From Gammaproteobacteria bacterium (GTDB lineage Bacteria; Pseudomonadota; Gammaproteobacteria; Eutrophobiales; Eutrophobiaceae), in the NCBI GenBank assembly GCA_965116495.1, contig OZ220696.1:2688001-2752000 (forward strand): 64,000 bases of DNA, read 5' to 3'. Of the stretch, positions 1-64,000 are shown in pieces (positions within the stretch are counted from its first letter, which is position 1; every line of letters starts with the position of its first letter). The notes beneath the pieces are model-generated. The model did no database searches. It was given only the letters and a program-made list of their open reading frames with translations, and was not told where the DNA came from. The position numbers were made by a program, and so were the translations under genes.

Positions 1-934
1 GGCGGACCTGCTGCAGCGCGCTGAGGTTACCTCCTTTATCCGGGATATGGTTGCAGAATATAATTACGATGCGGATGAATTGAATGACGTTCTCGGCAGG
101 GTGCAGCTTTCAGAAAAAGTGATTGCCGCCATTTCAAGACCCGCGGAAGCCCTGCCATGGTACCGCTACAGGCTGATATTTATGAAGTCCGGCCGTATAA
201 AAGGTGGAGTTGAATTCTGGCGCCGGAATAAAACGCAACTTCAACGCGCCACCGAAGAATACGGCATCCCGGCAGAAATCATGGTCGCCATCATAGGAGT
301 TGAAACAAAATATGGCCGCATCAAGGGTAGTTTCAAGGTCATCAATTCGCTGTCGACCCTGGCGTTTGATTACCCGAAACGCAGCAAGTTCTTCAGCCGG
401 GAATTGAAGCATTATCTGCTGCTTACCCGGGAGCAATCCCTTGACCCGCATTTATTGAAAGGTTCTTATGCCGGGGCAATGGGTATCCCGCAATTCATAC
501 CCAGCAGTTATCGCGCGTATGCCGTAGATTTCGATAAGGACGGCCTGACTGATATCTGGAAGAACCCGACTGATGCAATCGGCAGTGTCGGGAATTATCT
601 TAAACGACACGGTTGGATAGAAGGTGCAGAGATCGTCATTCCCGCCGATATCCCGGACGGGGACGTTTCGGCGTTGCTGACAAAGGGACTTGAACTGAAA
701 CTGACCATGGCGGACGTGGCAGCAAGCGGAGTCACTACAGGTACAGAGATTGATGCGACGGAAAAAGTCAAATTACTCCAGCTTGAAAACAGGGATGGTC
801 ATGAATACTGGGTGGCGCTAAATAATTTTTATGTCATTACCAGGTATAACCACAGCGCGTTGTATGCAATGGCGGTTTACCAATTGGCAACTGCAATCAA
901 GGCCCGGTACCAGTCCGACGGCAGAGATTCCTGA
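1..934 (+). CDS. mltB: Lytic murein transglycosylase B (5'-truncated by window edge)
   Basis: Motifs IIGVETKYG and GSYAGAMGIPQFIPSSY; the frame is open from base 2 upstream of the ATG at 47; lies upstream of rlpA and dacA. Confidence 0.93.
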   Translation, partial: ADLLQRAEVTSFIRDMVAEYNYDADELNDVLGRVQLSEKVIAAISRPAEALPWYRYRLIFMKSGRIKGGVEFWRRNKTQLQRATEEYGIPAEIMVAIIGVETKYGRIKGSFKVINSLSTLAFDYPKRSKFFSRELKHYLLLTREQSLDPHLLKGSYAGAMGIPQFIPSSYRAYAVDFDKDGLTDIWKNPTDAIGSVGNYLKRHGWIEGAEIVIPADIPDGDVSALLTKGLELKLTMADVAASGVTTGTEIDATEKVKLLQLENRDGHEYWVALNNFYVITRYNHSALYAMAVYQLATAIKARYQSDGRDS

Positions 935-961
935 ACGTTTTTTCATTTACACCAATGGATT

Positions 962-1795
962 TTGCCTTCCGTGATCTGTGAGCCCTGTGCGATAATCCGT
1001 AAACGGATTTTGCCGGTATTGCTGCTTTCGGCAATATCAGCCTGTTCTACCGCCCCACAGAAATACACCACCCCAAGTCGCTCGCAGGCGGAACTGGCGA
1101 AAATACCTGATGCCGTACCAAAAGTTGAACCAAGAAGCAAACATGGCAACATGAGAACCTACGAGGTATTTGGAAAAAGGTACTACGTCCTGGATAGCGG
1201 CGACGGATTTACACAAAAAGGCATTGCTTCCTGGTATGGGCCAAAATTTCATGGGAAAAAGACCTCTAACGGCGAAATTTACGATATGTATACCATGACC
1301 GCGGCGCACAAAACATTGCCGTTGCCCTCGTACCTGGAAGTGAAAAACCTGGAAAACGGGAGAAAAATCATTGTCCGGGTTAATGATCGTGGACCATTTC
1401 ACGACAACCGGGTCGTTGATTTGTCTTACACGGCGGCCATTAAGCTGGGGATGATTGCGGAGGGAACGGCCCTGGTAGAGATTCGCGCGATTAATCCCAG
1501 AACCCACAAGGGAGGAGGCAGTCCGGTCCAGACCCGGCCCGAAAAACCGGGGAAAAGCAGAGTATTGGATTTTTACATCCAGGTAGGCGTCTTTTCTGAA
1601 TTTAACAACGCGGAAAGACTGAAATATAAACTTCAGGAGTTAGACACGCCAATCACTGTAGAGCCAGCCATGTTGGACAGTGGTGTCGCTTTTCGCGTTA
1701 AAATAGGTCCGTTAAATAATATTGAGGTCGCGGATGAAATTGTCACCCGTTTAGGTCTGTTTGATATCTACGATCACCGAATCCTTCTGGAGTAA
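962..1795 (+). CDS. rlpA: Septal ring lytic transglycosylase RlpA (lipoprotein, C-terminal SPOR domain); start uncertain
   Basis: Lipobox-like AISAC, GIASWYG, TAAHKTLPLPSY, VRVNDRGPF; C-terminal YIQVGVF SPOR-like segment. Confidence 0.93.
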   Translation: MPSVICEPCAIIRKRILPVLLLSAISACSTAPQKYTTPSRSQAELAKIPDAVPKVEPRSKHGNMRTYEVFGKRYYVLDSGDGFTQKGIASWYGPKFHGKKTSNGEIYDMYTMTAAHKTLPLPSYLEVKNLENGRKIIVRVNDRGPFHDNRVVDLSYTAAIKLGMIAEGTALVEIRAINPRTHKGGGSPVQTRPEKPGKSRVLDFYIQVGVFSEFNNAERLKYKLQELDTPITVEPAMLDSGVAFRVKIGPLNNIEVADEIVTRLGLFDIYDHRILLE

Positions 1796-1845
1796 ACGAC
1801 GTGTATCAATTTCCACCTGTAAAATACAACCTTGTGAAACACCCG

Positions 1846-2991
1846 ATGTTTAAACTGCTGGTTCTTCTTGCCGGAACCAGTCTGAATAGTGTTGCCCCGG
1901 CCGTCACGGTTATGCCGCTGCCACCTGAAATTAGTGCCGCTTCATACCTGATCATGGATGCCGATAGCGGATTTCATCTGGTGGAGAAAAATATAGACCA
2001 GAGAGTGGAACCGGCCAGCCTGACCAAGATGATGACCGCTTACGTGGCTGCCAGCCAGATAGCCGGGGGCCATATCGCCATGAGCGATGAGGTGACCGTC
2101 AGCAAGAAGGCCTGGCGCATGGGCGGCTCGCGCATGTTCATTGAGGTGGGGAAACAGGTCAGTATCGAAGACCTGTTGAAAGGCGTGATAATCCAGTCAG
2201 GCAACGATGCGAGTGTGGCTCTGGCCGAACATATCTCTGGCACTGAAGAGGCGTTTGCCGGGCTCATGAATCACTATGCTTCTGAACTCGGAATGAGCGG
2301 CACGCATTTTATGAACAGTTCGGGATGGCCCGATGGGGAACACTTTACGACGGCCAGGGACCTGGCGATCCTGGCGCGCGCCATGATCCTGGATTACCCG
2401 GATATTTACGCGTTGCATTCCATCCGGGAATTTACCTACAACAACATAAAGCAGTCCAATCGAAACCGCCTGTTGTGGAAAGATTCAAGCGTGGATGGGA
2501 TTAAAACGGGACATACCGAAAGCGCGGGGTATTGCCTTGTGGCTTCATCGGTACGGGACGGGATACGCTTGATCTCAGTAATTATGGGGGCAGGTGGAAC
2601 CCAGGCCAGGACCGATGCCACGCGGGCATTATTGAATTATTCATACAGAGTTTTTGAGACGAGAAAACTGTATGCTGCCAGTGAGACGGTAACCACCGTC
2701 AAGGTATGGAAAGGGGACCGTGACAGTCTCGATCTCGTTGTGGAGGATGATATCGTATTGACCTTGCCGAAAGCACAATACGAACAGGTTCAGACAGTGA
2801 TGACAGTTGAAGAAAAACCGATTGCGCCCATTACATCGGGCCAGAAACTGGGAGAGATAAAATTGTTGCTGGATGACGAGGTCATCGCAAGCAGGTTGCT
2901 GGTCGCGTCCGAAGCCGTACCGGCAGGGAGTTTTTTTGTCCGACTCAGGGACCATATCAAACTTCACTTGAAGTCCCCGTCTCGCCAATAA
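1846..2991 (+). CDS. dacA: D-alanyl-D-alanine carboxypeptidase (PBP5/6 family)
   Basis: SxxK (SLTK), SGN and KTG motifs; ATG at 1846 precedes a signal peptide; conserved position after rlpA. Confidence 0.92.
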   Translation: MFKLLVLLAGTSLNSVAPAVTVMPLPPEISAASYLIMDADSGFHLVEKNIDQRVEPASLTKMMTAYVAASQIAGGHIAMSDEVTVSKKAWRMGGSRMFIEVGKQVSIEDLLKGVIIQSGNDASVALAEHISGTEEAFAGLMNHYASELGMSGTHFMNSSGWPDGEHFTTARDLAILARAMILDYPDIYALHSIREFTYNNIKQSNRNRLLWKDSSVDGIKTGHTESAGYCLVASSVRDGIRLISVIMGAGGTQARTDATRALLNYSYRVFETRKLYAASETVTTVKVWKGDRDSLDLVVEDDIVLTLPKAQYEQVQTVMTVEEKPIAPITSGQKLGEIKLLLDDEVIASRLLVASEAVPAGSFFVRLRDHIKLHLKSPSRQ

Positions 2992-3021
2992 CAAAACCGC
3001 TGCTGAACCGGGAACAGCCAA

Positions 3022-3867
3022 ATGTCGACGGTCTACCTGAACGGCAACTTTATTCCCCTGGAAAAAGCGCAGGTATCGGTGCTTGACCGGGGCTTCACTT
3101 TTGCCGACGGTGTCTATGAGATCATCCCGGTATTTTCCGGACGGCCATTCAGGTTAACCGAACACCTGAACAGGCTGCAGAACAGCCTGGACGGCATTTC
3201 CCTGGAACTGGATTATAATGGAGAAAAATGGCAGTCATTGATCGATGAGTTGCTCGACCTGGACCGGGTGACGGAAGATTCTTCCATCTACATCCAGGTT
3301 ACCCGGGGGGTGGGTGAGAGGAACCATTTCTACCAGGCCGGTTTTACGCCTACCGTCTTCATGTTTTGCAAACCATTGCAACAGGTGGATGTAAGCCGGG
3401 GCGTCAGCGCGATATTACATGAGGACATCAGGTGGCAATACTGTCATATAAAAGCGGTGGCATTATTGCCGAACGTACTTTTGAAACAACTCGCCAGGGA
3501 TAAAGATGGTTCTCATGAAGCGATTTTATACCGGGACGGGCATATCACCGAAGGCGCCGCGAGCAATGTTTTTATCGTGAGCGATAATACGGTCAGGACA
3601 CCGCCAAAAAGTAACCGGCTGCTGCCTGGAATTACCCGCGACCTGGCCGTGGAATTAATCCGTGATTCCGGTTATCAATGCCTGGAAGCGCCCGTTACCA
3701 AATCAGGACTGCTGCTGGCCGATGAAATATGGATAACCAGTTCCACACTGGGCATTGCCCCGGTGACCACGCTGGACGGCAAACCGGTGAGCGGCGGCAG
3801 ACCGGGTCCGGTCTGGCACGAGGTTGATGCGATTTACCAGGCGTTCAAGAGATCGGCCGGGAGATAA
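3022..3867 (+). CDS. dat: D-amino acid aminotransferase (PLP fold IV)
   Basis: VSVLDRGFTFADGVYE, TEGAASNVF and LPGITR motifs; usual neighbour of dacA. Confidence 0.85.
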   Translation: MSTVYLNGNFIPLEKAQVSVLDRGFTFADGVYEIIPVFSGRPFRLTEHLNRLQNSLDGISLELDYNGEKWQSLIDELLDLDRVTEDSSIYIQVTRGVGERNHFYQAGFTPTVFMFCKPLQQVDVSRGVSAILHEDIRWQYCHIKAVALLPNVLLKQLARDKDGSHEAILYRDGHITEGAASNVFIVSDNTVRTPPKSNRLLPGITRDLAVELIRDSGYQCLEAPVTKSGLLLADEIWITSSTLGIAPVTTLDGKPVSGGRPGPVWHEVDAIYQAFKRSAGR

Positions 3868-3925
3868 CTAACGCCTGTTTAGCCATACAATTCAGCGGAA
3901 ACTCCGGAAATTCCGATCAAGCCGG

Positions 3926-5296
3926 TCAGCCTAGTATACGTCCCGGGTTCAGTATGCTCCCGGGGTCCACGGCTTGCTTCAACAGTTTCATCAAGGCTAT
4001 CTCTTCAGCGCTCCTCGATAGATGCAAATAACTGCGCTTTTGTATTCCGATACCGTGTTCGGCGGAGACTGAGCCGTTACAGGCGCCGACGTATTTGTAT
4101 ACCACGTCATAGACCTTTTTCTTATCTTCCGTTCTGTCCACCGTGAAAATCAGGTGGAGGTTACCGTCGCCGATATGCCCGAACACCAGCAGCAAGGTGT
4201 CCGGCAGGAGCTTCTTGATTTCCATTTCAAGCTGTGCCAGGAAATCGGACATTTTATTGATGGGCACGCTTACGTCAAAATTGGCATTGTCCCGTATCAC
4301 GGCCATAGCATCGCCCACACCGTCCCGTATGGCCCAGACAGCCTGTCTCTCGCGTTCGGACTTGCAGACCACGGCATCCAGTATGCGTCCCGCCTCCAAC
4401 TCGTCCGCCAGGGCATTTTCCAGGCCGTTTTGACCGGATTTATCACTGATTTCGGTTAACACATAAATGGGATATGCCTCATCAAAAGGGCTGCTGATAC
4501 TCGGCACATGTTCAATGATGTAGTCATAATAACTGTCCCACATGACCTCAAATGAACTGAGGGACCCGCTGAATTCCCGGCTCATGAAATGCAGGAACGA
4601 TATCACATTGTCAAATGACGGCAACGCGACCAGCGCGGTACTGCGGCTTTCCGGCATGACAAACAACCGCAACACAGCACGCGTGATAATCCCCAGGGTC
4701 CCTTCGCTGCCTATGAACAGGTGTTTCAGGTCGTAACCGGCGTTATTTTTCAACATCTTGTTCAATGAAGAAATGACCGTGCCGTCGGGCAGCACGACTT
4801 CCAGACCCAGTACCAGGTTGCGGGTCATACCGAACCGGATCACCTCATTGCCGCCGGCATTGGTCGAAATATTACCGCCGATATTGCAGGACCCGCGGGC
4901 ACCCAGGTCGAGCGGAAACAGGAAGCCTGCCTGTTCCGCGGCATCCTGTATGGCCTGCAGCGGCGTACCGGCGAGCACGGTCATGGTCATTGATTCCCGA
5001 TCAAGTTCCTCGATGCCGGTCAGACGCTCAAGGGACAATGCAATTTCCTCTTCCCGCGGAGTGGCACCGCCGCATAATCCGGTGAGCCCGCCTTGCACGA
5101 CTATTTTCTGGTTGTTGGATGAGCAGATGCGCAGGATGTCGGAAACCTGTTCGGTCGACGCAGGCCGGGCGACGGCGACAGGCGCATGGGCTGTTTCCCC
5201 GGAGCTGTCGGCGTGGTATTTTTCGGAAATCCCGGTACCGGTCAGGATAACGTCCGGGCCAAGTTCCTCGATTAACTGTTTGATTGTGTTGTTCAT
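3926..5296 (-). CDS. FAD-linked oxidase (D-2-hydroxyacid dehydrogenase/GlcD-like)
   Basis: GSCNIGGNISTNAGG, GSEGTLG, FGHIGDGNLH, SAEHGIG and C-terminal LNPG motifs. Confidence 0.88.
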   Translation of the reverse strand: MNNTIKQLIEELGPDVILTGTGISEKYHADSSGETAHAPVAVARPASTEQVSDILRICSSNNQKIVVQGGLTGLCGGATPREEEIALSLERLTGIEELDRESMTMTVLAGTPLQAIQDAAEQAGFLFPLDLGARGSCNIGGNISTNAGGNEVIRFGMTRNLVLGLEVVLPDGTVISSLNKMLKNNAGYDLKHLFIGSEGTLGIITRAVLRLFVMPESRSTALVALPSFDNVISFLHFMSREFSGSLSSFEVMWDSYYDYIIEHVPSISSPFDEAYPIYVLTEISDKSGQNGLENALADELEAGRILDAVVCKSERERQAVWAIRDGVGDAMAVIRDNANFDVSVPINKMSDFLAQLEMEIKKLLPDTLLLVFGHIGDGNLHLIFTVDRTEDKKKVYDVVYKYVGACNGSVSAEHGIGIQKRSYLHLSRSAEEIALMKLLKQAVDPGSILNPGRILG

Positions 5297-5311
5297 GACG
5301 GCATAAATTCC

Positions 5312-5381
5312 GGGGTCAGAGTAAAAACTCTTCAGATTCAGGTTAAAGTATAATATTGCAACGAATTTTTACTCTGACCCC
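5312..5381. repeat. REP-like inverted repeat (GGGGTCAG type)
   Basis: Perfect 16-bp arms GGGGTCAGAGTAAAAA (5312-5327) and TTTTTACTCTGACCCC (5366-5381). Confidence 0.8.
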
Positions 5382-5464
5382 ATATATCTACTGGTTTATT
5401 GTATGCCAGCTTGACATATTCAGGTTAAAATCTGAAGAACATAAATATAAAAGGTATAACCAGG

Positions 5465-6565
5465 ATGACTTCCAAGGCACCTTTTCGGGCAGATCAGGTG
5501 GGCAGTTTATTGCGGCCGGCCCGGCTGAAATCCGCCCGCGCTGATTTTGAAAACGGCAAGACGGACGCAGACACATTGCGGTCGATTGAAAATCAGTGCA
5601 TCCGCGAAGCGGTCACACGCCAGGAAGCAGCCGGCCTGCAAGCCGTTACCGACGGAGAGTTCAGGCGCGCATGGTGGCACTTTGATTATCTGGGTGGGCT
5701 GGACGGCGTTGAACTGGTCGAGAGCGGGCAAGGCATACAGTTTCACGGGGTACAGACAAAATCGCGCACCATTGCCGTCACCGGCAGGGTGGGCTTCGAT
5801 CAACATTTCATGCTGGACCATTTCCGCTTTCTTCACTGTGTTGCCGGCGTAACGCCGAAAATGACCATCCCCTCACCTTCCGTCCTGCATTTTCGCGGGG
5901 GCAGGAAGTCCATCAGCAAACAGGTCTACCCTGGCCTGGACGAGTTCTTTGCAGATACGGCGGAAGCTTACCGCAGGGCTGTACAGGGGTTTTACGATGC
6001 CGGTTGCCGCTACCTGCAATTCGATGACACGGTCTGGGCCTACCTTTGCTCTGCAAAGGAACGCCAGGCTGCGCGTGATCGCGGCGACGATCCTGAACCC
6101 TTGCCGCGGGTTTATGCCGACATGATCAATCACGCCCTGAAAGACAAACCGGCGGATATGGTGGTGACCACCCATGTCTGCCGCGGCAACTTCCGTTCAA
6201 GCTGGATCTCGGAAGGCGGTTATGAGCCGGTTGCGGAGGTCCTGCTGGGAGATACCGCCTATGATGGCTATTTCCTGGAATACGACACGGACCGGGCGGG
6301 TGGATTCGAACCGTTGCGCTTCCTGCCGCGGGGCGATAAACGGGTTGTGCTGGGACTGGTTACCTCCAAGTCCGGAGAACTGGAAGGCAGGGACGCCATC
6401 AAACGGCGCATTGACGAAGCGGCCCGGTTCGCCGGCGTTGACCAGTTCTGCCTGAGTCCGCAATGCGGGTTCGCCTCCACCGAGGAAGGCAACATATTGA
6501 GCGAGGATCAGCAGTGGAAAAAACTGGAGATGATTGTAGAGCTTGCCCGGGAACTATGGGGTTGA
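5465..6565 (+). CDS. Cobalamin-independent methionine synthase II family protein (catalytic domain only, YxjG/YxjH-like)
   Basis: DQVGSLLRP, TDGEFRR, Zn-ligand motif HVCRGN, FLEYD, LSPQCGFAS. Confidence 0.85.
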   Translation: MTSKAPFRADQVGSLLRPARLKSARADFENGKTDADTLRSIENQCIREAVTRQEAAGLQAVTDGEFRRAWWHFDYLGGLDGVELVESGQGIQFHGVQTKSRTIAVTGRVGFDQHFMLDHFRFLHCVAGVTPKMTIPSPSVLHFRGGRKSISKQVYPGLDEFFADTAEAYRRAVQGFYDAGCRYLQFDDTVWAYLCSAKERQAARDRGDDPEPLPRVYADMINHALKDKPADMVVTTHVCRGNFRSSWISEGGYEPVAEVLLGDTAYDGYFLEYDTDRAGGFEPLRFLPRGDKRVVLGLVTSKSGELEGRDAIKRRIDEAARFAGVDQFCLSPQCGFASTEEGNILSEDQQWKKLEMIVELARELWG

Positions 6566-6584
6566 GGACTTCCCTGCGCCTCCG

Positions 6585-6704
6585 TTCGTCATTCCGGGCT
6601 TGACCCCCGTTTTCACGGGGGCAGGCTCCGGAATCCAGTAGTCAACAAAACTCCTTATAACGAATGTTTGCTTACTGGATTCCTGCATCTGCAGGAATGA
6701 CGAA
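6585..6704. repeat. CGTC-tagged REP-like palindromic element
   Basis: Outer IR TTCGTCATTCC (6585-6595) and GGAATGACGAA (6694-6704); inner IR GGAATCCAGTA (6630-6640) and TACTGGATTCC (6673-6683). Confidence 0.8.
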
Positions 6705-6735
6705 TCGAGAGTGCAGGATGAGGAACTGGGGCTAG

Positions 6736-8352
6736 CAGTCTGTCGGACTTGGGCGCTGCGATTATCTTTGCGGACCACTTTTCAGGTCTTTTTGTCGCGG
6801 CAAGGCGCACGTGCATGTTGCCTGAACCTATACATGTACATTATGGGGATGTACAGACCTCACCAGGCGCCTGTCCTGACCGGGTAAACACCCACTGCCC
6901 CCTGCATCAGGCCAGCTGCATGTTATGCAGGCGTTTACAGTTGTAGGCCAGGGCCAGTAACTGCCACTCACCGGTCACCTTCTCATGGCCGCGCAGGAGA
7001 AACTGCCGGAACCCCAGGGCCTGCTTCATGATACCGAACACCGGCTCCACGGTCTGCTGCCGCAACCGGTAGCTGGCCCGGTTGTCCGCCTGTGATAACT
7101 TCTCTTGCATCGCCACCAGCCAGGGCGCTTTCGCCGGCTTGGGCTTGGCCGCCTGCGCCGGGTCCGGCAACGGGCGGAAGTCATGCCGCCGGCGCCGGTC
7201 CTCCGTCCCCACCGCCACCAGCACGTCTATCTCCCGACCGGTCAGCGCAGCCACTTCTGTCTCCGTCGCATAGCCGTTGTCCGCCAACACCTGGGCAGGG
7301 GTCCCCAACGCCGCCGGCACCGAGTCAATGTCAGCGACCAATTCGTTGCGGTCGCTGGCGCATTGGCTGACCCGCGTCCCCAGCACCAACTGGCTGCCGT
7401 CCGCATCCACCACCGCCTGCGCATTGTACGCCTGCCGGTACTCACTGCGTTTGTTCTTGCGCATCAGGGAACTGTCCGCATCCGTCAGGTTCACCTGGGT
7501 GTCCTCCGCCGGGGTGTCTTCCGGCGGCTTGATAGGGTGCCCCTTGGCCCGGCCCCGACGCTTCTCACGCGCCGCCACCTTGCGCTCGTACTCGGCCTGG
7601 TCCGCCTGCGCTTGCGCCTTGGCCTGGCGCTCCAGACGTGCGCAGGCCGCATCCAGTTGCGTCGCCAGCGCCTCCCGCCGCGCCAACGCCTTCGGCAACT
7701 GCTGCGGGTCCGCCGCGTCCTGGCTGTCCGCACGCTCCGCTTCGGCCAGCAAATCCTTGACCTCACCCCGCAACTGCTCGCGTAATTCCACCGCCCGGTC
7801 ATAGCGGATACTGCGCCGCTTGCTCGCAGCCGCCTTCACCTTCGTCCCGTCCACACTCACCCGGCCCACCGTCAACAACTTCAATTCCTTCGCCAGCAAT
7901 AACACCTCCACAAAACCCGCCTGTACCGCCTCAAGGTTCTCCCGCCGGAACTTGCAAATCGTGTCATGGTCCGGGTGCGTGTTCGCCGTCACGTAACGCA
8001 CCCCGATATCCCGGTACGTCGCTCGCTCAATCCGGCGCGAGGAAAAAATACCGTTCGCATAACAATAAATCAGCAACGCCAGCATGATACGCGGGTGATA
8101 CTGTGCCGACCCCGTGCCCCGGGTGTTCACCACAAACTGACTCAAAGGCACCCGTTCCACCGCTGCCACGACAAAATGCGCCAGGTCATCCTCGGGTAGC
8201 CACTCGCGTAAATCCGGTGGTAACAGGTAGGGTTGGTTACGGTCACTTTGCACAAAGTTTTCCATCGAAGCAGCCTCTATCGAACAGCGTGTGGTATCAT
8301 CAAATCGTGTCGTCTATTATACCTCTATCCCAGCCCTAAGTCCGACAGACTG
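6736..8352 (-). mobile_element. IS1182-family insertion sequence
   Basis: Perfect 15-bp IRs CAGTCTGTCGGACTT (6736-6750) and AAGTCCGACAGACTG (8338-8352); flanking CTAG duplication at 6732-6735 and 8353-8356; intact transposase inside. Confidence 0.92.
6907..8265 (-). CDS. IS1182-family DDE transposase
   Basis: LLPPDLREWLPEDDLA, GIFSSRRIE, PDHDTICKFR, VDGTKV, YNAQAVVD, ADNGY, VEPVFG motifs. Confidence 0.93.
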   Translation of the reverse strand: MENFVQSDRNQPYLLPPDLREWLPEDDLAHFVVAAVERVPLSQFVVNTRGTGSAQYHPRIMLALLIYCYANGIFSSRRIERATYRDIGVRYVTANTHPDHDTICKFRRENLEAVQAGFVEVLLLAKELKLLTVGRVSVDGTKVKAAASKRRSIRYDRAVELREQLRGEVKDLLAEAERADSQDAADPQQLPKALARREALATQLDAACARLERQAKAQAQADQAEYERKVAAREKRRGRAKGHPIKPPEDTPAEDTQVNLTDADSSLMRKNKRSEYRQAYNAQAVVDADGSQLVLGTRVSQCASDRNELVADIDSVPAALGTPAQVLADNGYATETEVAALTGREIDVLVAVGTEDRRRRHDFRPLPDPAQAAKPKPAKAPWLVAMQEKLSQADNRASYRLRQQTVEPVFGIMKQALGFRQFLLRGHEKVTGEWQLLALAYNCKRLHNMQLA

Positions 8353-8356
8353 CTAG

Positions 8357-8812
8357 CCCGCATTTCTCACCAGGTCGCTGTCTGCCACCGGATGTTTGTT
8401 TGCAGTCAATGAGTTACTACGCATTCTTCACTATCTCGCCATTTACAGGCTGCGCTTGATGCGCCCTCGCTTGTCTTTTTCCCGCCAGCGGGCACGTGTT
8501 CATTGCGTCCATCCCTGGACGCAACCCTTCGGGCGGCTATCGCCGTGCAAATCGGCTGTCCTGCCGATTTGTCCCTCAACCAGACAAATCTGCCTGGAGC
8601 AGATTTGGACGCTCGCAGAGCGCCCGCAGGGGGCGCCCCAAGGATGGGGCGCATCAACTACGGCTATGCTTTCGGTCGCAGGCACCCGCTGGCGGGACAA
8701 ATCTGCCAGGAGCAGATTTGGACGTCCGCAGGACGCCCGCAGGGTGTGCGCCACGGAAGGCGCACATCTAAAATCCGGCGCGATCATCGCATCACCTGGT
8801 GAGAAATGCGGG
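8357..8812. mobile_element. Non-autonomous MITE (456 bp) carrying three structured ~73-bp repeats
   Basis: Perfect 19-bp IRs CCCGCATTTCTCACCAGGT (8357-8375) and ACCTGGTGAGAAATGCGGG (8794-8812), each flanked by CTAG; no transposase inside. Confidence 0.85.
8501..8768. repeat. Three copies of a multi-hairpin repeat beginning GACAAATC
   Basis: Copies at 8501-8573 (minus), 8583-8655 (plus) and 8696-8768 (plus); sequences diverge but stems stay paired. Confidence 0.85.
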
Positions 8813-9829
8813 CTAGAACGACGCAGGCACCGGCGGCAGTTCACCGCTGGCGTAACGTGTCTCCAGTCCCGGTGTCAGGTTCTCCCAGACCAGCAGCATG
8901 GAACGTTTCGGAGAAAAGCCGCGATGGCGTATGTCCGCCGGCATGCAGGACACGTCCCCGGCTTTCATGGTAACCACGCACATCGGGGCAGCTGTATCCT
9001 TGTCAGCTACTTTCCAGGTAATCTCATCGGACATCTGGATAAACCATTCCACCCTGTCGTTGCCGTGGTCCACCGGCAGGATATGTTCTTCCGACGTCGG
9101 GCAGTAAGCGCTGGCTCTCACAATGGAAACGATAGACGGATTCCAGGTAACCGGCGAGCGGGACAGGTATTTGAACAGGTTGAAGGCCGCGAGTTGTCCT
9201 TCGAAACCAGCTTCGGCATGGACTTCCGGCTCGGACTGGTCCACATCAGCGAACTGCCGGTTGACCGGCCGCCCGTTTTCATCGGAACGGACCGGGGTGT
9301 CGCCGGGCAGGCTGACGAAACGGTCCGCCAGTTCCCGCTGAAAATTGACAGCTTCATCGTTGTTGCCGTTTTTAGGCCCGCGCCCGCTGCCGGTTTCAAG
9401 CGGCGCGGCAAAGGGGTTGAAACCGGCATTGGTCCAATCCAGCATCAAGCCTTTAAAACAGGCAAGTAACACGCCCGGTTCAAACCGTTCGGTAAAGTCG
9501 GTGCCGGAATCCTTGTAGGCCTGGTTATAGGCACCCATGAAGACGTCGACGCTGTCGTAGTTATTTACGGTGCCGAACACCTCATCAAAGTTGACCCAAC
9601 CGTAAAAAAATCCCCATGCCACGTCGCGTATCATCGAGCGCATAAAATTCTCCACGTCCATCACGTGGGTCACGGTCGGACACTGGATACGGGCAAAATA
9701 CTCATCCCGTTCAAACTTGAACGAGCCGATTTCAAAGCGCTTGTAGCCGTTGACCGGGTGCGGCGCGCTTTCACGATGCGCTCCGGTAAGAATCGGCAGG
9801 TCGGTAATTTGTTCTGCTATGGCTGCCAT
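8813..9829 (-). CDS. Hydroquinone 1,2-dioxygenase large subunit (HapD/HqdB-type, cupin)
   Basis: RDEYFARI, RDVAWGFFYGWVNFDEVFGT, CPTSEEHILPVDHGNDRVEWFIQ and MPADIRHRG are typical of type II hydroquinone dioxygenase large subunits. Confidence 0.88.
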   Translation of the reverse strand: MAAIAEQITDLPILTGAHRESAPHPVNGYKRFEIGSFKFERDEYFARIQCPTVTHVMDVENFMRSMIRDVAWGFFYGWVNFDEVFGTVNNYDSVDVFMGAYNQAYKDSGTDFTERFEPGVLLACFKGLMLDWTNAGFNPFAAPLETGSGRGPKNGNNDEAVNFQRELADRFVSLPGDTPVRSDENGRPVNRQFADVDQSEPEVHAEAGFEGQLAAFNLFKYLSRSPVTWNPSIVSIVRASAYCPTSEEHILPVDHGNDRVEWFIQMSDEITWKVADKDTAAPMCVVTMKAGDVSCMPADIRHRGFSPKRSMLLVWENLTPGLETRYASGELPPVPASF

Positions 9830-9847
9830 AATTATTTCCCCCTCAGA

Positions 9848-10348
9848 TCAGTGCTGGCAGATTTCCGCCCATTTTTCGACGGACTCATCACCCAGTAAGG
9901 TTTGCAGTAAAATCACGCTCAATTCACCGGCGCGAAACCGGTAGGCTGCGCCGGCCGGCAACAGGACCAGGTGGCCCCGCGTCGCCTTGATATGCCCCAT
10001 GACCTGGCCCTCCGGTTGGCCGGCCAGTTTAACGGATCCCTCCTTCTCTTCGGGTGGAACCAGCCCGCCGTCCGCGGGCTTTATAAAACGGGCTTCCATG
10101 CTGCCCTGCATGAGCAACGCGGTCTCATCGTGACTGCAGATATACCAGGGGCTGTCTCCTTCCGCGCGTATCACTTCAACGGTGTTCTCCAGGTTTTTAG
10201 CGATGACAATTCGCTCCCAGGGATCTGCATTGCCGGCCACCTCGAACATATTGGAAAACAGGTAATCCCGCGCATCTTCATTACCGGTAATTTCAACGCC
10301 GCCTTTGCTGTAGCTATCGATGCTTCCGAATACGGTAGTTACGGACAT
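9848..10348 (-). CDS. Hydroquinone 1,2-dioxygenase small subunit (HapC/HqdA-type)
   Basis: TVFGS..SYSKGGVEI, FSNMFEVA, KNLE and SPWYICSHDE; lies directly upstream of the large subunit. Confidence 0.87.
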   Translation of the reverse strand: MSVTTVFGSIDSYSKGGVEITGNEDARDYLFSNMFEVAGNADPWERIVIAKNLENTVEVIRAEGDSPWYICSHDETALLMQGSMEARFIKPADGGLVPPEEKEGSVKLAGQPEGQVMGHIKATRGHLVLLPAGAAYRFRAGELSVILLQTLLGDESVEKWAEICQH

Positions 10349-10375
10349 GGTCTTTCCCCCGGAGACAGTAGGTTA

Positions 10376-10437
10376 ATAAGGAAATTTGGGACACCCATAC
10401 ATTGCGCGCTATTTATGGGTGTCCCAAATTTCCTTAT
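10376..10437. repeat. REP-like inverted repeat (TTTGGGACACCCATA family)
   Basis: Perfect 24-bp arms ATAAGGAAATTTGGGACACCCATA and TATGGGTGTCCCAAATTTCCTTAT; the same family recurs at 52503 and 53655. Confidence 0.88.
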
Positions 10438-10481
10438 CATATCGCATCGTGATAGTTTCTGAAAAGGAGCAAAGCAGAAGT

Positions 10482-10504
10482 GGGACAGAATTGAATTCTG
10501 TCCC
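10482..10504. repeat. Short GGGACAG-type palindrome
   Basis: GGGACAGAATT-G-AATTCTGTCCC. Confidence 0.6.
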
Positions 10505-10672
10505 CGCTTGACCCTGCCCGACGCAGATAAAGTATCTCAAAGGCGCCACAGTATAGCATCCCGCCGGTTTTATTTTTGTGGAGGGATGTTATATTAGGGA
10601 GAGTTCTGAGGATTTAACCAGAAGTTCCTTGCCACACACGTCCTCAATCTACTGACTACAAGATAGACACAC

Positions 10673-11347
10673 ATGGGCATTAATCCAAAAGTGCGCCAGA
10701 CAGATCAGCAGACATCCCTTCCCGTCGTTAAAAAAATGCGCAAGGACGCCATACTGAAACGCAAGGAACTGATTAAAATCGCCACTGAAATGTTCCTGGA
10801 ATTGGGCTATGAAAAAGCCAGCATGAATAATCTCGTCAAGCGTTCCGGATCATCAAAAAGCACCATATACAAACATTTCCGCAGCAGGCAGGCGCTTTTC
10901 ATTGCCGTGATAGATGAGAAATTACGCGATCATCTGGCCCCCATTGAAAACCTGGATCTTACAACCCTGAGCATTGAAGAAGGCCTGAAACTGATCGGGA
11001 GGACAGGGATAAAGGTAATCACATCGAAAGATCACATAAACCTGTGCCGAATCATATATCCCGAAGCTGAACGGATACCTTATGTAGGCAAGACCTACTA
11101 CGAACATGGGCCAAAACGCGGTATGGAGGGCGTGGTAAAATATCTATCTGCCATGGTGGAAAGTGGCAGGATCAGGTGCGCGGATCCTTCTTCGGCAGCA
11201 GAACACTTCTGGGGTATGATACTGCACAAGCCCATGCTGGAAATGTATTGTGGTATCAGAGGTCCTTTAACGACCCGGGAGCAAAAAAACTATATAGACA
11301 GAGTTGTCGACTCTTTCATCTCTGCTTTCATTGTAGAGATTGAATAA
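10673..11347 (+). CDS. TetR/AcrR-family transcriptional regulator
   Basis: N-terminal HTH: ATEMFLELGYEKASMNNLVKRSGSSKSTIYKHF. Confidence 0.9.
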   Translation: MGINPKVRQTDQQTSLPVVKKMRKDAILKRKELIKIATEMFLELGYEKASMNNLVKRSGSSKSTIYKHFRSRQALFIAVIDEKLRDHLAPIENLDLTTLSIEEGLKLIGRTGIKVITSKDHINLCRIIYPEAERIPYVGKTYYEHGPKRGMEGVVKYLSAMVESGRIRCADPSSAAEHFWGMILHKPMLEMYCGIRGPLTTREQKNYIDRVVDSFISAFIVEIE

Positions 11348-11351
11348 CCGG

Positions 11352-11647
11352 CTATTGTGCTTTAAACCAGGTGTCAAGGTAGTCAAAAAACTGTTCCTCC
11401 TCATCGGTATGGCAGCGGAAGCCAATATACCCGTCGGGACGTATCAACAATAACTGGCCGCTATCGATTTTGCCATAGCATTCGGCAAATTCCCCTTTGG
11501 CATCCGTAACCAACCCTCTTTCCGGGTCAATTGTATCCGGTCGTCCACGCCATGCCCATGGGCCATGATGATATCGTGCATGGCATGGGTACCGGCGATC
11601 ACCTGTGCGCCGACGATCAATACAGGTTTATGTTGATCCGGAATCAT
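11352..11647 (-). pseudogene. Internally deleted remnant of a PcpB-like FAD-dependent phenol monooxygenase
   Basis: Three juxtaposed pieces: N-terminal PVLIVGA; mid-protein AGTHAMHDIIMAHGHGVDDRIQLTRKEGW; and, in another frame, C-terminal GQLLLIRPDGYIGFR...WFKAQ-stop (TAG at 11352-11354). Confidence 0.72.
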
Positions 11648-11718
11648 GCTAATCCCTGCGTCATCGATTTGTTCATGTCGATCTCAGAATTAATTCTTGA
11701 ATATTGTAGCTGAAGCCA

Positions 11719-11746
11719 CTAAACTGTACAGGATGGTTCGGTTTAG
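11719..11746. promoter_or_regulatory. Candidate TetR operator between the monooxygenase remnant and the ring-cleavage operon
   Basis: Imperfect palindrome CTAAACTGTAC-AGGATG-GTTCGGTTTAG (9/11 arm match). Confidence 0.4.
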
Positions 11747-11825
11747 CATGATGACCACTCGAAGAATTTAGTTTATATTTCATAAGCAATAACATAACAA
11801 ATTTATATCCCGGAGGAAAAAGAAC

Positions 11826-12794
11826 ATGTCCGATAAACTGCCAGGTACAAGCCTGACCGGCCACCATCACATAACGATAGGCGTCGGCAACGCACAGGAA
11901 GACTTCGATTTTCACACCAAGGTACTGGGACTGAAATGCGTCAAGCGCACCTTGTTCTACGACGGGGCAACCCCGGTTTACCACCTGTATTACGGGAATG
12001 ACATCGGTGATGAAAGTACGCTGCTCACCACGTTCCCGGTGGCCCACATAGGGGTAAAGGCAAAGGAAGGCAGCGGTCAGGTCAGTTACGTCAGCTTGTC
12101 CGTGCCTGAAGATTCATTGCCTTACTGGAACAACCGTCTCCGGGAACATGGTTTCGAAGTGACGGAAACCGAACGTTTCGGAGAAAAACACCTCGATTTC
12201 CGTTCCCCGCACAACATCCGCCTGTCCATGGTCGGTGTCGATGACGATACGCGGGCGCCGTATTCCGATGGGCCGGTTCCTGCCGAGAACATGATCCGCG
12301 GCACCCACGCAGCCGGCGTCTCCACCCGCGACATGGAATTCATGGAAGAGTTTCTGCAGGTGGCGTGGGGCTCCCACAAGGAAGCAGACGACAGCAACCT
12401 GGTTCGCTTCACCATGGGCGAGGGCGGCACCGGCACCTATACGGACTTCGAAATCGAACCGGACCGTAAACCGGGGTCCTGGACTGTGGGCGAAGGCGCA
12501 ATCCATCACATGGCCTATAACGTGCCTACCCGGAAAGATCAGGATGCCATCAAGTTTTTCACCGAGGGACTCGGCTATACGGATTTTTCCGACGTGAAGG
12601 ATCGCGGCTATTTTGATTCCATATACATCCGTACCCCCTCCGGCGCCCTGTTTGAAGCCTGTTGTTCACACAAACCTGCTTTCACTTGCGATGAACCGTC
12701 AGAAACACTTGGGACAAAGCTGATGATGTCGCCGCAAATCGAAGCACATAAAGATGAGGTGCTGAAAGTTATCGGTGAAATCAAGGATGATTGA
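11826..12794 (+). CDS. VOC-family (chloro)hydroquinone 1,2-dioxygenase, PcpA/LinE-like
   Basis: HHHITIGVGNAQED, VKRTLFYDG..PVYHLYYG, GAIHHMAY and KDRGYFDSIYIRTPSGALFE match the PcpA/LinE pattern. Confidence 0.85.
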   Translation: MSDKLPGTSLTGHHHITIGVGNAQEDFDFHTKVLGLKCVKRTLFYDGATPVYHLYYGNDIGDESTLLTTFPVAHIGVKAKEGSGQVSYVSLSVPEDSLPYWNNRLREHGFEVTETERFGEKHLDFRSPHNIRLSMVGVDDDTRAPYSDGPVPAENMIRGTHAAGVSTRDMEFMEEFLQVAWGSHKEADDSNLVRFTMGEGGTGTYTDFEIEPDRKPGSWTVGEGAIHHMAYNVPTRKDQDAIKFFTEGLGYTDFSDVKDRGYFDSIYIRTPSGALFEACCSHKPAFTCDEPSETLGTKLMMSPQIEAHKDEVLKVIGEIKDD

Positions 12795-12888
12795 GATAAA
12801 ATAATCCATACCAGCAAAATCCGCAGTTGAGACGCCAGCCCGGCTGATACCCGTTGCGTTTTGCCGGCAGATCACAGAGACTGTTTCA

Positions 12889-13953
12889 ATGATGAATTTT
12901 CACTATGCAGCGCTTCCCTGGAACATCATATTCGCGGCCGGCGCCCGGAAACGCCTGCCCGGGGAACTGGCGCAACTCGGCTACTCCCGCGCACTGGTGC
13001 TGGCAACACCGAACCAGTCGGATATCGGGCAGGAGATCGTCAAACTGCTGGGCGACAAGGCGGTGGGACTGTTCGACCGGGCCATGATGCACGTGCCAGT
13101 TGAGACACTCGAACAGGCAATGGCGGAGGTAAAACGGCTTGACGCCGACTGCTCCGTTTCCGTGGGCGGCGGCTCAACCACCGGCCTGAGCAAGGCACTG
13201 GCTTTCCACCTCGACCTGCCCAATATCGTGCTGCCCACCAGTTACGCCGGTTCGGAGATGACCAATGTCTGGGCAGTGACACAGGACAACCGCAAGGTTA
13301 CCCGGCGGGATAACGTTGTTGTGCCGACGCTGACTATCTATGATCCGGAGCTGACCCTGACGCTGCCGCCGGCATTCGCGGCCGCCAGCGGCATGAACGC
13401 CATGGCGCAGGCCGTTGCCAATGCAGCTGCGGAAGACGCCAATCCCATAAGTTCGGTTCTTGCCCTGGAGGGAATCCGCACCCTGGCGCGCAGTCTGCCT
13501 GCCATCATTTCCGAACCCGAAAACATGGACGCGCGTACCAAAGCCCTGTACGGCGCCAGCCTGGCTGCCGCCGCGCTGGGAACAGGCACAACAGGCCTGC
13601 ATCATCGTCTGTGCCACACTTTCGGCGGCACGTTTAACACCCCCCATGCCGAGACCCATACAGTCCTGCTGCCGCACAGTGTCGCCTACAACGCCGGCGC
13701 CAGGCCCGACACTACGCGCAGGGTCACCGAAGCCCTGGGAGTCAGTGATGCCGCAACCGGACTGTTTGAACTGGCCGGAAAGCTTGGCGCCCCCACTGCA
13801 CTAAAAGACATCGGGGTAAAGGAGACGGACCTGGATGAAGCCGCCGCAGTAGCCGTGGAAAATCCGATAAAAAATCCCGAGCCGGTTACCAGGGAAAGAA
13901 TTCGCGCCTTGCTTGAAAACGCCTGGCACGGCCATCCCCCCCCGCCTGTGTAA
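12889..13953 (+). CDS. Maleylacetate reductase (iron-containing ADH family)
   Basis: [50 protein letters not shown]. Confidence 0.9.
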
Positions 13954-13958
13954 CCGTT

Positions 13959-15326
13959 ATGAGACCCGTTCCGCAGATCACCGTGCAAGAGGCCGCCGCC
14001 AGGGTCCATTCCGGCGACGTGCTTATCGTGGGCGGCTTCGGTATGACGGGTAACCCGACCAGGGTGATGCACGCCATTGCCGAAACTGACCTGACCGATC
14101 TCACTTATATCGGCAATAACGTCGGAGAACCCGGGCTCGCCGGCGGGCGTTGCCTGCGCAAGGGACAGTTCAAGAAAGTCATAGGCTCGTTCTTTACCAG
14201 CAACCCGGAAGCCGTTGCGGCGGCACAGTCCGGGGAAGTCGAATTCGAACTCTTGCCCCAGGGCACCCTGGCTGAGGCAATCCGCGCCGGCGGGGCCGGT
14301 ATCGGCGGTTTCTTTACACCCACCTCAGCCGGAACGCCGCTGGCGGAAGGGCGCGAGACAAAGCTTATCGACGGAACGGAAATGGTATTTATTCCCGCGC
14401 TGCATGCCGATGTCGCGATCATCAGGGCCTGGCGCGCGGATACGGCCGGCAACCTGCAGTACCGTATGACCGAAAACAATTTTAACCAGGCGGCAGCTAC
14501 TGCCGCCGACCTGGTCATTGCAGAGGTGGAGGAAATCGTATCGGCCGGCGCGCTCGATCCTGATTTCATCCATACCCCGGGCTGTTTTGTCGATTACCTG
14601 GTCCAGGCCGCGCTTGACCCGGAGCACCTGGGTACCTCGGCATCCGTGGCGGCGAGCCTGAAAAAGGTGGATGATACCCGCATGATGATGGCCGGGATAG
14701 CACTGGCGGAATTGAAGCGGGGCGATATCGTCAACCTGGGGGTCGGCATACCCACCCTGGTAGCGGACCTGATCAAGCCGGAAGACGGCATCATCCTGCA
14801 CTCTGAAAACGGGATGTTGGGCGTGGGCCCCGAACCGGAATCCGGCGGCGCCATGGAGTACCCGGTCAATGCCGGCAAAGTACCGGTCACCGCGCTGTCG
14901 GGCGCCAGCTATTTCGACAGCGCCACCTCTTTCGCCATGATCCGGGGAGGCCACGTGGACGTGGCCATCATGGGCGGACTACAGGTGGACGAGCAGGGCA
15001 GCCTGGCCAACTGGGCGGTACCGGGCAAACCCCTGCTCGGCGTCGGCGGCGCCATGGACCTGGCGTCCGGCGCCAGGAAGCTGATCGTCACGATGACCCA
15101 CTGCGACAGGAACGGCAACTCCAAGGTGGTTCCCCGTTGCAACCTGCCCCTGACCGCGCGCAAGGCCGTCGATTTACTGATCACGGACCTGGCGGTATTT
15201 GACTTCGACGCATCGGGCATGCGCCTGGTGCGGCTGCTGCCGGGTATTACTGAAGATGAAGTAAGGGCCGGGACGGCGGCGGATTATACGGTGGCCCTGG
15301 CCGGCCGGGGTAACGGAGGATCATGA
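13959..15326 (+). CDS. Fused A+B 3-oxoacid (3-oxoadipate) CoA-transferase
   Basis: A-domain [19 protein letters not shown]; B-domain [20 protein letters not shown]; both in one frame. Confidence 0.9.
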
Positions 15327-15874
15327 TCTTCGACCCTGCCGTCAATGTCATCGCCGCGCTGATACTCAGCTACGTGTTCGTCCTGGCGGGACTGCACAAA
15401 TGCACGGCGCCGGCGGAGTTTGCAGCCACCCTGGCGAATTACAAAATTCTCCCGGAAAACCTGACCCGCCAGGGCATCTACCTGATCCCCGTTGCGGAAA
15501 TCATGACCGGGGTCGCTCTGCTGATTCCGGCCACGGCACAGCTCGCGGCATTGTCGGCAGGTGCGTTACTGTGCATCTACATTGCCGCCATCGGTATCAA
15601 CCTGCTGCGCGGCCGGCGCAATATCGACTGTGGTTGTGGCGGGCCGGCCCAGAAACAAAGCATCAGCGAATGGATGATCGTGCGCAACGCCCTGCTGGTG
15701 CTGCTGGCCTGTATAGCCGGCAGCCAGGCCGAGCCGCGCACACTGCTCTGGTTCGATTGGTTGATAATCATCCTGGCGGCCGTCATGGGTTGCCTGTTCT
15801 ACAATATCATTAACCAGTTACTGGTAAATAAAGACCTGCTGAAATCGCTGGCCCATGAGGAATACCATGCTTGA
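15323..15874 (+). CDS. mauE: Methylamine utilization protein MauE (membrane)
   Basis: Transmembrane segments, [21 protein letters not shown] and RN motifs; ATGA overlap with the CoA-transferase. Confidence 0.82.
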
Positions 15875-16478
15875 AGCCTTAATTGTTTCCAACCTGCTGC
15901 TCTGGATCATCGTGGTGATACTGGGGGTGATGGTGTTTGCCCTGGTCAGGCAGATAGGCGTACTCTATGAACGGGTGGCGCCGGCAGGCGCCCTGATGGT
16001 GAATCAAACCCTGCGTCCCGGTGACGCGGCCCCCGAGATGGATTTGCTCACCATCGAAGATAAAAAAATCCGTATAGGCGGTGTCCGGGAACCCGCGCGC
16101 AGCCTGCTGCTGTTTTTTCTCGCTCCCGATTGTCCGGTATGCAAGACCCTGCTGCCGGTGCTGTTTTCGGCACGGAAAGAAGAAAGCGGATGGCTGGACA
16201 TCGTGCTGGCCAGCGACGGTCCTGCCGGAGAACACAGGAAGTTCATCGAGCAGCAGAAACTGTCACCCTTTGATTACGTGCTGTCGGAAATACTCGGCCG
16301 CAGTTACGGGGTAGGTAAACTGCCGTACTCGGTCCTGATCGATGAGCAGGGCAAAGTCGTTACCATGGGCATCATCAATTCCAGGGAACACCTGGAGAGC
16401 CTGTTCGAAGCCAAGGAGCGGGGCGTTGCCTCCATCCAGGAATACGTGAAAAAGTATCACTCCGCAGAACCCGGCTAG
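15867..16478 (+). CDS. mauD: Methylamine dehydrogenase accessory protein MauD (thioredoxin-like)
   Basis: LVRQIGVLYERVAPAGAL, CPVC, VGKLPY and NSREHLESLFEA. Confidence 0.88.
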   Translation: MLEALIVSNLLLWIIVVILGVMVFALVRQIGVLYERVAPAGALMVNQTLRPGDAAPEMDLLTIEDKKIRIGGVREPARSLLLFFLAPDCPVCKTLLPVLFSARKEESGWLDIVLASDGPAGEHRKFIEQQKLSPFDYVLSEILGRSYGVGKLPYSVLIDEQGKVVTMGIINSREHLESLFEAKERGVASIQEYVKKYHSAEPG

Positions 16479-16498
16479 TTGGTATCAGAGTAAAACCC

Positions 16499-17641
16499 AT
16501 GACTCAGGACGCTGCTGCAGCAAGAATTCATCGCGGACTGAAAGGAGTTTATTTCGACCGATCGCCGGCAACGTTCATCGATGGTCAGGCTGGTGAACTC
16601 CGCTATTACGGTTATTCGATCGATGACCTGGCCGCAAATTCCAGTTTTGAAGAAACTGCCTACCTGTTGTTGCACGGTGAGTTACCAAACAGCGCACAGT
16701 TCCGCGCATTCGATGAGCAGCTCAAGACGGAGCGGGTACTGCCGGAGCCTCTCTATGACATCATCAGCGCCATTGCTGATGCTCACCCGATGGACGTCCT
16801 GCGAACGGCAGTTTCTGCATTGGCTGCTTATGACCCGGAAGTCCAAGATTGTTCTGCAGAGGCAGTTCTGCGAAAAGGCGTTCGACTCACTTCGCAAGTG
16901 CCAATGATCGTGGCTACCCATCATAGAGTCAGAATTGGCAAACCCCCGATTGCACCGGATATGAACTTAAGCCATGCAGCCAATTTTTTGTATATGTTAC
17001 AGGGAGAGGCGCCTGGTGAAGGCGCTGCAAGATTGATGGATCTTGATTTTATCCTGCACGCCGAACATGGATCGAATGCGTCCTCGTTCACAGCGAGAGT
17101 TGTCACCGGAACAGATGCTAACCTGCATGCGGCGATCACAGCAGCCATAGCGGCACTCTCGGGACCTGCACATGGTGGTGCTGCCGAAAATGTTATACAG
17201 ATGGCCCGTGCAATTGGAGATCCCAGGAATGCGAAGCAGTACGTCAAAGCCAAAAGGAGTAACAGGGAAGCCATCATGGGTTTTGGTCATCGGGTTTACC
17301 GCGCAGAAGATCCGCGGGCGAAACATTTGCGTCATGGCGTCGAACGGCTGTCGAGAGAAAAGGGTGAACCGCGCTGGAATCAGATTCTTCAGGCCCTGGT
17401 CGAGGCCATGCAACCTTATGCGCGCCATGGCGTCAACGTCAATGTCGATTTTTACTCCGGTGTGATGTATCACTTGCACGGCATCCCACAGGATATCTTT
17501 GTACCGATCTTCGCAGTAGGACGTGTCCCGGGCTGGACATTACAGGTATTGCAACAGCTTGAAAACAATATTCTGATCAGACCGCTGTTAAATTATAACG
17601 GTCCAGGACTGCGTCCTTACATCCCCATGGAAGATCGTTAG
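16499..17641 (+). CDS. Citrate/2-methylcitrate synthase
   Basis: [28 protein letters not shown] and NVDFYSG. Confidence 0.9.
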
Positions 17642-17651
17642 CGGGAAAACC

Positions 17652-18623
17652 GTGTCATTTGTTCAACGTTTCATAGAAAGAACACGGGCAGTCTCTGCAC
17701 GACTTGTGTTACCCGAGGGAGACAATGTCCGGATGCTCGCGGCTGCAAGTAGAATCGCGATTGAAGGAATGGGGGAGGTATTCCTTATCGGTAAGCCTGA
17801 GAGTATCGAGGTGTTGGCAGCAGACAATAATATATCGCTGGAAGCCTGCACAATCGTCGATCCGCGCACAAGTGGCCGTAGGCAATACTATGCTGAATTG
17901 TATACCAGTCAGCGTGGTAAAGTGAATTCCGGGATGGCGCTCCGGGCCATGCACAAGCCGCTTTACTTCGGAGCGATGATGGTAAAGGCAGGCGACGCCG
18001 ATGTGCTGCTTGCGGGTATCGACAACCCGACGCGGAGGGTTATCGAAGCTACGCAATTGTGCATTGGTCTCGCTGATGGTATTCAGACACCATCTAGTTT
18101 TTTTATCATGCTCCCGAAGGACAGCAAACCGCTCGTTTTTGCGGACTGTGCCGTCAATGCTGATCCCACGGCAGAAGAACTCGCTGATATTGCCATCACG
18201 TCGGCCAGAAATGCGGAGCGACTACTTGATGATGAACCTCGCGTAGCGCTGCTTTCGTTTTCGACAAAGGGCAGCGCCAGTCATTCGCACGTCGATAAGG
18301 TCGTGCGTGCAGTATCGCTTGTTCGGGAGCGGGCGCCTGGACTCGCGGTCGATGGAGAACTACAGGCGGATAGCGCGCTCATTCCTGCGATCGCGGAAAT
18401 CAAGTCGGTCTCGTCGGGTGCTGTAGCCGGCCATGCTAATGTGTTGATATTCCCGGACCTGGATGCCGGTAACATCGCCTACAAGCTTGTCCAGCACCTG
18501 GGTCATGCCGATGCCATCGGACCTGTACTGCAGGGGTTTGCCAAACCTGTAGCTGACTTGTCCCGGGGAGCAAGTGTAGAGGATGTAGTTGCCACCGCGG
18601 CAATCATGGTTTCGATAACATAG
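17652..18623 (+). CDS. pta: Phosphate acetyltransferase
   Basis: [42 protein letters not shown]. Confidence 0.9.
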
Positions 18624-18689
18624 CCCGGTTATCCCCCCGGGAAGCTTGTTACTGCGAGGTTTCCATTATTGCAGACACGGGCGGCCAGC

Positions 18690-19715
18690 CTATTTCCCTG
18701 CAACATATTTTTCCAGCTTTTCCAGGTAATGTGCCTTGGCATGTTCAGAAATCCAGGCGGAATTAAACGCGTTACGTGTCAACCGGACAATTTCATCCTT
18801 TGTATAGCTGCCATGTTTGTGCATTTCTATAAAAATATTATTCAGGTAGCGGCTTGCAAATTCCGCCGGGTCATCCGTGTTGATGGAAACGAGCAGTCCC
18901 AGTTCGAGCATTTCGCGGATACTCTCCAACCGCCGGGGAGCAGGATCTGAAGGCCGCCAGGTAGGGCACATCGTGAGGGGGATCTGCAACTCTCGAACCA
19001 TTGCAGTTAATTCCGGGCTGTCGATAACATGCAGGCCATGATCGATACGTTCTACCTGCAATAGTTCCAGGCATTGGCGGATATGTTCGATGGAATTCGG
19101 CTGGTTGCAATCACAATGTGAGGTCAGACGATAGCCTTCTTCCCGTGCTCGCCTGAATACCTCCACGAACTTCAAAGCGAAATTATTCACTTCATAATTA
19201 TCCAGCCCCACCCCGATGATCTCATCTTTAAAAGGTTTAGCCATATCGAGTATTTCCATGGAGGATTCGGCACTATGATCCCTCTGGAAACTCATTATCC
19301 AGTTTGATTCGATCCCAAAATCACGTCTTCCGTCCCTCCTTGCCTGATTAAGTGCGTTGAAGTATTCGGAAAATACAAGTCCCCGACTGATATGTACCTG
19401 TGTTTCGAACATGATTTCCAGATAGACGATGTTCTCTTCAGCAGATTTCTTAAAAAATGCGTAAGCGAGTTCATAGAAATCCTGCCCTGTTTGTAATACA
19501 CGGAGACAGTTCTCATGGTATTTCAAAAAATTATCCAGCGCCGGTTCGCCATAATCCTGTGCCGCCCACACTTCATCTTCATCCCGGTAGGGGATATCCA
19601 CACCGTTGCGTTCTGCGAAGCGCAATAACATCAGTGGTTCTACACATCCCTCAATGTGGACGTGCAGTTCCGCCTTGGGCATTCCGGTAATGAAGTCTTT
19701 TAAACCGTATGACAT
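18690..19715 (-). CDS. Adenosine/adenine deaminase family amidohydrolase
   Basis: MPKAELHVHIEG, RIDHG, PLTMCP and SINTDDP. Confidence 0.85.
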   Translation of the reverse strand: MSYGLKDFITGMPKAELHVHIEGCVEPLMLLRFAERNGVDIPYRDEDEVWAAQDYGEPALDNFLKYHENCLRVLQTGQDFYELAYAFFKKSAEENIVYLEIMFETQVHISRGLVFSEYFNALNQARRDGRRDFGIESNWIMSFQRDHSAESSMEILDMAKPFKDEIIGVGLDNYEVNNFALKFVEVFRRAREEGYRLTSHCDCNQPNSIEHIRQCLELLQVERIDHGLHVIDSPELTAMVRELQIPLTMCPTWRPSDPAPRRLESIREMLELGLLVSINTDDPAEFASRYLNNIFIEMHKHGSYTKDEIVRLTRNAFNSAWISEHAKAHYLEKLEKYVAGK

Positions 19716-19798
19716 TATTCACTTATGGGTTAACACGGCCAGCCCTGTGGCCGCAGGCAACAATTTGCTGTTGTATTGGACACTGAGTCCTGAGCCGC

Positions 19799-21142
19799 TC
19801 AAGTATAACTATCAAGCACCTCGCGGATGATTCCGCACATATCGCCTATTTCCGATTTTTCGATAATGAAAGGTGGCGCAATCAACGCCGCATCTCCCGT
19901 GGTCTTGACATGTACGCCGGCATCAAACAGGCGCTTCTGGAAGTCGTGGCCTCGCATGCCCGGTCTCTCTTCAACCAACAGCTCAATAGCAGCCAGCATC
20001 CCGTAACCGCGGATATCCGTGATCAGCGGATGCTCCTGCAGGGCAAAAACTGAATCAAGAAAGTAACCGGAGAGGTCTTTGGCCCGCTGAAACAAGTTTT
20101 CCTTCTCGTAAATATCCAGTGTTGCCAGGCTTGCAGCGCAGGCGGCAGGATGACCTGAATAGGTGTATCCATGGAAGAATTCAATCATGTCTTCTTCGGC
20201 GGCGCCTACGACGGTATCATATATCCGGTCGTGGACGGCAACGCCCGACATGGGCTGGGCAGCATTCGTCATGGCTTTGGCCATCGTTATGATGTCGGGC
20301 GTCACGCCGAATTCCTGCGCAGCAAATGCCGAACCGGTGCGTCCGAACCCGGTGATCACCTCATCAAAAACCAGCACTATGTCATATTGATCGCAAATTT
20401 CACGCAGCCGCTCCAGGTAACCTTCGGGAGGCACCAGCACACCCGTGGAACCGGCGATTGGCTCGATGAAACAGGCGGCTATCCGACTCTCGCCATACGT
20501 CTTAATAATCCGTAACAGATCGTCGGCAAGGTCTTCACCGCCGTCACCGGGTTGACCTTTAATAAATTTCTGGTCGGCTGTTGCCGTACTGCGCATATAG
20601 GCCACACCCGGCAGGACACTGGTGAAAGCCTCCCTGTTTTTGACGATACCGGCGAGTGACGTACCCCCGATATTCACTCCGTGATAAGCCCGTTCACGGG
20701 AAACAAATATGTTCTTTTGCGATTGCCGTCTCGCAAAGTTATAAGCCATGACAATTTTCATGGCCGTATCAACGGCCTCCGAGCCCGAATTTCCATAGAA
20801 GATGTGATTCAACGGTTCCGGCGTTATAGCCGCTAAACGCCTCGCGAGTTCGAACGATTTGGGGTGTCCGCGCAAAAAGGGTGAAGTATAATCAAGTTCC
20901 TGAAGCTGCTCATGCACCGCAGTGGCGATCTCGTGACGGCAATGACCACAGGGAACGGAAAACAGGCCGGATGAACCGTCAATAAGGCGTTCACCCCGGT
21001 TATTCCATACATGGATCCCTTTCCCTCTTACGATCAGCCGGGGCTCCCGCTTGAAAGATTTATTGTCGGTAAACGGCATCCAGTGGTTTTCCAGGTCAGC
21101 ACGGGAACAGTGCCGGTTGGTGATTTCACTTTTATCTGTCAT
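19799..21142 (-). CDS. Class III omega-amino acid:pyruvate aminotransferase (BauA-like; candidate taurine/hypotaurine transaminase)
   Basis: HWMPFT, NSGSEAVDTA, YHG, FDEVITGFGRTG and PDIITMAK; divergent from tauR; start taken at ATG 21142. Confidence 0.85.
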   Translation of the reverse strand: MTDKSEITNRHCSRADLENHWMPFTDNKSFKREPRLIVRGKGIHVWNNRGERLIDGSSGLFSVPCGHCRHEIATAVHEQLQELDYTSPFLRGHPKSFELARRLAAITPEPLNHIFYGNSGSEAVDTAMKIVMAYNFARRQSQKNIFVSRERAYHGVNIGGTSLAGIVKNREAFTSVLPGVAYMRSTATADQKFIKGQPGDGGEDLADDLLRIIKTYGESRIAACFIEPIAGSTGVLVPPEGYLERLREICDQYDIVLVFDEVITGFGRTGSAFAAQEFGVTPDIITMAKAMTNAAQPMSGVAVHDRIYDTVVGAAEEDMIEFFHGYTYSGHPAACAASLATLDIYEKENLFQRAKDLSGYFLDSVFALQEHPLITDIRGYGMLAAIELLVEERPGMRGHDFQKRLFDAGVHVKTTGDAALIAPPFIIEKSEIGDMCGIIREVLDSYT

Positions 21143-21267
21143 GACATCAACCACTTCTGCTAATCTAATGGTCATTCTGTTCACCTGTATAATGTGATTA
21201 TGCCAACTTTATCTTGCCGGTCATCGGAGATATTACGGGGCGGCCCTGTCCTCAGGTAGTGCCAGAA

Positions 21268-22755
21268 ATGAGTAAGCGATCACACCAGCTAATGTGGACA
21301 CAACTGATACAACTGGAAGGGTCTGCCCAGGAAAGTTTGCAGATGCAAGTGAGAAAAGGGCTTACCAGGGCAATCCTTGAAGGCAGGATAAGCATGGATT
21401 TGCCGCTCCCTTCAGGTCGTGAACTGGCACAGCAACTGAAAGTCTCCCGCAATACGATCGTGCTGGCCTATCAACGCCTTGTAGATGAAGGCTACCTTAT
21501 CAGCCGGGAGAGACAAGGCTATTTTGTCAATCCGGCGATACTCAGGTCCGCACCACTGTTTCAAGATGAGCAGGATATAACTGATACAGCCACACCGAAT
21601 TGGCAGACCCGGCTTAATATCGACCTCTCTGTACAACGTAACATTCAAAAACCGGTTGATTGGCAAAAATATAAATATCCTTTTATCTACGGTCAGTCAG
21701 ACCCTGCCTTATTTCCCATAGCAGATTGGCGGGAATGTGTACGCCAGTCGCAGAGTGTGGCCCTGATTGCAGCAGGGAGTCTGGACTATATTGACCAGGA
21801 TGATGAAGTGCTGGTAGAGGAGTTGTGTATCCGGGTTTTACCCAGGCGGGGCATATGGATCAAATCGGAAAACCTGTTAGTCACGATCGGCGCCCAGAAC
21901 GCCTTGTCAGTCATCTCTCAATTGCTTTTCAACAAAGATACCGTGATAGGTATTGAAAATCCCGGCTACCCCGATGCCCGGAATTTATTTTTATTACGCA
22001 CCGAACAACTGGTGTTACTCGATGTTGACGAAAACGGTCTGGTCATCAATGACAAAATCGACAGGTGCGATTATGTCTATGTGACCCCCAGCCACCAATC
22101 ACCTACAACCGCCACCATGCCTTTAAACAGGCGCAAAGCTTTACTGGAAAAAGCGAATACGCACGACCTGATAATAATAGAAGATGATTATGAATCGGAG
22201 GCAAATTATATCCACCAGGCAAATCCGGCTTTAAAAAGCCTTGATAAGGACAACCGGGTCATCTATTGCGGCAGTTTGTCGAAATCGCTGGCGCCGGGTC
22301 TGCGCCTCGGGTTTCTTGTCGCAGACCCTGAGTTGATACAACAAGCACGTATGCTGCGGCGGCTTTTGTTACGTCATCCCCCTGCGCTGGTACAACGTAC
22401 AGTTGCCTTGTTTCTACAGCTTGGACATTATGACTCCCATGTCAGTCGTATTAACCAGGTGTTAAAGAGACGTTGGGAACACATGTGCGCGGCGTTGGAA
22501 CAATACCTGCCTGATGCAACGGACATTCCAGAATTCGGCGGTACGGCATTCTGGGTAAGGGGCCCCGCTGCATGTGACGCTCGTCTGCTCGCGCAGTCAT
22601 GTGCCGTACAAAGCATCTTGATTGAACCGGGAGATGTTCATTTCGGCCAGGACCACCCCCCGATGAATTATTTTCGTCTCGGTTTCTCTTCAATAACAGA
22701 GGGCAGGATAAATGACGGTATCTCCCTGATCAGTAAGAAAATAGACCGTATGTGA
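21268..22755 (+). CDS. tauR: MocR/GabR-family PLP-dependent regulator, TauR-like
   Basis: GntR wHTH (LPSGRELAQQLKVSRNTIVLAY), then aminotransferase domain (YVTPSHQSPT, IIEDDYE, SLSKSLAPGLRLG); directly upstream of xsc. Confidence 0.78.
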   Translation: MSKRSHQLMWTQLIQLEGSAQESLQMQVRKGLTRAILEGRISMDLPLPSGRELAQQLKVSRNTIVLAYQRLVDEGYLISRERQGYFVNPAILRSAPLFQDEQDITDTATPNWQTRLNIDLSVQRNIQKPVDWQKYKYPFIYGQSDPALFPIADWRECVRQSQSVALIAAGSLDYIDQDDEVLVEELCIRVLPRRGIWIKSENLLVTIGAQNALSVISQLLFNKDTVIGIENPGYPDARNLFLLRTEQLVLLDVDENGLVINDKIDRCDYVYVTPSHQSPTTATMPLNRRKALLEKANTHDLIIIEDDYESEANYIHQANPALKSLDKDNRVIYCGSLSKSLAPGLRLGFLVADPELIQQARMLRRLLLRHPPALVQRTVALFLQLGHYDSHVSRINQVLKRRWEHMCAALEQYLPDATDIPEFGGTAFWVRGPAACDARLLAQSCAVQSILIEPGDVHFGQDHPPMNYFRLGFSSITEGRINDGISLISKKIDRM

Positions 22756-22782
22756 CAGACAGGATACTGATAATTTCGTCTT

Positions 22783-22814
22783 CTGGAACTTGGGATACAA
22801 CATAACTGGCTCTA
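22783..22814 (+). promoter_or_regulatory. Candidate TauR direct-repeat box upstream of xsc
   Basis: CTGGAACTT-N14-CTGGCTCTA (23-bp period). Confidence 0.5.
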
Positions 22815-22899
22815 TTTTCCGCATGCTTACATATGTACAGTGAGCCTTTCTGCAATGAGCGTCCACGCCACAAACCATGATTACAGGTAAAATCAGACA

Positions 22900-24654
22900 A
22901 TGACACGAATGAGCCCAAGCGAAGCCCTTGTGGAAACAATGGTCGCCAACGGTGTAACCAGGATCTTCGGCATTATGGGTTCCGCTTTTATGGATGCCAT
23001 GGATATCTTCGAGCCTGCCGGGATATACATGGTGTCGGTGGTACATGAACAGGGGGCGGCACACATGGCGGATGGATATTCGCGGGTGAGCGGCCGCCAT
23101 GGCGTGTGTATCGGCCAGAACGGACCGGGAATCAGCAATTGTGTTACGGCCATCGCTGCCGCGTATTGGGCTCACTCTCCGGTGGTCATCATCACGCCGG
23201 AAGCAGGCACCATGGGCACGGGACTCGGCGGGTTCCAGGAAGCCAACCAGTTGCCCATGTTCCAGGAGTTCACGAAATACCAGGGGCACGTCAATAACCC
23301 GAAACGCATGGCTGAAATCGCGGGTCGCTGCTTCGAGCGGGCTCTCTCGGAAATGGGCCCCGCCCAGTTAAATATTCCACGGGATCATTTCTATGGTGAA
23401 CTAGACGTGGAAATCCCGCAGCCGCGCGCCCTGGACAGGGGACCCGGTGGCGCTACGAGTTTGAATGAAGCGGCAGAGCTTTTAGTCAACGCGACATTCC
23501 CCGTCATAATCTCCGGCGGTGGTGTCGTGATGGGTGATGGTGTGGATGAATGTAAAGCGCTGGCCGAACGTCTCGGCGCCCCGGTAGTCAACAGTTATCT
23601 GCACAACGATTCCTTCCCTGCAAGCCACCCGCTCTGGTGCGGACCCTTAGGATACCAGGGGTCCAAAGCCGGTATGAAACTCATCAGTAAGGCTGACGTC
23701 GTATTAGCGCTTGGCACCCGGCTGGGACCCTTTGGGACATTGCCCCAGTACGGAATGGAATACTGGCCGGAGGACGCGCAAATCATCCAGGTGGATGCGG
23801 ATCACAAAATGCTGGGGCTGGTAAAGAAGATTTCTGTCGGTATCTGTGGCGATGCCAAAGCCGCCGCCGCCGCATTACTGTCCCGCATTGACGATAAATC
23901 CCTGGCTTGTGACGCCAGTAAGGCGCAGCGCGCAAAAGTTATCGAGCAGGAAAAAGAAACCTGGGAAAAAGAACTGGATGAATGGCGCCATGAGAAAGAC
24001 GATTTCAGCCTGAAAGTGATAGCAGAGGCAGAGGACAAATTGCTGTCCCCGCGCCAGGTCCTGCGGGAACTGGAAAAGGCCATGCCGGCCGATGTCATGG
24101 TATCCACCGACATCGGCAATATCTGTTCGGTGTCGAACAGCTATCTGCGCTTTGAACGACCGCGCAGCATGTTTGCCGCCATGAGTTTCGGCAACTGCGG
24201 TTACGCCTTCCCTACCATCATCGGCGCCAAACTGGCCGCCATGGACCGTCCGGCGGTCTCCTATGTAGGTGACGGCGCCTGGGGCATGAGCATGGGTGAG
24301 ACCATGACCTGTGTGCGCGAGGGCATCCCGGTCACTTCGGTGGTGTTCAACAATATGCAATGGGGCGCGGAGAAGAAGAATCAGGTGGATTTCTACGGGC
24401 GCCGTTTTGTTGCCGGCGACCTGAAGAACCAGAGCTTTGCCGGTATTGCGCGGGCCATGGGCGCTGAAGGTATTGTCGTTGATAAACTCGAAGACGTCGG
24501 CCCTGCCCTCACCAGGGCCATAGATGCCCAGATGAATGACGGCAGGACGACGATACTCGAGATTATGTGTACCCGGGAGTTAGGTGATCCGTTCCGTCGG
24601 GACGCCTTATCCAAACCGGTGCGCCATCTGGATAAGTATCAAAACTACACCTGA
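22900..24654 (+). CDS. xsc: Sulfoacetaldehyde acetyltransferase (ThDP-dependent)
   Basis: FGIMGSAFMD, HEQGAAHMADGY, GPLGYQGSK, GDGAWGMS, QWGAEKKNQ and ELGDPFRRDA are diagnostic of Xsc. Confidence 0.95.
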   Translation: MTRMSPSEALVETMVANGVTRIFGIMGSAFMDAMDIFEPAGIYMVSVVHEQGAAHMADGYSRVSGRHGVCIGQNGPGISNCVTAIAAAYWAHSPVVIITPEAGTMGTGLGGFQEANQLPMFQEFTKYQGHVNNPKRMAEIAGRCFERALSEMGPAQLNIPRDHFYGELDVEIPQPRALDRGPGGATSLNEAAELLVNATFPVIISGGGVVMGDGVDECKALAERLGAPVVNSYLHNDSFPASHPLWCGPLGYQGSKAGMKLISKADVVLALGTRLGPFGTLPQYGMEYWPEDAQIIQVDADHKMLGLVKKISVGICGDAKAAAAALLSRIDDKSLACDASKAQRAKVIEQEKETWEKELDEWRHEKDDFSLKVIAEAEDKLLSPRQVLRELEKAMPADVMVSTDIGNICSVSNSYLRFERPRSMFAAMSFGNCGYAFPTIIGAKLAAMDRPAVSYVGDGAWGMSMGETMTCVREGIPVTSVVFNNMQWGAEKKNQVDFYGRRFVAGDLKNQSFAGIARAMGAEGIVVDKLEDVGPALTRAIDAQMNDGRTTILEIMCTRELGDPFRRDALSKPVRHLDKYQNYT

Positions 24655-24669
24655 GCACAGGGGCTGTTA

Positions 24670-25704
24670 TTACGGGGCGCCCAGGCCCAATTTAACCAGT
24701 GCCTTTTTATAAGCAACAGCGCATGCATCAGCGTGGGTGTGCCGTTCGTTCCTTAAATTAAGCAGGTAGTCTTTGGAGTACAAGTTTTCTATCAGGGCTT
24801 TATCTTCACGGTTTACCTGAAGCATATACTCCAACTGTGCCCTGGGATCTTCACATTCCGATATGACTATCTGATAGACGGTAGATCGATAAGCGGAATT
24901 GGGTGATACGACATCGTGAATGGCATACCTTACCCTGCCGTCTTCCTCCTGATCAACCAGCATAGAGCAAAAGGGTAATGTCAATTCTGATACCAGAGTA
25001 AAGTCTCTTGTCAATCCGTCCACTGCGGAACGGCTTATTTTCACCCGTCTCAGCAAGTGCGGTACTGTCTGATCCACAACGAATTCCGGTATACTTGGAT
25101 CTTCAGGATTGCCAAACGTGTCTGCATGTACGAAAGGGAGATGCGCCGGGTCATTAAAATTCTCCACATGGCGTGGCGCTGATGCTTCCCACACTTCGGA
25201 ATTGACTGTAATCGTCGTATCCGGGTTATCCATCACATTTTCATTCTCAAGAATGGGCCATTCCGGCAGGGGTAATAACGGGTCGGGGGTCAGACAAACC
25301 CAGAGCAAACCGTATCGTACCAGGTTCCGGTAGGTGTGCAGGTTAAAACTGGCGGCGATGGGTGCGCTCTGGTTCTCCCGCGCCGGGATCTTGATACATG
25401 TCCCGTCAGCAGCGAATTCCAACCCATGGTAGGGGCAGATAATCCTGTCTTCTTTCACATGACCCATGCTGAGCGGCGCGCCTCGGTGAGGACAGATATC
25501 CCTGGCTACGGTAATACCCTCTCTGGTTCGAAAAATCACCAGAGGCAAATCCAGTAACATAAACCGGTGCGGATTTTCACTTATGTCATCGACAAGAGCC
25601 ACCGGGTGCCACATCGCTGCAAGAACCAGCCAGTCAGTCTTTTTGATAGCGGAAATTTCTGGATAACCGGAAGCTTCACTTGCATAATTTGTTGGTGAAA
25701 ACAT
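24670..25704 (-). CDS. Rieske non-heme iron oxygenase alpha subunit (NdmA/VanA-like); the ORF track labels it + but it is on the minus strand
   Basis: CAT at 25702-25704 and TTA at 24670-24672 on the plus strand; Rieske CPHRG...CPYHG; mononuclear Fe ENFNDPAHLPFVH...ED. Confidence 0.9.
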   Translation of the reverse strand: MFSPTNYASEASGYPEISAIKKTDWLVLAAMWHPVALVDDISENPHRFMLLDLPLVIFRTREGITVARDICPHRGAPLSMGHVKEDRIICPYHGLEFAADGTCIKIPARENQSAPIAASFNLHTYRNLVRYGLLWVCLTPDPLLPLPEWPILENENVMDNPDTTITVNSEVWEASAPRHVENFNDPAHLPFVHADTFGNPEDPSIPEFVVDQTVPHLLRRVKISRSAVDGLTRDFTLVSELTLPFCSMLVDQEEDGRVRYAIHDVVSPNSAYRSTVYQIVISECEDPRAQLEYMLQVNREDKALIENLYSKDYLLNLRNERHTHADACAVAYKKALVKLGLGAP

Positions 25705-25735
25705 CGGTGATATATCCTGACGATATAAACTTTTA

Positions 25736-27082
25736 CTACCTTATTTCTTCAATCATTTGTGCAAAGGGTCTCAGACCGGAGTAAAAAATAAAAAAGGCAA
25801 CCGGAACGAAAATCCCTGCGAACAGTGACAGGGAATATCGTATCAATAACGGATCCTTAAACACATAGTCTGTAAAAAACGCCACCACAAACGGACCGAG
25901 GCCTGCTCCGACAAGTATCAATACAAACAGGTAAATCGCTAATATCTGGCCGCGAAATTCATTGGGTGTGACCTGGGTAATGCACGCCATACCGACGCCT
26001 ACATGAATGCCCACGAAAAATAATGTCGGCGCCAACAGACACAGGACCACAACAGCATTCTGTACCAACGGCGCCAGGATAAAAAACAATAAGCCGACAG
26101 CGCCATAGACAGATACCCGCAAATAGGCATCAGCACGCTTTTTTCCGATCAGCCAGTCTGCCCAGACACCACCGAAAAAGGTCCCGGTGCCGCCACAAAC
26201 CAATACCAGCAGGCCGAAAATCAAACCTACTTCGCCTGGCGTCCAGGCAAAATTACGAATAAACAAAGTAGGCGTCCATGCCAGCAAGCCATAGCCCAAC
26301 ATGGCTGTGGTGGAGTAACCCAGGGTGATGGTTGTGTACACGCGTAAATGTGACGCAATGAACCGGAAGGTTTCACTCAGCGGCAACGTTTCCTGTTCGT
26401 TCCCTGGTTGCAATAATTTATCATGCCGGACGGGTTCCCTGACGGTCAACAATACCAGCAAGCCAACCAGCACACCGGGTAGTCCGACAACAATAAATGT
26501 GGTTTGCCATGGCTGCAGCACACCCACCAGGGGTAACTCCAGTGCCGCGCTGTTTGCCACCATTTGTACGACAAGCCCACCCAGGATAAACGACATTCCT
26601 CCACCTACGTATGGCCCCATGGCCAGGAGACTGATAGGTTTACTGCGTTTATCCCTGGGGAAATAGTCGGAGATCATCGAATAACCACAGGGCGATAAAG
26701 TCGCCTCGCCTACGCCGACACCGACGCGGGCCAGGAAGAACACCCAGAAGGTTTTCGCCAATCCGCAGCAAGCGGTCATAATGCTCCATGCCGCGATGCC
26801 TACGGCAATTAAAGTCCGACGATTTTTATAGTCCGCCAGACGTCCTATGAGAATTCCCACAAGCGCATAAAATATAGCGAAGGCGAAACCGTGCAACACA
26901 CTGATCTGCGTGTCGGTCAAGCCTAAATCCGCTTTAATGGGTTCTATCAGTAAACTGATGATTTGCCTGTCTATAAACGAGACAATATTGGCGATCATCA
27001 ATACCGTTGCGACGTACCAGGAGTAGACAGGATTGGGATAAGCATCATTAAGACCATCATGAACTGGTGAATGATCGGTCAT
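25736..27082 (-). CDS. MFS transporter (spinster-like)
   Basis: FIDRQIISLL, GRLADY, RVGVGVGEATLSP; about 12 hydrophobic segments. Confidence 0.9.
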   Translation of the reverse strand: MTDHSPVHDGLNDAYPNPVYSWYVATVLMIANIVSFIDRQIISLLIEPIKADLGLTDTQISVLHGFAFAIFYALVGILIGRLADYKNRRTLIAVGIAAWSIMTACCGLAKTFWVFFLARVGVGVGEATLSPCGYSMISDYFPRDKRSKPISLLAMGPYVGGGMSFILGGLVVQMVANSAALELPLVGVLQPWQTTFIVVGLPGVLVGLLVLLTVREPVRHDKLLQPGNEQETLPLSETFRFIASHLRVYTTITLGYSTTAMLGYGLLAWTPTLFIRNFAWTPGEVGLIFGLLVLVCGGTGTFFGGVWADWLIGKKRADAYLRVSVYGAVGLLFFILAPLVQNAVVVLCLLAPTLFFVGIHVGVGMACITQVTPNEFRGQILAIYLFVLILVGAGLGPFVVAFFTDYVFKDPLLIRYSLSLFAGIFVPVAFFIFYSGLRPFAQMIEEIR

Positions 27083-27088
27083 ACCCAA

Positions 27089-29371
27089 TCAAAAACGATA
27101 AGAGACAGTGCCTCCAATTTGTCGAGGTGGACCACCCGGTATGGATAAATGTTCAGCGATGAAAGTGAATCCATCAGCGAGCCATTCTTCATCGGTGAGG
27201 TTCTTGACCCAGAGTCTCGCGTCCCACTTATCGTCAGGACTGGTATAACCAATGCTGGCATTCAGTATCCAAAAAGCATCCTGTGACTCGTAATCTGTAT
27301 CTGTATCAGTGAAATTTTGATTATCCCGCCAGTGCGGATTGAAAGTTAGATCCAACCGGCCGCCTTGCGTCACCGGCACCGTATAAGTGAAAAACGCATT
27401 CATGGTTAAAGCCGGCGTTTTAGCGGTCCTGTTACCGGTTACATCGCCTCCCCCAAAACCGAGATCAAAACTGGTGCTGACGAATTCGGCCTCTGTCCAG
27501 GCAAAACTTGTATAAATATTAAATTGCTCAACCGGCTGCCAATCAAGTTCAACTTCAGCGCCGTAGCCTTCCACATCACCAAAGTTTGCCAATAACGATA
27601 TACTGCCTAACTCACCACGCGCACCCGGAATCTCAACAAAACCGATTTTGTCCGTATAATCGTAATAATAACCTGATGCGTTCAGGCGCAAGGTCCCATC
27701 CAGGAAATCACCTTTGAAGCCGGCTTCATAATTGCTCAAAAATTCCGGCTCGGTGACCTCAAATTCATCGTCGGCCAGCGCGCCACCATTAAAATCACCC
27801 CCTCTGAAGCTGCGCGACCAGGTAAACCAAAGGTTGACTTCTTCCGTCAGTGCGTATTGCAATGAAATTCTTGCGCTGGGTTCGAACCAGTCTTCTTCCT
27901 GATTATCCTCATCAGCCAGTATGACGTGCGGCAAGCCGAACCACAGATCTTTACCGATAAACGTGTTGGTTAAAGTGGGATTAGGCGGTGCGAGACTACC
28001 GGCAAGAATAGCGCCCACCCGTTCATCCCAGGTTAACCTGACGCCGGCAGTCGCGGTAAAACGATCGGTAAAATCATAGGAAACTTCGCCGAATATCGCC
28101 TTGTTTTCAGACTCTATGATATTTAAGCGTCCGGCACTGGTACCACCAAATGCCAGAATATAGTTGGATCGAAAGTAGGTAAGTTCATCATCATAATAGA
28201 AACCACCTATTACCCAACTCCATGGACCATCACCATTGGAAGACAACCTAGCCTCCACACTCCATTGTTCGTGTTCATCATCAAAATTAGCGCGTAATAC
28301 CCCGGATGGAGCGCCGTCCGTTTCATTTAAATCCTGCCGTTCGTTAGTCTGAAACGCCGCAATTACTGTTGCAGTAACCGCATCGAACTCATAATCAATG
28401 AACAAAGCTGTTTGAAACAACTCCATTTTGGAAAACCCGTCTTCCCCTTGCTCAGTCGTATATAAATCAGAATCTGCCACGTTACCTAACAGGTTTACAC
28501 AGGTGGTGCCGGGCCGGCCCCGCAGGGGATCAGTACAGGAGAACCCGAAATCAAACGGATGTGCGCCCAGGCCAAATGCCTTGTGTGGGGTGTCCTCACC
28601 ATCCATTTCACTATAGGTAACGGACAATCTTGTTGTTAAACGGTCATTCGGTTCCCAAACCAGTTGACCCCGGACAGCGCCCCAGTCATAACCACCGGTA
28701 TCATCGTCTCCGGTTGCTGCCGGATTCACATTTTCAAAATAACCATCAAGGGTACGGAAAGTACCACTGATACGGGCAGCCACCGTGTCAGACAGGGATA
28801 TACCGACTGCCCCTTCAAAGGCGTATTGATCATATTCAGCTGCGGTCACGCTGGCATAACCATTGGTTTCCCCACCCACCTCCGGCTTGACAGACACATA
28901 ATTAACCAATCCGCCTGTGGTATTTCTACCCCATAATGTTCCTTGTGGCCCTTTCAACACTTCAACGCGGTCCAGATCGAAAACCAGGCCGGATGTGCCG
29001 AAGTTTGAGCCGAAAACAACACCATCCTGATAAATCGCCGTCGCATTTCCTGCAGATGACTGGAAATCATCAACACCTACTCCTCGCAGGCTGTACTCTA
29101 CCTTCCCAAAACCGGTACCGGCTGTAGTCAAACCAGGAATTGAATCCAACAGCTCTCTACCTTGGGCAATTGCGCGTTTTCTTATAGTAGTTCCGGTTAT
29201 AGCCGACACAGCGATGGGTACATCTTGCAGACTTTGTTCCCGCTTTTGCGCCGTTACGACTATCTCTTCAAGTACACCCTGGGCCGTAACCGGATTAGAA
29301 AAAATGAATAACAAAGCACAATATAGCGTGACACTTGCCAACTGTTTAAAACTGGTGAAAATGCGCTGCAT
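27089..29371 (-). CDS. TonB-dependent receptor
   Basis: Signal peptide, TonB box LEEIVVTAQKREQ, RVEVLKGPQGTLWGRN, C-terminal YRF; ATG 29371 with GGGGGA RBS. Confidence 0.93.
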   Translation of the reverse strand: MQRIFTSFKQLASVTLYCALLFIFSNPVTAQGVLEEIVVTAQKREQSLQDVPIAVSAITGTTIRKRAIAQGRELLDSIPGLTTAGTGFGKVEYSLRGVGVDDFQSSAGNATAIYQDGVVFGSNFGTSGLVFDLDRVEVLKGPQGTLWGRNTTGGLVNYVSVKPEVGGETNGYASVTAAEYDQYAFEGAVGISLSDTVAARISGTFRTLDGYFENVNPAATGDDDTGGYDWGAVRGQLVWEPNDRLTTRLSVTYSEMDGEDTPHKAFGLGAHPFDFGFSCTDPLRGRPGTTCVNLLGNVADSDLYTTEQGEDGFSKMELFQTALFIDYEFDAVTATVIAAFQTNERQDLNETDGAPSGVLRANFDDEHEQWSVEARLSSNGDGPWSWVIGGFYYDDELTYFRSNYILAFGGTSAGRLNIIESENKAIFGEVSYDFTDRFTATAGVRLTWDERVGAILAGSLAPPNPTLTNTFIGKDLWFGLPHVILADEDNQEEDWFEPSARISLQYALTEEVNLWFTWSRSFRGGDFNGGALADDEFEVTEPEFLSNYEAGFKGDFLDGTLRLNASGYYYDYTDKIGFVEIPGARGELGSISLLANFGDVEGYGAEVELDWQPVEQFNIYTSFAWTEAEFVSTSFDLGFGGGDVTGNRTAKTPALTMNAFFTYTVPVTQGGRLDLTFNPHWRDNQNFTDTDTDYESQDAFWILNASIGYTSPDDKWDARLWVKNLTDEEWLADGFTFIAEHLSIPGGPPRQIGGTVSYRF

Positions 29372-29478
29372 TTTTATCCCCCCAAGTGACCTATTATTAT
29401 CGCTAGTCTCGTCATGCAACTATTATAGAACAGGCTTTACTGACAGAAGGAAATGTAATCCACACTACCACGTCCAAG

Positions 29479-29510
29479 TAGAGCCAATCAACATTTAACC
29501 GTAGTACCAA
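29479..29510 (-). promoter_or_regulatory. Candidate TauR direct-repeat box upstream of the TonB receptor operon
   Basis: Minus strand TTGGTACTA-N14-TTGGCTCTA, same 23-bp period as the xsc box. Confidence 0.5.
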
Positions 29511-29552
29511 GAATAAATTCAATGTTCACCATACACTAAACAATAGAAACTA

Positions 29553-30797
29553 TCAGGCCCAGGATTTAACATCAAAATATACCAATCCATCAGCCCTTAC
29601 CTCCCATCCGACTATAGAGTTGAGATGATAAGGCGCACCCAGACCTCTCTCGTCCCTTAATGCTTCATGGGTAGGCTGGATGTAACCGGTCTGATCAACA
29701 GCACGACTCATAATCACCGCAGGTTTACCCTGCCAGTTCCAGAGGTAACGGAACCGTGTATGGGATTTTGCCAACACAGGTTCCTGAAGTTCCGCAACAG
29801 ACCAGTTCTGTCCGCCATCAGTGCTGACTTCCACTTTTACTATCTTGCCTGCTCCACTCCAGGCAAGACCGCGTACCTCCAGCCACCCGGGTTCTATTTT
29901 CTCCGGATAGGCTGGTGAGGTAATCACCGAATTGGCCTCCATTTCAAAACTGAACTGGCGAATACGGCCATCAGGTAACGGTTCGGAATATTTTGAAGTC
30001 TCTTCCCTGGTCATAAACGGTTGCTCCCCAAGCTCAAGTCGCCGCAACCATTTAATGCTTGTATTGCCTTCCCAGCCGGGCAGCAACAGTCTTACCGGGT
30101 AACCTTGAGCGGGTCGTAATGGTTCACCGTTCTGGGCGTAAGCAACCAGTGCATCATCCCATGCTTTCTCGACGGGAATACTTCGGGTCATGACTGCGGC
30201 ATCATTGCCTTCGGCCAAAAACCAGCTTGCCCTTGGACTGATTCCTGCTTCACGAAACAGCGTGCTGAGCTTTACCCCGGTCCACTCACTCTGGCTGGTG
30301 AGGCCGCGTAAAGTCTGCGGCGTGTTTTTCCTGTCGGCCCAGAAATATTCACCGGTGTTGCCGGAACACTCGATGAAGCACGACCGGGTTATGGCCGGGA
30401 AACGCTTCAACTCGTCAAGTGAAAATTTCAAGGGTCTCTCGACCATGCCATGGATAATCAGCTTGTATTTATCCGGGTCAATCAGCGGTATCCCTCCGTG
30501 ATGACGCTCGAAGTGCAAATCGGCAGGAGTGATTGTTCCGTGTAAATCCTGCAGGGGTGTCGTGGACAAAATATTGGATATTACCTTGCGCTCCGGTTTT
30601 TCGAATGGCGAGCGTTCACCCAAGGCAGCGGGTGGCGCACCCTGCTGTTTAGTCGGATCAATTGTTATATCAGCGACCGTCTTATGTAGTACAGCAACAC
30701 CTGCCGCGCCGGTTGCCGTTGCGGAAAGAAAACGCCTGCGTGAAATCATTGCATCAGACCGGTCAGTCGGTGATTCGGGGTTTTTACTGTTGCTCAT
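29553..30797 (-). CDS. soxC: Molybdopterin sulfite dehydrogenase, SoxC/SorA-like (Tat-exported)
   Basis: SRRRFL Tat motif, LHFERHHGG, FIECSGN, AQNGEPLRP..GYPVRLLLPGWEG; ATGA overlap with the cytochrome gene. Confidence 0.85.
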   Translation of the reverse strand: MSNSKNPESPTDRSDAMISRRRFLSATATGAAGVAVLHKTVADITIDPTKQQGAPPAALGERSPFEKPERKVISNILSTTPLQDLHGTITPADLHFERHHGGIPLIDPDKYKLIIHGMVERPLKFSLDELKRFPAITRSCFIECSGNTGEYFWADRKNTPQTLRGLTSQSEWTGVKLSTLFREAGISPRASWFLAEGNDAAVMTRSIPVEKAWDDALVAYAQNGEPLRPAQGYPVRLLLPGWEGNTSIKWLRRLELGEQPFMTREETSKYSEPLPDGRIRQFSFEMEANSVITSPAYPEKIEPGWLEVRGLAWSGAGKIVKVEVSTDGGQNWSVAELQEPVLAKSHTRFRYLWNWQGKPAVIMSRAVDQTGYIQPTHEALRDERGLGAPYHLNSIVGWEVRADGLVYFDVKSWA

Positions 30798-31432
30798 TTT
30801 ATCTTGCACCTTCCGTCTGCGACAAAACGGTTACGTGCAGGCATATCTATGCTTGCGAGATTTTCTGCGGTTAGTACCGTTTCCTCCGGTATAAGTTTGT
30901 TCAGGTACAACAGGTAAGCCGTGATACTGTAGACTTCATCGGAACTCAGGCTGCCGGGTGAGGCAAAAGGCATCGAACGATTAATGTAATCAAACAAGGT
31001 GGTGGCGTAAGGCCAGTAATTGCCGATGGTCTTCGCTGCAAACTTTTCATCAGGAAACGGATAGGATTGCGCATCGCCGTGGCCCGCCAATGCATCAAAC
31101 GGTTTCCCCTGTCCATTTTCACCATGACAACTCTGGCACAATGAACCGTAAAGTTTCCTGCCGCCGGATACCGTACCCTTGCCGTCAGGCAGTCCTGATC
31201 CATCCGCAGTTACATCCTTGTCCCAGGCATTGATCTCTTCTGTAGTTGCCATTGTTCCTATTCCGAATAAAGCCGGCCAATCCGGATAATAATCGGGCCC
31301 TGTACCGATAGTGGCCTCATCGCAACTGCTGTTGTCACTTTCAAGAGCAGTTAAACCGTCCCCGGCACTGAACAAAATAATGAAAATTACGGCAGGCAGA
31401 TAAGGATAATTTTCGTTATTCAGTTTCATCAT
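30794..31432 (-). CDS. Monoheme cytochrome c, SoxD-like
   Basis: CQSCH heme motif, GSGLPDGKG, KTIGNYWPYATTLFDYINRSMP. Confidence 0.85.
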   Translation of the reverse strand: MMKLNNENYPYLPAVIFIILFSAGDGLTALESDNSSCDEATIGTGPDYYPDWPALFGIGTMATTEEINAWDKDVTADGSGLPDGKGTVSGGRKLYGSLCQSCHGENGQGKPFDALAGHGDAQSYPFPDEKFAAKTIGNYWPYATTLFDYINRSMPFASPGSLSSDEVYSITAYLLYLNKLIPEETVLTAENLASIDMPARNRFVADGRCKIK

Positions 31433-31521
31433 CCTGGATATGTTGCTGTGTACAATAGGATTCCGGGGCCGAAAGCTGTATATGTCATATTTTATATCAT
31501 CAAGTCATCCTGAATACTCGC

Positions 31522-31553
31522 CTGGTATGATCATTTGCGGCGGTGTGGTACCA
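31522..31553 (+). promoter_or_regulatory. Degenerate candidate TauR box
   Basis: CTGGTATGA-N14-GTGGTACCA, 23-bp period, in the divergent cytochrome/Rieske intergenic region. Confidence 0.35.
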
Positions 31554-31674
31554 ATAAACTGCATACAAAATATGAAATATATCTAAAATAACACTGTATG
31601 CCGGTTATTTACGTTAAATATTTCCCGTTTATAAAGACGCCGGGAATCTCATCTGTAACCTAAGGAGACTGGGC

Positions 31675-32730
31675 GTGTTCTTACCAAGCGATCATTCAAA
31701 AACTGCATCAACACTCCCGCGTAACTGCAGCCTGAGTAAAAACGACTGGGAAATCCTGGCCGGCCTCTGGCATCCGGTAGCATTCTCCGGGGATATCGGC
31801 CATAAACCCGTTGCGGCAAAGCTGCTGGACGTGCCCCTGGTCATCTACCGCACCAGTTCGGGCATCACCGTCGCCAAAGACCTTTGCGTACACCGCGGTA
31901 CGCCTCTGAGCCTGGGCTGGCTCAAAGACGATATGATAGTGTGTCCCATGCATGCCCTGCATTACGATGCGGAAGGCAGGTGCCGCCTTATCCCTTCAGT
32001 GGAAGACAAGAACCGTCCCATCTCGGAACGCCTGCGTCTCATTACGTTTCAATCCGTAGAGCGTTACGGCATTATCTGGGTCTGCCTGTTGAATGATGAA
32101 CCCGGCATACCTCTTCCCGAATGGCCTGACCTGGAAAGTGACAGGTTCGCCGCCGACCCTGATATTAAAAAGATGGCCATTGATGAGATCTGGAATTGCT
32201 CAGCGTCACGGCATACCGAAAACTTTAACGACGCAGCGCACCTGTCCTGGGTCCACGCAGATTCTTTCGGCAACCCGGAACAACCCGAAGTACACGAGAT
32301 TGAGGTGGATACGTCAATACCGTATGTGCTCAAGCGTGAGCGTCAACTGGCGGAAAAAACACTGGGACAGGAACGTCTTTCTCACTTTACCGCGGAATTG
32401 ACCCTGCCATTCTCATCCGCCCTGGTGGAAAAAGTTGGTAACGGTAACCTGGGCTACGCGATATATGATGCGGCCTGCCCCATGTCGGCAAGCGAGACAC
32501 GGATATTTCAGATCATCTGGTCCGGTTTTCCTGATAGCTATCCCCACTCTCACGTACAGTTGTGGGAGCAGGTAAACCGGGAGGACATTGCCCTTGTATC
32601 AAGACAAAGTCCTGAAGAAGTTCCGCTGGATGTGCGCGAAGAGATTCATATCCCCGCCGACGCGGTTTCCCTGGCCTACCGAAAAGCCATGAAAGAACTC
32701 GGTTTGGGCGCGCCCCGGTTTGTAACATAA
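31675..32730 (+). CDS. Rieske non-heme iron oxygenase alpha subunit (NdmA/VanA-like), paralog of 24670..25704
   Basis: CVHRG...CPMHA, ENFNDAAHLSWVH, VNRED and C-terminal LGLGAP are shared with the paralog. Confidence 0.9.
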   Translation: MFLPSDHSKTASTLPRNCSLSKNDWEILAGLWHPVAFSGDIGHKPVAAKLLDVPLVIYRTSSGITVAKDLCVHRGTPLSLGWLKDDMIVCPMHALHYDAEGRCRLIPSVEDKNRPISERLRLITFQSVERYGIIWVCLLNDEPGIPLPEWPDLESDRFAADPDIKKMAIDEIWNCSASRHTENFNDAAHLSWVHADSFGNPEQPEVHEIEVDTSIPYVLKRERQLAEKTLGQERLSHFTAELTLPFSSALVEKVGNGNLGYAIYDAACPMSASETRIFQIIWSGFPDSYPHSHVQLWEQVNREDIALVSRQSPEEVPLDVREEIHIPADAVSLAYRKAMKELGLGAPRFVT

Positions 32731-33395
32731 ACCACCAGCGCGGCCGTCATAAGCCCGCCGGTCAACGTAAAAACACCCAATGCCGTTGCATTCCAATGAT
32801 CCATTATCAAACCGCCAACGGCCGGCGCGATGGCAATAGCACCCAGAAATGAAGTGGATGCAATTGATGCCCAACGGCCGTCCCGGTCAAGGGCCGCCGC
32901 CGCACCAAGAAGATAAGGTAAGGTAAAAAAGTAACTTATATTATTGAGTAAAACCGCAACGGTATACACGACGGGATGCGGTACTGCACAGATCAACAGC
33001 CAGGTAACGCCGTTGAAGAGTATTCCGGCAATCACCGGCATGATCCTGCCAAATCGCAGGTCCAGCCATGCAGCCAGCAAGCCACCCGTCATCCCGATGA
33101 TAAAACCTGCTCCCAGCAATCCGCTGATTTGTTCGATCGCCAGACCTGACCGCTCACCCATGATGGCCAGATAAGCCCACGGCGCACTGACAACCATCAC
33201 CCAGTTGAGAAGCGCAAAAAGGGTCAAACAGCCCAGGACAAAATGAGGCAATCGGGACTTTGTATTGTTTTGTTTTTCTACAACGTTGGCGGGGAAACAG
33301 TACAACAGCGGCAAGGTACAAAACACAATCAATGCCAACACGCCGTAACCACCTCCGACACCGTAACCTTTCACGGCATAACCGGCCAGCCAGAG

Positions 33396-34795
33396 TGTTT
33401 TCCAATATGAAATGAGCCTGAAGGGGGGACGTGATTCCAACATGAAATGAGCCTGAAATAGCCCGTGTTTCCGTTCATGATACGAGGATGAAAACGATCA
33501 TGAATGCAAATGACTTAACGCGCATCGACCAGGTGCGTGACTTTCTGTCGGGGACCCAACGGGTGGCCTTTGAGGTGGCCGGCGACAAGCAGAGCCGTTA
33601 CGATTGGGTGCGGCGGACCCTGGTCAGGTTTGATTATTTGAGGTGTAACAAAGCGGACAAAGGGACGCTGATGGGTTACCTGATGAAGGTGAGCGGGTAC
33701 TCCCGTGCGCAGGTGAAGCGGTTGATTAAACGCTACCGGGAGACGGGCAAGCTGGCGCCGCGGCAGTGTACGGCGCGGGGCTTTGCCCGGCGCTACACGA
33801 AGGTCGATATGCGCCTGCTGGCGGCCATGGACGAGCGCCATAATACGCCCAACGGGTTGACCTTAAAGAAGCTCTGTGAACGGGCTTATTCAGTCTTCGG
33901 CCAGGCCGAGTACGAGCGCTTGGCCGGCATCTCGGTCTCGCACCTGTACAACCTGCGCCAGTCTGAGACCTACCGGCGTCAGCGCCATACGGTGGCGAAG
34001 ACCCGGCCGGTCAGCCTGCCCATCGGTGAGAGGCGCAAGCCGCAGCCGGACGGTCACCCGGGCTATATCCGCATCGATACCGTGCACCAGGGCGATTTAG
34101 ACGGGGAAAAAGGGGTTTATCACGTCAATGCCGTGGATGAAGTGACCCAGTTTGAGGTCGTGGTCAGCGTCGAGCGCATCAGCGAGATCTACCTCATCCC
34201 GGCGCTGGAGTACCTGCTGGAGAGCTTCCCGTTCGTCGTCCTGGGGTTCCATGCCGACAACGGCTCGGAATACATCAACAAACAGGTGGCCCGGCTGCTG
34301 GAGAAACTGCGCATCGAACTGACCAAGTCCCGCGCCCGGCACAGCAACGACAATGCCCTGGTGGAATGCAAGAACGGCCACGTGGTGCGCAAGCTCCTGG
34401 GCCACGCCCACATCCCGCGCCGCTGGGCCGGCCCACTGAATGACTTCCACCGCCGGCACCTCAATCCTTACGTCAACTACCACCGGCCCTGTCTGTTTCC
34501 GGAGACCGTCACCGACAAGAAGGGGAAACAGCGCAAGCGGTATCCTTACGAGTCCCTCATGACACCCTATGAGAAACTTAAATCCATCCCCGATGCACAG
34601 ACCTGTTTGAAACCGGGGGTTAGCTTTGACATACTGGACAAAGTCGCTTACCACATCAGCGACAACGCGGCTGCCGACGCGCTGCAACAGGCGCGCCGGG
34701 AACTCTTTACAACCATCCATGAACAGGAATACAAACGGGCTTGAGGTCGGGACAGAATCTCTCTCTCTACAGGCTCATTCCAGTATTGGAAAATA
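33396..34795 (+). mobile_element. Insertion sequence with an integrase-core DDE transposase (IS481/IS1202/ISNCY-like)
   Basis: Imperfect IRs TGTTTTCCAATATGAAATGAGCCTG (33396-33420) and CAGGCTCATTCCAGTATTGGAAAATA (34770-34795); a second internal copy of the left-end motif at ~33435-33457. Confidence 0.85.
33488..34744 (+). CDS. DDE transposase (integrase catalytic domain)
   Basis: IRIDTVHQGD, FHADNGSEYIN, NDNALVECKNG. Confidence 0.9.
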   Translation: MKTIMNANDLTRIDQVRDFLSGTQRVAFEVAGDKQSRYDWVRRTLVRFDYLRCNKADKGTLMGYLMKVSGYSRAQVKRLIKRYRETGKLAPRQCTARGFARRYTKVDMRLLAAMDERHNTPNGLTLKKLCERAYSVFGQAEYERLAGISVSHLYNLRQSETYRRQRHTVAKTRPVSLPIGERRKPQPDGHPGYIRIDTVHQGDLDGEKGVYHVNAVDEVTQFEVVVSVERISEIYLIPALEYLLESFPFVVLGFHADNGSEYINKQVARLLEKLRIELTKSRARHSNDNALVECKNGHVVRKLLGHAHIPRRWAGPLNDFHRRHLNPYVNYHRPCLFPETVTDKKGKQRKRYPYESLMTPYEKLKSIPDAQTCLKPGVSFDILDKVAYHISDNAAADALQQARRELFTTIHEQEYKRA

Positions 34796-35252
34796 CTGCC
34801 AGATCATGACTGCCATTACCATCGCATTGAACGTTTTGACCAACGCGAACATGCGATCGGGAGCAGTAGCAGCGGCAATTATGGCGCCACCTACGGCCAG
34901 GGTGGCGCCGGCACCCAATCCTGCAAAAAAGCGCATTAACAGTAACGTCGTATATGACGATATAAACTGGATACTGACAATGTGCATCGTTACCGCTACC
35001 AGGCAACCGATGATCGCCGTTTTACGTTTGGGCAACCTGTTAATGAACGGCCCTATCAGTATTGCTGTCAACGCGATACCGGTAAACTCCGCTGACACCA
35101 GATAACCCGCTTTACCGGTGGCCATGGACATATGCTGCGTAATAGCCTGGACAATCAGCGGCGCCAGGGCCTGAGCCAAATTCCCAACCAGAAAGGCCCC
35201 CCAGCCGGCGAGGAAGATTAACCCGTTGCGCCGATCAAGATTTAACAATTAT

Positions 35253-35468
35253 TTAACCTGTAGTATCTGACTCCAAATCTTTGCCGACGTAATCAAGCAC
35301 TTCGTATAACACGTCCGTATCGCCGATGTGGTTGGCCAGCATCAAAATCACCTTGGCATTGATTTTATGGCTCAGCTCGGACGTCAATCCTTCGTGCAGT
35401 TCAATCAGCCGGGCGTAAAAGTCATCCGGGCTGGCGACACCAAGCTCAGTCCGGAGTTTATTTGTCAC
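35253..35468 (-). CDS. DUF2783-like small protein
   Basis: PDDFYARLIELHEGL...NAKVILMLANHIGD; GTG start at 35468, just after the MBL gene. Confidence 0.75.
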   Translation of the reverse strand: MTNKLRTELGVASPDDFYARLIELHEGLTSELSHKINAKVILMLANHIGDTDVLYEVLDYVGKDLESDTTG

Positions 35469-35472
35469 CGGC

Positions 35473-36423
35473 TCACCCTTCCAGCGCCTCCCACATCTCG
35501 GAATCCCGTTCGGCGGTCCAGATCTGCGGGTCGGCAATGCCGGAGGCAATATCGTAGGCGCGCGCCACGTCAAACGGCAGGCAGTGGTCGAAGATCACCC
35601 ATTCACCGAATTCCGGTTTCAGGGTGGCGTAGGTATCCTTGTAGATTTGCTTCAAATCCTTTCCCTGTTTTTTGCCGGCTTCAACAGCCTGGTACATCGC
35701 GGTAACAAACGCGCGGGTCCCGCCTATGCCCTCTTTGATGGTCTCCAGTGTCATCAGGGCATCGCCGCGGCCGGGGACCACAGCAAGCGGGTCCAGTGCA
35801 GTGATGTTGTCCAGGGTAGCAGGCCAGTCAAGCAGGTAGGCATCGCCGGTATAAGGCGTGGCCCCGTACTCGACCAGGTCGCCGCTGTACAGCACCCGCT
35901 CCTCCGGCAACCAGACCACGGTATCGCCCTTGGTATGGCCCCGTCCCAGTTGCATGATCCTGACCTCTGTGTCACCCATCCACAGGGACATCTCTCCCTT
36001 GAAGGTAATCGTCGGCCAGGTCAGGCCCGGAATGCTCTCATAGCCGTTGAACAACCTCGGGAACCGTTCGAACTCGGATTTCCAGTCCTGCTTCCCGCGC
36101 TCGACGATGAGGTCGTATGTATCCCGGCTGGAGATAACGTGCTCCGGCTTGTAGGCGCTGGCGCCCAGTACCCGCACCGCGTGATAATGGGTCATGACCA
36201 CGTACTTGACGGGTTTGTCCGTGACCGACCGTATTTTTTCCAGCACCCGTTCGGCCATGAGCGGCGTGGCCTGCGTGTCGATAACCATGACGTCGTCGTC
36301 GCCGATAATTACGCCGGTATTCGGATCGCCTTCCGCGGTGTACGCATAGGCATTGTCCGCCAGCCGGCTGAACGTTATCTCTTTTTCACCCAGGTCCGCC
36401 TTGGAAGCGAATTCTTTTACCAT
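35473..36423 (-). CDS. MBL-fold metallo-hydrolase
   Basis: YTAEGDPN, THYHAVRVLGA, GRGHTKGD, SGDLVE. Confidence 0.88.
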   Translation of the reverse strand: MVKEFASKADLGEKEITFSRLADNAYAYTAEGDPNTGVIIGDDDVMVIDTQATPLMAERVLEKIRSVTDKPVKYVVMTHYHAVRVLGASAYKPEHVISSRDTYDLIVERGKQDWKSEFERFPRLFNGYESIPGLTWPTITFKGEMSLWMGDTEVRIMQLGRGHTKGDTVVWLPEERVLYSGDLVEYGATPYTGDAYLLDWPATLDNITALDPLAVVPGRGDALMTLETIKEGIGGTRAFVTAMYQAVEAGKKQGKDLKQIYKDTYATLKPEFGEWVIFDHCLPFDVARAYDIASGIADPQIWTAERDSEMWEALEG

Positions 36424-36566
36424 TTCTGTTTAATCCTCAGTTAAATTAACCATTCGGCCTGCATTGTAGTCTTCGGAACCGTAACGGGCAATCAATTGTA
36501 TAAGTAACAATATAATGCATTGGAAAGCAGGACGGTCTTACTCTATATGCGCAAGCCGTTCCTGTT

Positions 36567-36689
36567 TCAGCACCGGCGGCAGTTGCAGCGGCCGGACAAG
36601 AACGTCATGACGATCGTCGTCAGCGCGATGCCCCACATCTCTGCCGAGGCGATGTAGCGGGCCTGTTGCTCGCTGAATTTCAGGTATTC
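36567..36689 (-). pseudogene. MFS transporter fragment
   Basis: EYLKFSEQQARYIASAEMWGIALTTIVMTFLSGR resembles the AGYLVSAEFTGIALT segment of the MFS at 34796-35248; no start codon and no remainder of the gene. Confidence 0.6.
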
Positions 36690-36699
36690 CCTTTTTATT

Positions 36700-37497
36700 C
36701 TATCCGGTCAATGACAACGTGCCGATATCCACGATATGACCACCACCATCGGCGACAAGCGTGGCCCCGGTCACAAACGAGGCGTCATCGGATGCCAGAA
36801 ATTCAACACAGGCAGCAATCTCTTCCGGTTCTCCCATGCGTTGCAGCGGCGTATATTGTGTTGTCAAGGCCCTGGCTTCATCAAGGGTCAGTCCTTTACG
36901 GCTTGCCAGACTCGCCATCTCCTCATCGCTCATCGGGGTTTTCACCCAGCCGGGGCAGAGAGTATTTGCCCTGATCCCCTGTGCACCGTAGTCACAGGCC
37001 AGGGACTTTGTCAGGCCGATAAGCGCATGCTTGCTTGTGATGTAGTCGGTCAGGCCCTGGCATGAGCGGATGCCGGCTACGGAAGAAATACTCACGATAG
37101 CGCCGCCGCCTCGACTTGTCATAGCAGGGATGGCAGCCCTGGTAATCTGCATAACCCCCGCCACGTTTACATTTATTACCTCTTGCCATTCGGCTTCGTT
37201 CAGCGTTGTCACGCTTCCCGCCGAAGACAATATACCTGCATTGGCGATCACTATATCCAGGCCGCCGAATTCAGCGACTGTTTGCGCCACGGCTGCAGCG
37301 CAGTCATTCTCACTGGCGGTGTCACCCTGGATGGCCAGGCAGTTCAACCCGGTGGCAATTTCGGCGATGGGTTCCCGGCGGCGGCCCGTTATGGCCACGG
37401 CCGCACCGGATGCAGCGAAGCGCCTGGCAACGGCAGCGCCTATGCCGGTGCCGCCCCCGGTAATTAACGCAACTTTACCCTCCAGCCGTTTATCCAT
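36700..37497 (-). CDS. SDR-family oxidoreductase
   Basis: [11 protein letters not shown], YxxxK (YITSK). Confidence 0.92.
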   Translation of the reverse strand: MDKRLEGKVALITGGGTGIGAAVARRFAASGAAVAITGRRREPIAEIATGLNCLAIQGDTASENDCAAAVAQTVAEFGGLDIVIANAGILSSAGSVTTLNEAEWQEVINVNVAGVMQITRAAIPAMTSRGGGAIVSISSVAGIRSCQGLTDYITSKHALIGLTKSLACDYGAQGIRANTLCPGWVKTPMSDEEMASLASRKGLTLDEARALTTQYTPLQRMGEPEEIAACVEFLASDDASFVTGATLVADGGGHIVDIGTLSLTG

Positions 37498-37523
37498 AAG
37501 GTGTTTACCTGGAGACCAGGACG

Positions 37524-38174
37524 CTAACCTTCCCCGGAAAGAGCAATACTCAGGGCCTGTTTGCGAAACTCGTTTTCAAACCCGCGTGCAATTGGCGCAA
37601 TTTTCTTATCAGGTCCGAGTACAACCATCATTCCGTCGACCAACGCGATAAGGTGTAATGCCTTGTGATTAACCGCTTTCTCATTGAGGGCAGGATTTAA
37701 CCCGGTGATCAATTTGGACATGGCGCTCAGGGCGTATTGATAGAATTCCTTTTTACATTTGGCAACATGTGGATCGTGTGCGGACATGCCATATATCTGG
37801 AAGAAGAATCCTCTTGTAATCGGCTTTTTTAAATCCTCCAGCAGATAATTAATGTGTGCTAAAAATTGTTGTTCGGGGTCATCGCCGGCCTGACTTATTG
37901 ATTTCTGAAAATCCTTCTCATAGTTTTGAATGGTCTCCTCTATCAAGGCATGAATGATATTGTGTTTCGTCTTGAAGTAATAAGTCAGGTTTCCCATGCT
38001 CAGGTTAAGCCTTGAGCAGAGGTTGCGCAGGGTGAAGTTTGCATAGCCTTCAAATGCGAGGATTTCGCGAGACAATTTTAAAATTTCATGAACCCGCATT
38101 TTTCCTTTTACATGACGAGCCGTGCCTTCAGTTAATCGTTTGTTTACTATGAGTTGATCAATGACTTCTTCCAT
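37524..38174 (-). CDS. TetR/AcrR-family regulator
   Basis: HTH EGYANFTLRNLCSRLNLSMGNLTYYFKTK; start taken at ATG 38174. Confidence 0.85.
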   Translation of the reverse strand: MEEVIDQLIVNKRLTEGTARHVKGKMRVHEILKLSREILAFEGYANFTLRNLCSRLNLSMGNLTYYFKTKHNIIHALIEETIQNYEKDFQKSISQAGDDPEQQFLAHINYLLEDLKKPITRGFFFQIYGMSAHDPHVAKCKKEFYQYALSAMSKLITGLNPALNEKAVNHKALHLIALVDGMMVVLGPDKKIAPIARGFENEFRKQALSIALSGEG

Positions 38175-38255
38175 TGGATTTTTCTGGTAATAATTAATGA
38201 ATACAGGGTGTGGAGCACACACCGCAAAGGCCGTTACTACATTTCGTTAATACAG

Positions 38256-38726
38256 CTACTTGCTTGTATCAAACTCCCCGACGACATACATCTCACCCTG
38301 GCTCATCCACTCACCTTCGATCTTTTCCCACAGGAAGAGCATTTTAAAGGTAAAGGGTTCCGCGGCAGGATCGGCCGGGTTGACATGAAAATTCACCCAG
38401 TCCCAACCTGAATTGCCGCTCACCTGGGTCTTGTAGGACTCGATTTTAACATTACCACCGATAATATCCGGATTTTCATAAACCGGCCGAATGCCTTCCG
38501 TACCTTCGTGTGACACGCCATCAGGCCCGACAGACAACACGTCGCCGGTATAGAATTTTTCCAGGATGGGTTTCGGATCATTATTGGCAAAGGCCATCTC
38601 TTTTATATCGTACTTGGCCCTGATTGCCTTTTTGAAGGCTCCCAGCTCGTTGTCTGCAGCCGCAGCAGTTCCCGCTACCGATAAAAGTATTATTGTTGCC
38701 ACGAACGTCAAAATATTTTTATTCAT
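38256..38726 (-). CDS. Exported NTF2/SnoaL-like (DUF4440-type) protein
   Basis: Signal peptide ending AAA; [13 protein letters not shown] and terminal LWEKIEGEW pattern. Confidence 0.6.
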
Positions 38727-38890
38727 TGCATTTCTCCAGTTTTATGATTTATAACAACAAACCTGTTTGGCGTGCTTCTACGACCGGTAACAGACACCTT
38801 CGCTCCGGAAGTTGCAAATCTTTGAGCAATAGCAGCACCAATCCCGGTCCCTCCTCCCGTAATTAACGCTACCTTTCCATCTAATCGCAT
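38723..38890 (-). pseudogene. Truncated SDR (N-terminal stub, 55 codons)
   Basis: [38 protein letters not shown] closely matches the start of the SDR at 37497, then homology stops. Confidence 0.78.
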
Positions 38891-39951
38891 TCGGCTTCAG
38901 CCAGTTGCTTGACCAGGCGACGCATTTCAACGCCAGGCTTGTCTGACCCGACGTGTATTTCCTCGAACGCGTCCGGGTCCCGATCCAGGATAATCTGCAT
39001 ATCGGCGGTTGCGTCCATATCTTCCTGAAACGCGCCTTGCAGCATCTCTTTAATCTTTGATGTATAGGCCTTGTCCTCGATGAGATAATTCCTGCTGAAA
39101 CAGTAAAAATAGTGGCAACTGCTTTGGGTTTCGGGCGTCAGGAAGTGAGTAATATAGCTCCTGTATTTAATCTTCCCGGCGTCGTCTTTTAAATACTCCC
39201 AGCCATCATGAACCGCAGGCGAACGGAAGCTGCCGCCTTCCGACTGGGTCATTTTTTTCACCTCCTCCTGCAATGAGGGTGGGAAAAACGAAGGCGTCAC
39301 CGTATAGCCCAGATCCCTCTTGAAAGTCACTGTTTCATCAGTGACCTCCGTCTCTACACCCGCCGAAATGTATTCTTCAGCCGGGTTAAACGACGCGGCA
39401 TGCAGATAATTGAAATGTGTCAAATCCATCAGGTTCTCATGCATCAGCATATAGCTTCCCGGGCAGTGGCTGTACCCGAGGTTATAGGCATATCCCTCGT
39501 CTGTCAAAAAAGGTAATGAAGGGATCCTGGCGGGGTCCGCCGCTTCGGGATCGCCCATCCATATCCAGACAACAAGCCCTGTTTCCACGAGAGGATAGGC
39601 GCGTGTGCGGACATTGGACGGGTGCTGCTTCTGGCTGGGCACATTAATGCAAACGCCCTCGGAATTAAATTCCATCCCATGATAACCGCATATGATGTTG
39701 TCTGAGGACAGACGCCCTTTCGAAAGAGGGTAAGAGCGGTGCGGACAACGATTGCGCAATGCGACCGGTGTGCCGTCCCGTTTTCGATACATCACAACAG
39801 GCCGATTGAGTATCCAGCGCTCCTTCAGCGAATAATCAATCTCATCGCTATAGGCCGCCACGTACCAGTAGTTGTATAAAAGCGGTGTTTTGACGTTCGC
39901 AAGAAACCGATTGAACGCTTTGGCGCGCGCTTGCGCCTGGTTAGTTGACAT
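38881..39951 (-). CDS. Rieske oxygenase alpha subunit, VanA/O-demethylase-like
   Basis: [15 protein letters not shown]...[22 protein letters not shown]; start at ATG 39951. Confidence 0.9.
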
Positions 39952-39967
39952 AGCAGTTAAACTTCTA

Positions 39968-41917
39968 TTAAGACATATCCAATATTTGCTTGGCTGCCCG
40001 TTCTCCTTCTTCTGCGGCCGTGTTCCACAATTGCGCACCGGTGAGTTCGGAATGGCCGAATGCGATACGGCCATGAGGCTCGCGGATGATGTCGCTGGCG
40101 GATTTTTTCCCGTCCTTGCCGTAGTAGAAGCCGGGAGGAGAAACCACGTAGGCATGTCCCCAGCGGTTGGAAACTATGCCGGCTATGTCCCGCTTCGCAT
40201 CAAAACCATAGGAAGCAAACATCTTGTTGAACTGCTCGCGGACACCTCGTTCAACAGCGGCGAACGGCAGGCTGAAGAGCTGCATTCGTGCGGCGGTAGC
40301 CTGCTGGTCTGCCGGAAGCCCGGGAATGCAGAAAGAGTTGTACATGGTCAATACGGTGGGCTTGCTCGGATCAAGCGGCATCGGCTCTTTGCCATCGATG
40401 ATCATCTGCTTGCGCAGGGTGAAGAACCAGCCATAACCTTCAAACCAGCGCACGGCAGCGGCGCCCATCCTGTCGAGGAATTTCCAGTTGCGCAGGGCAA
40501 TATTAATAGTGTGTATCGGTGCATGGTGGAAAGAGGCCATGGCTTCCCGGTGTTCCGGCGGCAGGTCTTTGCAAATGATTCTGTTTACCCACTGACCTGA
40601 AGCCATTACCACGTTTTTCGCCTTGATCCTGTGTAACTCCCCGTCCCGGTAGTAGATTACCGTAACGCTTTTCGCAGAATCGGGAGAGCCGTCGTGCATG
40701 ACACCGGCCACGGTACTGGACAGGCGGATACGGGTCGGGTGGCCGGCCCGGTCCAGTTGTTTCCAGTCGACAGGTTTAAACAGCACATCGGTGAGTGAGT
40801 TGCCGCCTTTTATGGCTTTGGGAATCATCGCCTTCACCATATGGCGGGCCACCCCCGTATTGCCGCCGGGAAAACTCGCCAGGTACAGGTATTCGGTGGG
40901 ATCTTCAAAACCTGCCTCGCGCTTGTAGGAAAGCACCCCGGGCTGGATGAATTCGTAGGCGGAATAGGCGGAGATGACATCGGCGCCTAGGCCGCATCCC
41001 ATCGCTGCCGTCTGTGGATTCAGGTAGGGTTCAACATCCCTGGACACACCCACGTGCCTGGTCAAGAACTCGCTGTAGGTCATGCTGTCCAGCCAGTGGT
41101 GCCAATCGTCCTTGACCGGGATATCCTTGTAGAGTTCCATTTGCATGTATTCGCGCTTCAGCTTGTCGGAGATGGGCGCGCCCTTGAAACCCGTATTCCA
41201 GGGATTCATAACCATGCCGTGGCCTTCATAGTAGTGAGCCTGGTCAGCCATTTCCCAGGCGACGTGCATGGGGCCGTATATCTCTTTCGGAATCTTGAGA
41301 TCGCTGTTCTTTGCCGCCTGGTACTTGAAATCCTGGGGCAGACCGAGCTTGTCCCAGTAACGGTGGTGCCAGCCAATAGGCTTGGTGCGGTTCGGCGGAA
41401 AGACCGTGCCGTTTGAGCCTTGGGGAGCCCAGAGATGGACGCCGTCCACTTCAAATTCGTTCTGCTTGGCTTCTCCGCCGAAAATAGCGTGGTTGTCCAG
41501 TATCAGCACCGAGCCCTTCGGCCGGTCTTCGTGGTAACGATATGCCGCACTCAGACCGGCGAAACCACCGCCTACAACGACAAGGTCATAGGTCTCGTTG
41601 GAATCGATGGCATCCTTGAACATCTTTTCATAGCTGCCGTTACGGACACCATGGCCGTCGTTGATGACCTCGTGGGTATTGCCGTTTGCGTTGCTGTAAT
41701 CCCCGATACCACCGGGGCCGGTCCAGTCCGGACCCACACCTGTGAGGGGTTGGGGCATGGTCTGCGCGCTGGCCCGGCCGATAAATGCAGGCGCCCTGGC
41801 GTACATCAGCGCGGCGCCGGTACCGATAAGCGAGCTGCCGATGAAATCCCGGCGGGTGATGCCGGCATCAAGACCCAGTAACTTGTCTTCGCGTTCGTTT
41901 GATTTTTTCTTGTCCAT
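39968..41917 (-). CDS. Tat-exported FAD-dependent oxidoreductase, spermidine dehydrogenase (SpdH)-like
   Basis: TRRDFIG Tat motif, DLVVVGGGFAGLSAA, FGGEAKQNEF, FPGGNTG, NRWGHAY. Confidence 0.75.
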   Translation of the reverse strand: MDKKKSNEREDKLLGLDAGITRRDFIGSSLIGTGAALMYARAPAFIGRASAQTMPQPLTGVGPDWTGPGGIGDYSNANGNTHEVINDGHGVRNGSYEKMFKDAIDSNETYDLVVVGGGFAGLSAAYRYHEDRPKGSVLILDNHAIFGGEAKQNEFEVDGVHLWAPQGSNGTVFPPNRTKPIGWHHRYWDKLGLPQDFKYQAAKNSDLKIPKEIYGPMHVAWEMADQAHYYEGHGMVMNPWNTGFKGAPISDKLKREYMQMELYKDIPVKDDWHHWLDSMTYSEFLTRHVGVSRDVEPYLNPQTAAMGCGLGADVISAYSAYEFIQPGVLSYKREAGFEDPTEYLYLASFPGGNTGVARHMVKAMIPKAIKGGNSLTDVLFKPVDWKQLDRAGHPTRIRLSSTVAGVMHDGSPDSAKSVTVIYYRDGELHRIKAKNVVMASGQWVNRIICKDLPPEHREAMASFHHAPIHTINIALRNWKFLDRMGAAAVRWFEGYGWFFTLRKQMIIDGKEPMPLDPSKPTVLTMYNSFCIPGLPADQQATAARMQLFSLPFAAVERGVREQFNKMFASYGFDAKRDIAGIVSNRWGHAYVVSPPGFYYGKDGKKSASDIIREPHGRIAFGHSELTGAQLWNTAAEEGERAAKQILDMS

Positions 41918-41953
41918 GGTAACTCCCCGCCAGGATGGAAATAAAGAAGAGTA

Positions 41954-44194
41954 TTAGAATCTATACGCCAGTGATCCTCCCACCTGGCGCGGTGGTCCGT
42001 AAACCTCCCAATCAATCCCGAATACCGCGAAGTCAAGGTTGTAAATAAGGAACTCTTCATCCAGGAGGTTTCGGGCCCAGAACGATAGTTCCCAGTCTCC
42101 AATTGCATAAGTGGTACGCGCATTGAGTAAAGCATACGACTCCTGCTTGGTCACAGGCGCGTTTGACGCTTCCATAAACTGATCGGCATTCCAGTTTCCG
42201 TCGAATTGAAGTGTTAAATTGCCTGCGGCGACATCAGTGTTGTAGCTGAGCAGCCAGTTGAAACTCACGTCCGGCGCTTGCGGCAAGTCTACATCTGTCA
42301 CACCTGACCCTGGACGAACGCCCGGAACAAAGTCAATTTCAGAGTCGATAACCGCAACGCCAAGGTTAATGTTCCAGTGTTCGTTGGGCGTGTAGGCGAG
42401 TTCTACTTCTCCACCATAGGAAGTGGCATCTGTATTGGTAATCTGGGCCGCTACATTTAACAGCGAAAACGACTGGTAATCATCATAGTCATAGTGATAA
42501 ACCGCTGCATTGAGGCGGGCCTTGCCGTCAAGCAGGGTTGATTTATAACCTAACTCGTAGGAAAGCAGGGTTTCCTCATGATGCTGGAAGTCTTCCGGAT
42601 TTACGCTATCGCTGAGCGACCAGCTACCGCCTTTGATACCCCGGTTGAAAGCGGCGTACAACAAAGTATCGCCGAACTTATAGTTGAGCTGCAAACGGCC
42701 CGCCCAATCGCCATAATCTATTTGATCATCACCGTCGTAGGGTGTTCCCGCAAGATGTACCGACGAGTCAAACACTATAGTGCCGTCCGGACAGGGTGGC
42801 GCTGTCGCTCTATTGGGATCACCCGGGCATCCGTTAGTAAAATCCAGGGTACTGGTGACAAAATCGATTTCTTTGTCATCCTCGGACCAACGAAAACCGG
42901 CAATCAATGTCAAATTGTCTGAAAAGTCAAACTCCGCTTCACCGAAAACAGACCAGTTTTTGGAATCCATATCGCCCATCTGGGGTCCGAGTCCTGTTGG
43001 GTCACCAATACTACCGACACCGCCGGATTCAAGGAAACCATCAAACTCGACATCCAGAAAATACAAGCCTGTCACCCAGCGCGTCCTGTCCGTTGAGCCG
43101 GATAGCCTCAGCTCGTGCGACCATTGCTCATAGTCGGCAATAAATACGGCCGGGAAGAAGAACAGGCCGCCACCCGCATCTTCCTTGTAGTCTTTTTCCA
43201 AATCCACATAGGCCCCCACGTACTGCAACTCCATGTCATTTGCGAATTCATGTTTTAAATTCGCGGTATAGATGGTTGCCTCGCGGTTATATCCGACATC
43301 AGGATCGGAGGAAAAATGCCTGTGCACATCCCCGGCTAAGGTATCACCCTCAGCAATACCCAAAAGGGTGGGGGGAGTGCCTGACGTGTCCGGTGTGGTG
43401 AACCTGAATACATACTGTCCGGTTCCAACGTCATTATCTTCGGTGTGTTGTATTTGCAAATCAAGCAAGGTTTTTTCCGACAGGTCAATTTGCAGATTCC
43501 CGCGTACAACAAATCCATCATTTTCACCCCCATCCCTGCCGGTAGCCGGCTGGCCCGAAAAGGGGTGATTTCCTGCCTTGATATAACCGTCGGTTTTTTG
43601 CATACGCCCTGCAATTCGGCCGCGCACCGAATCACTGAAAGCCCCACCGACAGCGCCTTCAAGCACCCTGTCATCACGTTCGCCATAAGACGCTTTAAAG
43701 TAACCGTTCCACTCATCTTCGGTTGCCTTCCTGGAGCGAAAATGGATCAGGCCACCGGTGGCGTTCCGGCCAAACAAGGTGCCTTGCGGCCCGCGCAGAA
43801 CTTCGCTAGCTGCCATGTCGAACATCTGAATATTGAGGGCATTCATGCTGCCGAGATACACATCGTCAGCATAGACGGCGACAGGCGCTTCCAGGTGATC
43901 CTGAAAGTTATTCTGTGAAATACCACGCAGATTAAAGACGGTGAAACCGGGGTTATAAGAATTCATCTGCAAACCCGGCACTTGCTGAAACAATTCCTGC
44001 GATGTGTTGAGTCCCAGAGCTTCCATCTGTTCACCGGAAAAAGCTGTCACAGAAATACCGACATCCTGTAAACTTTGTTCCCGCTTTTGTGCAGTAACAA
44101 CGACTTCTTCCAGAAGTTGGGCACTGATCTGTGGAGAAACAAAAATGGATAACAGTAACAGCAGTTGCAGATTTGTTCGGAGTTGAAATTTCAT
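41954..44194 (-). CDS. TonB-dependent receptor
   Basis: LEEVVVTAQKREQ, EVLRGPQGTLFGRNATGG, C-terminal YRF; ATG 44194 with RBS. Confidence 0.93.
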   Translation of the reverse strand: MKFQLRTNLQLLLLLSIFVSPQISAQLLEEVVVTAQKREQSLQDVGISVTAFSGEQMEALGLNTSQELFQQVPGLQMNSYNPGFTVFNLRGISQNNFQDHLEAPVAVYADDVYLGSMNALNIQMFDMAASEVLRGPQGTLFGRNATGGLIHFRSRKATEDEWNGYFKASYGERDDRVLEGAVGGAFSDSVRGRIAGRMQKTDGYIKAGNHPFSGQPATGRDGGENDGFVVRGNLQIDLSEKTLLDLQIQHTEDNDVGTGQYVFRFTTPDTSGTPPTLLGIAEGDTLAGDVHRHFSSDPDVGYNREATIYTANLKHEFANDMELQYVGAYVDLEKDYKEDAGGGLFFFPAVFIADYEQWSHELRLSGSTDRTRWVTGLYFLDVEFDGFLESGGVGSIGDPTGLGPQMGDMDSKNWSVFGEAEFDFSDNLTLIAGFRWSEDDKEIDFVTSTLDFTNGCPGDPNRATAPPCPDGTIVFDSSVHLAGTPYDGDDQIDYGDWAGRLQLNYKFGDTLLYAAFNRGIKGGSWSLSDSVNPEDFQHHEETLLSYELGYKSTLLDGKARLNAAVYHYDYDDYQSFSLLNVAAQITNTDATSYGGEVELAYTPNEHWNINLGVAVIDSEIDFVPGVRPGSGVTDVDLPQAPDVSFNWLLSYNTDVAAGNLTLQFDGNWNADQFMEASNAPVTKQESYALLNARTTYAIGDWELSFWARNLLDEEFLIYNLDFAVFGIDWEVYGPPRQVGGSLAYRF

Positions 44195-44225
44195 GTCATT
44201 TCCCCCTGGAGTTGGCTGAAAATAA

Positions 44226-44268
44226 TTGCGCATTTGCGCTAACTTCTATTTATAGTGCATATGCGCTA
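44226..44268. promoter_or_regulatory. Pair of palindromic operators (consensus TAGCGCATATGCGCTA) in a divergent promoter
   Basis: TTGCGCATTTGCGCTA (44226-44241) and TAGTGCATATGCGCTA (44253-44268). Confidence 0.55.
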
Positions 44269-44398
44269 TAATATCAAGCAAGATCGGCATGGTGTATTTA
44301 TTTGATATGTTGGAAAGAACCCGGGCGCGGTATTACCCCTCTGCTATCGGAGGGGGATGGTTGTACCGATATGTATGTAACCCGGTTGGAAGAAAATT

Positions 44399-45292
44399 AT
44401 GATTGATGGTAACGACGGCATCGAACTCTATCATTACATGGAGTCAATCTGTTCCGAACGGGTTCGAATGACCTTGTATGAAAAGAATATTGACAATTGG
44501 ACTGATCATCAAATCCACTTGTTCAAAGACGAGCAATTTGATCCCGAATATTTGAAAATCAACCCTAAGGCACAGGTGCCGACGCTCGTGCATAACGGGC
44601 ATATAGTGCGTGAATCATCGAATATCTGTACCTATATTGACGATGCCTTCCCTGGCGGAAACAAGCTGAAGCCGGACTCCCTGCAGCAACAATCCGACCT
44701 GCGGGAATGGGTGAAGCACACCGACGAAACGCTCTATCCATCTGTTTCTTCGTTAAGTTTCAGCATGGTTTTCCGTGAGCGTCTGAATGCAATGGGTGAA
44801 GAGGCGCGCGAGGCGCATTTTTCGAAGCAGCGGGATATAGAGCGGACCCATAGGCAGAGAGCTTGTGTGGCGGATGGCAATAGCTCGCCGTATGTTCTAC
44901 GCGCCGTGGTCGCATGGGAAAAAATGATGTCCGGCATTGAGGCTCGTCTTGAGATAGGTGGCCCATGGATTATGGGTGATCAATTCACGCTTGCGGAAAT
45001 TTCCATTGGGCCGTTTATCATGCGTATCCAGGATCTTCAGCTTTTGCCGATCTGGATGGAAAACAGGCCCTTGACGAAAGCTTGGTGGGCGCGCATTCAG
45101 CAACGTCCGAGCTTTGCCAAAGCTGAAGTCAGTGTCGGCGCAGAGCATGAAAAAGCATACAAGCAAGCCGGGGATAAATACGGTGCAGATATCAGAAAGC
45201 TGCGCGAGTGGTATTTAACTGATCCGATTGGCTGCGGGCGTGCCTACGATGCCCATAGATTACGCCAGTTCAATGTCGGCACAACCCGATAA
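44399..45292 (+). CDS. Glutathione S-transferase family protein (SICS motif)
   Basis: LYHYMESICSERVR, INPKAQVPTL, ESSNIC, FTLAEI. Confidence 0.9.
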   Translation: MIDGNDGIELYHYMESICSERVRMTLYEKNIDNWTDHQIHLFKDEQFDPEYLKINPKAQVPTLVHNGHIVRESSNICTYIDDAFPGGNKLKPDSLQQQSDLREWVKHTDETLYPSVSSLSFSMVFRERLNAMGEEAREAHFSKQRDIERTHRQRACVADGNSSPYVLRAVVAWEKMMSGIEARLEIGGPWIMGDQFTLAEISIGPFIMRIQDLQLLPIWMENRPLTKAWWARIQQRPSFAKAEVSVGAEHEKAYKQAGDKYGADIRKLREWYLTDPIGCGRAYDAHRLRQFNVGTTR

Positions 45293-45367
45293 TATTATTT
45301 CAGAACCCGATATTCCTGAGCATAAACCCGGACAAAATACTGCGACAAAAACCTGAGGTTAACAGAC

Positions 45368-46141
45368 ATGCCAATACGACCAACCGATGACCCTGAAATA
45401 AAATCCATGAGAGGGATCAATCTCTATCATTACAGTCAGTCCAATTGTTCCATGCGCATTCGACTGCTGCTTGAGGAAAAAGGTCTGCCCTGGACAAGTC
45501 ACTATGTTGACCTGGATACACAGGCAAACTTAACAAAAGATTATTTCAAATTACATCCCCACGGTTTAGTGCCCACTATCGTGCACGATGGGGAAATCGT
45601 CTATGAATCGTCAGACATTCTTCGTTACCTGGAAGAGAAATACCCCGAAACACCACTGATTCCTGCAGATGAAGAACAACGTAAAGAAATGGAAAAGTGG
45701 TTAGATATTACCAAGGACATACATGTTAGGGTGATCAAGGTCTGGGTCTACGGTAAGGAAAAATATACCTCCAAGACACCAGAGTCCATGAAGGAATACG
45801 AAAAAATACAACCCAGCCAGGAACTCATTGATTTTCATAAGATGACGCTGGCAGAGGGGCATATTCCCCAGGAAAAAATTGATGAGGCCGATGAAATACT
45901 CCGCAGTTACTTTTCCATGATTGAAAATAACCTGAAGAAATACCAATGGATTGCCGGTGATACGATGAGCCTTGCCGATATCGCCTGGATACCCAATTAT
46001 ACCTTGCTTAATATGTTTGGGTTTCCTTTCGAGAACTATCCCCGGGTGATGAAGTGGATCGACAAGCTTGTCAATCGGCCCAGTTATGAAGCAGCCGTCA
46101 CCAGGTGGTCTGACTATGTCCCGGCCCAGGATTCAGGGTAG
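45368..46141 (+). CDS. Glutathione S-transferase family protein (SNCS motif)
   Basis: LYHYSQSNCSMRIRL, HPHGLVPTI, ESSDI, SLADI. Confidence 0.9.
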   Translation: MPIRPTDDPEIKSMRGINLYHYSQSNCSMRIRLLLEEKGLPWTSHYVDLDTQANLTKDYFKLHPHGLVPTIVHDGEIVYESSDILRYLEEKYPETPLIPADEEQRKEMEKWLDITKDIHVRVIKVWVYGKEKYTSKTPESMKEYEKIQPSQELIDFHKMTLAEGHIPQEKIDEADEILRSYFSMIENNLKKYQWIAGDTMSLADIAWIPNYTLLNMFGFPFENYPRVMKWIDKLVNRPSYEAAVTRWSDYVPAQDSG

Positions 46142-46147
46142 TTTTCC

Positions 46148-46975
46148 ATGATAGAACTTTATTATCTCGAAGAAGCGGATTCCATCTGTTCCAACCGGCC
46201 CCGCATGACGTTCGTGGAAAAAGATATCAATGACTGGGTGCCGCGCAGGATGTCGCTTATGGATCGGGATCAGTTCAAGCCGGAGTATCTCAGGCTAAAC
46301 CCGAAAGCCCAGGTGCCTGCCCTGGTTCAGGACGGACGGGTGATTCGTGAGTCTTCCATTATCTGTGATTATATTGATGATCTGAAAACAAAACCTGCGC
46401 TGAAACCGAAAGACAAGGCCGAAGTGGCGCACATGCGCGAATGGATCAAGGAAATGGATGAAGCCGGGTACCAGGCCACGGCATCGCTTAATTTCGTCAC
46501 CAAGTTCCGGTTGACGCAGGACATAGAAAAAATGGAGGAACGCTGGAAGCAGGTTGTCGATCTGGATCGCTTGCACAGGCAGCAATCCTGTATTCGTGAA
46601 GGGATGGATTCATTATACGTGGTGCGTGCTATCGCCTTCTTCGATCGAATCCTGGGAAAGATAGACGCCGCCATGGCGGATGGCAGGCAAAGGGTCATGG
46701 GCGAACAACTGACCCTGGTTGAAACAAACTATGCCCCTTTTATCAAGGTTGTCGAACTGTTGCGTCTGATCCACCTGTTTCTGGAAGGCAGGCCCAATGC
46801 AAGCGCCTGGTGGGAACGACTGACGTCACGTCCCAGCTACGCAATACTGGACGACTATCCGGGACAACGTGAAGACGATGAACAGGTCCATGCGGTATCA
46901 GGCGCCCAGGTTGCAGACCGGGTTGCGGAAATCATTCAGGAAACCCGTTCGAGACTGACATATATCCAAGGGTAA
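46148..46975 (+). CDS. Glutathione S-transferase family protein (SICS motif)
   Basis: DSICSNRPR, LNPKAQVPAL, ESSIICDYID. Confidence 0.88.
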   Translation: MIELYYLEEADSICSNRPRMTFVEKDINDWVPRRMSLMDRDQFKPEYLRLNPKAQVPALVQDGRVIRESSIICDYIDDLKTKPALKPKDKAEVAHMREWIKEMDEAGYQATASLNFVTKFRLTQDIEKMEERWKQVVDLDRLHRQQSCIREGMDSLYVVRAIAFFDRILGKIDAAMADGRQRVMGEQLTLVETNYAPFIKVVELLRLIHLFLEGRPNASAWWERLTSRPSYAILDDYPGQREDDEQVHAVSGAQVADRVAEIIQETRSRLTYIQG

Positions 46976-47007
46976 CCTGACCCCTTCAGGATATTGGAGA
47001 CCGCCCA

Positions 47008-49215
47008 ATGCCAAAACTTTTTTCAAGCAGGAATCGCGCCCCCCACCTCGGCCCCTATCCGCTGGAACGTCTGCCGCGATCCAACAGTGCGCCATCCACC
47101 GAAGGCCTGGCCGAGACACCGCCCTTGCGTTTACCCGCGCCGGAGAACCCCTACAGCATAGCCAATTCCTTCGCCCGGTTTTTTGAGCTCTACCGCAGGT
47201 TGCGCAACGGCGAGGTGCGCGCACAGGCAGCAAGCATCCCGTCGGACCCGGAAGAACGCCTGCGCCACCTGAAGAGCCTGAGTTATTTTCTCGATGCCAG
47301 CCAGGTTGGCGCCTGTCTTATCCCTGGGGACGCTCGGCTTGGCCGCACCGTGGGTATCGATTTCGATGTGGGCCCAGACAGTGCTTCCGGTGATCAGCAG
47401 TATATGTACTCGCCCTCAAAGAATGGGTCAGCAGACGAGGACAGCGCAACCGACTGCAGCGACCATGACTACGCGCTGGCCATATTGGTTGAATACACAC
47501 GCGATCCTTCACTGCAGGATCCACTGGCTGAGGAAATGCACGCCAGCCAGGCGGCCCGTGCAGCGGCCCGAGCGGCGGAGGTCGCCGTCGTCATTGCCAT
47601 GTACCTGCGGCGTCTTGGCTGGCCGGCCTGCGCACACATGGCGCACGCCGCTGACCTCGATACTCGATCCATCCTGCTCAATGCCGGTCTTGCGGAAATC
47701 AAAACTATCGGGGGCAGCAGGCACATAGCCAATCCTTTCCTGGGCGAACGTTTCGGTGCCGCTCTCGTATCGACCAGTCTCGAAATCGGCGTCGACCGGC
47801 CGCTGGCCGCCCGCGGACTGCTCTCCGGGCTTCTGGCGCGTCCTGCCTGGTGGTTGGGCGTTGGCGGCGCCCGTCCGGGATGGGGCCGGCTCAACGGCGC
47901 TCATAGAGGGCTTGCCGAAGGAATCTATCCTATGGAACGCATCAAGCGCGTCGATGCACCGACAACGCGTATCAATGCCGGTGATATCCAACGCCAACCA
48001 AAACGCGCCGAGTTCTTCACGCGCGCCGCGTTCGGTGACATCGGTTCCGGCGCGGAACGTGAAATGCGCCACGGCCGCTTCAGTGAAAAAGAACCCATCG
48101 GAGCGACCATGTCTGCAGTAGCTGCCGAGATGATTCCGCTGCAGTACGGAGAACCGGCAGAAGCCCATGCAAGCGGCAGTGACGACCCCAGGGCCAATGC
48201 AGTTCGCATCCGCGCGCTAAGCCATTTCCTCGGCGCCGATATCGTCGGCATAACGCCTGCCTACGAGCATACCTGGTATTCGCACCACATGGATGGCAAG
48301 CCCATCGAACCGTATCATAAGAACGCCATTGTACTGGTACTCGACCAAAGCCAGGAAACCATGTCGGGTTCCAGCGGCGACGACTGGATCAGCAATTCCC
48401 AGAGTTTCCGCGCCTACATGCGCGGCGCTTTTCTTGCCAGTGTCATTGCCGGACATATTCGAGGTTTGGGTTGGTCCGCTCGCTCGCATACCGTTTGGGA
48501 AGAAGACGTGCTGCACATTCCACTGTGTATCCACAGCGGCATCGGCGAACTCAGCCGCATCGGCGAAACAGTGCTCAATCCGTTCCTGGGGCCGCGTTTC
48601 AAGGACTCCATCGTCACCACCGACATGCCCCTGGCCGCCGACAAATATGTCGATTTCGGCTTGCAGGATTTTTGTAATCAGTGCAATAAATGCGCACGTG
48701 AGTGCCCCTGCGATGCCATCCCTTATGGCGACAAAATCCTGTTTAACGGCTATGAAATCTGGAAGCCGGACGTGCAGCGCTGTGCCAACTACCGCATCAC
48801 CAATCCGGCCGGCGCCGTTTGCGGCCGCTGTATGGCGACCTGTCCCTTCCAGGCGGAGAATACCCTGTTCAACCGGGCATTGCTGTGGGCGGGAATACAC
48901 TTGCCGTTCGCGCGGACCAGCCTGGCGAAATTCGATGACTGGCGCGGTAATGGTGAGATGAACCCGGTAAAAAAATGGTGGTGGGACCTGGAAGAGGTTG
49001 ACGGCAAACTGGCGCCGGCAAAGAAGGTGAATGCCCGGCCCTTATTCTTCAAACCCGGTGCGGCAAGGAAAAAGGAACACAAGGTCGCGGTATTTCCGCC
49101 GCACATGTCTCCGCCTGCCGACTGTAACGAGGCATTTCCCGTTGACCGAAAGGCAGGCCTTGTAGCTCAACAACAATGCGCGGCAGCGCTGCAACAGATG
49201 GAGAAAGAACAATGA
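47008..49215 (+). CDS. rdhA: Catabolic cobalamin-dependent reductive dehalogenase (NpRdhA/BhbA-type, no C-terminal reductase module)
   Basis: N-terminal HLGPYPLERL with a duplicated domain (YPMERIKRVD); SGDDWIS.SQS.RAYMRGA, GELSRIG, LNPFLGPRFK; two Fe-S motifs FCNQCNKCARECP and C...CGRCMATCP; no Tat signal. Confidence 0.88.
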   Translation: MPKLFSSRNRAPHLGPYPLERLPRSNSAPSTEGLAETPPLRLPAPENPYSIANSFARFFELYRRLRNGEVRAQAASIPSDPEERLRHLKSLSYFLDASQVGACLIPGDARLGRTVGIDFDVGPDSASGDQQYMYSPSKNGSADEDSATDCSDHDYALAILVEYTRDPSLQDPLAEEMHASQAARAAARAAEVAVVIAMYLRRLGWPACAHMAHAADLDTRSILLNAGLAEIKTIGGSRHIANPFLGERFGAALVSTSLEIGVDRPLAARGLLSGLLARPAWWLGVGGARPGWGRLNGAHRGLAEGIYPMERIKRVDAPTTRINAGDIQRQPKRAEFFTRAAFGDIGSGAEREMRHGRFSEKEPIGATMSAVAAEMIPLQYGEPAEAHASGSDDPRANAVRIRALSHFLGADIVGITPAYEHTWYSHHMDGKPIEPYHKNAIVLVLDQSQETMSGSSGDDWISNSQSFRAYMRGAFLASVIAGHIRGLGWSARSHTVWEEDVLHIPLCIHSGIGELSRIGETVLNPFLGPRFKDSIVTTDMPLAADKYVDFGLQDFCNQCNKCARECPCDAIPYGDKILFNGYEIWKPDVQRCANYRITNPAGAVCGRCMATCPFQAENTLFNRALLWAGIHLPFARTSLAKFDDWRGNGEMNPVKKWWWDLEEVDGKLAPAKKVNARPLFFKPGAARKKEHKVAVFPPHMSPPADCNEAFPVDRKAGLVAQQQCAAALQQMEKEQ

Positions 49216-50282
49216 ATTCAAATTCCGCGACGCCGGCAGGAGCACTGCTGGTGGGCAGTGTGCCGCTGAAAAATTGTGACGAAGTTTTTACTTTAAGTTC
49301 TGGGGTCCTGGGAAATCACCTGAGACGCATACCCGATGGCGAAACGGCTGAGCGCGGTAACTGGATCGGGTTTCAGCATGAGCTTTTTTCCGGTAGCCCG
49401 CAATTTGAGTTTGTAAGGGCGCCAGCGAAGGACGATGTCTACGAAGAGGAATTTGAATGGGCGCGGCTTCGCACGGATGTTTCAATAGATGACCTGGATC
49501 TGGGTACCCTCGGTTACGCGGAAGTGGCGGATGCTTCTTTTGAACGATTTTGCAGTTTAAAAGACAAACGAGTGATTTCACCGAACACTCGTTTCCAGGT
49601 TTCCTTGCCCACGCCTTTGGCCGTGATCATGTCGTTTGTTCACCGGGATCATCGTCACTTGATTGAACCCGCGTACCAACAGCGTTTAGTAGCTGAACTT
49701 GAAACGATAATCGATACCATTCCGCCGGCTGAGTTGGCAATACAATGGGATATCGCCCTCGAGTTGGCACTGTGGGAGGGTATGGTGGAGTCTTATTTTT
49801 CACCGATGAAGCAGGGAATTACCGATCGTTTATCGGAACTGGTCAATCTGGTCCCCGCTGAAGTGGAAGTGGGGATGCACCTGTGCTACGGCAGTTACAA
49901 GGACAAGCATTTCAAGGAACCCGAAGATGTCGCCAACATGGTTGAACTGACAAACGGCGTAATGGCAGGCTTAAATCGTGAATTAACCTGGCTGCATATG
50001 CCCGTGCCGGTCGAACGTGACGATGAGAACTACTACGAAGCCCTCCCGGGATTGGATAAATCAATGATAACTGAAATATACCTGGGTCTTGTCCACGATA
50101 GTGATGGTGTTTCCGGCACAAACAAACGTATCAACACGGCAAGCAGGTTCCTGCCTGAGTTCGGTGTGGCCACGGAATGTGGAATGGGGCGTTGTGATCC
50201 GAAACGAGTTCCAGGTTTATTGCAGATTCATGCTGACGTCGCCAATCCTGTAAAAGGATTAACCACGCGTAAGCCGTCGTAA
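49212..50282 (+). CDS. Methionine-synthase-like TIM-barrel Zn protein of unknown function
   Basis: LVGSVP, PDGET, AIQWD, HLCYG, ATECGMGR; ATGA overlap with rdhA. Confidence 0.7.
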   Translation: MNSNSATPAGALLVGSVPLKNCDEVFTLSSGVLGNHLRRIPDGETAERGNWIGFQHELFSGSPQFEFVRAPAKDDVYEEEFEWARLRTDVSIDDLDLGTLGYAEVADASFERFCSLKDKRVISPNTRFQVSLPTPLAVIMSFVHRDHRHLIEPAYQQRLVAELETIIDTIPPAELAIQWDIALELALWEGMVESYFSPMKQGITDRLSELVNLVPAEVEVGMHLCYGSYKDKHFKEPEDVANMVELTNGVMAGLNRELTWLHMPVPVERDDENYYEALPGLDKSMITEIYLGLVHDSDGVSGTNKRINTASRFLPEFGVATECGMGRCDPKRVPGLLQIHADVANPVKGLTTRKPS

Positions 50283-50384
50283 TCCTGCTCGCTGCTCATG
50301 TCTTCGGAATAAACGGTATCGCAACCGCAGGCGCGTGCTGCCGCCCGTGATTAACGCTGCCTTACCCTCTAGTCGTTTACTCAT
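50259..50384 (-). pseudogene. Second SDR N-terminal stub
   Basis: MSKRLEGKAALITGGST, then homology is lost. Confidence 0.6.
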
Positions 50385-50563
50385 TCAATACCATCCGCGG
50401 TTCCGGTGAAAGCCGCAACCCGGCCACTAAGAACACGATTATACGGTAAAGAATGTCAATCCACCGGATTCTGTTTTTTACCGTAATTCCGTCAAGGAGT
50501 AATGATTGACTATAAAGGCGGTTTCATTAGACTGGCAGTTCAACACGAACAAGGGTGGGCGAG

Positions 50564-51837
<1,274 letters not shown>

Positions 51838-51861
51838 CGCCTGCAATGCTTGGTTAACGCG

Positions 51862-52440
51862 TTACCATCCGGGGACCAGCGCCACGCCGATCAGCGAACG
51901 GTGCAGGTACAACAGGAACAGGGTATAAATTCCCAGGCCGGCCACACTGGCAATCAGGTCGTTGACGGCCGCCGCCGGAAGCCCGGGCAAGGGCCGTTGC
52001 CTGCGCTGTCTCATGGAGATACGCCCGGCTACCGCCCAGATGAGAAAACAGCCGAACAACAGCACGTCGGCAAGGGCGCCGTTGACCAGTAAATGTGCAA
52101 ACGCCCAGATTTTAACCGCAGTGAAAGCCGGATATTTCACCGCGGTTTTAATGCGTCCCGGTAAAAACACGACCAGGAGCAGCGGAAACACGAACAACAT
52201 CAGTAAATAGTTGACATGGCGTAACCAGTCAGGCGGCGCATACAGGATAACCGGCGTATGTCTTGCAATCCCGTAACCCCAGATCAGCAATACCAGCCCT
52301 ACCAGGGAAGCCAGTCCGTGGAGGATACGCCAGGGACCCGATCCAAGACGCCGCACCATATCGTCACGCCAGTCATCATTGATGATGGATATGGAGTGTA
52401 CGGCAAAAAACAGTATTAACCCGGTAATGAATAACAGCAT
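51862..52440 (-). CDS. NnrU-family membrane protein
   Basis: GLILFFAVHS, LIWGY, VKIWAFAHLLVNG..ADVLLFG. Confidence 0.85.
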   Translation of the reverse strand: MLLFITGLILFFAVHSISIINDDWRDDMVRRLGSGPWRILHGLASLVGLVLLIWGYGIARHTPVILYAPPDWLRHVNYLLMLFVFPLLLVVFLPGRIKTAVKYPAFTAVKIWAFAHLLVNGALADVLLFGCFLIWAVAGRISMRQRRQRPLPGLPAAAVNDLIASVAGLGIYTLFLLYLHRSLIGVALVPGW

Positions 52441-52502
52441 GACCTCACCGCGCAGCACTAAAATGAGCATACTAACCCTGTAGCGGCGATTACACTACAG
52501 GA

Positions 52503-52557
52503 AAATTTGGGACATCCATAAATTCAACAATTCCACAAAGTAATTTATGGGTGTCCC
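52503..52557. repeat. REP-like inverted repeat (TTTGGGACACCCATA family)
   Basis: AAATTTGGGACATCCATAAATT and AATTTATGGGTGTCCC. Confidence 0.8.
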
Positions 52558-52630
52558 GGAATTACGGCACAGGCATTCGAAATTGGTTCTGCTAAAATAA
52601 CAGGCCGATATCAGTCTTGCTCCCCCGTCC

Positions 52631-53131
52631 ATGATGACAGATGCACGATGTGAAACCCTGCTCCTGCAACTCAATGAGCAGTTGCTACAGCAAAACAGGA
52701 TGCTGGTCGCGGCAGAGTCCTGCACCGGCGGCGGCATCGCCTATGCCATTACCAGCCTGCCGGGCAGTTCCGGGTGGTTCGAGCGGGGGTTCGTCACCTA
52801 TTCCAACCTCGCCAAGCAGGAACAGTTGGGCGTTGCCTATGAACTTATCACCCGGTTCGGGGCCGTCAGTGAACAGGTCGCCGCGGCCATGGCGCAGGGC
52901 GCGTTGCGGCACAGCCATGCCGATTTCAGCGTGTCCGTGACCGGGATTGCCGGTCCGGACGGGGGGACGGCTGAAAAGCCGGTCGGCACCGTTTGTTTCG
53001 GCTGGGGCCGGCGCGGCGAGACCGCCAGGACCACACGGATAGTCTTTGAGGGAAACCGGCAACAGGTAAGGGAACTGTCCATCCTGACGGCTTTGCAGGG
53101 GTTGGCGGACCTGGTGGAACAGTCTTCATAA
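52631..53131 (+). CDS. pncC: Nicotinamide-nucleotide amidohydrolase (CinA C-terminal family)
   Basis: AESCTGG, GFVTYSN, GAVSE, TGIAGPDGG..EKPVGTV. Confidence 0.92.
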   Translation: MMTDARCETLLLQLNEQLLQQNRMLVAAESCTGGGIAYAITSLPGSSGWFERGFVTYSNLAKQEQLGVAYELITRFGAVSEQVAAAMAQGALRHSHADFSVSVTGIAGPDGGTAEKPVGTVCFGWGRRGETARTTRIVFEGNRQQVRELSILTALQGLADLVEQSS

Positions 53132-53141
53132 ACAGTGAAGG

Positions 53142-53657
53142 GTGATGAAACGCCTGTTTTTCGCCCTCTGGCCCGATAACGCGGTACGCGGCCGGCTCGC
53201 GGAGGCCGCCGAACTGTTGCCGGTGAATACAGGACGCCGTGTGCCCCCGGGCAACTTTCATATCACCCTGGTTTTCCTCGGCAATGTAGAGGGGCAAGTC
53301 GTCCCCGAACTGGCCGCCGCTGCTGAACGCTTGAAGCAACCAGGTTTCTCATTGCTGATCGACCGCTACGGCTGGTGGAAACGGGCGAAAGTTGCCTGGC
53401 TGGCCCCCGCAACCACGCCTGCGCCCCTGATGAATTTAGTCAAGCAGATCAACCTGTTGAGCAGAACAGCAGGGTTGCCGGTCGACAACCGAGACTACAA
53501 CCCCCATTTAACCGTTACACGCAAAGTAACCCGCCCAATAACGGGCCTGACGTTTGAACCGATCCAATGGGATATCAAGGACTTTCACCTGATCGAATCA
53601 GTCACCCATCAACAGGGAGCGAGATACCAGGTTATACGGTCCTGGCCGTTGTCCTGA
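53142..53657 (+). CDS. thpR: RNA 2',3'-cyclic phosphodiesterase
   Basis: RLFFALWP and two HxT motifs (HITLVFLG, PHLTV). Confidence 0.92.
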   Translation: MMKRLFFALWPDNAVRGRLAEAAELLPVNTGRRVPPGNFHITLVFLGNVEGQVVPELAAAAERLKQPGFSLLIDRYGWWKRAKVAWLAPATTPAPLMNLVKQINLLSRTAGLPVDNRDYNPHLTVTRKVTRPITGLTFEPIQWDIKDFHLIESVTHQQGARYQVIRSWPLS

Positions 53658-53745
53658 AAATTTGGGACACCCATAAATTATGGATACCTTGAAACTATGG
53701 GTGTCCCAAATTTTCAATGTTCAATTTGTGGGTGTCCCAAATTTT
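53655..53745. repeat. REP-like inverted repeat with a third arm (TTTGGGACACCCATA family)
   Basis: Perfect 21-bp arms at 53655-53675 and 53696-53716, plus an extra TGGGTGTCCCAAATTTT at 53729-53745. Confidence 0.88.
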
Positions 53746-53770
53746 TCTGAATTTTATTATAAAAAAAGTC

Positions 53771-53798
53771 TTGAAATTCTGAATTCGTGTTCTAGAAT
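53771..53798 (+). promoter_or_regulatory. Candidate sigma70 promoter for the T4SS operon
   Basis: TTGAAA-N16-TAGAAT preceded by an A-tract. Confidence 0.45.
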
Positions 53799-53886
53799 AG
53801 AATTTATCAGGAAATCGCCGACGATCCGGTAACGCACGGGGCGATTAAAAAAGTCACCTTTACGGACAGCAAAGGGCAAGGATTAG

Positions 53887-56400
53887 ATGAACGGAGAACC
53901 GGTAAACAGCTACCACGGCGCGTTCAAACCCTTCAACGGGTTTGTGCTTTCGTATACAGGCTCCCTGGTTGGCGCCATTGAAATAGATGGCATCGATCCT
54001 GACGGGATGTCGATGAAAGACATGGAGGCTTTCTCCATTGTCATCAGGAACCTGCTGAATTTCCTGCCCCAGTCCATCGTTCTTCAGCAATATTACGTTC
54101 ATTACCGCGATCTGCGGATAACATTTTTACACCGCAACAACCCGGTATGTAACGCGTTAAATCAATACCGGGCTGATCACCTCAACAAGATGCGACTTTC
54201 AGGAGCAAAGTGCGTCCTGTTCGTTGAGATGTATCCCGATAACCAGGGCCAATCCAGTCTGTCATTGTTCATCCACCATTTGCTCCATTATCCGCGCAGC
54301 GCAATATCCAGGGACTACATCAAGCGTTTTATCCTGTTTGGACCGGCGCGTTCTGCTTCAAAAATCGCACTGGAAAAAACGTCGCTCGCCCTGGAAACAT
54401 TGATCCACGACATTATCAATTACTGTAGTGGACTGTTTCAGACCCGACAACTCAATCTCGATGAAACTTACCGGGTAATGAAATTCCTGGCAACGATGGA
54501 GGTGAAATACCTGCACTCCGACCTGCGATGCCCACAAATTATTGATTCCGACCTGACCGATGGACAATTGGCGTCTGTAACGATCAAGGGAATGGATCTA
54601 TTGCGGTTACACAACCTCTATAAAACCTACGTGCGCGTCATGTCGGTAAAGCAATTCAATTTTGACCGTTTCACTCCCGGCCTGTTTGCAAAAGGTGCGA
54701 TCAAGGCGTCCGGCAACTACGTGTTGACTACCCGTTACAAAGGAATGAGTGAGACGTCAAAAACCCTGTTTTTTTTCAATCGCAAAAAAGAACTGGAAAG
54801 GGAGACGATCACGTTCACGGATTTTATCAACGGGCTGGACGGCGGTACGGAAAATGACAGGGATATGAGAGTCTTCCGCCCTTCGCTGATAAGGAAATTT
54901 CAGGAGTTGGATGAAGCGGCGTCCCTGCAGGACGACCTGGGATTAGTAGCTACCCATGCGGTTGTTTTCGATACTGATGTTGACGGGCTGGAGAAGACGA
55001 CAGAACAACTGCAATCCGCCCTGCATCAGAACCAATTCAGTATCCTGTGGGAAACGGTGGCGCAGATAGACGTTTTCTTTGACCTGCAACCTTGCGCCGA
55101 TCATCGCGGCAGGTTTTTGCGGGACATACCACTGAACACATCTCAATTTTCTACACTGTCACTGTTTTATAAATCCGCTCAAGGCACAAAAATTGTGGAC
55201 GACCTCGGGAATGAAGAAGCACAATATATTTTTCTATCTTCTGACAATTCCCCTTATTATTTTTCGCCGTTCAACGGCGGGCGCGGTTTTCTGGTTGGTG
55301 TGGGGCCGGTTCGAAGCGGAAAATCGTTTTTGCGTACCTGCACAGGGATTCACTGGCCCAAATATGGTGGCTTCTACCGGGCAATCGATATCGATCCGGG
55401 TTCCGAGCCTATTGCCCATGCATTTGGTGCTGATGGCGGCATCGTGCGTTTCGACAGGGAGAACGATCGCGGCTTCAATTTCTTTTCACAAGCCGACGGG
55501 CCTGGGGACTTGGCTTTTATTTCACATTTAAATCAACAGCTCATGGCAATGATCGACACTAACGACTCTGAAGATCTGCGCTATCTTTCCGGCCCTGATC
55601 AACTGGCACTGGACAGGGCCGTGAAGCAGGTATTGGGATTACCGCCACACCTGCAAACTTTAACAACCCTGGTAAAACACTGCCCGGGTCCGGTACAAAG
55701 GAAATTAACCCGGTTCGTCGGTACGGGCGCCTATTCCCGACTGTTCGACGCGCAACATGACGCCATAGGAGCCATTGACAAGAAAGTAGCGATTTACAAC
55801 CTGGCGGGTATCAATGACGACGACATCGCAAAACCGCTGGTGATGGCAGAGATAGCCTACAGAGTATTGCGTTTCTATGAAAACCCCGAGTTCCGGTCCT
55901 GTCCGAAATGGCTCGACGTAGATGAATGTCACCACATCCTGGCCAATCCCAGACTGACCAAAACAATGCTGCTGGACAGGGTGCGTACCTGGGGGAAAAT
56001 GCTGGCCGGTATCGGCATGTGGACCCAATCCGGAATAGAACTTGGCAATATCGAAAACTGGGAAGCGCTGCGTAGCGCCGCCTCAACTTTTATATTTACG
56101 GCCGATCCTGAATTAAACAAAGACGCCTACCGATCAATATTCAATTTGAAAGATGGAGAAATGGAAACCATACAGGGGTTGATCCCGAAAAAGGAATTTT
56201 ACCTGATACAGAGGGATTTAAATGTCTCGAAAAAATGCATCCTGTCAGTCGAGCCGGAACAATACGTACTGTCAACGTCCAAACCGGCGGAACAAACGCT
56301 GTATTTCGACAATGTTGAATGTTACGGCTTTGATGCCGGCGTCAGGAAGACCGTGGAAGCGCTTGATAAAGGAGAGGGTCACAATGAAAAGACATTTTGA
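53887..56400 (+). CDS. virB4: Type IV secretion ATPase VirB4/TrbE
   Basis: Walker A GPVRSGKS, Walker B WLDVDECH; 837 aa; followed by other virB genes. Confidence 0.88.
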   Translation: MNGEPVNSYHGAFKPFNGFVLSYTGSLVGAIEIDGIDPDGMSMKDMEAFSIVIRNLLNFLPQSIVLQQYYVHYRDLRITFLHRNNPVCNALNQYRADHLNKMRLSGAKCVLFVEMYPDNQGQSSLSLFIHHLLHYPRSAISRDYIKRFILFGPARSASKIALEKTSLALETLIHDIINYCSGLFQTRQLNLDETYRVMKFLATMEVKYLHSDLRCPQIIDSDLTDGQLASVTIKGMDLLRLHNLYKTYVRVMSVKQFNFDRFTPGLFAKGAIKASGNYVLTTRYKGMSETSKTLFFFNRKKELERETITFTDFINGLDGGTENDRDMRVFRPSLIRKFQELDEAASLQDDLGLVATHAVVFDTDVDGLEKTTEQLQSALHQNQFSILWETVAQIDVFFDLQPCADHRGRFLRDIPLNTSQFSTLSLFYKSAQGTKIVDDLGNEEAQYIFLSSDNSPYYFSPFNGGRGFLVGVGPVRSGKSFLRTCTGIHWPKYGGFYRAIDIDPGSEPIAHAFGADGGIVRFDRENDRGFNFFSQADGPGDLAFISHLNQQLMAMIDTNDSEDLRYLSGPDQLALDRAVKQVLGLPPHLQTLTTLVKHCPGPVQRKLTRFVGTGAYSRLFDAQHDAIGAIDKKVAIYNLAGINDDDIAKPLVMAEIAYRVLRFYENPEFRSCPKWLDVDECHHILANPRLTKTMLLDRVRTWGKMLAGIGMWTQSGIELGNIENWEALRSAASTFIFTADPELNKDAYRSIFNLKDGEMETIQGLIPKKEFYLIQRDLNVSKKCILSVEPEQYVLSTSKPAEQTLYFDNVECYGFDAGVRKTVEALDKGEGHNEKTF

Positions 56401-57280
56401 TCCGTTGGAGTCCGGTTCACGCAGCGCTGACGGATGGCTTATGCGAATCAGTCTGTGGCTGCTTGGCATCTCTCTTATCACCGGGGTTCATGCTGCAGGG
56501 ATCCCAACGGTTGACGTTGGTGTAATAGCACAACAGATCCGCTCCTACCAGCAACAGTTAAGAGACTTTGAAACTCAACTGCAACAGGTGGGCCTCAACA
56601 GCGAACAGTTGACCATGCTCAACAGGCAGTTCAGTCAGACCCTGAAAGAATACGATGACTACCTGCGGCAGGTCAGGGGTTTACATCGGGTAATTTCTCG
56701 AAAAGACTGGAATGGTCTGTTCCAGACACTCAGAAATTATTACGGCACCAGCCCTTATTCCCACATAACAAAGGTCCAGGAGATCGGGAGCGCCGGCCGT
56801 CATGCTATCGACACACAGGTGGGTAAACTTTATACCGTACCGGCACAGGTTGACCAAGTGCGCCGTCAAATCGCAACAGTGGGAGTTGACCCTGAACCCT
56901 GGGTTATACAAGCGCAAAGGCAAAGAGCGCGCTATGAAGCTTACAGGGATCAGTTGGAACTGGCGAAAGACAGCAACCGGGAATTACTGGAACGTTATAG
57001 AAAAATCAGGATCACAAAAAATAATTTCGACCTTGGTGATAAAAGCGACCTGAATGCATTGCAAACGGTGGTAACAAGCAATTTTCATATTATCGATGAA
57101 CTGCAGGCCCTGAATAAAACCCAGAATCAGCGCCTGCTGCATACCAACCATGAGTATGTCCAGGCATTATCAAATGCAGAGGCACAACGACAAGCTGAAG
57201 CAGAACGACTGGAAAAAGTGGTAACCGGTGGAAAACCGTTGCGTTCCTTCCGTTGGAGTGATCTGAATATGACTGAATAG
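56384..57280 (+). CDS. VirB5/TrbJ-like protein
   Basis: Signal peptide then AGIPTVD and a Gln-rich coiled coil; position after virB4. Confidence 0.7.
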   Translation: MKRHFDPLESGSRSADGWLMRISLWLLGISLITGVHAAGIPTVDVGVIAQQIRSYQQQLRDFETQLQQVGLNSEQLTMLNRQFSQTLKEYDDYLRQVRGLHRVISRKDWNGLFQTLRNYYGTSPYSHITKVQEIGSAGRHAIDTQVGKLYTVPAQVDQVRRQIATVGVDPEPWVIQAQRQRARYEAYRDQLELAKDSNRELLERYRKIRITKNNFDLGDKSDLNALQTVVTSNFHIIDELQALNKTQNQRLLHTNHEYVQALSNAEAQRQAEAERLEKVVTGGKPLRSFRWSDLNMTE

Positions 57281-57287
57281 GCTTCTT

Positions 57288-57377
57288 GGGGACGGTCTTA
57301 AGTCCGTCCCCGGATGGGGTGGGAATGACGGGCTTATCAAGGGGAGAGACAGGACGCGCAAGAGGCAGGAATGACGG
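57288..57377. repeat. REP-like remnants between the virB5-like and virB6-like genes
   Basis: GGGGACGG-N8-CCGTCCCC hairpin and two GGAATGACGGG motifs like the end of the 6585 element. Confidence 0.5.
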
Positions 57378-57417
57378 GTAGCCGGGAAAAACAGGATTAT
57401 TTAAGGAGGATTAAAAC

Positions 57418-58404
57418 ATGATGCCACGAGGGTTAACAGCCGCCGCGTTGTTGTCGTTGCTGCCGTTCCGGGTATTGGCGGCTCCGATTGATCCTGCCGG
57501 TTTCCTGGGAGAGTTTTTTAACAAGGCAAGCAGGTTGACCGATCAGCTTATCGGTGTGTCAACTGAATTGTCCCGGTTCTCAGAGCTTGAATGGACCACA
57601 TTCGCTGTATTTGCCCTGGTAATTGTCCTGATCAAGTGGACCACAGGCGCAGCCGCAATAAAAGACGTAATTTTTGTCGTCCTGATGATTCTTATCGCGC
57701 AATCTTTGATGCAATCTTACGATCAGGTCCTGGCTGTCCTCTGGGAAATCACCACCGTTCTGTCTGATGATATCAACCGGAACACCTACCAGGCCTTGAA
57801 CCTGGAAGCAACGGGAATCAAATCAACCGGTGTCTTTCTGCTGGATATGATTAACCACATCATGGAACGTATCACATTTAAACCCGTGCCCGCTAAATCC
57901 GGGCTCTTTTCCATGTTCACCAGTTTCGCCATCAGCATCCGCGATGGGATCTTCATGATCATATTTTTTCTCGTGCTGATTGCTGTTTTCTGCACCTCCT
58001 GGGTCATATCGGTTGTCGGACTGTGGAGCCTGCTACTCGGCAAAGTGTTGGGGCCGATCTTTATTCCATTCCTTATATTCAAACGCGCAAACTCGTATTT
58101 CGACAGTTGGGTGAACTTCATGTTGGGTTCCGTGGCCTATTTCATAGTCGCGCAGATTAACGTCGCATTTACAACCTTGATTATTATCGAGCTGTTTAAT
58201 TCGATCATTATTGCAGGAGAAATATTGACAGTAACTCCGGATGATTTTCTTAAACTGCTCAACTATTCCGGATTGCTGTTCGTGGCGATATTCGCGATGT
58301 TCAGGACCGACCGGGTAGTGAGCGATTTAATCCATGGAGGTGTGAGCGCATCGGGAGCCATCAGCCACGCGGCTTCCATGTTGTCCACAAGGTTGTTGAG
58401 ATGA
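57418..58404 (+). CDS. VirB6/TrbL-like polytopic membrane protein
   Basis: Multiple TM segments, LGPIFIPFLIF...YFDSWVNF motif. Confidence 0.78.
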   Translation: MMPRGLTAAALLSLLPFRVLAAPIDPAGFLGEFFNKASRLTDQLIGVSTELSRFSELEWTTFAVFALVIVLIKWTTGAAAIKDVIFVVLMILIAQSLMQSYDQVLAVLWEITTVLSDDINRNTYQALNLEATGIKSTGVFLLDMINHIMERITFKPVPAKSGLFSMFTSFAISIRDGIFMIIFFLVLIAVFCTSWVISVVGLWSLLLGKVLGPIFIPFLIFKRANSYFDSWVNFMLGSVAYFIVAQINVAFTTLIIIELFNSIIIAGEILTVTPDDFLKLLNYSGLLFVAIFAMFRTDRVVSDLIHGGVSASGAISHAASMLSTRLLR

Positions 58405-58414
58405 GACCAGGGAG

Positions 58415-59149
58415 ATGACGGCAAAGACAATAGGGACCGTACCGGATGGGTTGGTGGAACAACTTAATCCCGACAACATCCCGGGACTGGTGGTTACCAA
58501 CAACAGGCTGTTGGTCAGCAACCTCGTCTTATTGCTGGCGTTTATCTGTGCCGTCAGTTACGGCATTGCAGTGACTTACATGGCAAAGAACAATGAAAAA
58601 CTCATCTATGTCAAACTGGCGCCGGATGGTACCTGGTTTATCGATACCCAATTCGCGCATAAAGACGAAACGGACTTTTTCCCTGCCACTATTGATCACC
58701 TGTTGGGCAGTTATGTAACGCGCCGATTTCGCGAAGACCCAGCGACCATAAGGAATGACTATGGTTTTGCACTGGTGTTGATGGACACGGGATTGGCGAA
58801 GTACTTTAAGTCGCCCTCGGGTTTCGATGCCGCGAGCAAAGCAGCCAGGATCAGAGCTTGCCCAAGCTGCAGTATCAAGGAAGTTGAGGTAAGGAACATT
58901 TACCACTTCGACATAGATCGCCTGGCCGGCGGTAATCCCGATGACACCACTTACAGGACCAACGTTTACATCAATGAGATGCTCCGGTCGACCACGGACA
59001 ACACGATACTGAACACCAGGAGGGCTATTATCACACTGCGCTGGCGCCTCACCTCCAAACCGACACTATCCAAAGAAAGAAAGGTACTTATGGCCAACCC
59101 TATCGGACTGAAAATTATTGAGGAGAAAGTACTCGATGACCCGGCTTAG
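58415..59149 (+). CDS. VirB8/TrbF-like protein
   Basis: Single N-terminal TM, YVTRRF, C-terminal NPIGLKI. Confidence 0.78.
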   Translation: MTAKTIGTVPDGLVEQLNPDNIPGLVVTNNRLLVSNLVLLLAFICAVSYGIAVTYMAKNNEKLIYVKLAPDGTWFIDTQFAHKDETDFFPATIDHLLGSYVTRRFREDPATIRNDYGFALVLMDTGLAKYFKSPSGFDAASKAARIRACPSCSIKEVEVRNIYHFDIDRLAGGNPDDTTYRTNVYINEMLRSTTDNTILNTRRAIITLRWRLTSKPTLSKERKVLMANPIGLKIIEEKVLDDPA

Positions 59150-59960
59150 ATATATTTTTTTACTGACTGTCATCACTATGAACGGCTATGCCGAAGGAGA
59201 GCAATGCCGTCTTATCAATTACGAAAAACATAAATTCGTTCGCATCAAATCCAGGTTGCATCACGGCACCCACATTGAACTGCCGGAGATGTTGATAGCC
59301 AGGCCGGTCACGGGAAACAGGGATTTGTGGGATGTGGAAGGCGAAAACAGACACATCTTCGTCAAACCGAATGACCCAGGGACAAGAGAAGGTGGTAGTA
59401 CGACCATTACCGCCGTCTCCCAAAGTAACCGGTCCTACCATTTCCTGGTGGAACGTTCGGATAACGACTTCGACCTGTGCGTGGTCATTACCCATGACAG
59501 CGGGTTTTTGCCTGAAGGCGCATTCTCAGGTTTTACCCGGCGCAACGGCGAGCAGACAGCATTGTACCAGGAACAACTGGACACGCTTCAGATCCGGTTG
59601 AACGAGGAAGAGCAGGCAACAGCAGAGAAGGTGAATGCCGCGATAGATGAGTACAGGACACAATTGTTTACCGGCTACCGCTGGAAAGGCGGGCGTTCTC
59701 GTTATGGGAAGGATCTGGTAACCGATGTCTACGATGACGGCAGGTTTACCTATATTCGCGTACGGCACAACCTGGATGGCGTCATGTCGCTGTTTGCCGA
59801 CAATAACGGAAAAGAGCAGTTCATCGACTACAAATATGACGAAGACAAACGGGTATACATTGTGACCGGAATTTACAACCGTATCTACATGAAAGCGGAT
59901 GAGAAAACGCAGATCGTCATCACCCGACGCGGGAGTTCCCGAACACAACGGGATTTATAG
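59136..59960 (+). CDS. VirB9/TrbG outer-membrane core protein
   Basis: Signal peptide, THIELPE, IFVKP, VYDDGRFTYI. Confidence 0.82.
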   Translation: MTRLRYIFLLTVITMNGYAEGEQCRLINYEKHKFVRIKSRLHHGTHIELPEMLIARPVTGNRDLWDVEGENRHIFVKPNDPGTREGGSTTITAVSQSNRSYHFLVERSDNDFDLCVVITHDSGFLPEGAFSGFTRRNGEQTALYQEQLDTLQIRLNEEEQATAEKVNAAIDEYRTQLFTGYRWKGGRSRYGKDLVTDVYDDGRFTYIRVRHNLDGVMSLFADNNGKEQFIDYKYDEDKRVYIVTGIYNRIYMKADEKTQIVITRRGSSRTQRDL

Positions 59961-59963
59961 ACG

Positions 59964-61262
59964 ATGACGACAAATACCAACGATATCAACCAGGTCGAAG
60001 AACAGCCGGCGACCTATAACAAGAATTTCCAGATCATGCTGATTGCAGGGCTGGTGTTTGTCGTTGTAGTCATGGTTTACGCGTCCTTGTTCCAATCCGG
60101 TCCCGGGGACGGGAAAATAGAAGAGCATGTACAGCGGGAAATCAGGAAACAAACGCTATCTGATCCGGAGCAGGAATTCCGCGAACAGATAAAAAGTCAG
60201 GAACAACGCCTGCAAAAACAAAGAGCGCAAGATATCTCGGAGCAACGGGAATATGTCGATGAAATAACCGACGAATTGTTGCAAAACAATGAACAGGTAT
60301 TGCATGAGATGTTGACCGGGACAAAATCACCCGTGGAAGTCTGGAAAGAGTCCGAGACTGTCCGGGTGCGTCAATCAAGACAGGCTGAGTTCAATTTTGA
60401 GATTTTCGGCGGCATGACGGATACACTGCAGCAGCCGACGGACAGGCTGGATGACGGGTTCCTGCAACAGGAGCAGACAATCCTGGCAGAACTGCAACGA
60501 CGCGCTGACCGGCAGCCGAATCTGTCTGTTATATCTACCGATTATGTTCCGGGGGCAGATCCGTTATCGCAGTTGCTGACCCGGGAAGACCAGGCGCCTG
60601 AAACAGCGCGCCATTTTAATCTGGCAGGTTATCCGGAATCTGATCTCAGCCATCCGCCGGGTGATGAATTCAAGCTGTTGTCTATCGGTTCGATCATGCA
60701 GGCAAAGCTGGACCAGAAAGTCATTTCCGATTACGCCGGACCGTATCGGTGCAGGATTGAACAGAACGTTATGGATGTTACGCAGAAACACGTGTTAATC
60801 CCGGCCGGCTCCCTGTGTACGGGTCAAGTGTTGCAGACCGGCTCCGCACATCCCAATCGCATTATCAATAACCGGATGGCTTTGTCCATGCGCTGGATAA
60901 TCAGACCGGACGGCACCAAGATCAAATTTATCAGTCAAGCCCTCGACCACGAGGGTATTGGCGCGCTGAAAGGAGAAACCGACTATCACTTCCTGGCCCG
61001 CTTCAGCGGCGCGGCGGCTTTCGCCTTGTTATCCAGCGAAACTTCCAGGGCGGACTACAGTAGCGGCGGCTCCGGAACGACTTTTGAGTCAGATGTGGGT
61101 CATGCCTTGCGCGACGCCGGTGCTGACCTGACTGCGCCGTATGCCGGCCTGGTCCCGACACAGACTTTGAATTATGGCCAGAAATTACGTCTGTTCGTCT
61201 CTGAGGACATGTATATCTCGCCCTGGAGAGACGTGTATCAACGCTTGCTGAGTCTGAGGTAA
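59964..61262 (+). CDS. VirB10/TrbI core protein
   Basis: N-terminal TM and coiled coil; C-terminal GSIMQAKL...ISDYAG, VLIPAGS, PTQTLNYGQKLRLFVSED. Confidence 0.85.
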   Translation: MTTNTNDINQVEEQPATYNKNFQIMLIAGLVFVVVVMVYASLFQSGPGDGKIEEHVQREIRKQTLSDPEQEFREQIKSQEQRLQKQRAQDISEQREYVDEITDELLQNNEQVLHEMLTGTKSPVEVWKESETVRVRQSRQAEFNFEIFGGMTDTLQQPTDRLDDGFLQQEQTILAELQRRADRQPNLSVISTDYVPGADPLSQLLTREDQAPETARHFNLAGYPESDLSHPPGDEFKLLSIGSIMQAKLDQKVISDYAGPYRCRIEQNVMDVTQKHVLIPAGSLCTGQVLQTGSAHPNRIINNRMALSMRWIIRPDGTKIKFISQALDHEGIGALKGETDYHFLARFSGAAAFALLSSETSRADYSSGGSGTTFESDVGHALRDAGADLTAPYAGLVPTQTLNYGQKLRLFVSEDMYISPWRDVYQRLLSLR

Positions 61263-62188
61263 TGAGTACTGCAATGAAAAAAGTTGTGCCGCGACGCGCA
61301 ACCATGCCTTTCTGGACGGTTACTTTTGCCTGTTGCCTCCTGGTTTTATTCAGTGGGTGTTCATGGATTCGGACACTGGAAGAAAATATAAGATTTTCAC
61401 TTCAACGTAGTGATTCACTGACAACCGCCTTGCCCACTGTTGAGGTACCGGTACGAATGCTCTTTCCAGACGGGACACATACGGTAGAGGGGGCCATCAG
61501 CTATATGCTGGAACCGCATTCATACCGTCCGGCAATTCGAAATACAGCTGGTGATGTTATCGCTGAACGTACATTCATCAATAATTTCAACAATGATCCT
61601 GTGCCTTTACACGTCGCGATAGAACGTCTGATGGGGCGGGACGGCCAAATCATACTGGACAGGAACAGGAAGCTGTATGCGTTTCGCGCAAGACAACCGG
61701 ATGAGGCAAGTATTGCCTTTTCTGATTTAACTACTACGACCGTCGCGATTACAAGTAATAAATCAGAGAATTACACAGCAACACTTCAGGAACAAGACGG
61801 TGGACTTGTTCATGAGCGTGAAGACAACATGTCGCCTGTTACTGAACAGGTGGCAAAAAACACGGATGATTACTTTTCCGAAAAATCGAACGGTGAAAGA
61901 ATACCCGCTGAAACAGGTGAATTCTGTTTTTCCATTCATTTCAGGAATCAGTCCATGCTATCCGCTTCAGTTCAGGATTATTTCTTACGCTGCGGCTTTG
62001 ACGAGGTGTCCTGGAGTCTCGGTGAACCTGGCAGATATGCAGATTACCGCCTCCTTCAGAGCATCAACCTGCCTTTGCCCGAACGCCAGCAGGACCTGAT
62101 CGAATTCCTGCAATCCCGTTTCGGCATTAAAACCCTAATTCATGATAACAACCGGGTTGAATTCTACGATGAAAATAGTTCATTTTAA
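61262..62188 (+). CDS. Lipoprotein, PilL/TcpQ-like type IVb pilus accessory protein
   Basis: Lipobox FSGC; TVEGAISYMLEP..Y and VSW.....DYRL patterns; precedes a secretin. Confidence 0.5.
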   Translation: MSTAMKKVVPRRATMPFWTVTFACCLLVLFSGCSWIRTLEENIRFSLQRSDSLTTALPTVEVPVRMLFPDGTHTVEGAISYMLEPHSYRPAIRNTAGDVIAERTFINNFNNDPVPLHVAIERLMGRDGQIILDRNRKLYAFRARQPDEASIAFSDLTTTTVAITSNKSENYTATLQEQDGGLVHEREDNMSPVTEQVAKNTDDYFSEKSNGERIPAETGEFCFSIHFRNQSMLSASVQDYFLRCGFDEVSWSLGEPGRYADYRLLQSINLPLPERQQDLIEFLQSRFGIKTLIHDNNRVEFYDENSSF

Positions 62189-63752
62189 AAAATCGGGCTG
62201 CATTTCCTGTGAATGGTTGGGCAATTTGTTCACGACATGCAGGCTTTTGATTGTATTGCCCGTGCTGGTGACGATGGCCTGTAGTGAAAATATAAAACAG
62301 CGAGAAAAAGAAATCAGTGATGCCAGGGAACGTCACAGACAGATCCTGGAAGAACAACAGACAGTACGGGCCATCAACACCCGGGCCAAACGCGTTGACG
62401 TGCCGAAGGAAAAAGCCTGGTTTTACCGATCTTACCGGGCCACATACAAAAACCAGGGACTGCGGGAGACCCTCGAACGATTGACGCCGGGGTATCCCAT
62501 TGCTTACGCGCTACCCGAAAAATACAATCCCAGGATCAGTTCCTCCCCCGATGCCGCCACCGTGGAAGACCACCTGAATGCCATTTCTCTGCAAGCCAAT
62601 GTCGGCTACGAATTCCACCAGGGCATCTTGCTGATCACGCCGATGACCACGAAAAAGTATGAAGTCCCACTGTACGGAGGTGGCAACAACATCATCAATG
62701 TCAGCAGCAACAACCTGGGAAGCGCTCAGAACAAAGCCTCTGGGTTTGAAAACAACGTCACCAGCCAGCTGTCCGCGGAGAACGATATTCACCAGTTGGT
62801 CAATACTGTCCTGGGCATTCAATACTGTGAACATGGCGCTGATGAAACGGGAGACGAGACAGGTACACTGGAAACCTACACCTATAACGACAAGGAATGT
62901 TACAGCATCAGTTCGACCGGCAACCTGCTTTCCATCACGGCCAGACCTCAACGGATCGTCATGTTTGACGAAGCCTACGAGAAGTGGCTGCAAACTGTCA
63001 CCAGACAGGCCAATATTAAAATCACGGTCGTGCGACTGGACGTAACCGACCTGGCGCAGCAACACGTTGACCTGTCCCTGATTCGCAATGCCAGCATCGC
63101 TGCCAATATCAGTAACCTGACCCAGGATCTGACCAGCAGTGAACTGAATGCCGGCGGCGGTGTATTCAGCCTGAAAATCGATGACCCTGGCAGCCAGTGG
63201 AACACGTCGGAAATAATATTAAGGGCACTGGCCCAGGTGGGCAATCTTTCAATTGACGACACAAAAGAAATCCTGGTTTACAACAATCGCCTGGTAACCA
63301 TCCGCAATTACCGCGTGTACCGCTATGTTGAACAAACCAGCATCCAACAAACCGACTCCGGTGGTACAAGCCTATCCACACCCACCGTGGAAATCGGCGA
63401 ACTGGAAACCGGGCAAGCCATTAATATCCTCCCTACCCTGACCGATGATTTGATTGCGCTGCATATCGTGATAAACGAGGCAAAAATTGATTCGCTCGAT
63501 ACCTATGACATCGCCGGAACTTCCGGTGTTTTGCCGACAAGTTCCGGTAATGACAACATTTTCGATGTCACCATAGAAGACGGCGAAACTGTACTGCTCG
63601 CATCGACCCACCGGGAAGAAGTCGAAGTCAAGACCGACCGCTCCGGCTTGTTGCCGGTCTGGCCGTTCAACCGGTTGACTGGAAATTCCGAATCCGGCGG
63701 CAAGCGACTGACCCAGACGCTGTTTTTAATCCAGGCAGCCTTCAAATTATGA
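62169..63752 (+). CDS. Lipoprotein secretin (PilN/BfpB/TcpC-like)
   Basis: Lipobox TMAC, N3-like STGNLLSITARP, ILRALAQVGNLS, GQAINILPT, IEDGETVLLA, TLFLIQA. Confidence 0.75.
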   Translation: MKIVHFKKSGCISCEWLGNLFTTCRLLIVLPVLVTMACSENIKQREKEISDARERHRQILEEQQTVRAINTRAKRVDVPKEKAWFYRSYRATYKNQGLRETLERLTPGYPIAYALPEKYNPRISSSPDAATVEDHLNAISLQANVGYEFHQGILLITPMTTKKYEVPLYGGGNNIINVSSNNLGSAQNKASGFENNVTSQLSAENDIHQLVNTVLGIQYCEHGADETGDETGTLETYTYNDKECYSISSTGNLLSITARPQRIVMFDEAYEKWLQTVTRQANIKITVVRLDVTDLAQQHVDLSLIRNASIAANISNLTQDLTSSELNAGGGVFSLKIDDPGSQWNTSEIILRALAQVGNLSIDDTKEILVYNNRLVTIRNYRVYRYVEQTSIQQTDSGGTSLSTPTVEIGELETGQAINILPTLTDDLIALHIVINEAKIDSLDTYDIAGTSGVLPTSSGNDNIFDVTIEDGETVLLASTHREEVEVKTDRSGLLPVWPFNRLTGNSESGGKRLTQTLFLIQAAFKL

Positions 63753-64000
63753 TTGAGACAATCAACATCGGCGCACGCGAAATCGACCTGTGCATCAACG
63801 CAGAAAGCCAGACCCTGCCGGAGGAACGGCGCGCCTGGTTGTATGTGAATAAACAACTCAGCGCGGTAAAGAAAAAGTATTACCTGGAATCCGAAGGATT
63901 CATTTTTCTTGATGAAGGAAAGGCCATCTCCATTGCCGCGCAGATTGTCAAATGGATACATACGGACATACGCCCGGGCCGGCACTACATTTTTTTGCCA
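63749..64000 (+). CDS. Hypothetical protein, 3'-truncated (position of PilO-like genes)
   Basis: ATGA overlap with the secretin stop; frame MIETINIGAREIDL... is open to the window end. Confidence 0.6.
   Translation, partial: MIETINIGAREIDLCINAESQTLPEERRAWLYVNKQLSAVKKKYYLESEGFIFLDEGKAISIAAQIVKWIHTDIRPGRHYIFLP

Follow-up and report, generated by a model that had tools for sequence, protein, structure and literature searches.

The catabolism of taurine through sulfoacetaldehyde acetyltransferase (Xsc) is textbook biochemistry: an aminotransferase yields sulfoacetaldehyde, Xsc converts this to acetyl phosphate and sulfite, phosphotransacetylase (Pta) and citrate synthase use the carbon, and a SoxC-type enzyme with its cytochrome oxidizes the sulfite. 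NdmA and NdmB of Pseudomonas putida CBB5 are methylxanthine N-demethylases. The TauR regulon of Rhodobacter, Sinorhizobium and others comprises Tpa or TauXY, Xsc and Pta, and its content is described in the accessible part of PMC5320631 as highly variable. The regulon members listed there include neither Rieske oxygenases nor an adenine-deaminase-like gene, and 'Rieske' gives 0 hits in the main text. HpxDE of Klebsiella and Pantoea oxidizes hypoxanthine and xanthine (available part of PMC7373994), and the cytokinin deaminase Patl2390 prefers N6-substituted adenines over adenine (available part of PMC13296781).

These systems were compared with an xsc locus in a 64,000-nucleotide window, the whole stretch of gammaproteobacterial DNA that was analysed. 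With a probability of roughly 0.48, this conserved module with four TauR-type boxes may import and split a taurine-bearing purine-type molecule, with Xsc receiving the taurine and Rieske oxygenases the ring, as judged from its sequence.

Gene content and distribution of the module

The features of the module are given by coordinates in the window, strand and identity.

16499..17641, +, citrate synthase II, likely for acetyl-CoA use (TIGR01800, 427.6 bits, above cut-off)
17652..18623, +, phosphotransacetylase Pta (TIGR00651, 317.6 bits, above cut-off)
18690..19715, -, adenine-deaminase-fold amidohydrolase (HCDCNQ replaces HAGEEG; TM 0.84-0.88 to adenine deaminases 3RYS/3OU8)
19799..21184, -, omega-amino acid:pyruvate aminotransferase, AptA type (NF052567, 566 bits, above cut-off; 3A8U, E 9e-117)
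21257..21288, -, fourth operator, CTGGTGTGA-N14-CTGGCACTA (21288->21257), over the MocR ATG (21268); -10-like TAATAT at 21235-21230
21268..22755, +, MocR/TauR-type regulator (PF00392+PF00155; 41-48% to regulators beside xsc or taurine-type genes)
22783..22814, +, operator 5' of xsc (boxes 22783/22806); -10-like TACAGT at 22836-22841; 6/6 genomes
22900..24654, +, Xsc (TIGR03457, 1029.8 bits against a cut-off of 676.4)
24670..25704, -, Rieske oxygenase R1, HpxD/Ndm group (PF00355+PF19112; 34-35% to HpxD)
25736..27088, -, MFS transporter 1 (PF07690)
27089..29419, -, TonB-dependent receptor (likely start 29371)
29479..29510, -, operator 5' of receptor-MFS-R1 (29510->29479); -10-like TACATT at 29457-29452; 6/6 genomes
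29553..30809, -, SoxC-type molybdoenzyme sulfite dehydrogenase (TIGR04555, 507 bits against a cut-off of 420)
30794..31432, -, c-type cytochrome partner (PF00034)
31522..31553, +, weaker box pair (31522/31545) between the divergent cytochrome/soxC genes and R2; target uncertain
31675..32730, +, Rieske oxygenase R2, HpxD/Ndm group (38-40% to HpxD over 95-97%)
32676..35248, -, MFS transporter 2

The module shares with the TauR regulon a MocR-family regulator adjoining xsc and the aminotransferase, together with Pta and sulfite disposal. The regulator is the only MocR-length protein among eight GntR matches in the genome. From its sequence, the aminotransferase is likely a taurine transaminase, and a 56% homolog adjoins MocR and xsc in another locus (L279). 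Of 20 other xsc loci, 2 also had citrate synthase near xsc, and Rieske oxygenases and an adenine-deaminase-like gene occurred in none. The module differs from the regulon in uptake, for which it has a TonB receptor and MFS transporter; TIGR01729 for the TauA binding protein matched nothing in the genome, and neither TauABC nor TauKLM is in the module. The sulfite dehydrogenase pair, missing from the original prediction, lies between the 29479 and 31522 sites, and soxC is present in five of the seven modules.

A locus on Novosphingobium pentaromativorans pLA3, itself uncharacterised, holds an amidohydrolase, receptor, permease, aminotransferase, MocR, aldehyde dehydrogenase and TauE. As in the module, the aminotransferase (58%) and MocR (45%) genes are divergent, the TonB receptor has a 23-period box and the operon includes a hydrolase. 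This combination provides a precedent for a conjugate hydrolase, although the hydrolase is of another family and the stretch read contains neither xsc nor Rieske genes.

The module was present in 7 of 23 genomes of the genus, and the deaminase-like ortholog in exactly those seven with xsc, R1 and R2; these genomes are kin or transfer partners and not independent events. In G016 and G022 the module proteins share 91-99.7% identity, against only 74-76% for one core marker, while G001, with a marker identity of 88%, lacks the module. By this comparison, which rests on a single core marker, the module appears to move as one unit.

Operator boxes and their targets

Paired boxes had been predicted upstream of xsc, of the receptor-MFS-R1 operon and of R2. 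All six 9-mers are present, with a 14-nt spacer and a 23-bp period, and the predicted distances hold, at 85 bp (xsc), 107 bp (receptor, second in-frame ATG) and 121 bp (R2) from box end to start; the first in-frame ATG of the receptor is 59 bp away. The fourth operator, absent from that prediction, lies 5' of the aminotransferase/adenine-deaminase-like operon. The CTGG..YTA core and 23-bp period of the module agree with the direct-repeat YTGG-NN-Y-T-A boxes seen in four TauR-type reference loci, which have a period of 22-23 bp. Module boxes have three to four mismatches of 10 to the published consensus CTGGACYTAA. With the module-derived matrix, the reference-locus sites fell outside the top six of their own loci, and the box was absent from three scanned regions of the Caballeronia xsc locus.

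Site classes were withheld from matrix training and ranked among 8,682,174 positions. Training on xsc and aminotransferase sites only gave rank 60 for the receptor site and 148 for the R2 site, and training on the other three classes gave ranks 2 and 53, respectively. These high ranks of withheld sites indicate that the box matches are above chance. When the training set comprised all four classes, the hits at ranks 2 and 4 were chance-like matches within coding DNA; other periods yielded 0-3 such hits each, so that one or two are expected by chance. Two positions considered as further regulon members (G000:2598546 and 2596577) were ruled out, being inside coding DNA and without a -10.

Across four divergent genomes per site, conserved columns numbered 43 of 54 in boxes, 23 of 42 in spacers and 60 of 180 in flanks, in an ungapped comparison that may understate flank conservation. 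The xsc, aminotransferase, TonB-receptor and 31522 sites are all conserved in relatives. A -10-like hexamer lies exactly 21 nt 3' of the xsc, aminotransferase and receptor sites in 18 of 19 copies: in 7/7 copies from six genomes on the aminotransferase side, and at +21 in five genomes and +22 in one on the receptor side. A generic sigma-70 scan was uninformative, with 24 sites against 17.8 +/- 4.4 in shuffles. The left-out ranks, conservation, reference-locus period and -10 offset bear out the proposal that a shared TauR-type operator, as predicted here, links the receptor-MFS-R1 operon to xsc.

The predicted assignment of the 31522 site to R2 stood for the box pair, which is present and conserved, and is weak for R2 as the target, since the -10 at the shared +21 offset occurs in 0/7 copies. 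It is possible, though we lean against it, that this site serves the divergent cytochrome-soxC(-R3) operon or has no regulatory role. The site is 89 bp from the cytochrome ATG, ranks from 53 to 2567 when withheld from training and is kept in six of seven genomes, the seventh (G019) having as its sole match one on the opposite strand that points toward R3. Control of R2 is favoured by retention of the site in R2 orientation in G004, a genome without soxC, by conservation of 14/18 box columns and by a TAAAAT hexamer at +30 in five of the six R2-side copies.

Rieske oxygenases, receptor and adenine-deaminase-like protein

Both R1 and R2 have the intact CxH...CxxH cluster ligands and D-xx-H-x4-H...D iron site of Rieske alpha subunits. 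They are paralogs, as predicted (45% identical, E 8e-112), and form sister clades in a quick tree (SH-aLRT 99). Of the motifs cited for this relationship, ENFND.AH and LGLGAP are present but represent family-wide consensus, and in VNRED the Arg is replaced in some R1 orthologs (VNSED, VNKED). This Arg was also considered as a sulfonate anchor and rejected, as it is not conserved.

The nearest named relative of both proteins is the hypoxanthine hydroxylase HpxD, closer than NdmA or VanA, with near-full-length identity of 34-40% and the same Rieske/mononuclear iron architecture. R1 and R2 differ in forming a separate branch, in being two paralogs and in having neither an adjacent hpxE partner nor a LysR regulator, which argues against orthology; the HpxD relative of R2 lies in an MFS-LysR-hpxD-reductase context. 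No reductase was found in the module, and HpxE- and NdmD-like queries were only partially matched in the genome. The fold is shared with NdmA/NdmB (TM about 0.74), that of R2 being closest to SxtT/GxtA and NdmA, but scores of only 88 (R1) and 126 bits (R2) do not place them with these N-demethylases, and this genome's module lacks R3 and an NdmD-type reductase. In the quick tree, R1/R2 were apart from the R3 clade, R3 having stood in for NdmA/B. R3, present in four of seven modules and lost here, scores 315 bits to NdmA and NdmB and is 26-28% identical to R1/R2. VanA is matched only by the broad VanA_C domain, and scores against DdmC (62-72 bits) and the guaiacol enzyme (63-70 bits) do not indicate an O-demethylase of VanA type. 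Carnitine monooxygenase, a Rieske enzyme that cleaves a small alkylammonium substrate, matched R1 at E 5e-4 only.

Among 68 outside loci of the R1/R2 family, 56 carry a PnrA/BMP binding protein, adenosine deaminase or guanine deaminase, with a deaminase in 28 and xsc in none. Five of the six nearest receptor paralogs examined are in purine-type cassettes with NdmA-like Rieskes, adenosine or guanine deaminase and GcvT-like genes, some also with xanthine dehydrogenase or IMP dehydrogenase-like genes, and a 47% MFS1 paralog in G001 comes after guanine deaminase and a receptor. These neighbourhoods of R1/R2, receptor and MFS1 relatives favour a purine-type substrate. Some R1/R2 group members also adjoin pyrimidine-type genes (rut-like by the present reading), which leaves room for a ring other than a purine.

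The best clue to the substrate is the adenine-deaminase-like gene, left out of the original prediction, which lies directly 3' of the aminotransferase gene and under its operator. The product keeps the TIM barrel and the metal ligands (HxH, His, DHG, DD) of the cog1816 adenine deaminases (3OU8, 3RYS). It differs from the cog1816 enzymes, at 33-36% identity, in having HCDC in place of HAGE, and thus lacks the catalytic Glu of the HxxE motif, which has an N1-protonating role in adenine deaminase. HCD-type deaminases are widespread, the HCD motif occurring in 119 of the best 120 homologs. Metagenome and class searches gave mostly ordinary deaminases, with the motif in only 5 of 110 loci, one being the present module. 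In this weak test xsc was in 0/4 of the outside loci with the motif, so HCD is no marker of taurine. The ESM Atlas gave only generic adenosine/adenine deaminase clusters. The protein is a candidate taurine-releasing hydrolase.

Candidate pathway and alternative readings

In the proposed pathway, MocR would activate three promoters and repress its own gene through the site that overlaps its start codon, and the receptor and MFS transporter would carry the conjugate. The adenine-deaminase-fold protein would hydrolyse the ring C-N bond to give free taurine, in the manner of cytokinin deaminase on N6-substituted adenines. With HAGE replaced by HCDC, the Glu that protonates N1 is missing, a change that would fit a ring with a substituent at N1 or one that is uncommon in some other way. 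R1 and R2 may act on different ring positions, by hydroxylation or demethylation, with the help of a reductase whose gene lies outside the module; R3, where present, would be a putative N-demethylase. The aminotransferase would yield sulfoacetaldehyde and Xsc acetyl phosphate and sulfite, the carbon being taken by Pta/citrate synthase and the sulfite by the SoxC-type enzyme and cytochrome. Candidate substrates are N6-(2-sulfoethyl)adenine or an 8-oxoadenine such as microxine, which presumably carries a taurine part; an aminoimidazole-taurine such as the tauroacidins is less likely. Microxine is named only as an 8-oxoadenine derivative in the accessible part of PMC5793054. Neither a purine-taurine conjugate nor an account of a Rieske-xsc link, of the R1/R2 Rieske family or of a purine-taurine catabolic route was found in the literature searched, where coverage of subscription papers was thin. 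We propose more tentatively that the module is a dedicated mobile pathway for microxine-type purinyl-taurine conjugates, with a deaminase-fold taurine-releasing hydrolase and a duplicated HpxD-like pair finishing the purine. If true, such conjugates would gain their first degradation route, and they would have to be abundant enough in the habitat to sustain growth. An Xsc route coupled to oxygenases of nucleobase type and to a deaminase-like hydrolase would point to an organosulfonate pool off current maps, and would assign a role both to the widespread HCD-type deaminase clade and to a large HpxD/Ndm-related Rieske family that is so far uncharacterised. Three enzymes and a few synthesisable substrates are named, which makes the question directly testable.

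Taurine is abundant in many marine animals and could act only as a cue, switching on a TauR that has taken over a cassette for free methylated purines; no sulfonate would then be a substrate of the deaminase or the Rieske enzymes. This main rival reading is somewhat unlikely. The purine half does resemble stand-alone cassettes (NdmA-like, receptor, MFS, deaminase) without xsc, the variable content of the TauR regulon described in PMC5320631 fits such a capture, and no sulfonate-binding residue was identified. However, the stand-alone cassettes have AraC-like regulators and other deaminase types (HAGE or HCGE in the motifs read), whereas the HCD-type deaminase of the module sits inside the aminotransferase operon. 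The module also lacks the GcvT-like and Fhs genes that go with methylpurine cassettes, and a separate cassette of that type is already present elsewhere in this genome.

Two readings in which a Rieske enzyme releases the sulfonate appear less probable still. A sulfoethyl group on a ring nitrogen might be hydroxylated at N-CH2, giving sulfoacetaldehyde straight to Xsc, with the deaminase acting on the ring amine only. N-dealkylation is established NdmA/B chemistry, R1 abuts xsc in 6/6 contiguous modules and R1 is the most diverged member (ortholog identity 69-94%, against 83-99% for R2), but the aminotransferase-deaminase operon would stay unexplained and no such natural compound turned up in the literature searched; we regard this as improbable. 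The original prediction of methylated or conjugated taurines is plausible for conjugates, while simple methylated taurines are probably the wrong substrate. Demethylation of N-methyl-, dimethyl- or trimethyltaurine by R1/R2, with the freed taurine going to Xsc, is the least probable route, despite the shared operator, the two paralogs, the VanA_C domain and the presence of NdmA/B among the best PDB hits. NdmA/VanA-type dealkylation of these compounds is at odds with HpxD as nearest named relative, with the nucleobase-type neighbourhoods and with the remoteness of carnitine monooxygenase from R1. No formaldehyde-handling gene was found in the module and no Gfa in the genome, such a small solute would hardly call for a TonB receptor, and the deaminase-like gene would be left unexplained. 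The second MFS transporter gene, next to R2, is broken in this genome by an insertion element (33488-34744) and is intact in relatives.

Gene layout and distribution of the module

The genes lie in the following order, preceded by citrate synthase and pta genes on the plus strand:

18690..19715 (-), deaminase-like protein with an adenine-deaminase fold
19799..21184 (-), aminotransferase
21268..22755 (+), mocR, a MocR/TauR-type regulator
22900..24654 (+), xsc
24670..25704 (-), Rieske oxygenase R1
25736..27088 (-), transporter MFS1
27089..29419 (-), TonB receptor, followed by soxC-type and cytochrome c genes (both -)
31675..32730 (+), Rieske oxygenase R2
32676..35248 (-), transporter MFS2

R1 and R2 share 45 % identity. 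Seven of 23 genus genomes, not independent of each other, contain xsc, and the same seven carry orthologues of R1 (69–100 %), R2 and the deaminase-like gene (71–100 %). Gene order is retained in the six contiguous module copies, and the copy in G007 is fragmented. SoxC and the cytochrome accompany five of the seven modules. Four module copies carry a third Rieske gene, R3, which precedes the receptor on its upstream side in three of them (G014, G004, G019) and sits at the end of a contig in the fourth (G007); R3 was not found in the modules of G016, G022 or the genome studied here (G000). Because module proteins of G022 and G016 are 91–99.7 % identical while one core marker is 74–76 % identical, and G001, at 88 % identity for this marker, is without the module, comparison with this one marker suggests that the module was transferred as a single unit. 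An insertion element at 33488–34744 breaks MFS2 into 32676–33443 and 34775–35248; MFS2 is whole in six relatives.

Operator sites and regulator

The original prediction had tied the receptor operon and R2 to xsc through shared paired boxes. All six 9-mers were confirmed at these places (sites 22783 for xsc, 29479 for the receptor and 31522 in the R2 region), 23 bp apart, oriented with the genes and 85, 107 and 121 bp before starts. A loose pattern search identified a fourth site (21257, minus strand) over the mocR ATG and directed at the aminotransferase, with seven copies in six genomes. A matrix built from xsc and aminotransferase sites only placed the receptor site at rank 60 and the R2 site at rank 148 among 8,682,174 positions. 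Corresponding ranks were 8 and 2567 with xsc sites only, and 2 and 53 with the other three site classes. When every class contributed to the matrix, the four sites took ranks 1, 3, 5 and 6, ranks 2 and 4 fell within coding DNA, and other periods yielded 0–3 hits that strong. Conserved columns comprised 43 of 54 in boxes, 23 of 42 in spacers and 60 of 180 in flanks (four genomes per site; flanks aligned ungapped).

Of the 19 copies of the xsc, aminotransferase and receptor sites, 18 have a TAnnnT hexamer exactly 21 nt past box 2 and the 19th has it at 22 nt; none of seven R2-region copies has it at 21 nt. The offset was noticed post hoc. Genome-wide, five of 459 pairs above 8 bits have the hexamer at 21 nt, the top three being the xsc, aminotransferase and receptor sites. 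These three are very likely activator sites; the 31522 site is judged to be real, with an uncertain target.

The boxes mismatch the published TauR consensus CTGGACYTAA (PMC5320631) at 3–4 of 10 positions. Similar boxes, 22–23 bp apart, occur in TauR-type reference loci of Sinorhizobium, Cereibacter, Paraburkholderia and Novosphingobium, and none were found in three regions examined at a Caballeronia xsc locus. The module MocR has 41–48 % identity to four reference-locus regulators and 49 % to that of Paraburkholderia and, among eight GntR matches in the genome, is the only one of MocR length. The regulatory link between the parts of the cluster is well supported. In G019, an intact mocR is relocated upstream (L026:9095–10582, L027) and a decayed remnant lies between aminotransferase and xsc; both retain the start-codon operator and its -10. 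A TauR-type locus on Novosphingobium pentaromativorans pLA3, which combines a receptor gene with genes for an amidohydrolase, an aldehyde dehydrogenase and TauE, is a candidate acyl-taurine pathway.

Relatives of the oxygenases, deaminase-like protein and uptake genes

The best PDB relatives of R1 were SxtT/GxtA (113 bits), then NdmA (88), and those of R2 were NdmA/B (126 bits); DdmC and carnitine monooxygenase scored far lower. Among annotated plasmids, the closest named relative of R2 was HpxD (38–40 % over 95–97 % of length), and hpxDE is described as oxidizing hypoxanthine and xanthine (PMC7373994). Two unnamed plasmid matches were slightly nearer and adjoin flavin monooxygenase, RidA and hydrolase genes, which we read as rut-like. 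A quick 73-row tree, with R3 as the representative of NdmA/B, placed R1 and R2 as sisters (SH-aLRT 99) on the HpxD side (support 85), apart from R3. The score of R3 was 315 bits against NdmA and likewise against NdmB. Elsewhere, R2-like Rieske genes with a PDR reductase lie beside rut-like genes at two loci (L225, L226; in Cupriavidus also with formaldehyde dehydrogenase) and are candidates for methylpyrimidine demethylation. A lone NdmA-like Rieske gene (G000:C1:384337–385398), 60 % identical to R3, adjoins aromatic ring-cleavage genes.

A genome scan for the family gave 511 stretches and 75 listed loci, or 68 after removal of seven from the module; these are partly redundant, with four from one strain and several from this genus. 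At least one of PnrA/BMP binding protein (44 loci), adenosine deaminase (14) and guanine deaminase (14) was present at 56 of the 68, GST at 26, a GcvT-like gene at nine and xsc at none. Conversely, Rieske, deaminase or receptor homologues were found at none of 20 other xsc loci (of 27 outside G000 in a 400-genome sample, ≤20 kb each). A widespread cassette (L045–L113) in Roseobacteraceae, Aminobacter, Mesorhizobium and Arenicellales contains several HpxD/Ndm-related Rieske genes, a BMP ABC transporter, GST, a Rieske-reductase fusion of ~580 aa and deaminases. Another cluster of this genome (G000:C1:2241411–2266144) holds five related Rieske genes, an HCGE-type deaminase, a receptor, two MFS, AraC-like, GcvT-like and Fhs-like genes; it is likely to serve methylpurine catabolism, and similar copies occur in several genus members without xsc.

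The predicted fold of the deaminase-like protein (pLDDT 93) resembles adenine deaminases 3RYS and 3OU8 (TM 0.83–0.88). Metal ligands are retained and HCDCNQ replaces HAGEEG, with loss of the Glu that we take to be the N1-protonating residue. The HCD motif, found in 119 of the 120 top homologues, marks a broad clade, and xsc was found at none of four loci carrying it elsewhere. Patl2390, a cog1816 enzyme, is reported to hydrolyse N6-substituted adenines in preference to adenine (PMC13296781).

Six nearest receptor paralogues were examined (37–42 % identity). Five, but not the sixth, lie in xsc-free cassettes with NdmA-like Rieske genes and/or adenosine/guanine deaminase-type and GcvT-like genes, some adjoining xanthine dehydrogenase, IMP dehydrogenase-like or Fhs genes. 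An MFS1 paralogue (47 %) follows guanine deaminase and receptor genes. TauA was not found in the genome.

Proposed substrate and electron supply

The taurine half of the pathway follows the route already described in PMC5320631. Its counterpart is descended from nucleobase-catabolic cassettes and is linked to the same operator, and the hydrolase (the deaminase-like gene) shares one operon with the aminotransferase. The original prediction had proposed N-dealkylation of methylated or conjugated taurines; we tentatively reassign the substrate to a taurine attached to a purine-type ring via an amidine carbon, the simplest account with a single substrate. Microxine has a taurine part. Many methylated and 8-oxo purines are produced by marine invertebrates, and microxine is listed as a related derivative beside an N6-alkylated 8-oxoadenine (PMC5793054). 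In tauroacidins, the taurine is attached to an aminoimidazole (PMC3210622). Taurine use via Tpa and Xsc has been shown for a sponge symbiont, with Rieske enzymes unmentioned in the available text (PMC10356861). No published description of the route was found in a search without most subscription papers.

The module contains no reductase gene. The >30 Rieske-type genes of the genome compare with five NAD_binding_1 matches, none of which lies in the module, and no clear PDR/VanB or NdmD-type reductase was found genome-wide.

Elsewhere in the window, mauE and mauD (15323–16478) do not adjoin amine dehydrogenase subunits; three PF06433 heavy-chain genes lie at other places in the genome, one of them ~40 kb off. 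By eye, three GST-like genes are followed by a 735-aa protein resembling reductive dehalogenase (44399–49215), and a gene run at 53887–63752 resembles a type IV (VirB-type) cluster for secretion or conjugation.

Follow-up and report, generated by a model that had tools for sequence, protein, structure and literature searches.

A genus-wide chromosomal type IV secretion system joined to a type IVb-like pilus operon, likely derived from a MOBC conjugative element

Introduction

Relaxase-less type IV secretion systems (T4SSs) that secrete proteins include the antibacterial T4SS of Xanthomonas with VirB7-N0 and the scattered system of Rickettsiales. A relaxase-less T4SS with a coupling protein is the usual protein-secreting form, and relaxase-less loci may also be decaying (PMC4027160). 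The type IVb pilus of the IncI2 plasmid TP114 and those of the R64 type (PilL-PilV), with a major pilin PilS and a minor PilV adhesin, stand beside a T4SS, as in the locus reported here; such pilins carry a type III signal sequence that is removed by a dedicated peptidase (PMC9045228). In PMC6668835 and PMC9045228, type IV filaments are marked out by this class III leader and the peptidase that removes it.

The order of virB genes followed by pil genes is already known from Vibrio MOBC plasmids. Both p23023 (NC_010112), which is conjugative, MOBC and MPF_T according to MOB-suite, and pVv_GCU-01-3 (NZ_CP134787) carry two small virB genes, the virB block, a PilL-domain protein, a lipoprotein, the secretin, ATPase, platform and pilins. 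The order virB4-B5-B6-B8-B9-B10 and then pil is shared with our locus, and virB11 and the coupling protein lie away from the operon in all three, while the proteins are 18-43% identical. The Vibrio systems are plasmid-borne, with MobC and a lytic transglycosylase, whereas the system described here is chromosomal, in three places and genus-fixed, and this fixation is what differs. Two further differences are that the major pilins of the Vibrio plasmids bear class III leaders, which the pilins here do not, and that two genes occupy the position of our single two-domain lipoprotein gene. Vibrio pYJ016, also considered as a precedent, was ruled out, being described as F-like (PMC3033894).

The genus that carries the locus is uncultured and, judging from bin-name styles in record titles, presumably sponge-dwelling. 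In the abstracts searched, mostly of open-access papers, this system was not described in sponge symbionts.

Results

One operon encodes the VirB core and a complete type IVb-like pilus set

The window, that is the whole 64,000-nucleotide stretch analysed, ends inside a single + strand operon which runs from virB4-B5-B6-B8-B9-B10 into genes for all the components of a type IVb pilus (lipoprotein, secretin, ATPase, platform and three pilin-like proteins) and stops at a terminator. The first-pass annotation had called the locus cut by the window end, and the operon indeed continues for 6.3 kb beyond it. The first gene encodes the VirB4 ATPase (53887..56400, 837 aa; TIGR00929, E 1e-38, below the curated cut-off), with an intact Walker A at residue 473. 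It is followed by a VirB5-like minor T4SS pilin (56384..57280), for which the Pfam match was weak (PF07996, E 0.002, below cut-off) and blastp against the VirB5-position protein of a Vibrio plasmid gave E 7e-19; its start is likely 56384 or slightly downstream, in a frame open from 56222. VirB6 (57418..58404; PF04610, E 9e-8), VirB8 (58415..59149; PF04335, E 1e-5), VirB9 (59118..59960; PF03524, E 2e-18) and VirB10 (59964..61262; PF03743, E 2e-24) all matched above the Pfam cut-offs. Next come a two-domain lipoprotein of 308 aa with a lipobox Cys33 and a PilL/N0-like domain 1 (61262..62188), and a PilN/MshL-like lipoprotein secretin with Cys47 (62142..63752; PF00263, 8e-6; TIGR02520, PilN, 5e-13; TIGR02519, MshL, 1e-13).

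The following PilO-position protein (390 aa; 63749..64000 in the window, whole gene at genome 2,751,749-2,752,921) and PilP-position protein (228 aa; genome 2,752,902-2,753,588) gave no match in the family search, and their names rest on position. Further downstream, all in genome coordinates and on the + strand, are the pilus assembly ATPase (2,753,588-2,755,198; PF00437, E 2e-41), the platform protein (2,755,182-2,756,213; PF00482, weak, E 0.004), a leaderless major pilin of 147 aa (2,756,232-2,756,675), a leaderless pilin-like protein of 148 aa (2,756,679-2,757,125), a leaderless PilV-like protein of 213 aa (2,757,153-2,757,794) and a conserved 101-aa protein (2,757,994-2,758,299), with a strong 12-pair terminator directly 3' of this last gene (2,758,321-2,758,348). 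ATPase, platform and lipoprotein secretin of the type IVb class thus all lie in one cluster.

ORF junctions in the window range from -47 to +10 nt, except for virB5/virB6 with 137 nt, and the tight, overlapping layout described in the first-pass annotation was confirmed together with its gene assignments from virB4 to the secretin, by family or blastp matches. A sigma-70-like promoter candidate with 10/12 consensus matches lies 5' of virB4 (53771..53798, + strand); promoter-like sites numbered 20 in 18 kb compared with 18.4 in shuffles, and the candidate is a consensus match only. Together with the terminator, this promoter-like site makes it likely that the operon is one transcription unit, as had been suggested. 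Rfam gave 0 matches across the 18 kb. Among 23 related loci fetched, the order B4-B5-B6-B8-B9-B10-lipoprotein-secretin was found in all 18 that were long enough, which shows that it is not due to chance.

A two-domain lipoprotein may tether the secretin to the T4SS core

By blastp, residues 59-141 of the lipoprotein matched a Vibrio plasmid protein with a PilL domain (E 8e-6), which itself matches TIGR03748 (1e-8). Domain 1 (about 57-145) also follows virB10 on plasmids that have no pil genes, and domain 2 (about 222-305) goes together with the pilus module. In two second T4SS systems domain 2 is fused to VirB10 (E 2e-18 and 3e-4); in these two genomes the pilus module accompanies a VirB/VirD4 system unrelated to the one described here. 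The lipoprotein model had a pLDDT of 57 and its best fold match was weak (E 0.23), with DotD and Xanthomonas VirB7 among the weak matches (E 0.2-1). The two-domain lipoprotein would keep the secretin beside the outer-membrane core of the T4SS, and it may substitute for VirB7.

The idea of a joint T4SS/pilus machine, raised in the first-pass annotation, is strengthened by the VirB10-domain 2 fusions. We tentatively propose, as a possibility short of the probable, a joined machine in which the secretin is tethered to the T4SS core by the fused lipoprotein here and by the VirB10 fusion in the second lineage, with a leaderless, peptidase-free filament; in these bacteria the module would have joined T4SSs of two lineages that are unrelated to each other, one pairing being the colonisation apparatus that defines this genus. 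The searched literature (abstracts, mostly of open-access papers) gave no description of VirB10/PilL/secretin coupling, and the fusion makes such coupling directly testable by structure.

The predicted major pilin starts where mature pilins begin

The major pilin, identified by profile homology, fold and Atlas neighbours, has no class III leader: its Met1 aligns with the mature +1 of leader-bearing homologues, and it has Ala at +5, where the type IVb class has Glu. Its full-length homologues bear class III leaders, whereas five more distant matches are leaderless in their present gene calls. An in-frame stop lies 5-8 codons 5' of the pilin start in 12/16 loci, and read-through from platform to pilin was ruled out by a gap of 14-24 nt that is out of frame in 4/16 loci. 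The model (pLDDT 86) has an N-terminal helix of 51 residues; its top fold match was TcpA, although weak (E 0.08, TM 0.54), its Atlas neighbours were PilS/Bundlin (0.91-0.93), and profile homology was to N_methyl/PilS-bearing proteins. When the pilin profile was searched against PDB sequences, 0 matches were returned. Profiles of the 148-aa and 213-aa proteins, each compared with a single Vibrio protein from the same position, gave no match either.

No prepilin peptidase was found in the locus and no shufflon was seen there; the TP114/R64-type pili, by comparison, serve plasmid transfer, and no relaxase of the families scanned accompanies the pilus here. Judged from sequence, this is likely a pilus that is type IVb-like in function, yet without the class III signal peptide and Glu5 that define the class (PMC6668835). 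We propose that the pilins would insert in the inner membrane through an uncleaved N-terminal helix starting at mature +1, so that a prepilin peptidase would not be needed. The abstracts searched, mostly of open-access papers, gave no description of leaderless pilins. If true, a widespread pilin family that starts at +1 without Glu5 would mean that pilins can do without cleavage and methylation, and finders that rely on the leader would miss this family.

A secreted protein with Cys/Trp repeats is encoded within the operon in 9/15 relatives and elsewhere in this genome. By eye it looks thrombospondin-like; since Pfam found no TSP family in 6/6 copies and a PDB sequence search gave 0 matches, it is named Cys/Trp-repeat protein here.

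VirB2, VirB3, VirB11 and the coupling protein are encoded elsewhere

The first-pass annotation noted that virB2, virB3, virB7 and virB11 were lacking, and this held for the operon. In the one-contig genome, however, virB3-virB2 were located 5' of recA (2,280,859-2,280,236; PF05101, 4e-6, and PF04956, 1e-5, just under cut-off), and virB11 (2,207,065-2,206,067; TIGR02788, 2e-51, under cut-off) back-to-back with the coupling protein (PF02534/PF12696, 1e-5) beside argH. A TrbM-family gene is also retained (PF07424, E 8e-25), and neither a small virB7 nor VirB1 was found. The system therefore consists of VirB2-B6, B8-B11 and the coupling protein, in three chromosomal places.

VirB2 stands beside VirB3 in 11/11 related loci examined, with identities of 76-91%, and in 4 loci virB3-virB2 lie directly 5' of virB4. 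Although their absence from the operon had led to the proposal that the type IVb pilus takes the place of the VirB2 pilus in a T4SS without VirB2, VirB3 and VirB11, the conservation of all three elsewhere means that the pilus does not replace VirB2, and this explanation is largely refuted and very improbable.

The system is fixed in the genus and inherited with the host

VirB4 and the pilin were present in 23/23 genomes of the genus and 0/103 other genomes of the family. The coupling protein and a VirB11-like protein were likewise found in 23/23, and VirB3 in 21/23, both misses being in genomes 77% and 83% complete. The coupling protein was among the most conserved components (72-96% identity across the genus). 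The VirB4 phylogeny suggested in the first pass follows the RpoB tree, with 16/18 splits in common over 21 genomes, and distance correlations with the host were 0.86 for B4, 0.89 for B9 and 0.94 for B10. Tracking was weaker for the secretin (0.58) and VirB6 (0.61), and two genomes have a divergent pil module (secretin 51-52%). Reading frames are open throughout the genus. Six virB genes and the secretin gave median dN/dS values of 0.08-0.13, compared with 0.056 for rpoB. The T4SS is thus single-copy, vertically inherited along with its host and subject to purifying selection.

Reading the locus as a conventional integrated conjugative element, or as what is left of one in decay, would agree with the gene order of the Vibrio MOBC plasmids and with a GC content of 49-51% at the locus compared with a genome mean of 54.7%. 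The flanking ORFs examined, however, contained no integrase, relaxase or replication gene, the dN/dS near 0.1 argues against decay of this relaxase-less locus, the system occupies three fixed loci, VirB4 is present in every genus genome, and the agreement of VirB4 and host trees indicates that the locus itself does not move. This explanation is therefore largely refuted, with hardly any probability left to it: the locus is chromosomal and fixed, and not a current conjugative element. The first-pass annotation had named, as evidence against its own reading, the remaining virB, relaxase and pil genes lying just downstream in the order of a known conjugative element; of these, the pil genes are indeed downstream, arranged as in p23023 and pVv_GCU-01-3, whereas a relaxase, virB11 and a coupling protein are all missing from that side.

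Probable relaxase loss and likely MOBC origin

We scanned the 23 genus genomes for the relaxase families MobC, PF07514, PF08751, PF03389 and PF03432, with MOBV (PF01076) and PF13814 outside this set. MobC, PF07514 and PF08751 were each found in 0/23, PF03389 (MOBQ) in 1/23 and PF03432 (MOBP) in 5/23, so no family among those scanned is common to the genus. A self-built MobC profile matched its two training loci alone; six-frame searches of this genome and of 20 genus loci yielded no match with it at E<=1. Of the genes that the first-pass annotation had left to be located, pilin and ATPase are downstream and virB2, virB3, virB11 and the coupling protein elsewhere, but the MobC relaxase was not found. 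As in MOBless protein-secreting T4SSs, the system is chromosomal with the coupling protein kept and, for the families scanned, the relaxase absent (PMC4027160). It differs from those of Xanthomonas and Rickettsiales in that its VirB4 and coupling-protein lineage is nearest MOBC plasmids and in being joined to a type IVb pilus operon.

The best plasmid matches were 31-34% identical for VirB4 and 29-34% for the coupling protein, with the same plasmids among both, and two such plasmids have the coupling protein followed by a divergent MobC (NF041423, E 3e-18 and 1e-19) and VirB11. The closest outside locus, L070 (VirB4 54%), carries trbM, coupling protein, mobC, virB11, virB3, virB2 and virB4 in one block. 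The MOBC-type elements L070, L076-L078 and plasmids of Eleftheria terrae and Marinobacter nanhaiticus belong to the same VirB4, coupling protein and VirB11 lineage and share with our system the virB3-virB2-virB4 order and a PilL/N0-like gene after virB10; the stretches examined had no secretin/pilin cluster, and the L070 block stops after virB4. In L070, L076 and both plasmids mobC is kept between the coupling protein and virB11. In 9 genus intergenic regions this spacing was about 145-385 bp, too short for mobC to fit, with no conserved block by eye beyond the ends, and two further genus loci have 1.5 and 2.9 kb there without a MobC match.

Descent from a MOBC conjugative plasmid or element is therefore likely. 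The ancestor would have had the order trbM - coupling protein <oriT> mobC-virB11-virB3-virB2-virB4...virB10-pil; mobC would then have been deleted and the block split, and one inversion would have placed virB3-virB2 before recA and virB4 after cinA-thpR. This is a well-resolved case of a conjugative system becoming a host organelle, with relaxase-bearing outgroup, deletion point and later inversion all visible.

The T4SS might still move DNA, with the pilus stabilising mating pairs as on IncI2 plasmids. It would transfer either mobilisable elements whose relaxase is supplied in trans, or parts of the chromosome if a nicking protein has gone unrecognised. All mating-pair genes, a plasmid-type coupling protein and the TrbM-family gene are retained, MOBP and MOBQ relaxases occur sporadically, and the type IV pilus aids mating-pair stabilisation on TP114 (PMC9045228). 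Nevertheless, the lack of a genus-wide relaxase among the scanned families, the short virB11/coupling protein gap and the agreement of VirB4 and host trees make DNA transfer unlikely, though worth keeping in mind. This genome also carries a weak MOBP-like fragment, which appears to be split, on an island of its own that bears an integrase.

Probable function in contact and protein delivery

We consider that this chromosomal, genus-wide T4SS, likely MOBC-derived and relaxase-less, probably injects proteins on contact and that the type IVb pilus of the operon likely keeps hold of the target cell; a domesticated contact-and-protein-delivery machine is the best reading of these sequences. A thin pilus, put together by ATPase and platform, would emerge through the lipoprotein secretin, its tip carrying the PilV-like protein and the secreted Cys/Trp-repeat adhesin. 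The coupling protein would pass protein substrates to the VirB channel, which would deliver them into cells of the host or into bacteria nearby. If so, the system would offer a concrete candidate means by which the uncultured symbionts of this genus deal with their host or neighbours.

Alternatively, the machine could serve attachment or DNA release and uptake only, both pili being adhesins or the T4SS a naked-DNA channel, without protein injection. The Cys/Trp-repeat protein in the operon of relatives and the position of virB3-virB2 before recA and of virB4 after cinA would fit this alternative; but adhesion alone would not need so conserved a coupling protein, and the recA/cinA neighbourhood, explained by one inversion, is missing from 4 loci. 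We regard this alternative as quite improbable and retain protein injection. A scan of this genome for the XVIPCD effector domain (PF20410) at E<=0.1 returned no match. Four ankyrin-repeat ORFs, for which no tie to the T4SS was made, are also present in this genome.

Organization of the T4SS-pilus operon and its dispersed partner genes

The source genome was a single 4.34-Mb contig, 99.5% complete, of which the window spans positions 2,688,001-2,752,000. ORF calls and family searches confirmed the positions and families of all nine genes reported by the first-pass annotation, the last of them cut by the window end, and established the anatomy of the operon, which starts at window position 53887. 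Read past the window end, the ninth gene encoded a 390-aa protein and was followed by genes for a 228-aa protein, a PilB/GspE-family ATPase (E 2e-41), a platform protein with a weak GspF-family match, three small proteins of 147, 148 and 213 aa with N-terminal hydrophobic helices, and a 101-aa protein, after which came a strong terminator. The whole unit comprised 16 genes in ~16.4 kb between cinA-thpR and an N6 methyltransferase gene, and none of the flanking ORFs examined encoded an integrase, relaxase or replication protein.

The non-coding stretch 5' of the 101-aa gene (L001:16795-16993 in fetched-stretch coordinates, just past the window) looked conserved across relatives, giving similar spurious translations; it had no Rfam match and is possibly a regulatory leader. 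Short palindromic repeats were seen at window 53658-53745, window 57281-57320 and genome 2,207,200-2,207,280, and were multicopy in the genome (130, 24 and 91 blastn matches for the three intergenic regions).

The earlier claim that virB2 and virB3 are lacking and that no virB11 follows virB10 held for the operon; the genome encodes all three elsewhere. virB3 then virB2 lay at genome 2,280,859-2,280,236, between gshA and recA, while the genes for a VirB11-like ATPase (2,207,065-2,206,067) and the coupling protein (2,207,336-2,209,048) were divergent from each other beside argH; each of the four was single-copy by tblastn. Two further genes lay next to the coupling-protein gene (genome 2,209,073-2,209,941; L028:12073-12941, minus strand), one of the TrbM family and one for an acidic 132-aa protein belonging to no family, and both remained beside it in 11 of 13 fetched loci. 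A whole-genome PF00437 search returned five ATPases over the cut-off, namely three of GspE/PilB size, VirB11 and the pilus ATPase, with no separate PilT-size protein seen with this query.

virB3-virB2 stood directly 5' of virB4 in 4/23 related loci, and these four genomes fell on one side of a split in the RpoB and VirB4 trees alike. In the seven remaining virB3 loci fetched, gshA preceded virB3-virB2 in all seven and recA followed in six. The usual gene order is cinA-recA, and one inversion between thpR|recA and virB2|virB4 would explain the layout of the source genome. Among 12 other genus genomes fetched, the virB11/coupling-protein pair was kept in 10, broken up in another and divided between contigs in the last, and was without mobC.

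Pilins without a leader

In its structure model (pLDDT 86), the 147-aa protein, the major pilin, has a 51-residue helix leading into a small alpha/beta head. The best Foldseek match of this model was the cholera TcpA pilus (probability 0.89, E 0.08), with no match at E<=0.001, and Atlas neighbours of the protein bore PilS and Bundlin. A pilin profile search gave 28 matches; seven of the 19 inspected had a basic leader ending in Gly, and several of these seven matched N_methyl or, weakly, PilS. Aligned to these leader-bearing homologues, Met1 of the 147-aa pilin coincided with mature position +1, and position +5 was occupied by Ala. A missed upstream start that would hide a leader was ruled out, because an in-frame stop lay 5-8 codons upstream in 12/16 loci, the stop-to-stop frames were 151-155 aa in 17/23 genomes, and the best 120 of 172 homologues were all 145-148 aa long and started M/V-N-Q. 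The 148-aa gene, a putative pilin gene, had a stop one codon upstream in 14/16 loci, and the 213-aa gene, whose product was similar to PilV N-termini, had one within 2-9 codons in 10/16.

The class III peptide is described in two reports as the mark of type IV pilins (PMC6668835; PMC9045228), and our literature search found no description of leaderless ones. The sole prepilin peptidase of the source genome was encoded away from the operon and could serve the ordinary leader-bearing pilin-like proteins that are also encoded there. It is reasonable to suggest that the pilus is assembled without pilin processing.

In 9/15 relatives the 213-aa and 101-aa genes were separated by one for a secreted Cys/Trp-repeat protein of ~440-620 aa, likely a pilus-associated adhesin. 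No Pfam or PDB family fitted it, and its repeat number and C-terminus varied among loci L034-L036 and L038-L043. The source genome encoded a 551-aa homologue with seven repeats at 4,219,195-4,217,540 (minus strand).

A lipoprotein domain shared with second secretion systems

The 308-aa lipoprotein (window 61262..62188) had two conserved domains separated by a variable linker, and its model gave weak fold matches to DotD, BfpB/G, Xanthomonas VirB7 and secretin N0 domains (E 0.2-4). In some relatives the linker seemed to hold a translated element related to the palindromic repeats. Domain 1 matched the gene after virB10 in 8/9 outside loci tested, some of them plasmids without pil genes; three loci belonged to the training set, and the block of L070, the closest outside locus, stops too early. 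Domain 2 was not found in these loci. It formed the VirB10 C-terminus in second, unrelated T4SSs of two relatives, at G053:C4:958,000-978,000 (L104, L105; E 2e-18) and G049:C1:4,171,000-4,192,500 (L107, L108; E 3e-4). Both were canonical VirB/VirD4 sets, with VirB4 only 22-24% identical to that of the operon, yet each was linked to the same pilus module (ATPase 51-58% identical), and their pilins likewise began at the hydrophobic helix. Since two different fusions join a pilus-linked domain to T4SS parts, these results suggested physical coupling of pilus and T4SS, for which the lipoprotein is a plausible tether. Hybrid assemblies of T4SSs and type IV pili receive a general mention in a review (PMC12857230).

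Cys/Trp-repeat copies also lay near both second systems. The G053 locus was flanked by repeated subtilase, adhesin and small gene pairs, and this genome had no match in any of five relaxase scans; the G049 locus was flanked by an integrase gene and genes that we take to be cas-like.

Relaxase loss, fixation and origin

VirB4 was found in 23/23 genomes of the genus, presumably sponge symbionts, and in 0/103 others of the family, and the pilin had the identical distribution. The coupling protein and VirB11-like ATPase were each present in 23/23 and VirB3 in 21/23, and the three pilin-like genes occurred in all 15 relatives whose pil end was fetched. Median dN/dS against the source genome was 0.08-0.13 for virB4, B5, B6, B8, B9, B10 and the secretin (rpoB, 0.056; 13-19 pairs per gene, dS <2 only), indicating purifying selection. 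VirB4 and RpoB trees shared 16/18 splits over 21 genomes, G037 and G040 being excluded as they had no whole gene. Secretin and VirB6 correlated less well with the host tree (0.58 and 0.61), and G040 and G047 carried a more distant pil module. In L007, L012 and L034 the secretin was 51-52% and the PilO-position protein 36% identical, versus ~80% for adjacent virB genes; this far greater divergence suggests that their pil module was exchanged by recombination.

Scans limited to five relaxase families found MobC, PF07514 and PF08751 each in 0/23 genus genomes, and PF03389 (1/23) and PF03432 (5/23) only sporadically. A custom MobC profile matched its two training loci only and gave no match at E<=1 in six-frame translations of the source genome or in 20 genus loci. 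T4SSs with a coupling protein but no relaxase typically secrete proteins, and some are decaying (PMC4027160). We consider protein delivery somewhat the likelier function here.

Plasmid searches gave best identities of 31-34% for VirB4 (408 records) and 29-34% for the coupling protein (1,378 records), with several plasmids common to the top matches of both. The virB-pil hybrid order is already known, because the Vibrio plasmids pVv_GCU-01-3 and p23023 show it; theirs, however, comes with a MOBC relaxase and leader-bearing major pilins. What is new is a form that is fixed, lacks a relaxase and has leaderless pilins. In Eleftheria and Marinobacter plasmids the coupling-protein gene came first, then those for MobC and VirB11 in divergent orientation. 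The closest of 11 metagenome loci, L070 (VirB4 54%, coupling protein 47%, VirB11 44%), keeps trbM, coupling protein, mobC, virB11, virB3, virB2 and virB4 in one block, and in the VirB4 tree, whose root placement within the genus was weak (support 0.78), it belonged to the group sister to the genus. Plasmid ancestry followed by a path of deletion is strongly favored.

Elsewhere, a separate small island (genome 1,143,700-1,149,300) carried an integrase-like gene together with a MOBP-like relaxase gene that appears to be split, and adjoined an ankyrin-repeat gene. Window 47008-49215 encoded a 735-aa protein whose two cysteine motifs are of the Fe-S cluster type and which resembles a reductive dehalogenase, neighbored by three glutathione-transferase-like genes and a TonB-dependent receptor gene.
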